Position numbers and translations under genes: made by a program. DNA of 64,000 nucleotides from Lingula anatina (Eukaryota; Animalia; Brachiopoda): assembly GCA_051362555.1 (NCBI GenBank), contig CM120644.1, positions 13,104,567 to 13,168,566 on the forward strand. Direction: 5' to 3'. Position 1 is the first letter of the stretch; the number at the start of each line of letters is the position of its first letter. Shown here one piece after another: positions 1 to 64,000 of the stretch. The notes under the pieces are model-generated. The model did not search any database. It had not been told where the DNA came from and saw nothing but the letters and a program-made list of their open reading frames with translations.

Positions 1-23
1 ATGATCAATTTAATGCAATCGTG

Positions 24-67
<44 letters not shown>

Positions 68-245
68 CTCTATGCATCGTTCAGTTTGATCTTTGTGTTG
101 TTTCGTTATACCACATTGCTTAGTGCTTCGGTTATTAGCCAATACAAGTAGGTAAATTTTATATGACATATGCCCCATGTGTTTACAGACATTTTATCAC
201 TCAGTTTAATGTATTCTTTACCATGAGACAATTTTCACTAGCTAC

Positions 246-2848
246 CTTGGTTTCTTGAAGAATTTATGATATTTCTTTGTATCTGGCGCGGGGAAAATTC
301 TTTCAAAGTCACCTCTCCGATGGTATTCGCCCACAGTTTCAACTAGCATCCTGATATCGTCTGGGGTCAATTTGTCCAGTATACTTTGCTGGGCTACCTG
401 CAAGAGTATCATTTAATGAATTTCTCCAGACCTTTAAACAACGGACTGATGGGTTGAATATTTTCCGTGCTGCATACAAAATTTTCATATTCATATTTCT
501 TCACTATATGCTTTTTCGTCAGTGGATTACTACTGTGGTCATGACATCTTCCTGGTGAGGACTTCTTTCATTAAATTGTTAAAATGAACAGAAAGAATTT
601 GTCACCGAGCTCTTGAACTTTAATCCAAAAGAAAATTCGCCCTGAAGCTAAAGTAGATGAGACAGAATATAATTAAATGCCTGAAGTTGAGGCGCTTTTA
701 CAATTTTGAACAAGGACTCTTTCAGACAAGCAAAGATGAAGAAGGTTAGAAATTACCTCGTCGGTGATGCCAGTGTATTTCGCATGTTTTGTCTTTTCTT
801 CGTCTGTGAGCGGCTGTGTCCAAAGGTTTCTATTCATTACAAGGTGTTCTGGAACCGCGTCTTCTTCAGTGCTAAAACAAACAATGACTTAATTAATGCA
901 CGGAAAGCGAAAAACGAATGATAAATAGATTTTACCCTTTTTGCCTATAGCACAATATCATAGTGTCTAAAAGATATCACAGTGTCTAAAAGAGTGATCA
1001 TGTAATTTTAATAATTTAAGTGACAGGCACAAACAGATATGCTCTATTTCAATGATCGCCAATATTTTTCTTTTGGATCTTTAAGGCAGTTTTGGTTTGA
1101 TGATGTTATTTTGCTTCGCTGTCATTCTGTTGCAATTTTAAACATAAGCAACGTTCATTGTCAATGTTAAAATCTAGTACGGTTTTATTTGTTCTGTACA
1201 CTGATCACATCTTTCATAATAATAATAATAATAATAATAATAATTCAAAAATACTTCCAATCCAGCATTGGCATTCGCCCAGCCTTCAAATCACTATACT
1301 ACAATAACCTTTTATTCTTTTCATGTATCAGCGTTTCATTCTCTGTATTATTTATAGCACTAGGTCACCTGTGTTTCAGTTTTGGTAGCATCTCTGCAGC
1401 GGGAATCTGGACCCCAGCCAGGTTGAGCATAGACGCCAGCATGGGCTGCGTCACCCTTTTCAGAATATTCCGCGGAAACCTGAGGAAAGACTTTTTCTTA
1501 TCAAAATATTAAAAACCCTAATTAAAGTCAATAAAGACATTTCTGTTATGTTATGACTATTGTTAGAAAATTAACTGTTATAGTAACCTTGCATTTCCCC
1601 CTATACATGTAGCTAGCGCCGCCCCTTTGTATGAAGAAAAGATATGAGACTCTACAAAGCGTAACGCAAGCTCAAGCCTGTATGTTGCTAGGACGTCGCT
1701 TCTTGTCTGGAACTGTTCAAAATAGATATATGTAACATTTAAATGAGTTTTTTTTTTTTTTTTACCTTGGTGATACGTTTACTTCCATAAGCCATGCCTT
1801 CAAGTCTTCATCAAGGAGAATGTCAAATCCAAATAACTCATGTACACTGTATCGGTTCTTTATGAATGCACGAGTGCTTTTTCGCATTTTGGCTTCACCG
1901 CTTGAATTGGGAAGGAAGAAAGAAATGAATGCATCTATAACGCAAATTTATATTGGATAAAAAAAGGAAAGAGGACTGCTCACACACACACACACACGCA
2001 CCCTAAAAAAACATTAATTGACCCAAAATAAATCGTAAACCAATTTAATAAAATTTGGCAAAAATTGACAATTAATTTATTAACTTTTCTTGGGTGAGCA
2101 TGACGTTATTAGTTTGATAACGTAAAAAATATGTTTTCCTTTATAAACTTTAGAGTGGTACAAAATATCACAGAGTGTACTCTCTGCCCTACAGACAAAC
2201 AGTGTAAATTCTTTCAAAACAGATGTACTTAGAATGTGTATCATATATTCAAGCGCACAAACCTGTCTGGCAGCAGAGTTCAGGTTAGCTGTCCTCACGG
2301 CTCTTATCTCACTTTTTTTTTTTTTTAGAATAAGATTAAAGTGTACTTACGTTAAAATAGTTTTGATAACCACATCTTTTATACTGTCCCAAATAGGTTG
2401 GTGTTCAACACCATATTTCTCTTTTAAATAGCCCCATAGCCAGGTAAAGGACCTGAGGAAGAAAATGGCGTGGGATATATAATAGAAAATCATTGATAAA
2501 TCAGCGTAAATGACTTAAATATACATTTATATATTAGAAAATGTGAAGAAGATGGTTTAATGAGAAGTGTAGTATCAAATAATACGTACAGTACAATAAT
2601 ACGTACATGTATAATAATACGTACAATCATAGTTTTTCTAAAGACGAATATTAATCGTGAATTGCCGCGCAGGAGACACTTCTCTTTAATAATTCCATTG
2701 CCAGTGGCGGGCTGAAGTTGCTGACGCCTAATACGAAAGTGTGATCAACATTGCCATATACGTGTACATACAGTGTGTACAGACACAGTGCATGAGCATT
2801 TGAACCTTTCCCATACCTAGATCGATCTAGCAGGATGGACCCAATGCT

Positions 2849-2897
<49 letters not shown>

Positions 2898-3490
2898 AAA
2901 ATTGCTTTCAGCTTAAGCGGCTCTAATGGCTGGCACGCCTACTGAGGCTGTGAGGTGGTAATTAATCTCGTTAAGCAGCTTCAGTGGGCGTGCCAAACAT
3001 CTACATGTTGGCCGCTTAAGCTTAAAGCAATTTAGCAAGAAACTCCTCGGAGATGGGTCGATCCTGCTAGATCGATCCAGGTATGGGAATTGGGTCTTCC
3101 ATACCGTCTATTTCCGCGTTCCATATTTTCATCGACGAAGTAGCCCGAGTCTTCTGGGACCACGTCGCGGTTTGTTAAATGTATCGCTCTGTTGTGTAGG
3201 TCGTCCATTGTGTATCTAGTAAGTGAAAACCAAATAAATAAGAATTAATCTGGCATTTCCATATAAATGACACAGGAAATTTTGATTTGATTCACAGATT
3301 GCACTGTCTAATGAAACGATGGGAAAAGTTAACAAAAGCGTATTAAGTTCAACAGCAACGTTTCTAAAATTATCATATTTTTGTTACTGTTTCATAAAAC
3401 AAAAAATAATAATAATACTTCGTCCAGTTTCCTTACCAAAGAATTTAAAAAGCATGTATGCATTTGAAGATTCCAACACACACACACACA

Positions 3491-3531
<41 letters not shown>

Positions 3532-3771
3532 AAGTAAGATGTACTCACTTTTTAGCGGATATTCGAACACTTCCCTCATTTAACAAATATATCCGCAGCG
3601 GATCAATACTGGTGACATGAACATACAGCCTTAAGTCCATCTTAAAGCCATCGCAAAGTATTGGATTAGGGATATACCTAGAAGAAGATACCTAACCGTA
3701 AATAACTAACACTAAATATGCTATTCGACCTTTATGACATCAATCCTATGGGCGAATTATTATTATTATTA

Positions 3772-3806
<35 letters not shown>

Positions 3807-6800
3807 TTGATGAAAAGACCAGAAGGTTTTCCAGTTGTGGTCACGCGTTTAGCTCGACTTTTTCCGCTTCAACGCAACAGGATGTTAACCAAAACTGTAC
3901 ATGTATAATAATCCAACGATTAATAAGATAACTGCAAGTAAATAACCATGCATTCAAGTTACTCTCTGACCCCAGGGTCCGCTAATAATCTGGTACAAAA
4001 TCATTGCACCGGGCCTTTATTTTAATTTTGTATGCTATTTTAGAGGCCCCTGATATCAGACATAAGGTTCAAATAAATATAAGTGACCTATAAAACATTA
4101 ATTTTTGATTTTACAAAATTGTGTGTCATATTAAAAATGTTTTGATTTTTTTGAATATATATGTTACCTTTGTACAACGACATATTCGTTTTCGGGAATC
4201 TGTTTCCAGTCGTTTACAACTTCAATCCCATTTCCTCCAAATGTGCATGACTGTCCAAAAAGATAATTGACATACATGAATATCAATATATTTTATGTAT
4301 CATCTACAAAAGTAATCATCCAACATATAATCCAATACTAAAACAACAGCATTGTACTTCACCGAACGCAGGTCGAGTGTGCATGTTTGGCTGAGTGGGT
4401 ATGTGTGTGCACGCACGCGCCTGCGCACCCGCACCGCTGGTTCAGGGGTTCATACAGCATGTGAAATGACGTAATTGCTGATTTTTCGAGTTTGATTTTT
4501 AACACGTGCTTGATTTAACGTGTGTTTGAGCTATAAATGTTCCAGCACTTGCTCTTCTGTTCGCTCTCAATATATGTTCACATATGTGACGCGAGGGATA
4601 TTGAAAGTGAAAGGCATGAGCGTAACATAGCTCAATTGCTGCGTTAATGAAAATCAATTATATTGACAATAATTTATATTATTCATTTTAACAACATACC
4701 GGTTTCAATATCCATGCACCTTTTTCCGTGCTGTCCCACGCCCTTTTCAATGATATCCTATCAAAGGGTAAAATAAACGTTCTAGGAAAGAACCCATATT
4801 CTTCACTACCGTATTTGATCTTAAAATGCAGAAGATTCCCGGCGAGTTTATCTTTACAACCCAAGATCCAACTGTCTGGAAAGTGATTAAACTGAAATAG
4901 AAACAGACATTCTTTTAAAAAACTATTATTATGATTCACATCACAATATTTGATATTGCAGCAAGAGGCCGATTCTGAGAGGCGAATGGCACAAAATGTC
5001 AAAAATAAATAAAGAAAGAAATACAACTTCCGTAATTTTTTAGACAATTGTAATTTGAAGTGACCTTGAACGTGAAGTCCCGGGCCCTTCAGGATGTTGG
5101 GTAATACGGGCCTCCCACAAACCAAACATATAGAATTTAAACCATTATTGAATTGAAATGATTTATCTATATAGTCCTTTTATTCTATGATCTGATAATC
5201 TTGAAACACGCTTGATTCCCTTGGTATGGTAAAAAAATAGTTGGATTAAATTCTTATGGTTCAATTCCGAAGGTATTTATTATTATTATTATTATGATAC
5301 TAAATGAAATCGTCATTACATGCACCTTCTAACCTTTTGATACGGACGGACCATTTGATAGTACTTTGTCTCGTTGATTTGATAAGGAAGACTGAAATAG
5401 AATGTGTACTCCCCTGCATCTGAAAACGAATTATTAGAGCATTAAAGTTAAACTGTGTTCATATAATTGCGGATTCAGGACTTGAGTAGATGGCAAATGC
5501 GTCACGCAGCCCCTCCCCTTGATTAGGCTTTGGACACCCCCCCCCCCCCCCTTCATTTTATCTTCTTTCCAAAAAACAGTATAATGGGAAAAACGAGATA
5601 AAAAAAGTAGTTTGCCAATTCCTGTGCTCTTTAAGGCAAACATTCCTTGGACAATCCCTCCCCCCGCCCTCCGCACAATTATGGACCCACCTTTGTCTTT
5701 CTTTGTATTCAATGTGTAATAAGAAAAAGGGAACATTTGTTCTTAGCGTTTAACAGAGATTAATGCCAAAGTCGATCTTGTAAATTTGAAAATGTACAGT
5801 CTTTTGTATGCCTGTGTATTGTCATGTTGTTAAACAGGCTCCAAGGCAAAATACTGAAAGCAGCAGTATAACATATGAACACTGCCAGCTGAAATATACA
5901 TGGACCCCCCTTTGCTTCCAAGAGGAATAGACATTAATCATCATTAAGGCCAACAATTAATAAAAAACATTGGACGAGAGTGAAGAACATGTCCTTAAAC
6001 GTCAGATTCCTTTCTTTGTAAGGCTGTTATCATAATTATGGCAACTATCATCAACTAACCTGTACTATGTGTAAAACCAGACCGTGAAATATAACCTGCT
6101 ATGACGGAAGACGGATCACCGTAATACTTTAGCCGGCTCCGTATGGCTGGTGGTAATTCCTCCACTGTAATATGAGAAAATGACTAAATAAGAAATTAAT
6201 TTTATGATGGATTGGAAAAACATTTCCGGTTGAGATGCTGCACAATAAAAGGAAATACATTTATTAACGAAAAATCGCCAGCATTTCTCAATCATGTAGA
6301 AACTGTTATTTTTTCTCTACTCGCCTTGGTGATATCTGTACATTATACACTGTAAACTATAATTATTATGAATTACATGAATATAAGGATATTATTACTG
6401 CTACAAGAACATTTACTACTAGATTCGTGGCACTAAATTATAAAAGGTTGCTAGGATTTTTTTAAAAATTAAAAAATAATATGAAATGTGTTCTAATTTA
6501 AGCAAATTTCCTCAGTAACCCCCCCCACCCCACCCCAATGTACGTAGGCCCTACCTTGCTGGTCTGGCCTGACAAAGTTTATCGTTGGTGGAACATTAGA
6601 AAATAAACTAAGGGTCAACGCGGGCTGAGCGATGTTCTTTTTTTCGTGCTTTTTGGCGATTTCTTCAGTTAAAGGCGACACCGGTTTCCCGGAGGGACAG
6701 TCGTTGGTTCCAGACGATGACTCCTGGCCCTCACCTGCCTTGGTCGCACACTGACCATCTGTGGTTACCGCAGGGTCACCTTTTCGAAAAAAAAGAAGAA

Positions 6801-7070
6801 AAAACTTTTTAAATGGCATTGCTTAATGCTGAGGTGCGAATCAACGCACAGCAGATGTAACCACCGTGCGGTACATTTATGCGACAAGAGTGTGAAGAAT
6901 GGTAGAGATCAAACTGAGAAAATGTACGTTACACATGTTCATGTCAATGAACGTATTTAGCCCATCTGACTTACTTTGCCTCTAAGTACATGTAGACAGT
7001 ATAGTACCCTACACTACAGTAAAGTACTGCTTTTCTGACTATGTAATTATATCAACCATCCAATGACAGG

Positions 7071-7135
<65 letters not shown>

Positions 7136-7260
7136 GGCCAGTGATACATATAGCTTTAAAATATGTGAATGTATTACTTTGGTAAAATGTGCAATATTAC
7201 TATAAATAAAATAGGGCAAACAGATATGAATGTGAAAAAACGTACCTGAAACATGTTCAC
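246..7260 (-). CDS. TTLL4: TTLL4-like tubulin-tyrosine-ligase-family ATP-grasp ligase, paralog A (multi-exon; 5' start unresolved, last exon lies left of the window)
   Basis: Hand-spliced exons, all GT-AG with consistent phase: (7246-7260 putative microexon), 6555-6779, 6060-6164, 5334-5419, 4700-4891, 4168-4250, 3549-3677, 3105-3215, 2351-2452, 1766-1900, 1369-1479, 757-871, 246-397. Motifs: [12 protein letters not shown] (TTLL4-type), [88 protein letters not shown]. The symbol means TTLL4-like, not proven orthology. Confidence 0.88.
2808..3089. mobile_element. MITE-like palindromic element in TTLL-A intron, with internal poly-T
   Basis: The left arm TTCCCATACCTAGATCGATCTAGCAGGAT..GCAAAATTGCTTTCAGCTTAAGCGGC pairs with the right arm GCCGCTTAAGCTTAAAGCAATTTAGCAA..ATCCTGCTAGATCGATCCAGGTATGGGAA. 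A ~44-nt T run interrupts the left arm. It ends ~15 nt from the donor at 3104. Confidence 0.7.
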
Positions 7261-8829
7261 CTGAAGCTAAAATCACTAATACAAAAATGCGAAAAAACTT
7301 GTCAAAAAAGCCTTTGCACATTTTCATTAAATCCTTATTTCGTTCGATGACGTTGCAGAAAAAATAAGTTTGAATACAATTAACCTTTTACACGCGCTTA
7401 TGCAGCCAATGTGCGTAAATGATAGCGTCCTAAGAGAAGTCGTCCACCGTTAAAGTAGTGACTTTGCAGTTTTATCAATTGAAGAAAAGCGACGGAGTCT
7501 GATACATGTGTGACCGCCTTCTTCAAACCCATGCATATGTAATTGGCACACCATCTAGGTACAGACTGGTTCAAGTCCGCAATTATTGAAATTATCTATG
7601 CATCCATGCATGCCCACCACATGTACATTTGTCGGGTATCGGAAGTCCCCATCTCCATAATCGGCTGGTTTAGATTGTAGATGGCGTAATTGTCGGATCT
7701 CTGAAATTACCTGTGGAATATGCTCAATAAGCAAAGGTCTAGCCTGATTAGATTTCTGCTACATAAAGGTGTTTGAACTCGACTGATAAGAAGAAAAACA
7801 CCTTATCTACAGTAGATGCAGCGGAACTGAATACGTGCAAGGGCAAACTGATATGAAAACACATATAACATGAAAACACAAGTGCCGGTCCCGTGACAAC
7901 GATAATCTTCTCGGTTAAGCCACAAGAAATCGGTTTGTGTACATTTATTATTTACCATATGTAAGCGGCGCATCTGAAACATGCGCGCGTACATGATCGC
8001 CCAGGCTCTAGGTTAAGTATTTTTCCATCTCTCCGCACACTCATATACTAAGACCCTCTTGTAAAACGTTTTCCTCGATAAGAGTAAAGACAGGCATTTG
8101 AGGACATTCCCAATGTTTCACACGTTTAATTTCACAATTTGCGTCTCAGCCGATATATTTTGATGTCGTTAGTCTCTTCTTCTTCAAATACGATATCACA
8201 AGTGCACATTATTTGTAAGAGAAGTGAATAAACTATCAGTATGCCTAATTGGTATCTCGACTGTGAGATAAGGCTGCAGACGACGTAGACCAGTAATCAA
8301 GAACTCCCCCATTATAGAAAGGCTCCAGATAAGAATCTTTCAGTGCTCTCATATTCAAGACTGCTATACCCACTGTCCGCCTTACTCGCATTGTACCAGT
8401 TACTCGCATTGTACCAGTGCACAGTAAGCTGCATGTTTTAGACCGTTGAGTTTTATTTCCAAGAACATGACAAACGCACGGTTATTAGCGGTCGTTATAT
8501 TTTTGAAAGTTTTTGGATCAAGTGCGGACATTACAGGTAAGTTGCCAAAAATATTGTGCTGATTTATTTATTGGAAATATCCCTGGACATATTATTATGT
8601 TCAACGATCATTATTTGTGCACAAGAAATATATTTGTGAATATACTGACTGAACCATCTACCACCTACAGTAGAGGGCAATACGTAGGTTGACTCGTAAA
8701 ATGTCACGGAGAATTTTTTTTTCAAAATAAATGCCAAGCTTATTTTAATTTTGGCAATATTGCTTCTTGTATATATAAAACCTAATAAATGGTATTCGTC
8801 CAGCAAACGATGTCCACAGTATCGTATCC
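7261..8829. promoter_or_regulatory. Divergent intergenic region / shared promoter of the two TTLL4-like paralogs
   Basis: The genes point away from each other. Candidate upstream-exon donors are at 7709-7710 (minus, CAG|GTAATT) and 8537 (plus, CAG|GTAAGT). TSSs are not located. Confidence 0.45.
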
Positions 8830-10848
8830 ATGGGGACGGATCCCACGGGATTGGCTTCCTCAACCGAGACGCGTACGAGCTCTGCAGCGGATGCGTGTTC
8901 AGAAAAACGACGTAAAGGGCCTGTGGCTACAGATACAAAGCCAGATACACCTGCAATGACAGATCAACACCACGACTGTGATAGCATAAATAAAGCAAAG
9001 GAAGTATTGAAAGATGATGTCATACAGCGTAAAGATGACGTCATACAGCGTGCGCTAACTCCAAGCTTGTTTTCTAACGTCCCGCCAACCATTCATTTTG
9101 TGAGGCAAGAGGAACAAGGTAACTTTTTTAAATTCATTTTATCTCATGCATTGTGATGCTGCAGAATATACTTCAATTCCATTGCATATACTTCATTTCG
9201 TATTTTTGTATTCGACATCTGTTACTTTGTTATTTATTTATTTATTTATTTATTTATTTTATTTATTTATTTATTTTTTTTTTTTTTTTGCCTAGATTCA
9301 TTATTTCTCATTTCTCCCTATCTTTTTCAATTTTTTGGTTCTCTTACATTCTTTTTACCCTCCTTCCTTCTTTCCTTTTTTTCAGTTTCAATCTTACAGT
9401 TTATTTATTTCAGTCAACTGTAATCACGCAGTGACGTTAATTTCCCTATATTTTAGTGGAGGAACTACCGACTGCTGCAAAGAAACGTTTAAGATACTAT
9501 CACAGTATAAATAAAGTCATTGAAGAGTTCGTAACCAGAGTTGGTTTCACACCAACAAAAGGTATGTTGAGTCTTTGTACACTGATATATAAGCGAAATT
9601 AGACCGTGACCGTAGAACTGATTCCCGATTTCAAAATGGCGGACATAACCTGTTTTCCAGCCCCAAAAAAGGAGGGGGCAAATTTAACCAAAGGTATAAA
9701 AATTGTACAAAAAGTTTGCTCCCTCTTTTGTCGATGACTGAGATTCACGAATGTATTAAAAGTGATTGAAGAAATGTTCGATAATTGTATTTGTCCAATA
9801 TACTGGTACATTGTATAAATACCCAATTTTTCGTAAACATGTTTATTCTTTTAAAAAATTTACCTTCAGCCAAAATATATGACAGTATACCATTTGGTAT
9901 CACATCATAAGTGACATATTAAATTAGCAATAAAAACTACTAGTAGTATTCGGTGCCTGAAATTTTATTTCAAATTTTTTCTTGTCCTTTACAGAACCCC
10001 AGATACACAGCTTCTACTTTGGCCAACCTTACCAGCTACACCGGACAGATTCCTATCAGACGGTTAAGCCGCACCAAAAGGTATGGATAAAGTTGTAATT
10101 GAAGCTTTAGCTTCAAATTCTGGCTTAAAAATTGTCAATATTAATAACAGCAATTTCAGGATGTGCTGAATACAACCAAAAAAAATTAAATAATTAGAAA
10201 AAACAGCATGTGAACGAATTGAATCAAAGCTTGTATTTGCATGTAATTTAAACTAAATAAGTTGTTATTATTTATTTTACTTGTTTGTTTGTTATTTGTT
10301 TCTTTGTAGTCTATTGTCCCTTTTTGCAAGCGTACTTGAAACAGAGACCCTATTTTCAGGATATATAACACTAAAAAGTGTCAACGATATTTTCAGTTCA
10401 ATCATTTCCCAGACTGCTGGGCACTTGGTTGCAAACATCATCTCGCAGACAATCTACAAAGACATAAACTTAGACATGGCGAAGATGAATTTGACTTCGC
10501 TCCCCAAACTTTTGTCTTACCGCGGGACAAGGATGTTTTCCTGCAAACTTTGGATGAAAGCGACGAAGATCAAGCGTGGATAATTAAACCGGTAATAATG
10601 CTGGTAGTGTTAATCAAAATAAAAACAAGAACGTCATAAAACAAGACATTCTCTTGGATTGCTAAGGGGGTCAGTAGTGTAAAAAAATCCATTTATCATT
10701 ATAAGAGTGAACTGAATAAGCCATTCAACAATATGCAGTAAATAAATTATATTTAAAATATAAATAAATAAATAAATAAATAAATATTCAAGTGAAATGT
10801 CTTTAATGGATGCCGAGGCCTTGTTTAAGTTATTATTATTATTATTAC

Positions 10849-10891
<43 letters not shown>

Positions 10892-11318
10892 GGCAAGTGG
10901 TAACACACTTTTCCATTCTCCAGGCTTGCAGTCATGGTGGGCAGGGTATTGAAGTGATAACCAAAGGGCAGCGGGTGATCGTAAAACAAGAATCCGTCGT
11001 ACAAAGGTAATAATGGAATGTATGGGACAGAACCGCATGGGTGGAACGACCGAATATGAGAATGGTTGACTGCCGTTTTTGAGACTGGAAATGGGGAGGA
11101 CGTTTGGGAATGATTTACTTAAAGGAGTGCAAAAGATGATGTCTTATTATGGGCGTGTGCACATTACATGTATGACAGCATGTTTATGACGTCATATTTC
11201 GCCGAATAGACTTATGAAAATAAGGAGGGATCTGAAACTATTATGGCAATAATATTTTTTTATCTACTGACTCTAGTTATTTAGCAGGACACAAATTTAT
11301 TTTAATTTTTTGTATTAC

Positions 11319-11355
<37 letters not shown>

Positions 11356-12144
11356 TATAATAATAATAATAATATTATTATTTGATTTATTTGAATTCTA
11401 AAATTCAGTATAATGTACAGTTGGAATTACATAAAAAGAACCAAATACGTAAAAAGTTTCCATGTTTGATCATAAAGATGCTGTTATTTTTTTCTTTCTC
11501 TTAATTGTATATCTCGTCACCACCAGGTATATACCTAACCCCATATTGATAGACGGACATAAGATGGATATCCGAGTTTACGTCCTCGTGGGGAGTATAG
11601 ATCCTCTGAGGATCTACATGTATGAGGAAGGGCAAGTACGGATAGCTCATGAAAGGTTAGTACAACCGCCCTCTCGCTCGGTGTCGTACTAGTACATGTA
11701 CCACAATAGGGGAGCATTTCAGTGAAGTCGGTAACTCACACGTTTTGTGTAATATTTGCATAACTTTTCAGTTTGTTTTAAATACCTGTTGATTTTGTTC
11801 TCCATTGGAGAGTAAAACACCGTGAAACGGCGAAAAATATAATAAAGGGACAAGTCACTGTCAGGCAAATTTTACATGAAATGTATGCGTTACAGACGCG
11901 ACTGAAATTTTTAGATATATTTTTTGTTGAATAACCCCTGTATGTGTGCTTTGTAAGATCATCGGCCAGTTTGGTTGTGGGCTCAGAAGGTCAGCGATAA
12001 GCTGACCGATAGTGATGAGAGGTCAGATGGATCACAGCAAAGGTGATTATCGGTGCTTTAACACATCTCACATTTTTAATTTTTTTCTGCCTTGTTTTTC
12101 CTGGTAGATGGTACTCTGAGAGATTTGGTCCTCTGAATGCTTCT

Positions 12145-12198
<54 letters not shown>

Positions 12199-14287
12199 TG
12201 ACACTGTTATGTGCATGCACAGTAATAATCAGGATAGCATAAACATGCATATATTTTCTATTCTATTTTATTCTTCTATTCTATTGTTGTGGTGAAACCA
12301 ATTAAGTGAAACCAATTAAGAGAATTCAAGCTAAATCAAGAGCAAAAATGTATGTTTATTCACATCTTTCTTTTGATTCAGATATTCCACGGATAACTTC
12401 AACAAATTGACGACGCATCTAACCAACTTTGACGTGACCCTTGCGAACATTAACAACGACGTCAAAAACGCCGCCAAACACAAACGGTGAAATACCACTT
12501 TAAGCCTTGTTACATTGGTATTCCCAAAGAAAGAAATGATTGAAATTTTAATAGAAGATAGATTTAGGATTGATTGTGTGGAACACATTTATAGCAATCG
12601 CTTCCATTGTAAATTTTTCTTATATTGCAGCATTTCTTGGTAAGCTAGTGAAACTGGATAGGATGTTTAAGCACCTCCTTCCACTGCCAAAATCATTTTG
12701 GTAAAAAATTGTGAATTTGGAAATATAGAGCATCTTCTTTGAAAAATGTGAAAAAAGTCATGGCGAGAAGGAAAGGGTCCTCGATCATCCTGCCTCCGCT
12801 TTTTTATTTATTTATTATTATTTATTTGTACTGTGCAGAATGTATGTGATATCGCAAAAACGAACAAGTGTTAATGAGTTTAAATAATGACTAATTTATA
12901 TTTATCTACAGCAAACCGCTGTCGTGGTTTTGGGAGCACAGTGGTGTCCAACGACAGCCAGTGTGGGATAAAATCAAGGACATCGTTATCAAGTCAATCA
13001 TTAGGTACGAGTAAGACCTGGAACATTTATAATTAATTACGAAATTATTCAATTAAAAAAATTAGATTGTATACTTAACCCTCGTAGGTCATCATTATTT
13101 CTTTTACTTTTCATCCATTTTATGATATTTTATAGTGGGCACAATCTTAAGCTTTGACACGTGACATCCTCATTTTCTAGATGGTATTTCTTTAAGAATA
13201 TCTATCACATTATTTTATAGCTAGCCTATTCACAGACATGATCATCACTTAACATAACTGATCCCCAATATATTGAAATCTATTTCTACTTAAACTTTAT
13301 TTTAATTTCAATTTTGTCATTAACCTCACGAACAATTCTCCAAGCAATCCGTGCTTTTGCCACGGACACGGAAATAAACATTGTGATTGTTTTGTCATTG
13401 TTGAAGGTACACTCCATGAAATTAAGTCGCCAAAATGGATTTTCCCGGGAAAATAAGCGAATTTGTCGTACTTACAAAACATTATCTAAACCTCCCTGGA
13501 CTTACATATTCGACCTTTAATTGAATTTATAAAGTTTTAATTTAAGTTTAAAATGACTGGTCGGTCATTATAAAAGAGACCATATTCCTATAATCCCCAA
13601 TAGAAATATCTACATCATGTACGCTCCAGAAAAAAATATTCTGATCAACTAGTCTATCACTTCCCGCATATATCGCCCCGTGCCTATGCCCCCCTTCCCT
13701 GTTGCTCTCCTTTACAATAATATGAGTATCAATAGTGCTATCACAATTATTACTATCATATAATCATAATTAATTCATTTAGCTACTATTAATTATGATA
13801 ACGCAGGCGAGCACATAATGCTGTGGCGACGTGCTGCCTGCTTGGAATTCATTTACTTTGTATATCTTTACTTTATATATATATTCCAGGAGGAAAATCA
13901 TTTAAAGGTGTATGTAAGGTTTTATAAGAAGCTAGGGATGATAATAATAAGCATTTTGAGGATGTTCATATCCACAGAGTGTACCTTTAATTATAAAAAA
14001 AAGTGTATATTTTGCATTCAGCGGTGAAGCAAAGATACGAGACGCAACCCTATCGAACATGGCAAGCAGATACAGCAACTATGAATATCTGGGATTTGAC
14101 ATTTTTCTTGACGATGATCTAAAACCCTGGATTATGGAAATCAATACGTCGCCCAGGTTAGTAGACCGTTGGTTTCATATAGCTACTCGATGGGCTGCAC
14201 TCTTCCTTTTTATTTTTTTAGTTTTGAAGACGTGTTTGTTTAAAGTTCGTTTTGTTTTAAAACCAAAAAGACCGAGCCTAGGCAGAC

Positions 14288-14319
<32 letters not shown>

Positions 14320-16596
14320 CTCAGGGTTCCGTTTATAAAATCTTAACAAAATTAACGTAAGAGACCATAATTTTGTTTTACTTTGTTCCAAGATAAATCA
14401 ACAGATTTGATATATGAAATATTTTGTCTCTGTACGATCTAATTCAGCTTTTCTCTTTTCATTTTTATTTCATTTCATTCTATTCTTTTTCACACTGCAT
14501 CATAATAAGACTTGCCATTACGCAGTGCATTGTAAATGTCTTCAGAACGAAAATAGAATAGTTTTATTGTATATTAGGTTTTATTTTTCTTTTAGAATGA
14601 CTTATAGAACATTAAAAGACATGAAGAGCCGCATGTACAGAGATTTGTTGAACCTGGTTGGCGTTCAGATTCCAGACCAAGATTTAGCGAATCCGAAGGA
14701 AAAGAGGTAACGGTATGCTTTACATTAAACTTGACCATAGGACCGGTGCGTTAGTCCGCTAGGAACCGTAGTCTGTTCCCAATTACTTTGTAAGGGTGAC
14801 ATTCGCCCCATATAGTAAAGCCAATACTCCAACTAGCCCTAACCTTTAGTTATCATATGGGGCCCGGACTTTCATTACTAGGCCTAAAACTGACAGTGTG
14901 CCTTAATTTAGAGTCGTAATTTTTTTTCATTTCAATTCAGAATAAATATGTTTAGTCCACCAGAATAACACCACTTTTACCTTATTATCATAAAAGTATG
15001 CGCACTTTTTCGCTCATTTAAAAAAAAAACAATATTGTTAATTAATCTTTTTTCAATTTAATTTTAATTAAGATTAAAATTGGCTTTCATAGACCCAAAC
15101 TTTGTCCGAATTTTTTCAAATCTCCTCGGGCATTTCTAGATGTCATTTGATATTAACAGAACTAAAAAAAAGATCATGTGCTGGGACACATATCCGTACA
15201 CAGTTGCCGGCGTGCATGTTTGTATGTGAGCTCATATGAATGTGCACTACAGAATTGTCGATAACATGCCATTCAGCTGCAGTATTACAATACGGCAGAA
15301 ATATTTATTTTGCCCTCCTCCCCCCCCCCCCCCAAAAAAAAAAAAAAGAAATAAAATAATAAAAATAATAATAATACATTCAAAAATAATTCTGTTGTTT
15401 ACCATTCATCTTGATATTTTTTCCAGCAAAGACACGTTTCCAAAACACCTTGTTATGGACCACCGGCTGTGGAATTACTCTCTAACTAACGAAGAAAGGG
15501 AAAAACATGATACCTACACAGCCATTAAAGACGAGGTAGCTATATTTGAAATTAAAATCATTAGTTTTAGGTTATCCCTTTTCCTAAAAATAAAGCCTTG
15601 CGACTTTTATTTCATACTAGAGATTATTTAAAATGTCATTGATTTTGGCATTAAGCAGCAAATATAGTGCGCATTTCGAAGGGCAGGCTCCATTAACTGG
15701 TTTCTCAAACAAAAATGCCGACTAAAATAAGCCAAAAATCCTTAAGATTCTAACAATTAAGAAAACTTAAGACACGCCAGTGAAAAGAAAAACGAAACAA
15801 AACAAACTGTCCTTTGACTTTCACAAGGTTGCAATCACATCCCTGTGTCACTTGCCGTTGATCACTCTTGTTTGTTTTAACAAATTCATCTCCCTGCGAG
15901 AGAGAGGTCGTCTAATTCATTTCATTCACTTCTTATCTGCAGCAGATTGTTTTAGACCTTCCTCTTTTTTCCTTGTCAAATAACGTCCATCAAATTTTGC
16001 GTGCAAAGTAAAATAAAGATTAAAACTGAAACTCTGTGTAGATGATGTATTTGAGAGAATTAAAGCACTGTAGTAAATTCATCTATATGAAGATGTAACT
16101 GTTCATCTACAGAAACTCCAACAAGCCATGCTGGACGACCTGAATCCCGATGATATCCGGATCTTGATCGAAACTATGGATGAAAACAACCGCAGGGGCG
16201 GGTTTGAAAGAATATTCCCAACGCCTGACACAAAGAGATATCACAAATTATTTGAGGGCCCAAGGTATGTCTTTATTCTAGCAATAGGATTCTATTGGAT
16301 TGTTCTGTATGTACGTGTATGTAGGCGTATGTATTGTATGTACGTGCACAGCATGGGATGTTGGTAATGTACGCACACAGTGCCACATTTGCAGAAACCT
16401 GGACGTTTTATCTTAATATACGTGACCTCAGAAGATCTCTCCACCTTGTAAAAATTCTGTTAAATCTGTTCTACTTTTTTTCAGATATTATAACCTCCTC
16501 CTCCATCACTGGATTCAACGTTATCAGCACAATGAAGAAGAAGGGATCAAAGTTCTGGAGTCGTACTGTAGACAGTCAAAACATCTCCAACCTTAG
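8830..16596 (+). CDS. TTLL4: TTLL4-like tubulin-tyrosine-ligase-family ATP-grasp ligase, paralog B (~567 aa, 13 coding exons)
   Basis: Exons 8830-9118, 9457-9561, 9995-10080, 10397-10591, 10924-11006, 11527-11655, 12382-12486, 12912-13004, 14022-14156, 14596-14706, 15427-15535, 16113-16264, 16485-16596 (1704 nt, open frame, TAG at 16594-16596; AATAAA ~16813). Motifs: [101 protein letters not shown]. Intron positions match paralog A. Confidence 0.9.
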
Positions 16597-18069
16597 GGAA
16601 CCAAATTTGATAATCCTGGTATAGCATCAGTTGTGGTCATGGATACGACGTGCTGTCGTATCCGCCTGAGGACTTCTGGCATATCTTTAAGACTTGATAA
16701 AAAAAAGGAAAAGACAGCAAAAACTTGTGATAAAAAATTTAGATGGACGTGATTTTATTAGGTGTACAATTCTAGTAATTTACTTTTTTACGTCTTTTAC
16801 CCTTGAGGTGCTAATAAATAAATAAATAAAAATTAATTGATGGAACATCGCTGCTTTGCATTTTGGATTTCTTTTTACTCTAGCGGAACGTCAAATAAAG
16901 ACTCGTTGAAGCCGTTACCCTCACCCTTAACATAATAATACGTACTGGCATCTGTAACGGGTGCAGCAAACGTGCCGAAGTGTACATGTCTTGGATTTGT
17001 GTACAAGACATACAGCGAATGAAGACTTGAAGACTTGAATGAAGACTTGTTTTTTTTTTTCAAGATTAACAAGTACATAATTTAATATAGACCTGTTTTG
17101 GAGCAGTATCTTTAAGCCAAGACTACACATTTGTATCCTTGTCTAACATGGACAATAAAGGAGATACACTGTGCTTGTAGCTGTTATGATGATTGTTCCA
17201 CAAAATTGTTTTCAGACCTTTCCATGACAATTTCTAATAGATCAAGCAGATAGATTGCACTAATACCTGGCATCAAATGCCAACCGAAGGAAGTACGTGT
17301 TTCTATTTGCTGCGACAGGCTACGGTTCACATTTATTTTCAGAATGATTGCCAATATTCTTGGTACCCCAGGTTTTTATGTAGACCAATGCGATCTTCGT
17401 AGATCTACGATATAATATTTTATGGAATTCAAGAAAGACGAAACTAATATGCGTTGAATTTTCAAAGGTAAAATGGCGATTTTCTGATCGAGTTATTTCG
17501 AGTACTCGATTTCGATTTCATCCCATTGATTTATTTTAAAATATTTAAAGAAGCACATCTTCAGACAAAAGGTTTAGCAAAACCGACTTGAACCAGAAAA
17601 AATAACTTAATGAAAAGAATGGTTAATTGATGGGAAATGTATAATAAAATTAAAAAATAATAAAATAAAATAAAATAAAATAAAATAAAATGAAAAACGA
17701 TACAGGTCTGAAGAGCATTAATTATCTGAAATAAAACTTAAAAGGAGCATGCCTTGTGGACATTCATCTAGTCTCCGAGATTACTAATAGGTCATTAGCA
17801 AATGTACAGCAATCTCAAGATACTTAAATCTCGAGATGTATCCCAATTAAGCTTCAAAAAAGCATTTATCGGCCCATGTTGAGTTAATGAAAATGAACCG
17901 GCTTCCAGCTTCCGCAATAAACAGTTCACCCGGGAAAAGCCTGGCAAAATGTGACAAAGCCGCGTTTTCCGTGATGCCGTACAAAGCTTAATTGAGTATG
18001 GGTGGCATTCGCGGTTTTAATCTTAGCTTCGTCCAAGATAGCAGACTTACTAAATATAACAAAGTGAGG

Positions 18070-19236
18070 CTAGTCACCACTAAAAGCCCGGTTGTCTATA
18101 GTAACAGATTGGATCCTCATCCCTACGTTCACATTCCTCTCTCCATTGGTAGCTGGCCTAGGATTAGAATTCCTCCAACACGTGGACCGAACCCTACAAA
18201 AACATACCATTTCTTTAAGGTGCTCACGAAATTTGCTCCCAAACAGACCATAAATGAAGAAGTTGACGGCCGAGTTGAGCATGACCACGTCGCTCAGTAA
18301 GGGGAAGGTATAGGGGTTGGCCTCTGTGGGTTCCGTGAATGTATGCATGAACTGGGCTACCGACGTGAAGAACTGCGTCAACGACATCAGAGCGACGATG
18401 ATGACCACGATTTTCGTCAGCTCATTCTGATTCAGGTTTCTCACTGCCGACGCCCTGCCGTTCCGCCTCGCGTTAGAGAATGCAGAAGAGCGTTCCCTCA
18501 AACGTCTCAGGATTTTAACATTCAAGATGACCACCACCGACACCGGCACAAACAACAAAAATATCACGTACAGGGCGAAACGGTACAGAATCTGGTACAA
18601 TCTCCAAGATGGCGACTGCTTCATTGTTGGAACCATAAAGCAATAGACCGTCGTGGAAGCATTGGGGTCCCCGCACAAACGATGTCCTTGGAAATCTGTG
18701 TCTAAGAACTTTGGCAGATTGAAGATGGTGCCGAGAACAACAAGCGCGAACACGGGAAGGTACCATTTTGAAGGGGCTTGTTGCGGGCCGGCATCCAGGT
18801 GGTCCGAGCAGACGACATTGTGGCGTTCCAGTGTCACAAACACGGCAAGATAAATGACAATCGTACCCGGAATGAAATTCAAACCCCAGACGTACTTGTA
18901 GTACCCTTGTATTGAATGGAAGTAGCTTTCGAACCAGCCTGTGTAGGGGTAGAGTGACGGGATGTTATACATAATGAACTGGCACAACAGCATGGCGTTA
19001 TCGTTCACAGCGAGGCAGATGAGGAGAAAAGAAGTTCCAGATTGAACCTCCATCCTCGCGAATACCAGGATTGAAGTCGTATTGAAAATGATACCGACGA
19101 GGCAGATGATGCTTCCAATGACGCCCCCGACAAGAAACGTGTAAAAGTTCAGCGACTCTGGGTAAATGTTCAGGGTCCTGTAGGGATCTGTAGAAAAATT
19201 GCCCATTTCGCTCGTAGCGGTGACATTCCCTTCCAT
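18070..19236 (-). CDS. Intronless rhodopsin-family (class A) GPCR, FMRFamide/sex-peptide-receptor-like, 388 aa
   Basis: Single ORF with N-terminal N-glycosylation sequons (NVT, NFS) and seven hydrophobic segments. Motifs: TM1 GIIFN, TM2 LAVND, TM3 VTLERHNVVC (DRY equivalent), TM4 FNLPKF, TM5 FVP..LNVKI, TM7 LNSAVNFFIY, helix 8 KFR, then Cys (palmitoylation-like). Confidence 0.92.
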   Translation of the reverse strand: MEGNVTATSEMGNFSTDPYRTLNIYPESLNFYTFLVGGVIGSIICLVGIIFNTTSILVFARMEVQSGTSFLLICLAVNDNAMLLCQFIMYNIPSLYPYTGWFESYFHSIQGYYKYVWGLNFIPGTIVIYLAVFVTLERHNVVCSDHLDAGPQQAPSKWYLPVFALVVLGTIFNLPKFLDTDFQGHRLCGDPNASTTVYCFMVPTMKQSPSWRLYQILYRFALYVIFLLFVPVSVVVILNVKILRRLRERSSAFSNARRNGRASAVRNLNQNELTKIVVIIVALMSLTQFFTSVAQFMHTFTEPTEANPYTFPLLSDVVMLNSAVNFFIYGLFGSKFREHLKEMVCFCRVRSTCWRNSNPRPATNGERNVNVGMRIQSVTIDNRAFSGD

Positions 19237-19939
19237 GGCAGCAAGTTTCCGCGACGTGTTCTGTCTAAACAGGTGTTTCTTGATGTGAGACTCGCGTTAT
19301 ATGTCGATCGTCTTCTTATATCAATCCTGTCTAGCATTAATTTCTTTCCTGCGAATATTGATGCTGTTGTGGATTATCCTGTCTTACACTGTAATGTCCT
19401 TTTTCCGGATAGGTATTAAAAATGGATTTTTGTTATGTCGAAACATATATGTCTTCTTACTATTTTCTATTTCGCCCTCGCTGGCTGGGGTTCACAGTCA
19501 GAACTCTCTCTCTCTCGGATCATATGTACATGAACCCGGTACACATCTACGCTGACGTTTGCATCCTATGTGTACCATGCACGTGGGAATAAAGGCAAGC
19601 ATGAAAAATAAGAATGGGAGGCGACAGATTTTTTTTTTATAAACTGTAAGAAAGAAGGCGCACAGCAGAAAAATAACTTATGTTACACATGCTATTTACG
19701 AAGACAACCAAACAAAACCGATCCGCAGAATTTGGAGAGTTAAAGTGATTAAGTAAAACGAACAAAAATCTCTTTTTTTGTCAAATAATATGTACATATT
19801 ATGATGACAAATATCTAACATAAACTACTAGTACACCAGACTCCATTCAGATATCACTTAAATAACAACATGACGCTTTTACGCAGTATATACCTGTATG
19901 TCTCTTTATATGCCGTATTGACTCGATCTTTCCAATGGG

Positions 19940-20030
19940 GAAATTGTGAATTTTACTGATATCGTATTTTTTCAAGTCATGAATTCTTAAAATCAGAACA
20001 TTCGTACTGAGTGGTAGCAACAAAATTATA
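19940..20030 (+). repeat. Short interspersed repeat fragment, also present at ~24890-24975 (DNAJC1 intron)
   Basis: Both loci share TGTGAATTT-ACTGATA...TCTTAAAAT-AGAA-ATTC...TGAGTGGTAGCAACAAAATTA. Confidence 0.55.
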
Positions 20031-22311
20031 TAACATTTCTTTGAATACGTCTCAGTACCTCTCTTAGCCTGTTCAGTACACTCATTTTACCTCTGTTAAT
20101 TATTTCAAATGACACCCTTTTAATTAAAACTTAGCATGCGAGGCGCTCACAATCGAGGTAAAAGATTAATTAAATCGCGCAAGAGATGCCACTTTGGCGA
20201 GACAAATTGTCCCATTGCACTGTTCATTACGAAATCTGGAATCCCGGTTAATTCCATCAAATCGTTCGGGAGCGATTGCGTCAGGCTATTATCCAATAAT
20301 GATCTCAGATATTAGATTAGTATGCACCAGGCAGGTATTTATAGTGCAGAGGATGATCCGATTAAGAATCCCGCTCTTCAAGGTATAAAAAGGTTGGAGG
20401 ATATGAGGCACCCAATGGGGGCCAGGTGGGGGTGGAGTGGTCTAGCGGTGAGCAAAGTTTCTACGTGCCCCCCCCCCCTCTCGATTGTTTTGGATATACC
20501 TGTATATGCACCTCTTGTCTACCCTCTACCATGGTGGCAGATTATATAGAGAAAGACGGAAAAATCCAGAGCCACACAGAGCCAAATGACTGTCTATTTA
20601 TCTAGAGACATATCTGTGAATATCTGTGGAAAATCAATCTGACGCCCTGGTAAAGGGGTACCCTTTGTCCCTCAAAATAAGACAGCAACAAAACACTGTC
20701 CCCATCCTGTCATAAACTAAAATTGTCTTCGTATAGTAGTTTTTATTTGCCGAGGCATTGTGCCCCTCTCCCAAACCCCACACGCACAAAAATGTGCCCA
20801 CATTGGCAAGTTAATTTACCAAAACTGAAGACCAAGCTAATTCCATCGAGCCAGCCTCAGGTGGTAATTGGTTCTTGGAACTTAAATGGGATACATCTTG
20901 TGATATCATTTGTCTTGGGATCACTTTACATAGGTCAATTATCCAATAATGATCTCCGACAACAGTTTAACATTCGCCTGACATGTATGCGTAAATAGTG
21001 TTAGAGACACGATCCTGCTTTTGTTTTAGTCCTCGACAAGTTATGGCCTTCTTATTATTATCACATTTCACTTTTTTTCATATTTTTATTTCAGACAGAT
21101 ATTTTCATGAAAGGTTAAGAACCAATATTATTTGTGAGGGATTTGGCCGGTCTGATGGCCCTCTCTTAGGCCACATGAGCAACATCTTGACAAATGCATT
21201 CAGCAACACGTGGCAGATTACTGCAAATTGCTATTTAGTATGCTAATGGGACTTGAAGCGTAATGCTCCGGATTCTATTTCTTCCGATTAAATCTCTTGT
21301 TAATGTTCGGTGGACTGGGGCGAGGACATACTAAATGATAAATGCACACGTTTTGCTTCGCACAAATATATTATACATTGTGCTATTTAAAACTAATAGA
21401 ACGTTCATGCATTTAGGCAACAATTAAAAAAGCGACAGGTTTTTATCGGCATCAATGAGCGCAATAAATTTAATATTAAAAAAGTGCCGAGTGAATACAC
21501 AGCGTCACAGCGAAGGTGGTGGTGGGTTTCTGTAGATTATAATCAAAACAAGAAATGTGTCGATATCCTATTAAAATTTTATTTTCTAGTAAGTTTAAAA
21601 TCTCCATCTTTATTGCTTACATGCACCGTTCTTACAATACTTCACGATGACCAGCATTCAATAAAACTATGAGTTTGATCTTTTTGGAAGTCTCATTGCA
21701 CTGAAAGTTGAATTAAGAACTTTTGACAACATATAAAACAATCTGAAAGCACCGTCGTCTACAGTCGTCGCCTACGTGAATATCTTGCGAAAAACGGACG
21801 AGGCGTGGCAAATGACCTATAGATGTCACCAGCAGCAATATATCACTGTTGTTCATTTTTTTAGTCTTTTTCTATGGTATAATTTAAATGGTATAATTTG
21901 ACTTCGTCTTTGTTCACCAGCGGGTGAAATTTTACAAGACACCCGACTTATAATTGAATGTAAAAGACAATGTATCGGTGTGGTTTGTGAACATATCCAT
22001 TAAAAAAAATTAAAAATAATAAATAAAAACACAAATAAATAATAATGGATTTCAACAAGTGTGACCAGGATAAAACAATATGCAGATAATATTCATGCAA
22101 TAGTCATCGACTGGCAGTAACACTACCAGGTAAACTCTCTCTAAGTTATTTTAGACTTGAAACAAAGCACCTATGAAATGTAAGATTTAGTGGTTTTCTA
22201 CACAGTATTGTATCTTCTCATCATTTCATGACATATGTTATCTCAGATCTAAACAATATAGTAAGTAATCTGACTGAGTCCTTTATATGTACTGGGCTGC
22301 TCTCTTTGTTG

Positions 22312-25300
22312 TCAGCTGGCAGCTTGTTTTTTCTTTTTTATCATGTCACTGATGTATTTGACTCTGGCAACACAGTCATCCTGAAAAGTAAAGAAAATTA
22401 AATGAATCTGTGATAGTGTGTGATTGAATTCACTATATAGATTTTTGAAAATGACTAAATATTATGGAACTAAATGTTACTGTTACAGCAGCAATTCACT
22501 CAAAGAACATGATAAAGCACTATTTTTCATAACCATCATTTTCTTACTAGAATAAAATTTAAAAACAACAACAACAACATCAAAATGACTCTGAGACAAT
22601 AATAAATAAATAAATAAATAAATAAGCACATAACTATGTACCATTCAAAGGATCATAAACTTGTACAAGCATTGGAAAAAAAAGCAACTGAAATCTCAAA
22701 ATGCCATACATACCTTATCTTTATCTGGCACATGCTCGGCTATTTTCTCCCATCTCTCTGCTGTTCCTCTAGGATACTGCGCCAGTGCCCACTCCAACAC
22801 TTTCTGCTGTGTCTGGCTCCAAAACTGAACTGATTCCTTTTGGCTCCCATCACCCGCTTGGGTGGGAACATTTTGATCAGATTTTAAATTTTCCTTCTCG
22901 GTTTCATTTTTAGTTTTTTGACTGGGTTCAACTTCAGAAATAAGCAACGTCCTTTCTGAAGATTTTGTTTGTTTATTTCTGCGTCGCACTTTGTTTGTTT
23001 CAGCTGACACACCGTCGTCTGCTTCCTGCCGTCTGCTAATGGTTGTGTCACTGATGACTGCATGCTTTCTGCTCCCTATGACACTGCTGTCATCTGGTGG
23101 GCAAAAATGAAAGAATCTATCAGTTTTATTTCCAATCAAATCAATAACAATTACAGCAAACTTAATGCATCATATTAGCAGTGATTTTTTTTACCCTAGC
23201 ATGAAAAGCTATATCAAGCAAACATTTCTTTGTCCTAGTTTAGAAAATAATTAGATTAATCAAGTTTGACTATGTATTTTCTTTCTTTCAAAAATGGATT
23301 TTAAAATATAGTAAACAAAAATGCCAAAAGTCAATTAAAATATTTTCTTTTAAATCAACCAAAAAAAATTATGCCAAAATAGAAATTACAGATTTATGAA
23401 AACATAAAGAAATATAAAATGAAACCTCACCTACTAAGGCAGACCCTGCCAAAGACTGAGTATTAAGCTGTTTAGCCTTGCTGATTACATCAGGAGTGGA
23501 ACGTCCAACAAACTCGGCTATTTTCTCCCACCTCTCCTGTGTCCCGCTGGGGAACTTGGACACAGCTTTGGCCAGAATGGACAGGTCATCTGCTGTCCAC
23601 TCACCAGTCTATGGAGAGAGAAATAATAAAAATAACTGTCATTATAGAGAAAATTTAATGAATCTTATGTGCCAAAATGGCTTAAATATATGTAATACAA
23701 ACATAGATATGTAAGAATGTGACAGTAGGCTACAACACAAAACACTAAGCTACAACTGTGCATAATAACCATATAATTACAAATTATCTCATTTAACTTT
23801 CCTTTTAGAAGTAAGACTTATTTGGTAAATTAAAAAATAATGGTGATACAACTGACTCGATGTAGTTATATTGCGAGACTGAAAATCCCGAAATCAGGCA
23901 TAATCTTGAAAACTTTCACCCATGGAGAAGGTCCATAGGCTGAGAAAAATGTTTGGATTTGTACTGTAGGGGCAGTACTTGAAGACCTATACAATGTTTG
24001 ATACTCCTCTAGGTTGAAGAAAAAATAACTACAGATACTTCTGATTGACTGGAAGAAAGGGATATGGTAACATTTCATAAAGATCCCCCTCAAGTTACAT
24101 CAGATATTGAAGTCACGTAGGTTTTTTTTTAAATCCTAGCACTGTGGTCTGTGAGGTAGGTTTTTTATTGTTTCGTCTGTAATGATGGTGAAATGTAAAT
24201 TGTTTTTTAAAAAGCCTAAACATGCTCCATGCGTTCTATCTATGAAACGTGGCATTCCAACCCTTCATTAAAGGACCTTGATCTCATAACATTACATCAC
24301 AACAAAAAGTGAGTAATGCAATCAGAGCTCTTTCAAATTGATGAAGCCACAAAATTTTACAGCTGCTAGGTTGAAAAACACAATCATTTAGTCTATACAA
24401 AAAAATGAAAAAAAAAAAAAAATAAAAATAAAATACCCAGCCTAATACAGTACTTAGAATACCTTTAAATTAGAATTCTTCTTCTCTTCTGTTTTGTCTT
24501 CTCCAGTGCTATTCACACCATATACAACAGGAACAGTGTCAGTCTCGGGAGCCGTGTACTCTGGCAGTTCTATCTTTTGGCGCTTCTTTGGTTTTCTTGT
24601 TGGTTCTACATAAATATAAAGGCAGTTTTTAAAATTCAATCATGTTGAATGCAGTAAGTCAAGCATCGTTATATAGGAAATTAGACCTTTTGGTACTTTT
24701 CACAAGACCTAACCCAATCTTTATTTCATTTTCTATTTCTTTATTGATTTATTTGTTCAAGGTTAAAACACAATTACTTGTTCCACCAATCCTTAATTAA
24801 CTTATTTATTCCTTCTTTCTTTCTTTTTTTCTTTCAGTCTATTATCTTTCTTTTTGCCTGGTAGGGGAAAGCGTAATTATTTGATCTTTTTTAACTGTGA
24901 ATTTCACTGATACTGTTTAGTCATAATATCTTAAAATTAGAAAATTCCTTTTGAGTGGTAGCAACAAAATTAAAAATCAGGCTACTCTTTAGTGCTATCC
25001 TATGCAGCATAAGCACCACAATTGCCATATAGAAATCTAATTTTTGTGATTATAAAATAACCTATCTGAAAGTTTGATAGTTTTTGCCCATTGAAAAATG
25101 AAAGTAACTACCGTACCCGCAGCTTTCATTTCCTCCTCCTCTTCTCTCTCTTTCTCCTTTGCCCTCTCCATGGCCTGGCGCTCTTCCCACTTCTCCTTGA
25201 TAAGACAAACCAGCTGGGGACTGGCAATAACTGTTTTGACACACACCACTGGAAACCTAAACATATGCAAAGCATTCTGCAGCATTATCTCAACTGTCAC

Positions 25301-26394
25301 CACATGGCAGTCAATGAAAAGCAGAAGCAGGGCCTGTTAAAAGGGCTGTGGCCAGCAGTTTAAAAGGGAGGGTTCTGTTTCTGGATAGGGAGGTGGATCA
25401 TTCACCCCTTTACTTGATGCAACTTGAGAAATTGCATAAAACCCGAGTAGATCTTATTTTGAATCGAACTGGATCATTTCAGCATAAAGGGTGGTTTTTT
25501 CAGTTGATAAAAACTGATAAAAGTCACAATGAATGAGACCTTGGTGTTGTTGTTGGTGGGTTATAACATGTCATGAATTTCCAATCTCATCAAGTATCAA
25601 ATATATTAATCATTATTTCCATTATTATTATTATCGATTTATCAGTTCAAGACATATACTATACTATTATAATATGCATTAGTAATACCTTAATATAAAT
25701 AAATCCTGCAGTTTGGGTCTGGGTATAGACTCCAGCTCCTCTTGTATCATTTGATCCACAGCATCAAGCTCACTTTCAGCTTTTAATCTGGCCTTTTTGC
25801 CTCTCTTTTCTTTCTTGAATCTTGATGTCAAAACTTCTTCCTTGAATAGTCATTTCAATATACAATTCATTAAATGTAGCAGAGATTGAGCATCATAGTT
25901 TCATATACAATTAAAATAAATTGACAGAAAGCAAAAGTCAATATACACAAGTTGCGACATTCTTGTCATACAACAATGATGTCATCTGATTAATAATACG
26001 TTACTTTTACTTTACTCTGTTTGATAAAAATATCATTTAGTAGTCATTGTTACATAGATTTACGATGACTATTCCCAGATATAAGAAGGGCATTTAGACA
26101 GTATAAATGAAAATGTTTTTTTTTTTAAATTTTCGTCTGCTTTTTTTTTTTTCTGCATGCCAATCCAAACACTTCTCCTATCAAACCTTATTGGACAGAA
26201 TATAACTTCTCATACTAACCACTTCAAATTTCTTCTCCAGGTACACAGCCCAGGAGACTAAGAACTGACCGATGGTGAAAATAACCAGAAGAAGGACAGT
26301 CATTTCAGCCAGTCCCATCTTACGGACTTTCCTGTAGTAATAAACTGGCATCCTCCAATCTGGTAGTCCATTAACCAGAACTTCATCATACCTA

Positions 26395-26445
<51 letters not shown>

Positions 26446-28087
26446 AACTGATTGGTGTCATTTTTCATGAGCTTAACCTGATTGTGGTAAATTTATACAA
26501 ATCATCAAAAAAAACTTTCTAAGCTGATATTTCTCTACTAGTTTTTATTTAAAATCTGTATGTACTTAATGTTTCGACTTACTTCTTTCTTTTCTCCTCA
26601 TCTTTAAGGATTTCGTAAACAGAAACCAGCTGGAATTTGAAAATGAATAAATAAATTAATAAATGAGGAACCCATAGTATGATAAAAATATCAGTGACTC
26701 GTTTTCCAACACTTCAAAAGTTCAAGAACCCATGCTTGGTTACAACTACTTCACATTTCCAAACTTTTTACTCATTCCTTTACATATTTCAAGATTTACC
26801 TTTTATGATTTAATTAGTCACAGAAATAAAGTTATAGCATGAAGCATCTCTGAATTAACATTAATTATTGAAATTATTTCTAGAAAATTGTTTTTGAATA
26901 TTACAAACTTATTTTGTTAAATTATAATAATAAACGCCATAACATAACATAAAGAAAGTATAACCATAACAATTACATTTTTTAGGCAAGTTCAAGTAAA
27001 ATAAAATCCCACTGCAATCCACACTAAATGTATATAGCTGAAATAAGGAGGGAGAGAAGGGGAGCTGAAAACGTTTATATTTTACCATGAAATCATTGTG
27101 CACCTAGATCATTTTTTAACCCAAAAATACCTTTTTTACTGGCAAAAAGGGAAGATGGAATCCTGTTGACTATAGGCCTGATGTGCCAGTCACTATGAAA
27201 ACCACACACTACTTTAAATTACCTGTCTAAACTTGATCTCAGCATCATCTTCTTTATTCCTATCAGGATGGAGAGTAAGGGATAACCTTCTGTAAGCTCT
27301 TCTTATGTCACCTGCTGTAGCAGTCTAAAAAATCAGTGAATGAAAGATAAAAAAAAATGTATTCATTGTGTGGAAAAAGTGTTTACATAGATCTGTATAA
27401 TGTGCAAAAAAAAAAGCACAGTCTGTCACAAAATCACAGATTTTACACCCTCTGGACCGTTTGCTTCCTTACGTTAGTTAGCACAGCTGGTACAAACGTA
27501 CGGTATATTAGAAATTGTAAACATGAATTTCATGCTACTCAGCCTTTTCACAACTGATCACACTCAACAATTTAACACAATGATACCAAGGAAATGATAT
27601 TTTGTATAAACCCTTCAACGCCCGTTGTAATTTTGACAGCAAATATTAAATAATAATTGTGTTTAACAAACTACCAGTGATACTGTATGTTTAAGCAAAC
27701 TACTAGTATATTTGTTTTCGAAATCTATAGAAGCAGAAAACATTCGAAAATTGTAAGATCCTCTCAATTAAAAACGTGATAATATAATAATGTTGATATT
27801 CTAATCATACATGCACTGGCCAGAACGTCAAATACATCTTTAACTAATTTAGTTATAGGAATTTAGCGTTTTACATGTACTTTTTGTCTTTTAGTTTGAC
27901 ACATCTAACACATTAGATCATACTGTACCTGGTCTACACCAAGGAGTTCATAGAAATTTTCATTCACTTCTTCAACTGCGTCAAAAACCTCTAAATCTTC
28001 ATTGTCCCAAGCAATAACATATGACAAACAGAGTAAAACCAAGAAAATAACACAGATGTAGCGTTTGACGTGGGTTCTGCCGGCCAT
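22312..28087 (-). CDS. DNAJC1: DnaJ homolog subfamily C member 1 (ERdj1/MTJ1): signal peptide, J-domain, TM, two SANT/Myb domains; ~513 aa, 10 exons
   Basis: Exons 27929-28087, 27223-27324, 26583-26629, 26220-26391, 25689-25840, 25117-25256, 24463-24605, 23431-23608, 22714-23093, 22312-22380 (1542 nt, in frame). Signal peptide + [21 protein letters not shown]; J-domain [17 protein letters not shown]; [24 protein letters not shown]; TM; SANT repeats [19 protein letters not shown] and [28 protein letters not shown]. Confidence 0.95.
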
Positions 28088-28391
28088 AATGTATTTCCGC
28101 GTGATATTTTGTCTTAATCTAATTTAAACGAAATATATATCTGTATGAAATGCATATTACTACAGTGTCCCTATGTTGTTATTTTGCATACTATTGTTTG
28201 ATATTTTGGAAATTTATCTGTGAATAGCTACTCTACTTGTTTTTTGATAAGTAAAAAATTACGTTGATGTTTCAACTTTACGGTGCGCAGTGGTTTGTTT
28301 TCTCAATGCGCATGTGCAGTGACCTGAAAATGCACAGAGGAGATTTTGTTTGTGAGAGGCGGGATGTGATTATAGCTGGAATTTGACCAAC
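28088..28391. promoter_or_regulatory. Bidirectional promoter DNAJC1/AF10 with NRF1-like site
   Basis: Only ~305 bp between the opposed ATGs. TGCGCATGTGCA at 28307-28318 is an 11/12 match to the NRF1 consensus TGCGCATGCGCA. Confidence 0.75.
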
Positions 28392-28959
28392 ATGAAGGAG
28401 ATGGTTGGTGGTTGCTGTGTTTGTTCAGACGAGCACGGATGGGCAGACAATCCCCTGGTTTATTGCGACGGTCATGGGTGCAATGTAGCCGTTCATCAAG
28501 GTAGTTTTCGATCGGTTTAAATTGTCCCATTTTCCTGTTTGTCGGCGCTTACGGCGTTACGCACATGTTCCTCTGCCAAATCAAGAAGTTTACTTAGTTT
28601 TATCTTACCTGGGCTATTGTTATTCAGCAAAATAAATAAAAAAAGTATTTGTGATGTATATGTTATTTGGCCAAAGAGACGAAATGATCGATGATCTTGG
28701 AGATCAAGGATAGTTTAAAGAAACTGAATGAATGAAAGGAAAAACGTGGTCACTTGTTTTGATTGTGTACAATGCGTAGAGTCAGTGAATTTGCATATAA
28801 ACAGTCTATATTCTCAGGTGTTTGTATGCTCTTTTGTTTTTTTTTTTTACCCAGCATGTTATGGTATCGTACATGTTCCCACTGGACCATGGTTTTGTCG
28901 AAAATGTGAATCGCAAGAAAGGGCAGCAAAAGTGGTAAGTCCTTTATTTTAACAAAATC

Positions 28960-28990
<31 letters not shown>

Positions 28991-31225
28991 ACAATCTTAG
29001 AAGGGAATTGCACATGCATCACTGGCAGCTAAGAAATGCCATAGTAGTAGATGCCAAATAAGTTGTTTTGCACAGTTATGTAGCAAGAAAGAAAATCAGG
29101 TATTTTTAACTTGCAATTTCACCCAGGGTTTCACGTCATACATTTATTTGGGCAGATGTGTTAGATTCTTTGAGTAAAGAATCATTTTTCTGCTATCTTG
29201 AGTTTCACTTGCTCTGCCATGAAATTAAGGCTGAATGGAAATCAGCCCAGACAGCTTAAATTGTAATATCAAGTGTAATTTTGTAACATTGGGGAAGAGG
29301 GGCCACAATTACTAACCGACTAGCAAATCTACTGTGCAACAAATAAAAGCTGAAAATTTATCCACATTTTGTTGTTATTTTCTATGTAGTGTTGTGAAAT
29401 ATCAAGTTATTGCACAACAGCACAAATTCAACATTTAGAAAACCATTGGAAATCTAGATCTCTCAGCTGGGAAAGGGGGAGGGGGTGCTTTTTAAGCCAG
29501 TTCATTCAAACCCATAGTCTATACAAGAGGTTCGCAGGGACACACTAATATATATTCAGTGATAAATCTTGTCCTTTTGGTTTTATTGTATGTTAATGGC
29601 ACTCTTCACCCCAGATAACATTACACATCTGTCAGTATTGATCCATGTGACCTTATTTCACCCACAGAGGGCAGCACTATACAGTGTTGTGCAGGAATTC
29701 TACAGATAGGGCTGCTTCACCAATGTCAATCGGGTTTCAGTGTCACTTTTGATTTCTGTTTCAGCGCTGTGAGCTGTGTCCTCAGAGAGAAGGTGCATTG
29801 AAAAGAACTGACAATAATGGTGAGTGAAAGACAAGTACATTTTTGAAAAGCACTTTTCCACCTGTTTTCCACCAGGCACAGGAGAGAATGCAAAATGAAA
29901 ATGAAAAATAATATTGATAAACAAATAAAAAGATAACTTGCTTTAAATTGTTACCTATTTCATTAATTAACTTGGGAATCGAAAAATTATTGAGAAATAT
30001 ATGTACGCATTGTTTGTACTTTATAAGAATCAATAATAATAATAATAGATAAACAAATAGTGTCCTAGTCAGTAATTCAGTAATTGTGTTTTATGAGAAT
30101 TAACTATAATACTAAAAGATGAACAAATAATTTTCTTTATTTCAATAAAAAAGAAACTCTGTGACATAAGAGTAATACATTTTATGCCTATGACAAGCTT
30201 CTGATATATTCAGTTTTGTAGTAAGTTTATTGAGCAAACAGTCTTATTGTTAAACCTCTGAAGTTCCCTTACAAAACAAAACAAAAATAATAATAATAAT
30301 AATAATGATAATAAAATAAAGAATAACAAGATATTTTAGCAAAGATTTTTAAAATTTTGTCATAATATATTTCAGGTTGGGCCCATGTTGTATGCGCTCT
30401 ATATATTCCTGAAGTACGTTTTGGAAATGTGACCACTATGGAGCCAATAATACTGAAGTTTGTCCCTCATGAGAGATACACCAGGGTAAGAGAGAGAGAG
30501 AGAGAGAGAGATGGGAGGGAGGAGGGTTCTACTTATATGTCTGTTAGAGATATGCCTGGATAAGAGAGAGAGAGAGAGAGGGGGGGAGACGGATTCTACT
30601 TATATATCAATGAGGGATATACCAGGGTTAGAGAAATAGAGACTGGATGGGGAGGGAGGGGGAGTCTACATATATATATATATATCTATAAGAGATTTAC
30701 CAGTCTGAAAGTGAAAAAGAGGGAAAGAAGTAAGACTGGAGGGCATATGGGTAACATTTTGTTAATTTGTATTACATTATAATGACTGGCAGTGGTTTAT
30801 ACTTTGGAATGACAGAAGATTTTTAGACGACTTTTGCTAGAAGAACAAGTAGGCTGAAAGTGTTTGACACAATTTCTGACTGTTTACCAAAAAAAAAAGG
30901 GGGGGAGGGAGATAAAAACTCCACAAATCCACGAGTCTGTTGCCTCTGATGGATGGCTTAAATCACTGACTAAAGCAAAAGTTATATAATATTTTCTATT
31001 TGAATGCTAAAGTTGAAATGAGATTCTCTAATATATTTAGACATGTTACATCTGTGAGGAGCAGAACCAGGCTTCTAAAGGCAGTGTTGGAGGCTGCATG
31101 CAGTGTAATAAGGCTGGCTGTAAGATGTACTTCCATGTCACCTGGTAAGTGATTGATAGCCACAGAAACCAGGGGATGAGGGGTACCCTCTAAGTATGCC
31201 CCTTTGACCCCCCCCAACCAGGTGC

Positions 31226-31259
<34 letters not shown>

Positions 31260-34200
31260 TGGAGGTGCAAGCTGCAAAAAGATGTCCTTTATCAACCGCA
31301 TGAAAGCCTCACTAGTTAGGAGGTCTCTTTAAGCTCTGCTTGTCACTTGTTGTATGTGTTATTTATTATAATTATTTTATTTATTGTACCACCAGCGTAG
31401 GCGCTGGCGGTACACATGGTTTTAGTCCCGACCCGTATGTTCCGCCGGCTCCTGCGGCTCCTGCGGCTCCCCACACACACACACACACTATGGAGGTGCA
31501 AGCTGCAAAAAGATGTCCTTTATCAACCGCATGAAAGCCTCACTAGTTAGGAGGTCTCTTTAAGCTCTGCTTGTCACTTGTTGTATGTGTTATTTATTAT
31601 AATTATTTTATTTATTGTACCACCAGCGTAGGCGCTGGCGGTACACATGGTTTTAGTCCCGACCCGTATGTTCCGCCGGCTCCTGCGGCTCCGCCGGCTC
31701 CTGCGGCTCCTGCGGCTCCGCCGCCAAGTCACCGTTACCGCTTCTCCTCCTAGACGGTAAGGGCCTCCATACCCATCTCTTGGATTTAGGTCACCTATAA
31801 TCTCAACTCGTTCCACGTAAAATTTGGGCTTTGTCGGTATTGGGGTCTAGGTGTGGCACTCATTGCAATGCACCCTTGTCCAAAAATGGCAAAATTAAAT
31901 GCTAATTATCTCCCCTACAGAAGGAATTATGGGAAAAATTTCTACAGACAGCTTTCCAAAAGTCATATGTCTAGATTTCAAATATGCCCTTGGATTTGAC
32001 CTTTGACCTTTATTTTAAGGTCAAACGGGCCAAAATTTTCAAAAAAACAAAATTTTTGCCGAAAAAAAAATTATTTGCGGTCTTATTCAGACACCACACA
32101 GACTTAACTAATAATATTAATGGAAAGTGTTACCCTTCAGGTCATCTTTCATCTCCGTGAATTTGGGGTCAATCGGTGCATTTTCACGGGAGTAGCGGCC
32201 ATAAGATATCGAAACTGAAAACTGTCTCTAATTCGGGAACCGTTAATGCTAGACACCCATTCTTTTTTGCATTTTGTAGAGCATGTAAAGCCCAACACTG
32301 GTGGTGGTCTCCGTTTTTTTGTATTCCATACGGTTTTCGAGTTACGCTGTATCAAAAAGTACATATTGGTGGTGAAAGCAAAATGTGCAGTACGGTAATG
32401 GATAATAAATTTTGAACTCCGGAAAAATAAAACATAAGGCTTGGCAAAGCAGACAACTTGTGGTCAAAAATTACATTATTTCATCAAATTTGAACATCTG
32501 GAACTTCAGAGCACCTCCCATTTCAAGAATTTTGACCAAAATGACCTTTTCTTTATTTTAATTAATTTTTTTGTAGGAAATTTATGGCACATTATGGTAA
32601 CTCCAAAATTATAACATTTAGTCCCTTATATCTCCAAAACTGGCAGAGATAGGTCCATAGTTTCTATTGAACTTGAATAGGAAGTCATACACTGGCAATC
32701 TAAATGTGACCTTAAAATTGACCTTTGACCTACTTTTCACCATGAACTGAACTTTGCAAATTTTGCTTCCTTTTTATCTCCAAAACTGGCAGAGATAGGT
32801 CCATAGTTTCTATTGAACTTGAATAGGAAGTCATATACTGGCAATCTAAATGTGACCTTAAAATTGACCTTTGACCTACTTTTCACCATGAACTGAACTT
32901 TGCAAATTTTGCTTCCCTTTTATCTCCAAAACTGGCAGAGATATGTCCATAGTTACTATTGAAGTTGAATAGGAAGTCATATACTGGCAATCTAAATGTG
33001 ACCTTAAAATTGACCTTTGACCTACTTTTCACCATGAACTGAACTTTGCAAATTTTGCTTCCCTTTTATCTCCAAAACTGGCAGAGATAGGTCCATAGTT
33101 ACTATTGAACTTGAATAGGAAGTCATATACTGGCAATCTAAATGTGACCTTAAAATTGACCTTTGACCTACTTTTCACCATGAACTGAACTTTGCAAATT
33201 TTGCTTCCTTTTATCTCCAAAACTGGCAGAGATAGGTCCATAGTTTCTATTGAACTTGAATAGGAAGTCATATACTGGCAATCTAAATGTGACCTTAAAA
33301 TTGACCTTTGACCTACTTTTCACCATGAACTGAACTTTGAAAATTTTGCTTCCCTTTTATCTCCAAAACTGGCAGAGATAGGTCCATAGTTACTATTGAA
33401 GTTGAATAGGAAGTCATATACTGGCAATCTAAATGTGACCTTAAAATTGACCTTTGACCTACTTTTCACCATGAACTGAACTTTGCATAGTTTGCTTCCC
33501 CTTTATCTCCAAAACTGGCAGAGATAGGTTCATAGTTACTATTGAACGTGAATAGGAAGTCATATACTGGCAATCTAAGTGTGACCTTGAAATTGACCTT
33601 TGACCTACTTATTATCATGAACTGAACTCTGCTAATATCTTTCTCTTTTAACTCCAAACCTGGCAGAGATAGGCCCATAGTTACTATTGAAGTTGAATAG
33701 GAAGTCATATACTGGCAATTTACTGTGACCTTGGAATTGACCTTTGACCTACCTTGCGATGAACTTAACTTTGATTGTACCATTTTTAGTAATATATATA
33801 TATTTTTTGCATATTTTGAAAATTCTTGTTGATTGCATTTTTACAGCTTGTCAAGCACAAGACTGGTGGCTATGTTCCTTATTTTGTATATGTGGGGGTC
33901 TATATGAATGCGCTTGCTCCAGCTGGTGGTACAATATTCGGAGGCGGTATCGCCTCTCTGATCCTCTAGTTTATTTTATTTTTGCCTTGGTTAATGCTGT
34001 GTTGTTCTCATTCTCAGTGCCCAGTCTCAAGGCTTGCTGTGTGAAGAAGCAGGCAACTACAACGATAATGTCAAATATTGTGGATATTGTGCTTATCACT
34101 ACAAGAAACTGGTAAGGGGGCATTGTGGTAAATTTATACCTGCATTTGTACAAAGGGTATTGTTATTCCACACTTATTAAAACTTTATGATGTATAAATA

Positions 34201-37200
34201 TAGGTAATTCTGTATAATGGACAACTCCTTTAAAATTCGCGTGTCTGTTTTTGCATTACAATTTTGCTTGTAAATGGACTGTTTTATGCATTGCAGAACA
34301 AGGACAGTCATGTGAAAGTGATCCCACCATATCGTCCAATCAGAGGAGCTAGTGTGACGCCAGATGTCACACCAGAGAAGACGGATGCTGGGAAACAAAG
34401 GGTTAGTAGACGAGCTATATAATATTAAATATCTGCATGTCTTTTTTTGTTTGTCTGAGTAATGTGTGGTACTTTACTTCTGTGTGGTTGGCATTTTTTT
34501 CTGCCTAGTACTTGTTTGCATGGTTGTATAGGGTACCATACAAACATTATTTTATATTTTAGAGCAAAGATGCATTTTGATAAAAATGCTATCCTTTTAC
34601 CAGTGTGAACATTTTTGCTAGACAGTATAGCTTGTATGAAGCTGAAAGATACATGATTTTTTTTTTAATTTGTGGCCATTGTATAAACGAAAGAAGAATC
34701 TAGTTAAATAATTTGCATTTCAAAGTGGAGTGACAAAGAATCCTTGTTCTAGAAGCTGCATTAAACGATGCATTTCTTTTTCAGAACAAGGACAGCAAGT
34801 CCAAACAGACCCACACTTCATCTTCTTCCACAATTACATCTTTAGCAGCAACCAAATTTACGACTGCCAATTTTACCGAAACCTCTGTAGTTCCTACAAC
34901 AACAGCAATACCGTCATCAGCAGACAATGTTACAGTTGATAGAATGAAAGTGGAAAACATAAAAAACACATCCAATTCAAATTTTTCTGATTCTGAGGCT
35001 AGTAACCATGGCAACTCTGAGCAGAGCAAGGTGTCGTCTGCTTCATCAGTGACCCAGAATTCCACTGTGGGGTCTCCCAGTTTTCAGTCAGAATTTAATA
35101 AGCAGTTTGAATGTTTTGTGCAAAGTAAAGTGAAGACGGCAAACAATTCTGTGACTTCTGCATCAGTGACGACAACAGCATCGTTGACTGTAGTTACGCC
35201 AACAGCAGCATCAGCAAACACTGTGGCCCCACTGAATGTAACCGTGGATACAGGACCTCCAACTGTTGTCACGGCAACAGTAGTGTCACCCACCGCTACT
35301 GTTTCCCCACACATTGTATTATCTGGAAAGAGAAGCAGGTAACTTCTTGTCTGGTGGAAAATCATCTGGCTGAGTAGTAATATAAAGTTCTTATAATTAA
35401 ATTAAAACTCTGAATTCTAAACTGTTTTACTGAAGGCTACCCCCCCCCCCCCCCCCCCCCATCCATCCAGAACAAAGGGTTAGGCAGATGCACTGAAGTA
35501 GCCTCCAGAAATATTGTGACTCTTTCAGATTAAAAGGTTTGCTAAAATATGAAAATGCTTTTCTTCATTAAACCTTGTTTTGAATATTACAATATTTGTT
35601 CATGATATCTTGGATAACGTCTGTAATTCTGAAAGGTATATTTCTTGAATTGGGCACATTTATCACTTATTTATTGATATAGTCATTCATTCATTCATTT
35701 CAACTTTTTTCTTTAATCAGGGGGGAAGGAGAAGAGAAGGAAAAGAAAAAGAACAAGAAATCAAAGCAGCATCCAGATTCCCAGTTACCCCTACAGCAGC
35801 AGCCTAAAACTAAGACTGTCAAGGAGATGCTGGCTGCAGGGAAGAAACAAGGACGGAAGGGGAAAAATAACAGGTGATAGAAAATGAAATGTTAATCCAT
35901 AATCCATTTGAAACCAATAGGTGGCAGCATATGTTGATTTGGCATAAAAGATTTTGCCTTTGCTGCTCTTTTGAAACGAGGATTTGTTGTGTAATGTGCT
36001 TGGAATGCAAGGTTGGCATTATTAGAATTGAGGTGTTGAAAAGGTTGACTTTATAATAATAATATGTATTTATTTGCAACTTTAAAAAGTTGGATTTTAC
36101 AATAAAAGCAAATAGTCGTGTGAGATGCACAATCTTAAAATATACTTGTAAGTGTTAAAATGATTCGATACACATTAAAAATTCATAAAAAACTCAGTTC
36201 TTAAAATTTGATAAAGCCCATGGGATAAAAGTTTTTGATGATCATACAGTCCTCAATTTTGGCACAGTGTACTTATAAACCTGGCGCAAAGTGTAGGAAC
36301 TTTCATTTATCTCTGGTAGCAAATGATGGATTTTGTGTCCTTCAGAGTACTAGTACATGTTATGCAATAATGTTTTCGATAGTTCATCTCTTCTACAAGC
36401 AAGAGTGATAAGTTTACATGTTTCAAGTGCCCCATCGTAGGACAGCTCTGGGAATATAATCTTACATGCTCTAATCTGGAAGTCAATTTTATCAATTTGT
36501 TGTTGTGTAAGACCTGGGTGCCACACCTGACATGCATATTCTAATGTAGGTCTGATTACTGATGTATAAAAGTTTATAAAGTATTATATGTACTTTTTTC
36601 GGTTGCTTAATGCTTATTTATATTATTTATTGATTTATTAAATTGTACCTTTTGTCTTAAGCCTGTTGGAATCATTGGACAGTTGTTAAACAATATTTCT
36701 GTCATGGCAGCTAGTGGTATAAAAATTTATGCACTTGCATAACAGATTTTTGGACATTCAGTCAATTATCTTAAAGTTTAGAAAATGTGTTAACTTGATT
36801 TTGTATCCTTACAGCAAGCAGACTGGGTCTTCTGGTGGTCTTTTGAGTCCAGACTCTTTACAGTCCTCAGGTCAGTTACCAGTACCCTTACCGTTTTTAC
36901 TCAGAAACCTTTGAGTCTATCACATGAATACTGAAACTCTATTGCAAGTCCATTGCTATAAAGTAATTTTTCAGGAGTTTGGAAAGTTTGTAATTAATGG
37001 TGACCAAAGATCATTAACAGTATAACTTTGGTGGTGTATGTGCATATTTATTATTTTTTTACAGATATTATTTTATTCCTATCTAAGGCAGTTTTTATGT
37101 GACCTACAGGTCAACTGTCATGACAAGAACTAATTTAGTGACTGTAGGTACACAGGATATAACAAGAGAAAAAATAAAGATATCACTGTTGACTATTGAA

Positions 37201-40200
37201 TTTCTTTCTTAGAATTCATCATCAAGCAACAAATTGGATTTAAAAAGGCTGTGAGAAGGATTTAAATAGTAATACAAACTTGATATTCTCTATTGCACTT
37301 GTCTTTTTATTGCAGGGACTGTGGGAGGTTTTATCAGCCATCCTACCTCTGAGATTGTTTTAAATGGTGGTCCTTATATCTCGCCTCCTAAACCGAAGAG
37401 TTCCAGCAGCTCTCCAAGAGGATCTGAGCACAGTCCAAAGTAAGCACTCTATGGACAGAACAAAAGTTATTAGGCAAAGGCAATTTATGAGAAGTTGTCT
37501 CCTTTTGAGTTTTTAACCACAATTGTCTGTATTAATTCCTGATAAGATTGCAGGATTTTGTATGAAATGTTTAGATATTGTTGGTGTTTTTGAAAATAGT
37601 TTTACCTGTTTGCATCCCACTGTGAAAAATTATTACAGCAACATCACAAATGATGTTTAATGTTCGGAATCTATAGTTCCAGTTTTCCTAAAACTATGGA
37701 GGAGCTGCTAGAGCGGCAGTGGGAGCAGGGCTCCACATTTCTCATTGACCAAGGACAGCATTTTGATAGTAAGTACTATGTCACATGCAAATGCCTGCTT
37801 TCAGACATTTGATGAGAATAATTTTCATTTTAAGAGGTGTAAAATTAGTTTGATATAACAGTGAAGTATACTCGTTAAACTTTATGTAAGTTCCTTTTTA
37901 TTTTGCTGTAATCCTTTTGTATAGCAGTGTTGGGAACATGCTTTATGCAAGTGTAGCATAATTTCTCCATAGATATTGTAAGATAAGTTTTGTCTGCATT
38001 TTAGTTTCAAAAATGATTTAGCTTATAATTGTTATTATTATTATTAGTTTTAATTTTTAACAATGAAATTTTCACATTTAAACGGACACATGCTTTAGTT
38101 GTTAGTCCAATTTATGGTAAATGTACATGATGTCGTTGTGTGTCATACAGTAATCAATGTGTTAGATGGGTTCCTCCAAAAGTTTCCCCACTCCCTGGTT
38201 GAGACACAACTAACACATCCCCCTGTTCTTAACCTTCCAGTTGCCTCGCTCTTAAGCTGCCTGAACCAGCTCCGCCAGGAAAACATGCGCCTGGAAAACC
38301 ACATCCGTAGCCTGGCCAGTCGACGCGATCATCTTCTGGCGATCAACGCTCGTCTGTCCCTCTCTCTGTCACTCCCAAACACGCCCAATGCTAACAGTGC
38401 CACTGGTCAACCAGGTCAGCAAGCTGGACATGGGGTTGGTGAGAGCGTCAGCCCACAAGCGTCTCGGAGTCCACGGGTGAATAATGTGATACCAACCGCT
38501 GGAGAGACTGGTTCCTTGACACTGCAGGTAAGGGTTTGTACATAGCACTGTGAAAAATACTACATTATAACTAACCATCATTTTAGACTTGTTAGAATAG
38601 TTTTGGGGTTAGTCAGTTAATAAATATTCACCACATTAAATGAAGATTGGAGTGGGAAGATGTTAAATTTGTCTTTCTCTTATTTTTATCTTATTATTAT
38701 ATTAAGTCAACATCAGTGATATTTTATAGCTTAAATTGAAAATCTTATCCCAGTACCAAAATTATCAAAACAAATTAAACAAAAACTGAATGATAAGTGT
38801 ATGTTGTTAGATGTTTTCTAGGGTAACAGTAAGAACATTCTATGATTCTTTTCTTCAGAACTCTGATACAGGTCACTCCAACCATGGTCAGTCTTTGTCC
38901 AGGAGTCCAGGGAGGTCCAACAACACCACGCCCCTCAATTCAGTCCATGGCGGTCACACTGGTCAGTCTTATAGTCCAGCAGGTGGGTGGATAGTTTAAA
39001 CAGAGACAGATTCAGAAATATTTTCTGACAGTCTTTCAAATTATTTTTGTTGATTCGTCTACCATTTTTGACAGTCTTCCAACAAGAAAAAAATTAGATG
39101 CTTGTCAACTTAAATTTGAAAAAATTTTGACTGTCTACCGGAACACCCAGACGACTGCTTTCATCTGCCCTTGGGTTTAAACCCCAAGAAAAGATTGTCC
39201 AAGTGACAGCTGGACGGGTTTGTGGGGAAAGGTCTGAACCTTATCTTAGCCCAACTCTTTTTCTGTCTTGAAATTTGATTACTTGTAAGCCATGTAACAA
39301 AAAATGAATAAATCAGTGAGGAGATGTTTTCAACTTTCAGCCAATTTCCAACTTTTTGGGAGCCAAAAATACCATTGGACTATTTTGCCCCTGAACCCCA
39401 TGCCATATTTTCTGTCTTTTTCTCTAAATGATGACTTGATGAAAAAAAAGGTCTGTTCATTTTTATCTGACAGTGTGTGATTTATAGTTATTGGCAAAAT
39501 TGAAAAAAAAGGGAAAATTATGATGGTAAATGACTTCATTTTGGTTCACGTCATGAGATGGTGATTTCTCTATGTAGGTTCAGGTAATAGCAAGAGCCCC
39601 AGAACCACCCCTGCTCCAGAGAGGGGGAGTCCGTATGCAGCAGCAGCATCATCTTTATCATCGTCTGTACCAGCAGCCACCTCCATAGCAGCACCAGTAA
39701 CGGCACCGTCTGGGACGGTAGAATATAGGTCAGTAAGCTAGTCCTGAGGGAAAATAATTTTAAGATGGAATACTGTTCCGGGTTGAATAGTACTAGGACC
39801 AGTGGTATACATTACATCTCCCTCGTTCTCTCTCAGTATTTTATTTGCTTTTTTTTTTTAGATTTATTTTATTTATAAGTATTATTTATATATTGTATAA
39901 ATTATAATTATTATCACTTTTTTTTTAGAAAACTGTTAATTTAGAGTAATCATGATAGAACCTCTTTGAACACTATATAAAATAATAATAAAAACTTAAA
40001 GCAAGCCAACAAAAATTTTAAATGTTAAAGCAGGACATGTTATTTTGCCCCATTTTGTACAGACCGACAGCAACCGTGTCCATGCCAACTGCATCTATGG
40101 CAACAGTTTCCATGCCGATATCTACGGCAAAGAGTGCAAACCCAGGTGCTGCCATAACAACAGGGGGTGGAAGTGTGATACCAGGAGGTTTCCTGGATAC

Positions 40201-40861
40201 TGCAAGATCCACTGGAACTCTGAGTACCACTCAGCTAGCTGGCATGACATCCCAGCAGTACTATCTGGACTTGTTACAGCAGCAGAGGTCGCTGCAGGCA
40301 CACTCACTGGTGAGTCTGATTGCGTTTATTGTTCCTTGATGGATTGTGCTTTGTTTTTCTTGGGTTGGCTTTTCCATTCAGTGGGGATCAACTGAGGTGG
40401 CCTAAAGGGCAGGGATTCAGCACTGTGTGGCATCATACCATATGGGAGGAAAAAATGTGCTGAATCCATATGAACCTAATGGGTGAACCTTTTTTACTGG
40501 GAATGTTGAAATAGAAAGAAATGCAAGATTGATACAAATCATGGTGAGTTTGTACTGTTGTGCAGTAGCCGTTTTTTTTTTTTTTTTTTAATTTCACTCT
40601 CCTTTAAACCCTGGGAAACGTTGATTTGGAATTAAGTATGAAGACTGAATCGTGGGTTTTCGTGGGTGATCTCCATTGCAAGACAATGTTCTCATCTTGA
40701 CATCTGAGGCAAAATGGTCACTTGCTTCAGTTGTGTTAGTTGTGATTGACAGAACTGAACTGATTTTATCTACTTTATTATTTATTTATAATAAATTATT
40801 ATTTTTTCTTTGTTGCCATTTGTGATACCAGTGTTACAAGCACCCTTTTGTATTTATTTGT

Positions 40862-40900
<39 letters not shown>

Positions 40901-41108
40901 TTAAGTGTTTTAAGAAAATGTTTACTATTGAGAAGCATTCATCATATTTCAGGAACTGAACCACCAGTTACTTTATCCCATTCCTCACCCAGGCGCTTTC
41001 ATTCCTACGCCCTCTATGTTACAGACCAGTCGGCCAGCGTCAACTCCAATTCTAGGAGGCGGAAAAATAACGGTATCCAAGCAAGAGCCACAGCCAAAGA
41101 ATGCGTAG
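28392..41108 (+). CDS. MLLT10: Protein AF-10 (MLLT10/MLLT6 family; DOT1L cofactor): N-terminal PHD-Zn knuckle-PHD (PZP) and OM-LZ domain; ~866 aa, 17 exons
   Basis: Exons 28392-28500, 28855-28934, 29765-29819, 30376-30485, 31041-31144, 34018-34111, 34297-34401, 34785-35338, 35721-35873, 36815-36870, 37316-37439, 37677-37768, 38241-38527, 38859-38982, 39578-39728, 40063-40309, 40953-41108 (2601 nt, in frame). N-terminal motifs: MKEMVGGCCVCSDEHGWADNPLVYCDGHGCNVAVHQACYGIVHVPTGPWFCRKCESQERAAKVRCELCP..WAHVVCALYIPEVRFGNVTTMEPI..FHVTCAQ..VKYCGYC. OM-LZ: MEELLERQWEQGSTFL..IASLLSCLNQLRQENMRLENHIRSLASRRDHL. Low-complexity middle and C-terminal exons are less certain. Confidence 0.93.
30471..30705 (+). 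repeat. Degenerate ~70-bp tandem repeat starting at the 3' end of AF10 exon 4
   Basis: 3-4 units of GAGATA(C/T)ACCAGGGT(A/T)AG-(GA)n-GGAGG..TCTAC(T/A)TATAT at ~30473, ~30547, ~30614 and ~30692. Confidence 0.6.
31241..31702 (+). repeat. Near-perfect 231-bp tandem duplication spanning the intron flank and the 5' end of the HINE-like element
   Basis: The sequence from (CA)n-CTATGGAGGTGCAAGC through ATTGTACCACCAGCG..CCGCCGGCTCCTGCGGCTCC occurs twice with a 231-bp period (identical ORF starts at 31340 and 31571). Confidence 0.9.
31614..33970 (+). mobile_element. Non-autonomous Helentron-associated (HINE/DINE-1/pearl-like) element, copy 1, in AF10 intron 5
   Basis: 5' subTIR ATTGTACCACCAGC with an adjacent hairpin (TGTACCACCAGCG-TAGG-CGCTGGCGGTACA); GC-rich 9-mer microsatellite (GCTCCTGCG/GCTCCGCCG); internal tandem array; 3' subTIR GCTGGTGGTACAAT; 3' palindrome GAGGCGGTATCGCCTC; end CTAGT in a T-rich site. 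No TSD or transposase ORF seen. Confidence 0.8.
32631..33780 (+). repeat. 146-bp tandem satellite array (~8 units) inside HINE copy 1
   Basis: The anchor TCTCCAAAACTGGCAGAGATAGG recurs at 32631, 32777, 32923, 33069, 33214, 33360, 33506 and ~33651. Confidence 0.95.
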
Positions 41109-41691
41109 TAATTGCAGAGCTCTGAATGTTGGGTATAGGATATATCATTTTATTGGTACTGTTCTTTTTTCCATTGGAACAAAGTTACAATTTGATTCTG
41201 TTTGAGTCAGTTTATTAAAGAGTTCAAAGGTATGATTTCTCAAGCGTTTTTTGTTTAAGTTTTTAACTTGGGTACTGGTGTTAAGATGACACTATTTCTT
41301 ATATTATTATAATTATTCAGAAAAGAAATTCAGTTAAATTGGGAATTGTTATATTGTAACACTAACAGGATCATTATGATAGAATGTGGTTCTCTATTTT
41401 TACCAGAATTATATCAAAATATTCCTAATTTACTTTAGGGTCAACTTTTAATTACTATAATTATTCTTTACATTTATTTTCTACAAGCTCACTAAAACTT
41501 ATTTTTATTATAAGTTTCATAATTTTAGTGAAAAAAAGTTATATACAAACAGTTGTTGTGAATGTTTAATACCTGGAATTTCTGGCCAAGTCTAAGCGGC
41601 AGAAGTATCATGTTTATTTTTTTCATAGTGATTGATCTGTGGTATTTTATTGTTTAGTCTTCCAAATTTCATTCATATTGGCCTGTGCTAG

Positions 41692-41734
<43 letters not shown>

Positions 41735-41957
41735 GGGAGGCTATTAATTATTTTTTCCTGCTACAAATGCATTTGATGACAAAGCAAATTTGTAGTGAAT
41801 TTGTATAACCATTCAATTTGGCTTATGCCAAGTAAAATAAGAGTTGTCTTTGGAGAGGAGTAAAAGATGAGTCTGGGTATCTTTGTGTTAAAACTTCATC
41901 AAAGGATGATCAGTTAGGATAAGAAAGATTCTAGTGAAGCAGGAATTTATTTATTTT

Positions 41958-41988
<31 letters not shown>

Positions 41989-42430
41989 CGAAGCACACGG
42001 CCAAAGTTCATTGTTCCACAATTACTAACGCTGCAAGAAGAAACTACAGGAGTTATCATGAATAATAAAATGTAACCAATTTTTTCTCTCTTTGATGGAA
42101 ATAAGGGTTGAGGAAAGCAAATGTTGCATATGTAACTAGCTGCTTTTTTATACAAAAATATACCATTATTGCTGACAATATTTGTAAATGTTAAATCCAG
42201 CTTTGAACTTTTGACAGGAGTCATTTTTGCCACATTTTTCACAGCAAGTTTGGATAAAAACTACGGGTACTGTAAAAAAATGAAAACGTGTATCAACATA
42301 TATATTTTTGTCACATAGGGATATATATGTAATCAGCAGTACTAATAGCACCATGCCTAAGCTTTACACGCGGTCGAGCCATCTGGAGATGCGAAACCGA
42401 GAGGAAGTTATGATATTTAGAGCGCTTTCC

Positions 42431-42591
42431 GAACAGCAGACTAACAGGTCCGCGGATCAAATTTGGCGACCCACTAAAGAGCTTGCCGCTTAATACACGA
42501 TCAGATACTGAATAGATTATGGGGATGACGCAACAAACATTCAAAGGGGGGGGGGGCATATTTGATACGCAGATCTGTTAGTTTGCTGTTC
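42431..42591. mobile_element. Short palindromic MITE-like element (family with 50342-50484 and 60928-61080)
   Basis: GAACAGCAGACTAACAGGTCCGCGGATCAAAT pairs with ATTTGATACGCAGATCTGTTAGTTTGCTGTTC. Core TGGCGACCCACT..GCTTGCCG. Confidence 0.65.
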
Positions 42592-43691
42592 TGATTATAT
42601 TAGATGCGAAACGATGGTTTCAGAAAGGGAATTTCTTGGCCTCGCTGACGTTGAATCTGTGGGCGTGGTTTCAAGAACGAGATTTTCGTTTCTCCTTTTC
42701 TCCAACATTAGCTCGTGGTGGAGCAGTTATAATATAATTATACATTACTGATGTTGATAGTCACTTGTGTTATTTAGTTATCAACATTATACAGAATGTG
42801 GCAAACGATACATTTATTCAGTGTTAATAGTGGCATGTGAATTGTTAAGTAAATCAATAATATTATTCTTATTATTGTTATTGTTGATGATGATGACGTA
42901 AAGTAAGAAGTAAAATCTTCAATCAACTAACTTTTTGCCATTTTTGTGTCAAGGCATTATGATGAAAGCAGTTATGTATATTTATTATTTGGATTTTTGT
43001 AATGGGTACAGGCCGATAGTAAACAATGTATGGTATTTTTAATGGGACGGCAGTTGGTGAACGTTAATGGCCTTTTATTTACAGAAAAATTTTTGTGTGT
43101 GTCTATTCAGTTTAATTAGTTTGCCACAGCCTCCCTTTTTTAATGAATGGTGGTTTTTCGCATAAAGATCTATTTCATGAAATGTGTAGAATTGATCCTA
43201 AACTAAGCCACAAAAAGACTTCCGTGTACGAGGAGGACGTTGCACTGGTGAATTCTCTAACAATTTTAGAAGAGCGGAACACGATAGCTTTTTAATAATG
43301 CACTAAAATGGTTGGATTATTGGTAGGTGTATATATGAATTGCCAGTCGTTGTATTTAGTTGCTGTATATTTTAATGTTAGATTTTAAAATATGTGTACA
43401 TAATTATTACATGGATTCCACGTGGTTTTGTATTCAGGCGCTCACTCTGGGGCACGGTAATGTAGTACAAGTGTTTATTATTGAATAATTTGTTAATTAT
43501 TGTATAATTGTATTCTAGTTATTCCTGAATTTATATTAAAGCATGCTTTTCAGAGTATCCGTCGTTTTTGTTTCCTCTTATTATTGTGCCACGTCTTGGA
43601 TGTGCCTGATGTTCTCAGTTGCACCTTCGACTGGCTTTTTTCTCCGACTTTGCCTGATATAATTTTTTTCTTCGTACCTTTCACATAATTC

Positions 43692-45990
43692 ATTGTACCA
43701 CCAGCGTTAGCGCTGGCGGTACACATGGTTTTAGTCCCGTCCGGATCGTTCCGCCGGCTCCGCCGGCTCCGCCGGACGGCTACCGTTACCGCTTCTCCTC
43801 CTAGACGGTAAGGGCCCCTGTACCCATCTCTTTGATTTAGGTCACCTATAATCTCAACTCGTTCCACGTAAAATTTGGGCTTTGTCAGTTTTGGGGTCTA
43901 GGTGTGGCACTCATTACAATGCACCCTTGTCTAAAAATGGCAAAATTAAATGCTAATTATCTACCCTACGGAAGGAATTATGGGAAAAATTTCTACAGAC
44001 GGCTTTCCAAAAGTCATATGTGTAGATTTCAAATATGCCCTTGGATTTGACCTTTGACCTTTATTTCAAGGTCAAACGGGCCAAAATTTTCAAAAAAATG
44101 AATTTTTTTACGAAAAAATAATTATTTGCCCTGTTATTCAGACACCACACAGACTTAACCAATAATATTATTGGAAAGTGAATTTGGGGTCAATCGGTGC
44201 ATTTTCACGGGAGTAGCGGCCATAAGATACCGAAACTGAAAACTGTCTCTAATTCGGGAACCGTTAATGCTAGAGACCCATTCTTTTTTGCATTTTGTAG
44301 AGCATGTAAAGCCCAACACTGGAAGTGGTCTCGGTTTTTTTGTATTCCATACGATTTTCGAGTTACACTGTATCAAAAAGTACATATTGGTGGTGAAAGC
44401 AAAATGTGCAGTACGGTAATGGATAATAAATTTTGAACTCCGGAAAAATAAAACATAAGGCTTGGCAAAGCAGACAACTTGTGGTCAAAAATGACATTAT
44501 TTCATCAAATTTGAACATCTGGAACTTCAGAGCACCTCCCATTTCAAGAATTTTGACCAAAATGACCTTTTCTTTATTTAAATTAATTTTTTCTGTACGA
44601 AATTTATGGCACATTATGGTAACTCCAAAATTATAACATTTAGTCCCTTATATCTCCAAAACTGGCAGAGATAGGTCCATAGTTACTATTGAAGTTGATT
44701 AGGAAGTCATATACTGGCAATCTAAATGTGACCTTAAAATTGACCTTTGACCTACTTTTCACCATGAACTGGACTTTGCAAATTTTGCTTCCCCTTTATC
44801 TCCAAAACTGGCAGAGATAGGTCCATATTTACTATTGAAGTTGAATAGGAAGTCATATACTGGCAATCTAAATGTGACCTCAAAATTGACCTTTGACCTA
44901 CTTTTCACCATGAACTGAACTTTGCAAATTTTGGTTCCCTTTTATCTCCAAAACTGGCAGAGATAGGTCCATAGTTACTATTGAACTTGAATAGGAAGTC
45001 ATATACTGGCAATCTAAATGTGACCTTGAAATTGACCTTTGACCTAATTTTTACCATGAACTGAACTTTGCAAATTTTGGTTCCCTTTTATTTCCAAAAC
45101 TGGCAGAGATAGGTCCATAGTTACTATTGAAGTTGAATAGGAAGTCATATACTGGCAATCTAAATGTGACCTTGAAATTGACCTTTGACCTACTTTTCAC
45201 CATGAACTGAACTTTGCAAATTTTGCTTCCCTTTTATCTCCAAAACTGGCAGAGATAGGTCCATAGTTACTATTGAAGTTGAATAGGAAGTCATATACTG
45301 GCAATCTTAATGTGACCTTAAAATTGACCTTTGACCTACTTTTCACCATGAACTGAACTTTGCAAATTTTGCTTCCCTTTTATCTCCAAAACTGGCAGAG
45401 ATAGGTCCATAGTTACTATTGAAGTTGAATAGGAAGTCATATACTGGCAATCTAAATGTGACCCTGAAATTGACCTTTGACCTACTTTTCACCATGAACT
45501 GAACTTTGCAAATTTTGCTTCCCTTTTATCAACAAAACTGGCAGAGATAGGTCCATAGTTGCTATTGAACATGAATAGGAAGTCATATACTGGCAATCTA
45601 AATGTGACCTTGAAATTGACCTTTGACCTACTTTTCACCATGAAGTGAACTTTGCAAATTTTGGTTCCCTTTTATCTCCAAATCTGGCAGAGATAGATCC
45701 ATAGTTACTATTGAAGTTGAATAAGAATTCATATACTGGCAATTTACTGTGACCTTGAAATTGACCTTTGACCTACCTTACGATGAACTTAACTTTGATT
45801 GTACCATTTTTAGTCATATATGTTTTTTGCATATTTTGAAAATTCTTGTTGATTGCATTTTTACAGCTTGTCAAGCACAAGACTGGTGGCTATGTCCCTT
45901 ATTTTGTGTATGTGGGGGTTTATACGAATGCGCTTGCTCCAGCTGGTGGTACAATATTCGGAGGCGGTATCGCCTCTCTGATCCTCTAGT
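43692..45990 (+). mobile_element. HINE-like element, copy 2, downstream of AF10 (same orientation as copy 1)
   Basis: Same subTIRs, hairpins, microsatellite and CTAGT end as copy 1, and highly similar throughout. It lacks the ~30-bp segment found at ~32130-32158 in copy 1. Confidence 0.8.
44653..45800 (+). repeat. 146-bp tandem satellite array (~8 units) inside HINE copy 2
   Basis: Anchor at 44653, 44799, 44945, 45091, 45237, 45383, 45529 and 45675. Confidence 0.95.
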
Positions 45991-46840
45991 TTGCACTGTT
46001 TTTAAAAAGTGAAAAAAAAACATTGCTTTCAATAACTAAAAAAATCGTACCTGAATTTAAACAGATTTATTAGGTAGAACACCAGGGCCAGTTTCTGAAT
46101 TTCATGGTGTGACATCTTCATTTCGTCATAAGCGTATGGACCCCGAATTTCAGGGAAATAAAGAAATTCACCTCCGCTTAGGAATCATTCTTCGCCAGTC
46201 ACAAACTGCAAACTAAACTAGATATACAAAACTTCATCACGTTCCTTTATGATTGGAAAATCCTTAGGACGTGACTTGACCCCTGATTTAAATGAAAGAA
46301 AGAAAAAAGAGCAATGCACTATGGGTATCAGTTTCCAAGGGAATGATTCACAACTGGATCATTTAAATGAATGTAATCTCGATATGACATGACAAGAAAA
46401 TTACGCTCAGTTGTTCCCCTGTCACCCGCATGGACACTATATGCAGCTAGGAAATTAAAACATTTGATTAATGAGTGCCCGATTTTTGTTCACTTTTTAT
46501 GTGGTTATTTTCTTTCCGCTGATACGAAAGCTATTGCAAATGTCGCTGTCTGAATGACTTTTAGGTATTCGCTATCGTACACCATTGAAAACAACAGTCA
46601 ATCTTAATTAATTAATTAATTTATTTGTTTGTATTTGCAATTCAAACGTAGGGTGCTGTAGACAGATGCCTGGGGAAAATACAGCTAATGTGAAAGGTTT
46701 ATTACGACCATCCATCAGAAATGCTTTTAGCACTAGCCATCAGGCTTAAAAACTTACCCATTTTGCGTTTTCTAAAAAGGAGTCCGACTTCTGTTGAAAC
46801 TAAAAGTAAGTGGCGCATCACTCAGTGCTTTTTTCAATCG

Positions 46841-46888
<48 letters not shown>

Positions 46889-46952
46889 GCTATTGCTGTT
46901 ATCAGAAAATTGATTTTTTCCACTTAAACTCAGCACTGAAGTAAACCATTAA

Positions 46953-47175
46953 GGACCCCTTTACACTGGACGGCGTCCTTTCTGCGTCCAGCAGTACGGC
47001 CCCATTTGAGAGTTAAAAAATTATAATACTTTACGTGCCGACAACTGGCCGATCATTGAGCATTCATTCTGATACAAAATCAATGCTTGTGCCTCCTTAT
47101 TAAGACCACAGCGATGCCAAATTCCATGGTCGCAGAAAGGACGCAGAAAGGACGCCGTCCAGTGTAAAGGGGGTA
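46953..47175. mobile_element. PIF/Harbinger-type (Tourist-like) MITE
   Basis: ~35-bp TIR CCCCTTTACACTGGACGGCGTCCTTTCTGCG / CGCAGAAAGGACGCCGTCCAGTGTAAAGGGG, flanked by TAA on both sides (46950-46952, 47176-47178), matching a TWA-type TSD. Confidence 0.75.
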
Positions 47176-48682
47176 TAAGTAAGCGTGCGCAAAGATGATG
47201 GAGTAACCGGCTGCTGTTTTCTTTGCGCCAACCGGCTTCAAAAGACTATTCAAATACGTTTACCGACAGCAACATATTTCTAACGTAAGTACTTATGTTG
47301 ATATCATCCGCTAATATCTTCAAAGATGCAAGAACGTTGCCCTCCAGAGAAGAACAAAACGGATGTGCTTTTGGCATGATACCGCTAGAGTTAATTTGAA
47401 GGGAAAAAATTACATGGCACCTTACGTTTGGTAAATGATTTACCGTAACATGATTGCTTCCTCAAATTTGATTATTTAGAGACTCGCCAAAAATGAGTTT
47501 AGCCCTTATAAAGTATATGTAAAGCATCAGATGTAATAAACCGGTTATGAATTTATAAAGAGCATAAGGGGAAAATATTGATATGTTCGTCCACAAGGCC
47601 TATCTCTCCAATGAAATTCCTGAAAAAGCAAATATGGTACATATTCTTCAAAAGATAATGACGGTAGCATTTCTCTTTATTTTTAAAATTATACAAACAT
47701 AAATAATAATAAAATATATTAATAAATAAATAAACAAACAGAAATTAAATAGGACAAAGTATATAAAATGTATTGCGCAATCGTTTCATAATCCCGGTTG
47801 GTTTTTACAGTAGTTGCTCGCCTTCAGACTAGCTTTCAATCATTAATAATCCGTGCTCCTTTTAAATCATGGATGTCAGACACTCCAATTACCACGGGTC
47901 GGTGCTCCAGTGAAATTATCCATCATTTCGTCATGGTAATTCACAGTAATTGAATATATTCTACCCGCGAGGGCAAGATTTGTGTAACTGATTTGCGGTG
48001 TTGTTGACATGTTATGAGATTAGTGCAACCAGAGAGGAGCTAACTTATTCGGCATGGAGACTAAAATGAAGTTAAAAGACCTTGGATACCAAAGCTAAAA
48101 TGTGTAGGCCTATATTTTCTCTCACATCACCATTTTCACGTGTCTTTAAACCGTACGCTTAGGGGAAGAGGGTAAATACCAGCTGTATGCTTTTGAAAAA
48201 TAATAAAAATGATGACCTAAATTGCTGTCAAAGGTCATCATTTTAACTTTTCACCTTTCTACGCTCTGAAGGGGGCATGACTGGGAAGTCTACGATTTGT
48301 AGACTTAGCTTGTGTTGATGATGATAAATATGGATGACCCCTTACGGTTCCCGCCGCCATTGACCGATCTTGGGACCCGTATATAGATATATATATTCAG
48401 CCCGAGAATTGATCTAAACTTTGAGGACAAAAAATTAGTTTATTGTGAGCTAAAATAAATTAATTGTCAGTTTGTTTTTTGCTGCCATCTGGCGGTCAAG
48501 ACGGGTGGCAGTGATATGTCGACCACGACCAAACCCGTCAGAAGGCAGATTCAGAGTCGAAAAAGATCTGCATCGTTTGCAAGCTTCTAGATCGATATTT
48601 GTGTGATGTAAAGGGTCAAATCAAAAGCTACCACCTTAAGATAAAACAGCCCAGGGCGTACTTCTGCCAGAAATTTATCTAT

Positions 48683-48729
<47 letters not shown>

Positions 48730-48856
48730 TTCTTTGCATGTGTGAAGACCTAATTTTTTAATTTTCTAAATCCGGTTCCTTGGACTTGTCAATCCGCACA
48801 AACTCTGAGGTGCACAATCACGCGCAATTCAAATTCAAATTGACAGCTTGACAGCG

Positions 48857-49484
48857 CGCTGTGCCGAAGGTTCGCTGTGCCGAGGGTTCACTGTGCCGAC
48901 AAAACCGGAAAATTGGTCTAAAATCGGCTAAGTTTTTCCGGAGCCCCAAAATCAAATGTTCGCTATGCCGATGGTTCGCTGTGCCGAAAGGGTCGCTGCG
49001 CCGAGGGTTCGCTGCGCCGAAAAAGTCGGCCACCCATCACCCATTGTGCTTGTTATGTAACGTGGCGAGCAGTGGCCTTTTTAGAAAATAAACGAGTTTT
49101 AAAAGTTCTCTTCTTCCATCCGTACCATTTGGATTTGTTAAAACTGCGCATTGAAGGTTTATCCTTATGGACATAAACATCTTAAATCGCTTTAAATAAT
49201 CAGTTCTGTAAGTTAATTTATTAATTATTTTTGGCACTATGGGCGTCACCCACATTTAGGAAATTACTGACAAGAAAACATTCTCTAATTATTTTTGGCG
49301 AACTTGTTGTAGTTATTGGGTGTGTGTAAAATTAACATCTTTTTAAAAACAATCGGCATAGCGAACCCTCGGTATAGCGAACCTTCGGCTCAGCGAACCC
49401 TCGGCATAACGAACCTTCGGCATAGCGAACCCTCGGCACAGCGAACCTTCGGCATAGCGAACCTTCGGCATAGCGAAGCGCACC
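48857..49484. mobile_element. Non-autonomous DNA element with arms made of inverted 17-bp tandem repeats
   Basis: Left arm (48857-49020): repeats of GGTTCGCT(G/A)TGCCGA(A/G). Right arm (49353-49478): about 7 reverse-complement copies of TCGGCATAGCGAACC(T/C), ending GCGCACCCG. Confidence 0.75.
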
Positions 49485-50341
49485 CGTGACCCTCGAGCTA
49501 TCTACCGCATACAAAACTGAATTTTGTCGAAATATGTGCCGTGTTTGGTGGATTAAACTGGTCAATGCGATTTGTAACTCATTAAACCATGGGCAATATA
49601 ACCAATGGGGCCCTTTGGTTATTTTGTCCATATGATTAAAATGAGAAAGTGACATAACCAAGAGTATCAAAGTAAATGGTCGTTTAATTTCCAAGACAGA
49701 AAGAAATGTACAAGCAAATTAGCGATAAGAAATTGGCAAAAGAGAATACTTATTTCAATGGCGCCAAATTAATAGAGATGAACAGACGATACCTGCCATT
49801 TGACGTTTACAGTCTACTTGTCTGTTAAATAAACTTGATTATCCATTTTAACTGTCATTTGCCCCCCACGTGTTACACATTAATGACATAATCATATTAG
49901 TTAGACATTATGCGACACCCACATTTCCAGACCAGTAAAACCAATTCGTTCTTTGTTAATATACTGAAAGAATACCCATCAACGCTATTTTTCCCAGTGG
50001 ATTGGAGAACATTGCGAAGTCAGAATGTCAAATTCGATCAATTATTGAGAAAATGTCATTTGTAACTCTTACTAGACTAATAAAGGTAATTACATCGACA
50101 CTCCGTCACCATAGAAAAATAAATGTCATTGAGTGAAGGATAGGCCAATTAAGATAGTTGCGCTACCGTATGATGGCGATCGAAACCTAATAATGGAATA
50201 TTGACGGCGTAGGAAAGTGCCCGGTTTGACGGAATCTAATTTTCAGAAAAAGTACAAAGGAGGTGTACTGTTATGGGAAATTGTGAGGGGAAGGTGGTCT
50301 GTTACTAGCACATTATGGTGACATGGGCCGCATTCAGAGCA

Positions 50342-50484
50342 GTGGACTAACTAGCCCGAGGGTCAAATATGGCGACCCACTACAACGCTTGCCGTCTAAT
50401 CTGCTAATAGTCGCTGAGTAGATGTCCCGTGGGGAGGTATTCAAGTGGGTTGGCCATATTTGACCCTCGGACTAGTTAGTCCAC
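50342..50484. mobile_element. Short palindromic MITE-like element
   Basis: GTGGACTAACTAGCCCGAGGGTCAAATATGG pairs with CCATATTTGACCCTCGGACTAGTTAGTCCAC. Core shared with the 42431 and 60928 copies. Confidence 0.7.
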
Positions 50485-52135
50485 TCGGACTAGTTAGCCA
50501 TGGTCAAAACTTATTTTACGAAAGAGTGCGGCCGTTTTCCACCAAAATGTAAAAATTATTATTATTTCTTTTTCATGTTTTGTAACTGTGAAATATAACA
50601 CCCGTGGTCGCATGAAGGGTAGTATTGCTCTTTTTTCATCCTAGTTTCATCCGGTAAAGCGTTCCTTAGAATTTACATTGACAAAGCATGATATACCGGG
50701 TACAAAACGAAGGTACCACGTAAGAAGCGATGCTGAAGAAGATAATGTGTGCAAATGAATTTACAATGCGCTTACAGCAGTAGTTTCCTTTAAGTACATA
50801 ACTGTAACTCGGTAACCTTGTCAGCCTTGATTTACATGCTTTTTCCTGAAAAATAGCTAGCTCTTTGAAAAAAATCAGCACAGGCGACAGACGGGATTAC
50901 AAATGTATGTCTACAACGTTAGGCAATCAAAACAGAATGATGGAAAAATGAAAATGGAATAAAAAACATGAGTCTGGTAGAATTGATGGAGTGATAGAGG
51001 GATGTGAGTGCGCCTTGATCGTGGGGTGTTTTGGGGTGAATCCTAGGCTAGAAATGGAAACTCAGTCCTCCCAGTTTAATGGTTTTTCTGATCGCCGATA
51101 AGGCTTTCCGTTCCCTCGCCTCAGTGTATTGGAACAAATTGCAGATTGGTGTCGATATTGCCTGACAAAGCTAACCAAACAGCAAACAATGTTGATAAGA
51201 ATAAGATGAGAGAAAAAGGAAATATGTGCCTATGCACTAATTGCATCTTATTATACAGTATAAAACACTGAAGGAGGGAGAAAAATAGCGAAAATAACTT
51301 GTATGAAAGGAGAGGAGATTTATAAGCGAAACAACGAAAGAAGCTCAAACTGAAGCGCATAGAACATCGTTCTGTCACAGTGTACTACCAAAGCGTTATG
51401 TCAGAGTGAATTCGCAATAGATTGAAGAAGCAGGTAGGATGTGATTTAAATACCTTTACAAACCCTTCACAGACAGCAAAAGCATAGTATTAATCTTGCT
51501 GAAATTTTATGGAGGAAGTACATGTTCTTTTTTTTTTTTTTGGGGGGGGGGGTGTTGTTGAATTTTAGACAAGGTAAAGTTCGCATACATGTATTTGGTT
51601 ATACATGCCGTTTGCATCTTCATTTTCCCCATAGGTAAATGTTTTATAAATGGCTTCATATTGTGTTATGAGTAATGCATGTGCATTGACCCTCGTAAAT
51701 AATAGAAAGTGTAAGTTTCTGGGAAATCCCAATCAAAATATATAGCTAAAAGCAAGAATGTCTCATTGGTAGTGAAAGGTTACATGGTTGGTAATGGACA
51801 GTCAGCGTGAGTACCCGGAAACGCGAGGTGAAGGACGGGGTATTATTTTTAAAAAAGAGCCATCACCAGAACTCGGATAGGCAGGGTACATTTAGCATGG
51901 GGCAACAGGGTTTAATCTAGGCTTGATAAAAAGAGCCGCAGCAAAATGAAGTGACACTTCTGACTACGTTTCCGTTACAAAGTGGTACATGTCTGTTACC
52001 TAAAATTATCAGCAGGCACAGAGCTAAATATAGTGTCCCTATCTAGGCGTGTATAGCCCAGAGGTGTAGGCATAACCATCAGCATACGATTGCATGTGCG
52101 TATTATTGAACATACTATCCATCAAAGCGGGCTGC

Positions 52136-54402
52136 TGTAGAGCCGCATTTTGCAACCGACCGCATTTTGCAACCGGTTGCAAAATGCGTTCAGTTGCAAA
52201 ATGCGGTCCTACTAAGTAGAGCCACATTTTGCAACTGAACGCATTTTGCAACTGCAACACATTTTGCAACCAAAGAAAATCGTGAAAACGCATTTTGCAA
52301 CTGCAACGCATTTTGCAACCAGGATTTTTTTCTAAGTCCCTGAAACAGCTTGAAGTACGAGACAGGTAGGCTACGGTATAATTGGGGTGGGGGCGGGTTT
52401 GCTTCGACTATGTATGCTGAAACTGGCCAGGCTGCCCCTGGGGTGGACGATAATATAAAACTTATTTCACATTGTAATTTCCTAAACCATTAGAGTTAGG
52501 AGGTTAAAACGTCAGGGAGTAAAAAAGATATTGTTAGGCATGCACATAGGGGTGTGGCCGTCCCTGGGGGTGGTTGATTGTATTTTTACATTGTATTTTC
52601 TGTTATCTACCCTTATATCTTTAGAATTAGGAAATAAAAGCGTTGGGGATTAATACCATCGTAAGAAATGTGCGTGGGCACTCCAGATTTTTTGTGACTT
52701 GGGGTGTAGTTGTCCCTGGGGGTGGTTGAGATCGTTAGAGATGTGCTCGGGCACATTGGACTTTTTAGTCACTTGGGGAGTGGCCGTCCCTGGGGATAGT
52801 TACTTGACTGTAATATTTTCACCGTAATTTCTTTCATCTCCTTCTCGACCATTCGAGTTAGGAGCACGAGTCTTTGGTGCATGGGTACAGGGGAATTTTA
52901 GTGTGACTTTGGGTGTGATTGTCCCTCAGGGGATGGGGTGATTGGTGGTACGTCAGACAATTAAGCTGATTCCACTGATTGCACTTAAGTGAGATCCCCT
53001 GCAAAGTTGGACCGACCCAGCTAGTAGGATGTATGAATCTGAAAGCTGTCTTTGAGTTAAGAAGGAAGGGGAATGCAAAGAACGCAGCAGACGGCACTTA
53101 ATAACAGACCTTCAGCGGTATGCTTGAATATAGGTCAAGTTAATTAAAAACCCATGCAAGACCCCATATACATGTACTTTCAGGCATAGCCTCTGTAGAG
53201 CAACACACATGCTAATTACTATTTATGATTAATTAACATATAAAACACAACGGCTAGTTTAACGCCAGGATTTCTGAGTGTGTAGGGCCTTATGGTTGGC
53301 ATGGGTCGAAAGGACAGCTTTAACTGGATTCCTTGACCTATATTCATGCCTACGACTGTAAGTGCGTTTAGTGCTATGTGCGCCGCTGCTGTTCTCTACA
53401 TTCCTCAAAAACCCATGTACATTCATTATCAATCCCCAACATTTCATGTTCCTAACTCTAAGGGTAGATACATGTAGTAGAAGTAACGGTGCAAAAAATA
53501 GAATCAACCACCCCCAGGGACGGCCACACCCATCAATACCCCAGAAGGATCCATATCCCTAAAGACATGTTTTCAATTCCCATAGCCTTCCGTTCCTGAA
53601 TTATATGGTCTAAAGGTAGATAGCAGAAAATATAACGTCTAATTGTATTCAACCACCCCCAGGACCACACCCTCAGTCAAAAAAATTAAATGCCATTCAA
53701 CGTCCCAAATTATACTGTAGCTACGTTTCATGCTTTAACTCAAATGGCCGATACAATGGGCAGATAGCAGAAAATACGTTGTAAAATAAGTATCAACCAC
53801 CCCCAGGGACAACCACACCCATGTCACAATAAATTTCCGAAGTGCCCATGCACATTTCTTACGATAGTGTATTAATCCCCAACTTTTTTATTTCCCAATT
53901 CTTAAGATATAAGGGTAGATAGGAGAAAAATACGAAGTAAAAAGAACTATCAACCACCCTAGGGACGGCCACACCCCCAATTAAAAAAAATCCGAAGTCC
54001 CATGCACATGCCTAACAAAATGTTTATAATTATTAACGTTTAGAGTTCCTAACTCTAATGGTTTAGGAAATTACAATGTGCAATAAGTTTTATATTTTCG
54101 TCCACCCCAGGGGCAGCCTGGCCAGTTTCAGCATACATAGTCGAAGCAAACCCGTCCCAACTTCATTTCTACCTGTCTCGTACTTCAAGCTGTTTCAGGG
54201 ACTTAGAAAAAAATCCTGGTTGCAAAATGCGTTGCAGTTGCAAAATGCGTTTTCACGATTTTCTTTGGTCGCAAAATGTGTTGCAGTTGCAAAATGCGTT
54301 CAGTTGCAAAATGCGGCTCTACTTAGTAGGACCGCATTTTGCAACTGAACGCATTTTGCAACCGGTTGCAAAATGCGGTCGGTTGCAAAATGCGGCTCTA
54401 CA
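52136..54402. mobile_element. Foldback-type non-autonomous DNA transposon with ~600-bp modular inverted arms
   Basis: 52136-~52500 is a near-perfect reverse complement of ~54045-54402, with ~9 GCATTTTGCAAC modules per arm. Looser inverted similarity continues to ~52735/~53790 through ~150-bp subrepeats anchored on TCAACCACCCCCAGGGAC--CCACACCC. No transposase ORF in the centre. Confidence 0.85.
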
Positions 54403-54959
54403 CTGCCTTTAAGGTTTGCGAACAGGGTTTGGATCTGTTCATTAATGTTCATTATAAATCATTGCTACTGAATAGATGATAGTGATGACATATGGCAGTT
54501 TCTTTTTCATTGCCTATGAAGTATTGATGACGGATTCTATTAGTGGCGTACATCAATCTCAATTTTGTTAAAACGAGCTACCTAATGGTATTGTCGAACT
54601 ATAAAATAAATGATTAATTGAATCTTATTGTTTTAGATTGGAAAGATAAACTCTGTAGTTATTAGTAAATCGAGTTTTGCTTCAATGCTATGGTAATTGA
54701 TATTGTTGATGGGACCGCTACTGGTTACGGTGCTTTTATTGGCGGCAAACATCATTTGCCATATCAGTTTTATTCCATTATAATTGTATGTGGGTATTCG
54801 CGTCATTAAACCCTAGTTTTAAAACCAGCTGAAGCGTTTCTTCTCGAAACGAAACCTCCATTTACCCAATTAAGACATCAGTAGTAGTTCAATTAAATAC
54901 AATATTGTGTTGATTTTATAACACAAATAGACACAGCTAATGTTTCAGAGCAACACTTA

Positions 54960-55201
54960 GGGCTCATTTCCAATGAAACTATCGTTCTACGTAGATCGAT
55001 CCAACTCTCGGGGACTCTCGTTGAATGCAATCAGATTAACAGATTAACATGCATCCTCATGGTGTTGAGCAGAATACAGAAACTTTGGTGATTGCACCAG
55101 TAATTTGGAAATGAAAAAGGTGCGTTAATCTGTAAATCTGACTGTCTTTAGCAAGAGTCCCTGAGGAGTGGGATCGACCTATGCAGAACGGGAATGAGCC
55201 T
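54960..55201. mobile_element. Degenerate palindromic MITE-like element
   Basis: GGCTCATT..CGTTCTACGTAGATCGATCC..GGGACTCT..CAGATTAACAGATTAAC pairs with GTTAATCTGTAAATCTG..AGAGTCCC..GGATCGACCTATGCAGAACGGGAATGAGCC. Confidence 0.65.
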
Positions 55202-57960
55202 CTTGACTTCTGTAAGTGGAATACTACATGTTTTTACTATACTGATTATCTTGAACTGAGGTAGACGCTGCCTTTGACGTAATTGTTTAGACACATCTTC
55301 GATCTAAAGTTCTTTTTTTAGACCGACTTCAACTTTTTGCCGCTGTTCATCGAAGGAATGATTTAAGTGGTTACATGTGTTATTGATATTTGATGTTGGT
55401 TGAATCATTTACCCACCTAATCAGCCTAAAAGCACAACATTGAGTAGTTTTAATTATTGCATTTACGCGATATTTTGCAATGAAAGTATGTTTAAACGGG
55501 GAACACGATAATCCTGTATATACAAGTATTACGGAAATAATAAACTTGCAAATTCTCCTAATTCAAAACCCAACTTCAGTTTATGTCTCCTCTTCACTGG
55601 GAGAGTAAAAAACAGTCTCCAATAACCTTTTATCTTGTACAGAAAAAATAAGCACGCCAAACGGCTTAAAATGTTACGACTGATTGTCAGTTTACTTCTG
55701 TGCTGTTTATAAGTGTCGGTAAGTGAAGTAGGAGATATTACTTTTTATCCCTTCAAACACTAAACTTGTTATACAAAAAACAAAAATTAAAATAAGTTTA
55801 AACTGCCTAACTTCATGGACGGCCAGCTGCGGGAAGCCGGCTCTGCGATATTCGTCCAAGGACTTTGAGTACGAACAATTGGCCCACAGTGACTTAGATT
55901 GACATACATGAATGCACTAATGTCACTGCTGAATGTAAATATTCGTGTCAAGTTAATCCCTATACATGTATACTAAGGTGAGCTGGTTTGAAGATGTATA
56001 GAAAACAGAGAAAATTGCCGCATATAGGTTTGCTTCTCTTTCATAAATTAAAGACGAACGTTCTGCATATCAACGTGTTTATTCTCACATATGTGTTTTA
56101 GGTATTTGTATTGGGAAGCTATCGCACATAACTTCGTTTCAAACAGTGATGAACTACATGTTGCAACTTTACGTTACTATCTAGGTCATGCAGATAGTGC
56201 CATTATTGTGGAATGCAAAAATATAGTGTCGGTGTTAAAGCAGCCGATGAAATGTTGAAGGCTTGTCGCGCCGTCTACAGGAAATAATTGCAGTACGCGG
56301 TAGACGCACACGCTGTTAGGCACGTGATCTTTAACGAGCACCACCTAATGCTAATTGTGTGTGAATTTGGTGACATTTGATGGCGTCTTTTCAATTTTAT
56401 AGACATTTCTTTACATCTGTAGAAGTCACAGTGAAACAGTCGATTTGAGGGGGTACCTCTTATAAATTTTACTAAATGGTATAAAATATGTATATTTTCA
56501 CCACTATTTTGTATTTTTAACCATTAATCATGTTAGACACGGTATCCGTAATAAAAAACATTATTTCTAACAGTTTACAGCTGTGAGGTGATCATTTGTA
56601 AATAAAAGTACATGGAAATGGGGGTGGGACAACCTTTTTGACCAATGTTGTATATTCAAAATTATGTTAAACATTGATTTCTACGATTGCATTCTGCGAG
56701 CTAGAATATAAGAAGCAATCACGTCTTTCCGTTTAAGCGCAACAGCAGCAAACTGAAAGAGCAAAAAAAAAAAAAAAAAAAGGTCGGAAGTATTACCGAA
56801 TCGAGTTAGATCAGTAGAGTTATAAATGATTTGTGTCTGTGAGCAGAGCTAAAAAAGAAGCAAAACACAAATGACCTTTATGGCACCAACTAAACCACGT
56901 GCCGTAATAACCAAAACGCTCGCGTGCTGCAAAGTTAGCTACAAACATGAAGCTTGTCGTTTTCTTCAACTCAGATAAAAATTGGAGCGACTGTTACTGG
57001 GATATCCTGTTAATAGATCGTTTTACCTTATCTTAATTGATAATCAGAGTACTTGAAGAAGGCATCCTTATCTTAATGGTTCACGCGAGGGGTTTTTGAA
57101 GGACACCAAGTATTTGCACAGGCGAGTTTTTTATTGGAATTGGAATTTTTTCCAACACGTGTCAGCGGATTGACATTTACGACAACACTTGCCCCATACC
57201 TCTTGTTGACAAACGATGCGTCCAAGTGCACTCTTAGATCCGGAAGTAGTTTAAATGCACGCGGGAAATGACGCCGCCAAACGGCCCCACCCCATTGCTC
57301 TCAAAAAGATCCGAAACCTGATTGCGCAGTGGTGTTCTTTATTCAGGTGAGTTAATCATCATTATCTTCTGCTGATGCTTACCAACCTATTTCCGCAAAC
57401 AAGTTAGACTAGATGTGACCGCGCTTTGTGTTTTCAGAACAGCTTAAAGCAATGCCTTGTCTGAACTCACTTTCAAGTGGATAGATAAAACGGCGTTTGA
57501 CATGCGGTGAACTTCTTTACCATCGCTTTAGAGAGCAGGAAGCATACTTCAAGGTTCCGATTCGCCATTTGAAAGAAAAGAAAGGCGATTCTTCCTGAGG
57601 GGAATTCTGTCTGTTGTAACGTGTTCAGTTGGAATACAATTTAGGTATGTAAAGCAACATGTACATTTTAAACTGATTTGTGTGTAAGTTGTTATTGGGG
57701 ACTGGGGAAACAGGGAAGACGCAAAGGGCAATGACAGGCAGCAAAGGTGAGGGGGTAGTGTTAAATTAAAAGAAAAAAAAACTTATGTCAATCTACAGAT
57801 AAGGTTTGGAAGTGGAGTCAGATGCATAATGATACATGATGCAGTATAACTTTAATCTAAAGTGGATTAAAACTCTCTATCAACAAAACGGCTCCGAATA
57901 AAACTGGCTGTGATAGTGTGTATGTGTGTGCGCGCGCATGTCCACGCGTGTGTTGTGCAC

Positions 57961-58012
<52 letters not shown>

Positions 58013-60927
58013 GGTTTGTCAACATCGATCGTGAACGCAATGGCCAAAGAAAACATATTACTTTTTCCCGACAGGCAAATTTTCTTATCATAACAGTTGA
58101 TTGTCACTCACTGTCAACTTATCTCCCTGTTTGTCTGTCACTGCCTGATGCAAGTCTTTTATAAACGGATGAGAAAATCATTATTACACGGGTGATTTAA
58201 CTGGCATTCTGTATGAAAATCAAATCAAATCAGTGTGTCAGTGTATTAAGAGTTGTCAATTAATATGCTGTCAATTTCAAACCGGGTATTTGGACGATGT
58301 ATGTAACGGAATTCTTGTAACCGACGATCTGAATAGTCTGTACGTCGCGTTGTAAAATTAGGTGTCATCAATTACTGTCAAGTTATCTGGGTAAATGTGT
58401 CATGGTTGCAGACGACAAAACGTAATCATTTGAAGGTTTTGATTGCAATTCCGTGTCAATTGCTGTCAAATATCCCAGCTATGCCTTGCTTTGTCGCTGG
58501 TGAAGACTTTAACATGGCGCTTATTGCGATATTCTATAGCTCCGGAATACAATTGGAATTGGCGGTATATTTTGTTCATCAATGTCGCCTGTTAGTATCA
58601 AGTGATGAAGTTTTTACGTGAAGTAGACCAAATTTTCTTTTTAAGTTCAAAGTAATTGTGAGGCTTTATATGTCCCTGGACCGTTTTGTTACAGTAGAGC
58701 GTGGTAAACGGCATTTTTTTCATTATCGTTGATACAATTAATTGTTTGCATTCATTAAATTCACTACCAAAACATGTGCTTTGAAGCGCGTCTAAGATCG
58801 TTAGTGCTCTAAGTAGAAGCACCAGGAAAACATTAGTGCACCTAAACATTTTTGAATGAAACATTCAATTTCGTAGATACTATCTTCTTAATGATATTAT
58901 ATAATTTATAAAGACTTATGCCCCATTAGCCAATGTAGGGCACGTGCGCGAACATCATTAGAGATATGTCGGCAGGTGAAATGATATCTTTATTAGTATC
59001 CATAAAAATGCCGCCGTTAAAGAACCGTAGGGTTTATAAGCTGGTTCAGAGAGGGGTAAGAGAATAATGGCTCTCAAATCCCCTTCACTTAACTATAGAT
59101 CATTAGTTTCAATTCGGACTGAAGATCAATAAGTTGTTACAAGGAAATTTGTCAGATATCGTAATGTATTTCTGGTAAAATGTAGCATGTATCAATGAAC
59201 GAAGGGAATATAAATGTAGGGTTGCTTTTTGCTGACAATTTGGAGTTTCTTTTCCTTTGTGAATGCTTCTTTTACGGTGGCCGTCCTCATACTACAGTGT
59301 ATCACGATTTACAGACAGCTGATGGTTTTCATTGTAGTTACGGGGGTTGGTATCTCAGGTGGTAATTTTTTTTTTTTTTTTTGAACCCCGGTCTCGTTTA
59401 CCGTTGTATAGTTCTCTGAATAGAAAAAAAGTGAATTTTGTAGCTGTATTGACATTACCTGACCAATATTCTGTATCCAAACCATGTATAGACATACGAA
59501 TCACTTTGAAGTCCCGAGGTGTGAGCCATCTCACAGTGGCTGAACCAATATGTCTTGCACGGTGGAAGAAGTTGCTGTTGAGAATGTGCTTGAAGTTACA
59601 CTTGTTTTTTACTATTATTCAAAACCAAGCGTCTTAAACTGTACATGTCTCTCTTCCCCACCCCCACCCCCACCCCAACCCCAAATAAAAGAGGGAAAAG
59701 AGGAAAGAAAACTGACATGATGACAGTAGCACTTATAGTTGATCTTTTTTTAACTTCAAGTAAACAGAAACAAACATTGAAGAATCTTTCCTCCTTTCCC
59801 TTTCCTTAAACCCATGAAATTTGCGTGACATAATAAGAAAAGAGTTAAAGTAATTTTCCCTGCACACTCCAAGTAATATATTTCACGAGAAATCTTGGGG
59901 CTATTTGGCTATTGCTAATACTTCTTTAGCTGGCTGATGTTTGAAACCGTTTTCAGGACGTAACACGCGTATTCCAGATACGGTTCATAGCTGCTTTTAG
60001 TTTTTTTCAGCAAATGACTTGCCAGCGTTATATCAAGGATAGCGAACCACTCGTTTTAACCTTCAACGTTTTTTTAAATCTAAAATATCTTGTTCTTGTA
60101 TCGAAGCCTGCTGGTTTAAAATAGTTTTTCATGATCATTGGTGACCATTATGAATTTAGGAAGTTCCAGTGAAATCGTAATGATTAGCCCAAATTATTGA
60201 AAAAATCCTAGTTGTTATCCAGTACATCAAAAATGATAAAAAATGCATTATGGACGATAAATGAAGCATATGGCTTGTCGGGAAAGCAGTATGTTGCAGT
60301 CAACTTTTTGATAGCTATTTTGAATTTCAGTTTTTTCTTACATCTAAATAGAAAGGTGCGGTTTTAATAAACACTGTACACAAAGGTAAAGCGACCATGC
60401 TAGACTTGTTAATGCTAGACTTGTTGAAAATACTTGTATTTTCCCAATTACTTTGCAAGCAGCTTCTGATAGCTTATGCTATAAGGTATCTGGAAATGAA
60501 AAAAAAAAAAAAACGGGGGTGGGGTTCGTTTTTTTGGCCACCGGCCTAAATGGCACGTCTCAGCCCCCCTCGACTGTCAAGGTCTGCAGCCACGGTGGAA
60601 GTACGCAGCTGATATGGTTCTGTATGTTTAAGGGGTTGTTCGGTACTGTGGCTAATTATTTTGAACACATCAAGGAAATCAACATGATGTCCGTTAATGA
60701 TTGAACACACTGTGTTATGTGAGACAGATGAGGGCTTTACAAAGTGCCGAGAGATCACCCAAAGGTTGTTCTGACTGATGTACGTCTCTTGCGTCCAGGC
60801 TGTAGGCTGTTAAAACACGGTGCTTGCTTTATATATGGACATGGAGCAAACAGGAAATTGTGTTTTTTTAAACAAAATCGCCTGTTTTTTTTAGCCACAT
60901 ATGTAGCCTAAGTCACAGACAAAGTTC

Positions 60928-61080
60928 ATCCGCGAACTAACAGATCAGAGGATCAAACCTACTTTAAAGCTTGCCGTGTAATCCCTGCAGGGAATCTGTT
61001 CAATGTCTATTAGGAGTTTATGCGGCAAGCTTTCAAGTGGGTCAGCCATATTTGATACGCAGATCTGTTTGTAAGCGGAT
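60928..61080. mobile_element. Short palindromic MITE-like element (third family member)
   Basis: ATCCGC..AACAGATC..ATCAAA..AAAGCTTGCCG pairs with CGGCAAGCTTT..TTTGATACGCAGATCTGTT..GCGGAT. CATATTTGATACGCAGATCTGTT is shared exactly with the 42431 copy. Confidence 0.65.
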
Positions 61081-62835
61081 CATCTTGATCTGAATCCCCC
61101 TCCCTAAAAAAAACGGTGCTTGCTTTTTACGTGGACATGATGCAAATAGCAACTAAATCAAATTGCAAGTTCTATAGCTATATGAAAACAAGCGTCAGAA
61201 GTGTATAATATAATAGAATGAACGAGTTTATCTTTAATAAGTTTAGACTTGTGAATTGTCTTCTGCGTGTTTATAATAACCTACCAAATCTGGTCTGTTA
61301 TGAACAGTGTCGATGAACGCTTGTTCAAAAAGATGTTAATAACATATGATATGGTATATATTTCTTGTATAGAACATGATATTGTTTACAAATATCTGTA
61401 TATGTCCTGTACAATTTAAAATGAAAACAGACAAATGCTTGGTTTGAAAACATCCGTGTTTGCTTTTAGCAAATATAAAAAAACAGCAGTGCTGTATACT
61501 TTATAAGTACAATTTGCACTAGTTATTTGATCCCTCTCATTGCCCTTTCCAGAAAGGATTTACAGTATTACCCCTGAAATCACGGAAGGAATCGCATTCA
61601 TCATAAAGTAAAAATGTTTTTTCCTTTAGAAAATGAATGTTTGTATGTGAATTTTTTCTATCTAATGAGCAGCTCCCGACTACTGCCCTCCCCCGCTCCT
61701 CCCTCGCCGGATAGAAGTGGAACCGATGTTTTTTGTCTGACACAAAAAGGGTAGGGCAACGCTTCGAAGACGATAAATATCTAAACTAATTACGAAAACC
61801 ATTTCTGTTTTTTATAACTAAATTCCAGTGATTGGTCTTAACTTTTAGCCCAATATTTTAGTTTACTCTGATAAAAGATGAATCAGCAGCAGTCCTTTTT
61901 ACCATAATAAAGTAGCGACATATTTCAGCACACTTGCTTTTTGAAAGTGGACGACTATGAATATTATCTTGTACCGAAAGAGACCAACTTTTTGGTCAAT
62001 GCGTCTGAACTACTTTTTGGACTGGAGATACGTTATGAAATGGCCCCCGGCTGGAAACACCTTCTTTCCAGATACCTTCATACTCGTTCCCTGTTATCAT
62101 TTGTAAAAGATCAGTTAATCACCGGTCAGACAGATGGCAAAGCTTTATCTTGCTTTTTCATTCGTTCCGGCCGGACATTACGGGAATACCTATCTAGTGC
62201 AGCGTCGTAAACAGCCGCTTAAGAAAGGTAAAACTATTTCAGAAGCCTCCTCTATGCTGGTAAATACTTATTAATAGCCCGAAACAACTAGAAAGTTGTT
62301 AGACATTTAGAGTTTACATGACTTCCACGGAACCGATTATGTAAGAACGTCGTGCGCTGTTTGGCACAATAACTTTGGTCTGGTGCTTGTATTTATGAAA
62401 GGGATGTCATATTTATAGAATAAAGCTTTAGTTAACACGAGAACAGCGCTCAGAGGTGTTAAAAATAACAAATCGTTTAAGGATATTTCGGAACTATTGG
62501 ATTTCATGTCGCTGAGTGCTTTTCACATATCTTTGTTTCACAAAATCGTGTTTGGTTCTTGATTATTCTTCGACAAGAGCTGAGGCAAGCCGTTTATACA
62601 AAACATATTATTTTCAAATGTGCTTAATAAGGCACAATGTAAAAAAGCTCTAGGCATGATGAAGGGATTTATGATTCAGAGATTAGAAATTGCTTATTCA
62701 TAAATGCATATCACTACTCAGTCTAAGCATCATGTTAAGGTCTTTAAAGTGGAGAGAGCAAGGTAATATTATTGACGACCCAGACTTTATGAAAATGACC
62801 AGCAATAAGATGTTGTCAAATCGATCACTTTGTTT

Positions 62836-63723
62836 AAACTATACCGTTTTTTATGCAAAAGGTAATTCGCCTGGACCCACGTTTTCGCGACTTTCCGATT
62901 TCTTGGCCAGGTGGTTGTTGCGGTGAACTGACATGCCTCTTCCGGGAATTAAACTCGTAACTTTGAGTAATTACCAATTTTTTGCAACCATGCACGTCAC
63001 CGACTGCGCCGCGACCGGCACGCCCAGCCTGTGTGTTTCCTCTTATGTATGTGAACATCTGTGTCCAAGACAGCGGAGTTACCACGGAGCGGCAGACGCT
63101 TCTTTGGCAGGCACCTGATCAAATGGAAACTTTCCACCTTGTCACGGTCAGAAGCCGACACTTTCCTAGATAGATAATTTTTGTGACTTTGTTTTAGCTG
63201 AGATTTAGTTTGGCTTCACCCATAACGTTAAAGAGCACAATGGGATCAAAGGCGGTTCACACCGGGTCGGTTTAAATTTCAGCAAGCCCCAGGGAATTTG
63301 GAATCGTTAAAAAAAGTTTAAATGTGTAAAGGCGGGTGCGCTTTCCATTCAGGTAATTGCGATGATGGGAATTTAGAGGAAAAAACTTATTTGGCAAATA
63401 GTTCCGCCGAGAAGATACCATTTCTTTCTGCTGTACGCGGTTTACAGGTGGTTCGACGTAATGTTATAACGAGAAAGCTACTGAATCAATTCAAGTTTGG
63501 ACCACTTATGCTAAACTATACCGATTTTTATGCAAAATGTAATTTGTACGGAACCACGAGAGTCCGCGCATCTGGGGAACTTATAGTAATCAAACACATT
63601 TTTTTTTAGAAATTATCTCTAGTAAATACGTTGCCTGTAACATTATAGGATTTGAACCCACGTGTATGTATCTAGCTACACTGTATGCCCAAGACAGCGG
63701 AGTAACCACGAAGCCTTGTCACG
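62836..63723 (+). repeat. Two degenerate copies of a ~200-300-bp repeat (62836-63146 and 63514-63723)
   Basis: Shared collinear blocks: AAACTATACCG-TTTTTATGCAAAA-GTAATT, CCAAGACAGCGGAGT-ACCACG and CCTTGTCACG. Confidence 0.55.
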
Positions 63724-64000
63724 ATGAGGGCCAGTTTGGATGTACATGTACATGTATAAATTTGTAATAGACATCGATAGTCCGGGTGCCGTGCAAATGC
63801 ATTTCATCCCGCCCCAGTTCCCTCAGAAATCACAATTTGCAAAACATAACGGAACAAAAGCGTGTGTTTGACACCTATTTTGTAATTGTGTGTCGCAGTA
63901 ATCGATTGCATCATTCACTTTCCAGAATGTTTTTTTATGACACGTTGTAAATCAATCGATTGTAGGTTTATACCACATTGGTGTATATAATTTTGTTGAA

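Follow-up and report, generated by a model that had tools for sequence, protein, structure and literature searches.

The window analyzed here, a 64,000-nucleotide stretch of the genome of the lamp shell Lingula anatina, contains a head-to-head gene pair, A and B (Table 1), whose RefSeq models are both annotated as 'TTLL4'. Spliced gene B encodes 599 aa with zero internal stops and is identical to P0001, and spliced gene A gives 542 aa in open frame and is an exact prefix of P0278. GT-AG borders were found in 25/25 introns of the two genes, and intron phases agree between A and B. An upstream acceptor for exon 5 of gene B was rejected, as it runs into a stop, and acceptor 10397 was confirmed by RNA reads. 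A and B likely share a bidirectional promoter in the region between their start codons, which would also hold 5′ UTR exons.

Table 1. Features of the gene pair (positions in the window).
Feature	Position	Strand	Remarks
Gene A	246..7327	-	RefSeq XP_013397584 = P0278; 13 coding exons; last exon past window start
Gene A, coding exons 1-7	7327-7246, 6779-6555, 6164-6060, 5419-5334, 4891-4700, 4250-4168, 3677-3549	-	
Gene A, coding exons 8-13	3215-3105, 2452-2351, 1900-1766, 1479-1369, 871-757, 397-246	-	
Gene A, first coding exon, signal-peptide-like, ends at phase-1 intron	7246..7327	-	hydropathy 3.70
Inter-gene region, divergent ATG to ATG 1140 nt	7328..8466	.	X1 reads on both strands, bin 7441-7997
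Gene B	8467..16596	+	RefSeq XP_013397583 = P0001; 14 coding exons
Gene B, coding exons 1-7	8467-8536, 8804-9118, 9457-9561, 9995-10080, 10397-10591, 10924-11006, 11527-11655	+	
Gene B, coding exons 8-14	12382-12486, 12912-13004, 14022-14156, 14596-14706, 15427-15535, 16113-16264, 16485-16596	+	
Gene B, first coding exon, signal-peptide-like, ends at phase-1 intron	8467..8536	+	hydropathy 3.61
B Cys204 (new, family-invariant) and Lys205 (TTLL6 K125, phosphate ligand)	10430..10435	+	
B phosphate-binding loop, new Cys259 and Gly262 at R/Q (TTLL6 Q180) site	10924..10941	+	
B HLTN-x-D, catalytic Asn343 (TTLL6 N264) retained, N-x-S sequon gone	12416..12433	+	
B Lys449 (TTLL6 K377, donor gamma-carboxylate)	14624..14626	+	Thr in A

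RNA evidence was drawn from 4 of 9 runs bearing the same label (X1, X4, X7 and X9). Gene B is transcribed and spliced, run X1 showing spliced joints for 6 of its 13 coding introns. Gene A showed weak strand-specific RNA depth, and none of the listed junctions fell in it. The junctions of the signal-peptide-like exons of both genes were absent among the listed RNA joints and bin 6884-7440 was without reads, so that the 5′ ends of A and B rest on the RefSeq models, as does the gene B junction 8536 to 8804. Exon joints were not found in X4, X7 and X9, runs possibly from diverged populations, a lack that, without a housekeeping control, does not indicate tissue specificity.

Both proteins matched the Pfam TTL domain PF03133 (P0001, E 3.9e-71; P0278, E 2.4e-66), with Pfam matches limited to ATP-grasp families, and a predicted structure model (pLDDT 84.7) had TTLL6 as its best Foldseek match (E 6e-30). 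TTL was a far more distant match than TTLL6 (E about 1e-19 vs 1e-46). Among known systems, the closest is TTLL4, a tubulin monoglutamylase and initiase, with ~40% identity throughout the core and its N- and C-terminal extensions of TTLL4 type, the nearest predicted structure and all catalytic residues in common. Intron positions are also common to the family and animal TTLL4, which rules out an origin by retrocopy. A and B sit in a single clade made up of 8 or more Lingula genes, and no members of it were found outside Lingula. Trees were built carefully on 26 rows and quickly on 48 rows. In the careful tree, the Lingula clade (100/99) fell outside canonical animal TTLL4 (96/93), and its joining with 7 lophotrochozoan TTLL4 rows was disfavored (AU p 0.018); the family branches are long in these trees, and long-branch pull is possible for both results. 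A canonical Lingula TTLL4 was found neither among the best 120 of 275 matches nor among the best 120 of 4545, and some family member may thus do the canonical TTLL4 job.

Catalytic residues (TTLL6 numbering, hand-counted on the 8t42 alignment) are fixed across the family at K125 (8/8), K174 (8/8), R219 (9/9), N264 (10/10), D346, E359 and N361 (9/9 each), and R241 is found in 8/9 members with Lys in the remaining one; the members are mutually related and their counts therefore not independent. These residues stay fixed while most family pairs are 41-65% identical. Since 10 gene models of Lingula carry changes at the same motif sites, comparison of the sequences indicates that the motif changes are not due to chance. 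The dN/dS between A and B was about 0.08 (95% 0.04-0.23), a rough value because synonymous sites are saturated (pS 0.749). An earlier sequence-only reading of this DNA had proposed open, properly spliced frames, an intact ATP-grasp core and selection instead of decay, and all three are borne out by the GT-AG introns and matching RefSeq models, by the fixed residues, the PF03133 domain and the TTLL6-like model, and by the low dN/dS and the spliced RNA of B. Every motif change that it quoted is present in A and B. The canonical forms that it gave also agree with database TTLL4, which have K283 in 330/334 and S266 in 329/338 sequences, Ser/Thr at S266 being also missing in 7 controls.

Substrate sites depart from this constancy. 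The R/Q (Q180) site, where control TTLL4 carry Arg in 315/337, is Gly in 8/9 members, as had been noted for A and B at this initiase/elongase position, and Lys in 1. The H362 site is V in 7 members, I in 1 and T in 1 (Val in A, Thr in B), and Gln180 and His362 are absent from every family member. According to the TTLL6 structure paper, K283 and K377 are the lysines holding the donor gamma-carboxylate, R241 and the HLTN loop hold the alpha-carboxylate, Y265 and S266 contact the donor via backbone amides only, and K269 is not among the two named lysines. Gene A has Arg and Thr at the K283/K377 sites and thus neither lysine; gene B has Arg363 (Lys362 if intron-anchored) and Lys449. No family member in the alignment has Lys at both sites, and the K377 site takes K, T, R, H, N, M or I. 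The suggestion of a remodelled pocket with another donor hence appears likely for A and several paralogues, but B is unlikely to use the neutral or basic donor that had been considered, because both of its gamma-carboxylate sites are basic. The downstream Lys whose loss had been stressed corresponds to K269, which is neither of the two named donor-binding lysines, and HLTNxD cannot be retained as a donor signature. From the alignments, this motif reads better as the removal of a sequon than as a donor change, since the catalytic Asn lies in an N-glycosylation sequon in 316/322 controls and in 0/10 members.

Several other features of the family point away from the cytosol. The signal-peptide-like call was defined solely by the best 8-residue hydropathy score. 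A, B and the other four N-terminally complete paralogues carry such a segment (3.96, 3.70, 3.61, 3.35, 2.78 and 2.25), whereas 0/328 control proteins had an N-terminal score ≥2.8; one segment is weak, that of P0007 (2.25), a level reached by 9/328 controls. In A, P0007, P0008 and P0266, Met is absent from the stretch linking this segment to the conserved core, so that no internal start yields a full cytosolic form; internal Met codons of B (Met 33 and 75) and P0004 could start one. The signal-peptide-like exons of A and B had gone unmentioned in the sequence-only reading.

Only three family-fixed positions depart from the control consensus and two of them are new Cys, present in 8/8 and 9/9 members versus 1/323 controls each, and together in 0/340, while the core holds about 4 Cys, compared with a median of 8 in controls. 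A second conserved sequon (198/324 controls) is found in 0/8 of the members covering the site, and the family total of 14 sequons, against about 20 in shuffles, is only a modest deficit. The net core charge ranges from -5 to +6 in the 6 near-complete members (-1 and +6 in the gene pair) against a median of +28 and a 5th percentile of +11 in 324 controls, this charge being a sequence proxy for the microtubule-binding cationic surface. Thus, A and B are probably not the 'tubulin code' writers that had been proposed, the signal-like exon, the loss of basic charge, the Cys pair and the lost Asn sequon all arguing against that assignment.

We therefore favor, with a probability of about 0.6, the explanation that A and B are secretory-pathway ATP-grasp amino-acid ligases, B probably adding glutamate and A something else. 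As the catalytic residues are kept and a predicted secretion signal was gained, amino acids likely go to secreted proteins and not to tubulin. These TTLL4-derived enzymes would act extracellularly or in the lumen of the ER/Golgi, where carboxyl groups on secreted proteins would receive the amino acids. The first exon would take the catalytic domain into the lumen, either as a cleaved signal or as a signal anchor with a disordered stem after it, a Cys204-Cys259 disulfide could form close to the phosphate-binding loop, and the HLTN-x-S change would protect the essential Asn from N-glycosylation. The chemistry would be unchanged, with acyl-phosphate formation followed by amino-group attack. B, basic at both donor sites, would add glutamate or another acidic donor, A (R/T) and those paralogues whose K377 site is H, N, M or I would use other donors, and Gly at the R/Q site may widen the acceptor site to non-tubulin acceptors. 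We know of no established supply of free amino acids in the lumen.

The same localization evidence would serve lumenal or secreted enzymes that do not couple free amino acids to proteins but make protein-protein isopeptide cross-links, place amino acids on glycans or on polymers linked to chitin, or attach small peptides. A broad substrate change is suggested by the variable K377 site together with the glycine-rich loop, and a peptide-glycan product has been raised for C7orf58 (PMC2824669); nevertheless, the retention of R241 and of the HLTN loop agrees with either a free amino acid or a peptide as donor, and we consider this alternative unlikely. It is also improbable that A and B are cytosolic, or cytosol-facing membrane-tethered, TTLL variants adding glutamate or a new donor to tubulin or other cytosolic proteins. 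The TTL fold with all catalytic residues, both basic donor residues and the internal Met 33 and 75 of B, the initiase-like hydrophobic residue at the H362 site (8/9) and the lack of a canonical Lingula TTLL4 among the best matches cited above would agree with it, but the hydrophobic first exon, the gain of two Cys and the losses of the sequon and of net positive charge do not. Charge loss alone does not exclude tubulin, since worm TTLL-9 and TTLL-15 are also without the cationic microtubule-binding region (PMC5051658). Inactive or decaying copies, or pseudoenzymes that only bind, are very unlikely, for despite the long branches, several partial family gene models and the bare RNA coverage of A, the frames are open, splice sites are conserved, catalytic residues are fixed, dN/dS is well below 1 and B yields spliced RNA, all of which speaks against pseudogene decay.

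TTLL enzymes are known as writers in the cytosol or nucleus. Compared with TTLL4, the Lingula proteins begin with a signal-peptide-like exon where TTLL4 has a long disordered N-terminus, and Gly replaces the Arg of the Q180 site; they further show the new Cys pair, no N264 sequon, a neutral core, a variable K377 and at least 8 copies. They share with the elongase TTLL6 (PDB 6VZT-6VZW) the fold and the nucleotide, Mg and phosphate ligands, but no member has its Gln180 or His362 and the donor lysines are changed in most. In TTL and the glycylases TTLL3/8/10, according to the TTLL6 structure paper, a donor switch goes with K283/K377 change. The sole secreted TTL-like domain described in the literature searched is that of CPED1/C7orf58, a ligase domain predicted to be in the secretory pathway and to act on surface polymers, whose ATP-grasp occurs in fusion with cadherin-like and PC-esterase domains and which is probably inactive in molluscs (PMC2824669). 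By that description, the Lingula proteins resemble CPED1 in predicted location and differ in being stand-alone TTLL4 derivatives with intact active sites; the cadherin-like/PC-esterase fusion is absent from P0001 and P0278 in Pfam. Our literature search returned nothing relevant on Lingula TTLL4 or Lingula tubulin polyglutamylase, nor on a secreted signal-peptide TTLL, extracellular polyglutamylation or a lineage-specific TTLL4 expansion.

Lingula shell proteins are reported as lacking acidity in sequence (Luo et al., 2015, PMC4595640). We can only tentatively suggest, as a rather doubtful extension, an extracellular version of the tubulin code in which secretory ligases add glutamate or other residues to shell or matrix proteins and supply this acidity. 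No family member was found in the shell-proteome supplement of PMC13425148, and family names were absent from the supplements of PMC4595640 and PMC13425148, where 7 family accessions were also searched by number. For every copy, the automatic label 'tubulin polyglutamylase TTLL4' probably misleads. With its expansion, intact catalytic residues and predicted signal peptides, this TTLL4-derived family makes amino-acid ligation to secreted proteins directly testable, and its members constitute natural donor-site variants for learning what determines donor choice. The family also offers a possible way for an apatite-shelled animal to obtain acidic matrix proteins.

One exon used as a query matched, at 100% identity, a protein of 599 aa that carries the annotation 'tubulin polyglutamylase TTLL4 [Lingula anatina]'. 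The product of gene B spliced from its coordinates was identical to this database protein, and that of gene A was an exact prefix of XP_013397584. The two genes lie head to head, with 1140 nt from ATG to ATG; all of their introns (25/25) are GT-AG and the phases agree between both genes. In X1, one of the four RNA runs mapped, spliced reads of the expected strand span 6 introns of gene B, and gene A showed low depth on the opposite strand with no joint listed. The three other runs, which had no control, gave no exon joints. RNA reads of diverged copies stack on the MITE-like insertion within gene A in 4/4 runs.

Features of the window, with coordinates and strand
Feature	Position	Strand	Remarks
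Gene A	7327-246	-	13 coding exons
MITE-like insertion	2808-3097		palindromic; inside gene A intron
Gene B	8467-16596	+	14 coding exons
Rhodopsin-family GPCR	18070-19296	-	single exon; Pfam PF00001, E 4e-13; just downstream of gene B
Exons presumably DNAJC1-like	22696-26492	-	SANT-like C-terminus; no Pfam match for single ORFs
Exons presumably akin to AF10/AF17 (MLLT10)	34734-40395	+	resemblance to C-terminal leucine zipper; no Pfam match
~2.5-kb element	31241-33983, 43688-46003		two copies 12 kb apart; blocks 93-98% identical; holds 146-nt tandem array
Foldback-like element	52136-54402		234-nt inverted arms, 99% complementary; more nested arms

Searches recovered 11 Lingula models, 10 of which entered the family analysis (P0371, a near copy of P0007 found last, was excluded). 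They represent at least 8 genes, as four same-scaffold pairs; three models are probably allelic copies, being 91-98% identical or falling in the same 90% cluster. The pairs sit on four scaffolds, and two additional scaffolds resemble allelic duplicates. Most pairwise comparisons between members give 41-65% identity, and all members form a single clade (SH-aLRT 99 with 10 rows; 100/99 with 6 rows), with no non-Lingula member among the best 150 of 12,520 representatives or in another top 120, where other brachiopods are perhaps poorly sampled. This clade falls outside canonical animal TTLL4 on long branches, and its union with seven lophotrochozoan TTLL4 rows was rejected by the AU test (p 0.018, branches again long). 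The control proteins (database TTLL4) show 22 long internal deletions; in 5 of these, against 0.6 expected, each end falls no more than 3 residues from a Lingula intron, so the family and animal TTLL4 have intron positions in common. The simplest account of the family's origin is a fast-evolving duplicate of TTLL4. No account of the family was found in the literature covered, to which subscription papers mostly do not belong.

The intact ATP-grasp core claimed by the sequence-only reading was borne out. Residue roles in TTLL6, as described in the available parts of a structure preprint (10.1101/2020.06.07.139295), were transferred by sequence alignment: K125, K174, R219, N264, D346, E359 and N361 do not vary in any member covering each site, and R241 is Arg in 8/9. 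The AlphaFold model of gene B (pLDDT 84.7, disordered at residues 16-94) has TTLL6 as best structural match, and dN/dS between A and B is ~0.08 (459 codons, synonymous sites saturated). A and B are, we infer, maintained enzymes.

The remodelled pocket stood as well. According to the same preprint passages, the donor gamma-carboxylate is bound by K283 and K377, and Y265 and S266 contact the donor solely via backbone amides. Controls carry Lys at these two sites in 330/334 and 333/338 cases, respectively. Gene B has Arg (Lys if intron-anchored) and Lys, with which its predicted pocket is still compatible with a glutamate donor; gene A has Arg and Thr, and the family R (7), K (1) and T (2) at the first site and K, T, R, H, H, H, N, M and I at the second, so that glutamate would probably be unfit for A and most paralogues. 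The R/Q switch (Q180 site) is Gly in 8/9 members, matching neither class, but a changed pocket is not by itself unique, since some controls are also altered there (for instance Cys in 14/337, and Ala in a bee TTLL4-like protein).

Every motif quoted in the earlier reading was found in A and B, but their signal-like first exons had been overlooked. Each is short, encodes a basic-hydrophobic-small-residue segment and terminates at a phase-1 intron. Such a start occurs in 6/6 N-terminally complete genes (best 8-residue hydropathy 2.78-3.96 in five, 2.25 in one); 0/328 control N-termini reach 2.8 and 9/328 reach 2.25. No transmembrane segment was found beyond the N-terminal one. At only three positions is the family fixed for a residue other than that of the control consensus; two of these are new cysteines, one adjoining K125 and the other within the phosphate loop. 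As both neighbourhoods touch ATP phosphates in TTLL6 (10.1101/2020.06.07.139295, available parts), a putative disulfide is plausible. Mutation of the catalytic Asn (N264) abolishes activity, according to the same parts. Canonical HLTNYS places an N-glycosylation sequon on this residue, seen in 316/322 controls. The sequon occurs in 0/10 family members: they retain Asn, but +2 is occupied by D, A, E, L or N. Core charge is -5 to +6 in the family (control median +28). The cysteines, sequon loss and charge drop are three more traits that fit the secretory pathway. Localisation is read here from sequence proxies, with 5' junctions from RefSeq models and related members as non-independent samples.

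Against the secretory reading we also count that no canonical Lingula TTLL4 was seen in searches. The family is missing from the shell-proteome supplement of PMC13425148, as far as this source was available, which argues against shell deposition, not against an ER/Golgi enzyme. PMC4595640, whose available text passages and supplement do not mention the family, reports that no secreted acidic shell proteins were found; a tie between the two is speculation.

The A/B family is a real, maintained, lineage-expanded TTLL4-family variant. It resembles TTL-family ATP-grasp ligases in predicted mode of action, but tests of membership in the TTLL4 tubulin initiases went against it. We give a probability of about 60% that it acts in the secretory pathway. 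P0217/P0274, a very divergent TTLL4-like protein placed apart from the Lingula clade, has a hydrophobic signal-like start, no N264 sequon, no Cys pair and Phe at the R241 site, and is possibly a separate secreted lineage. With a signal-like start outside the clade, TTLL4 rerouting may be recurrent, having occurred more than once.
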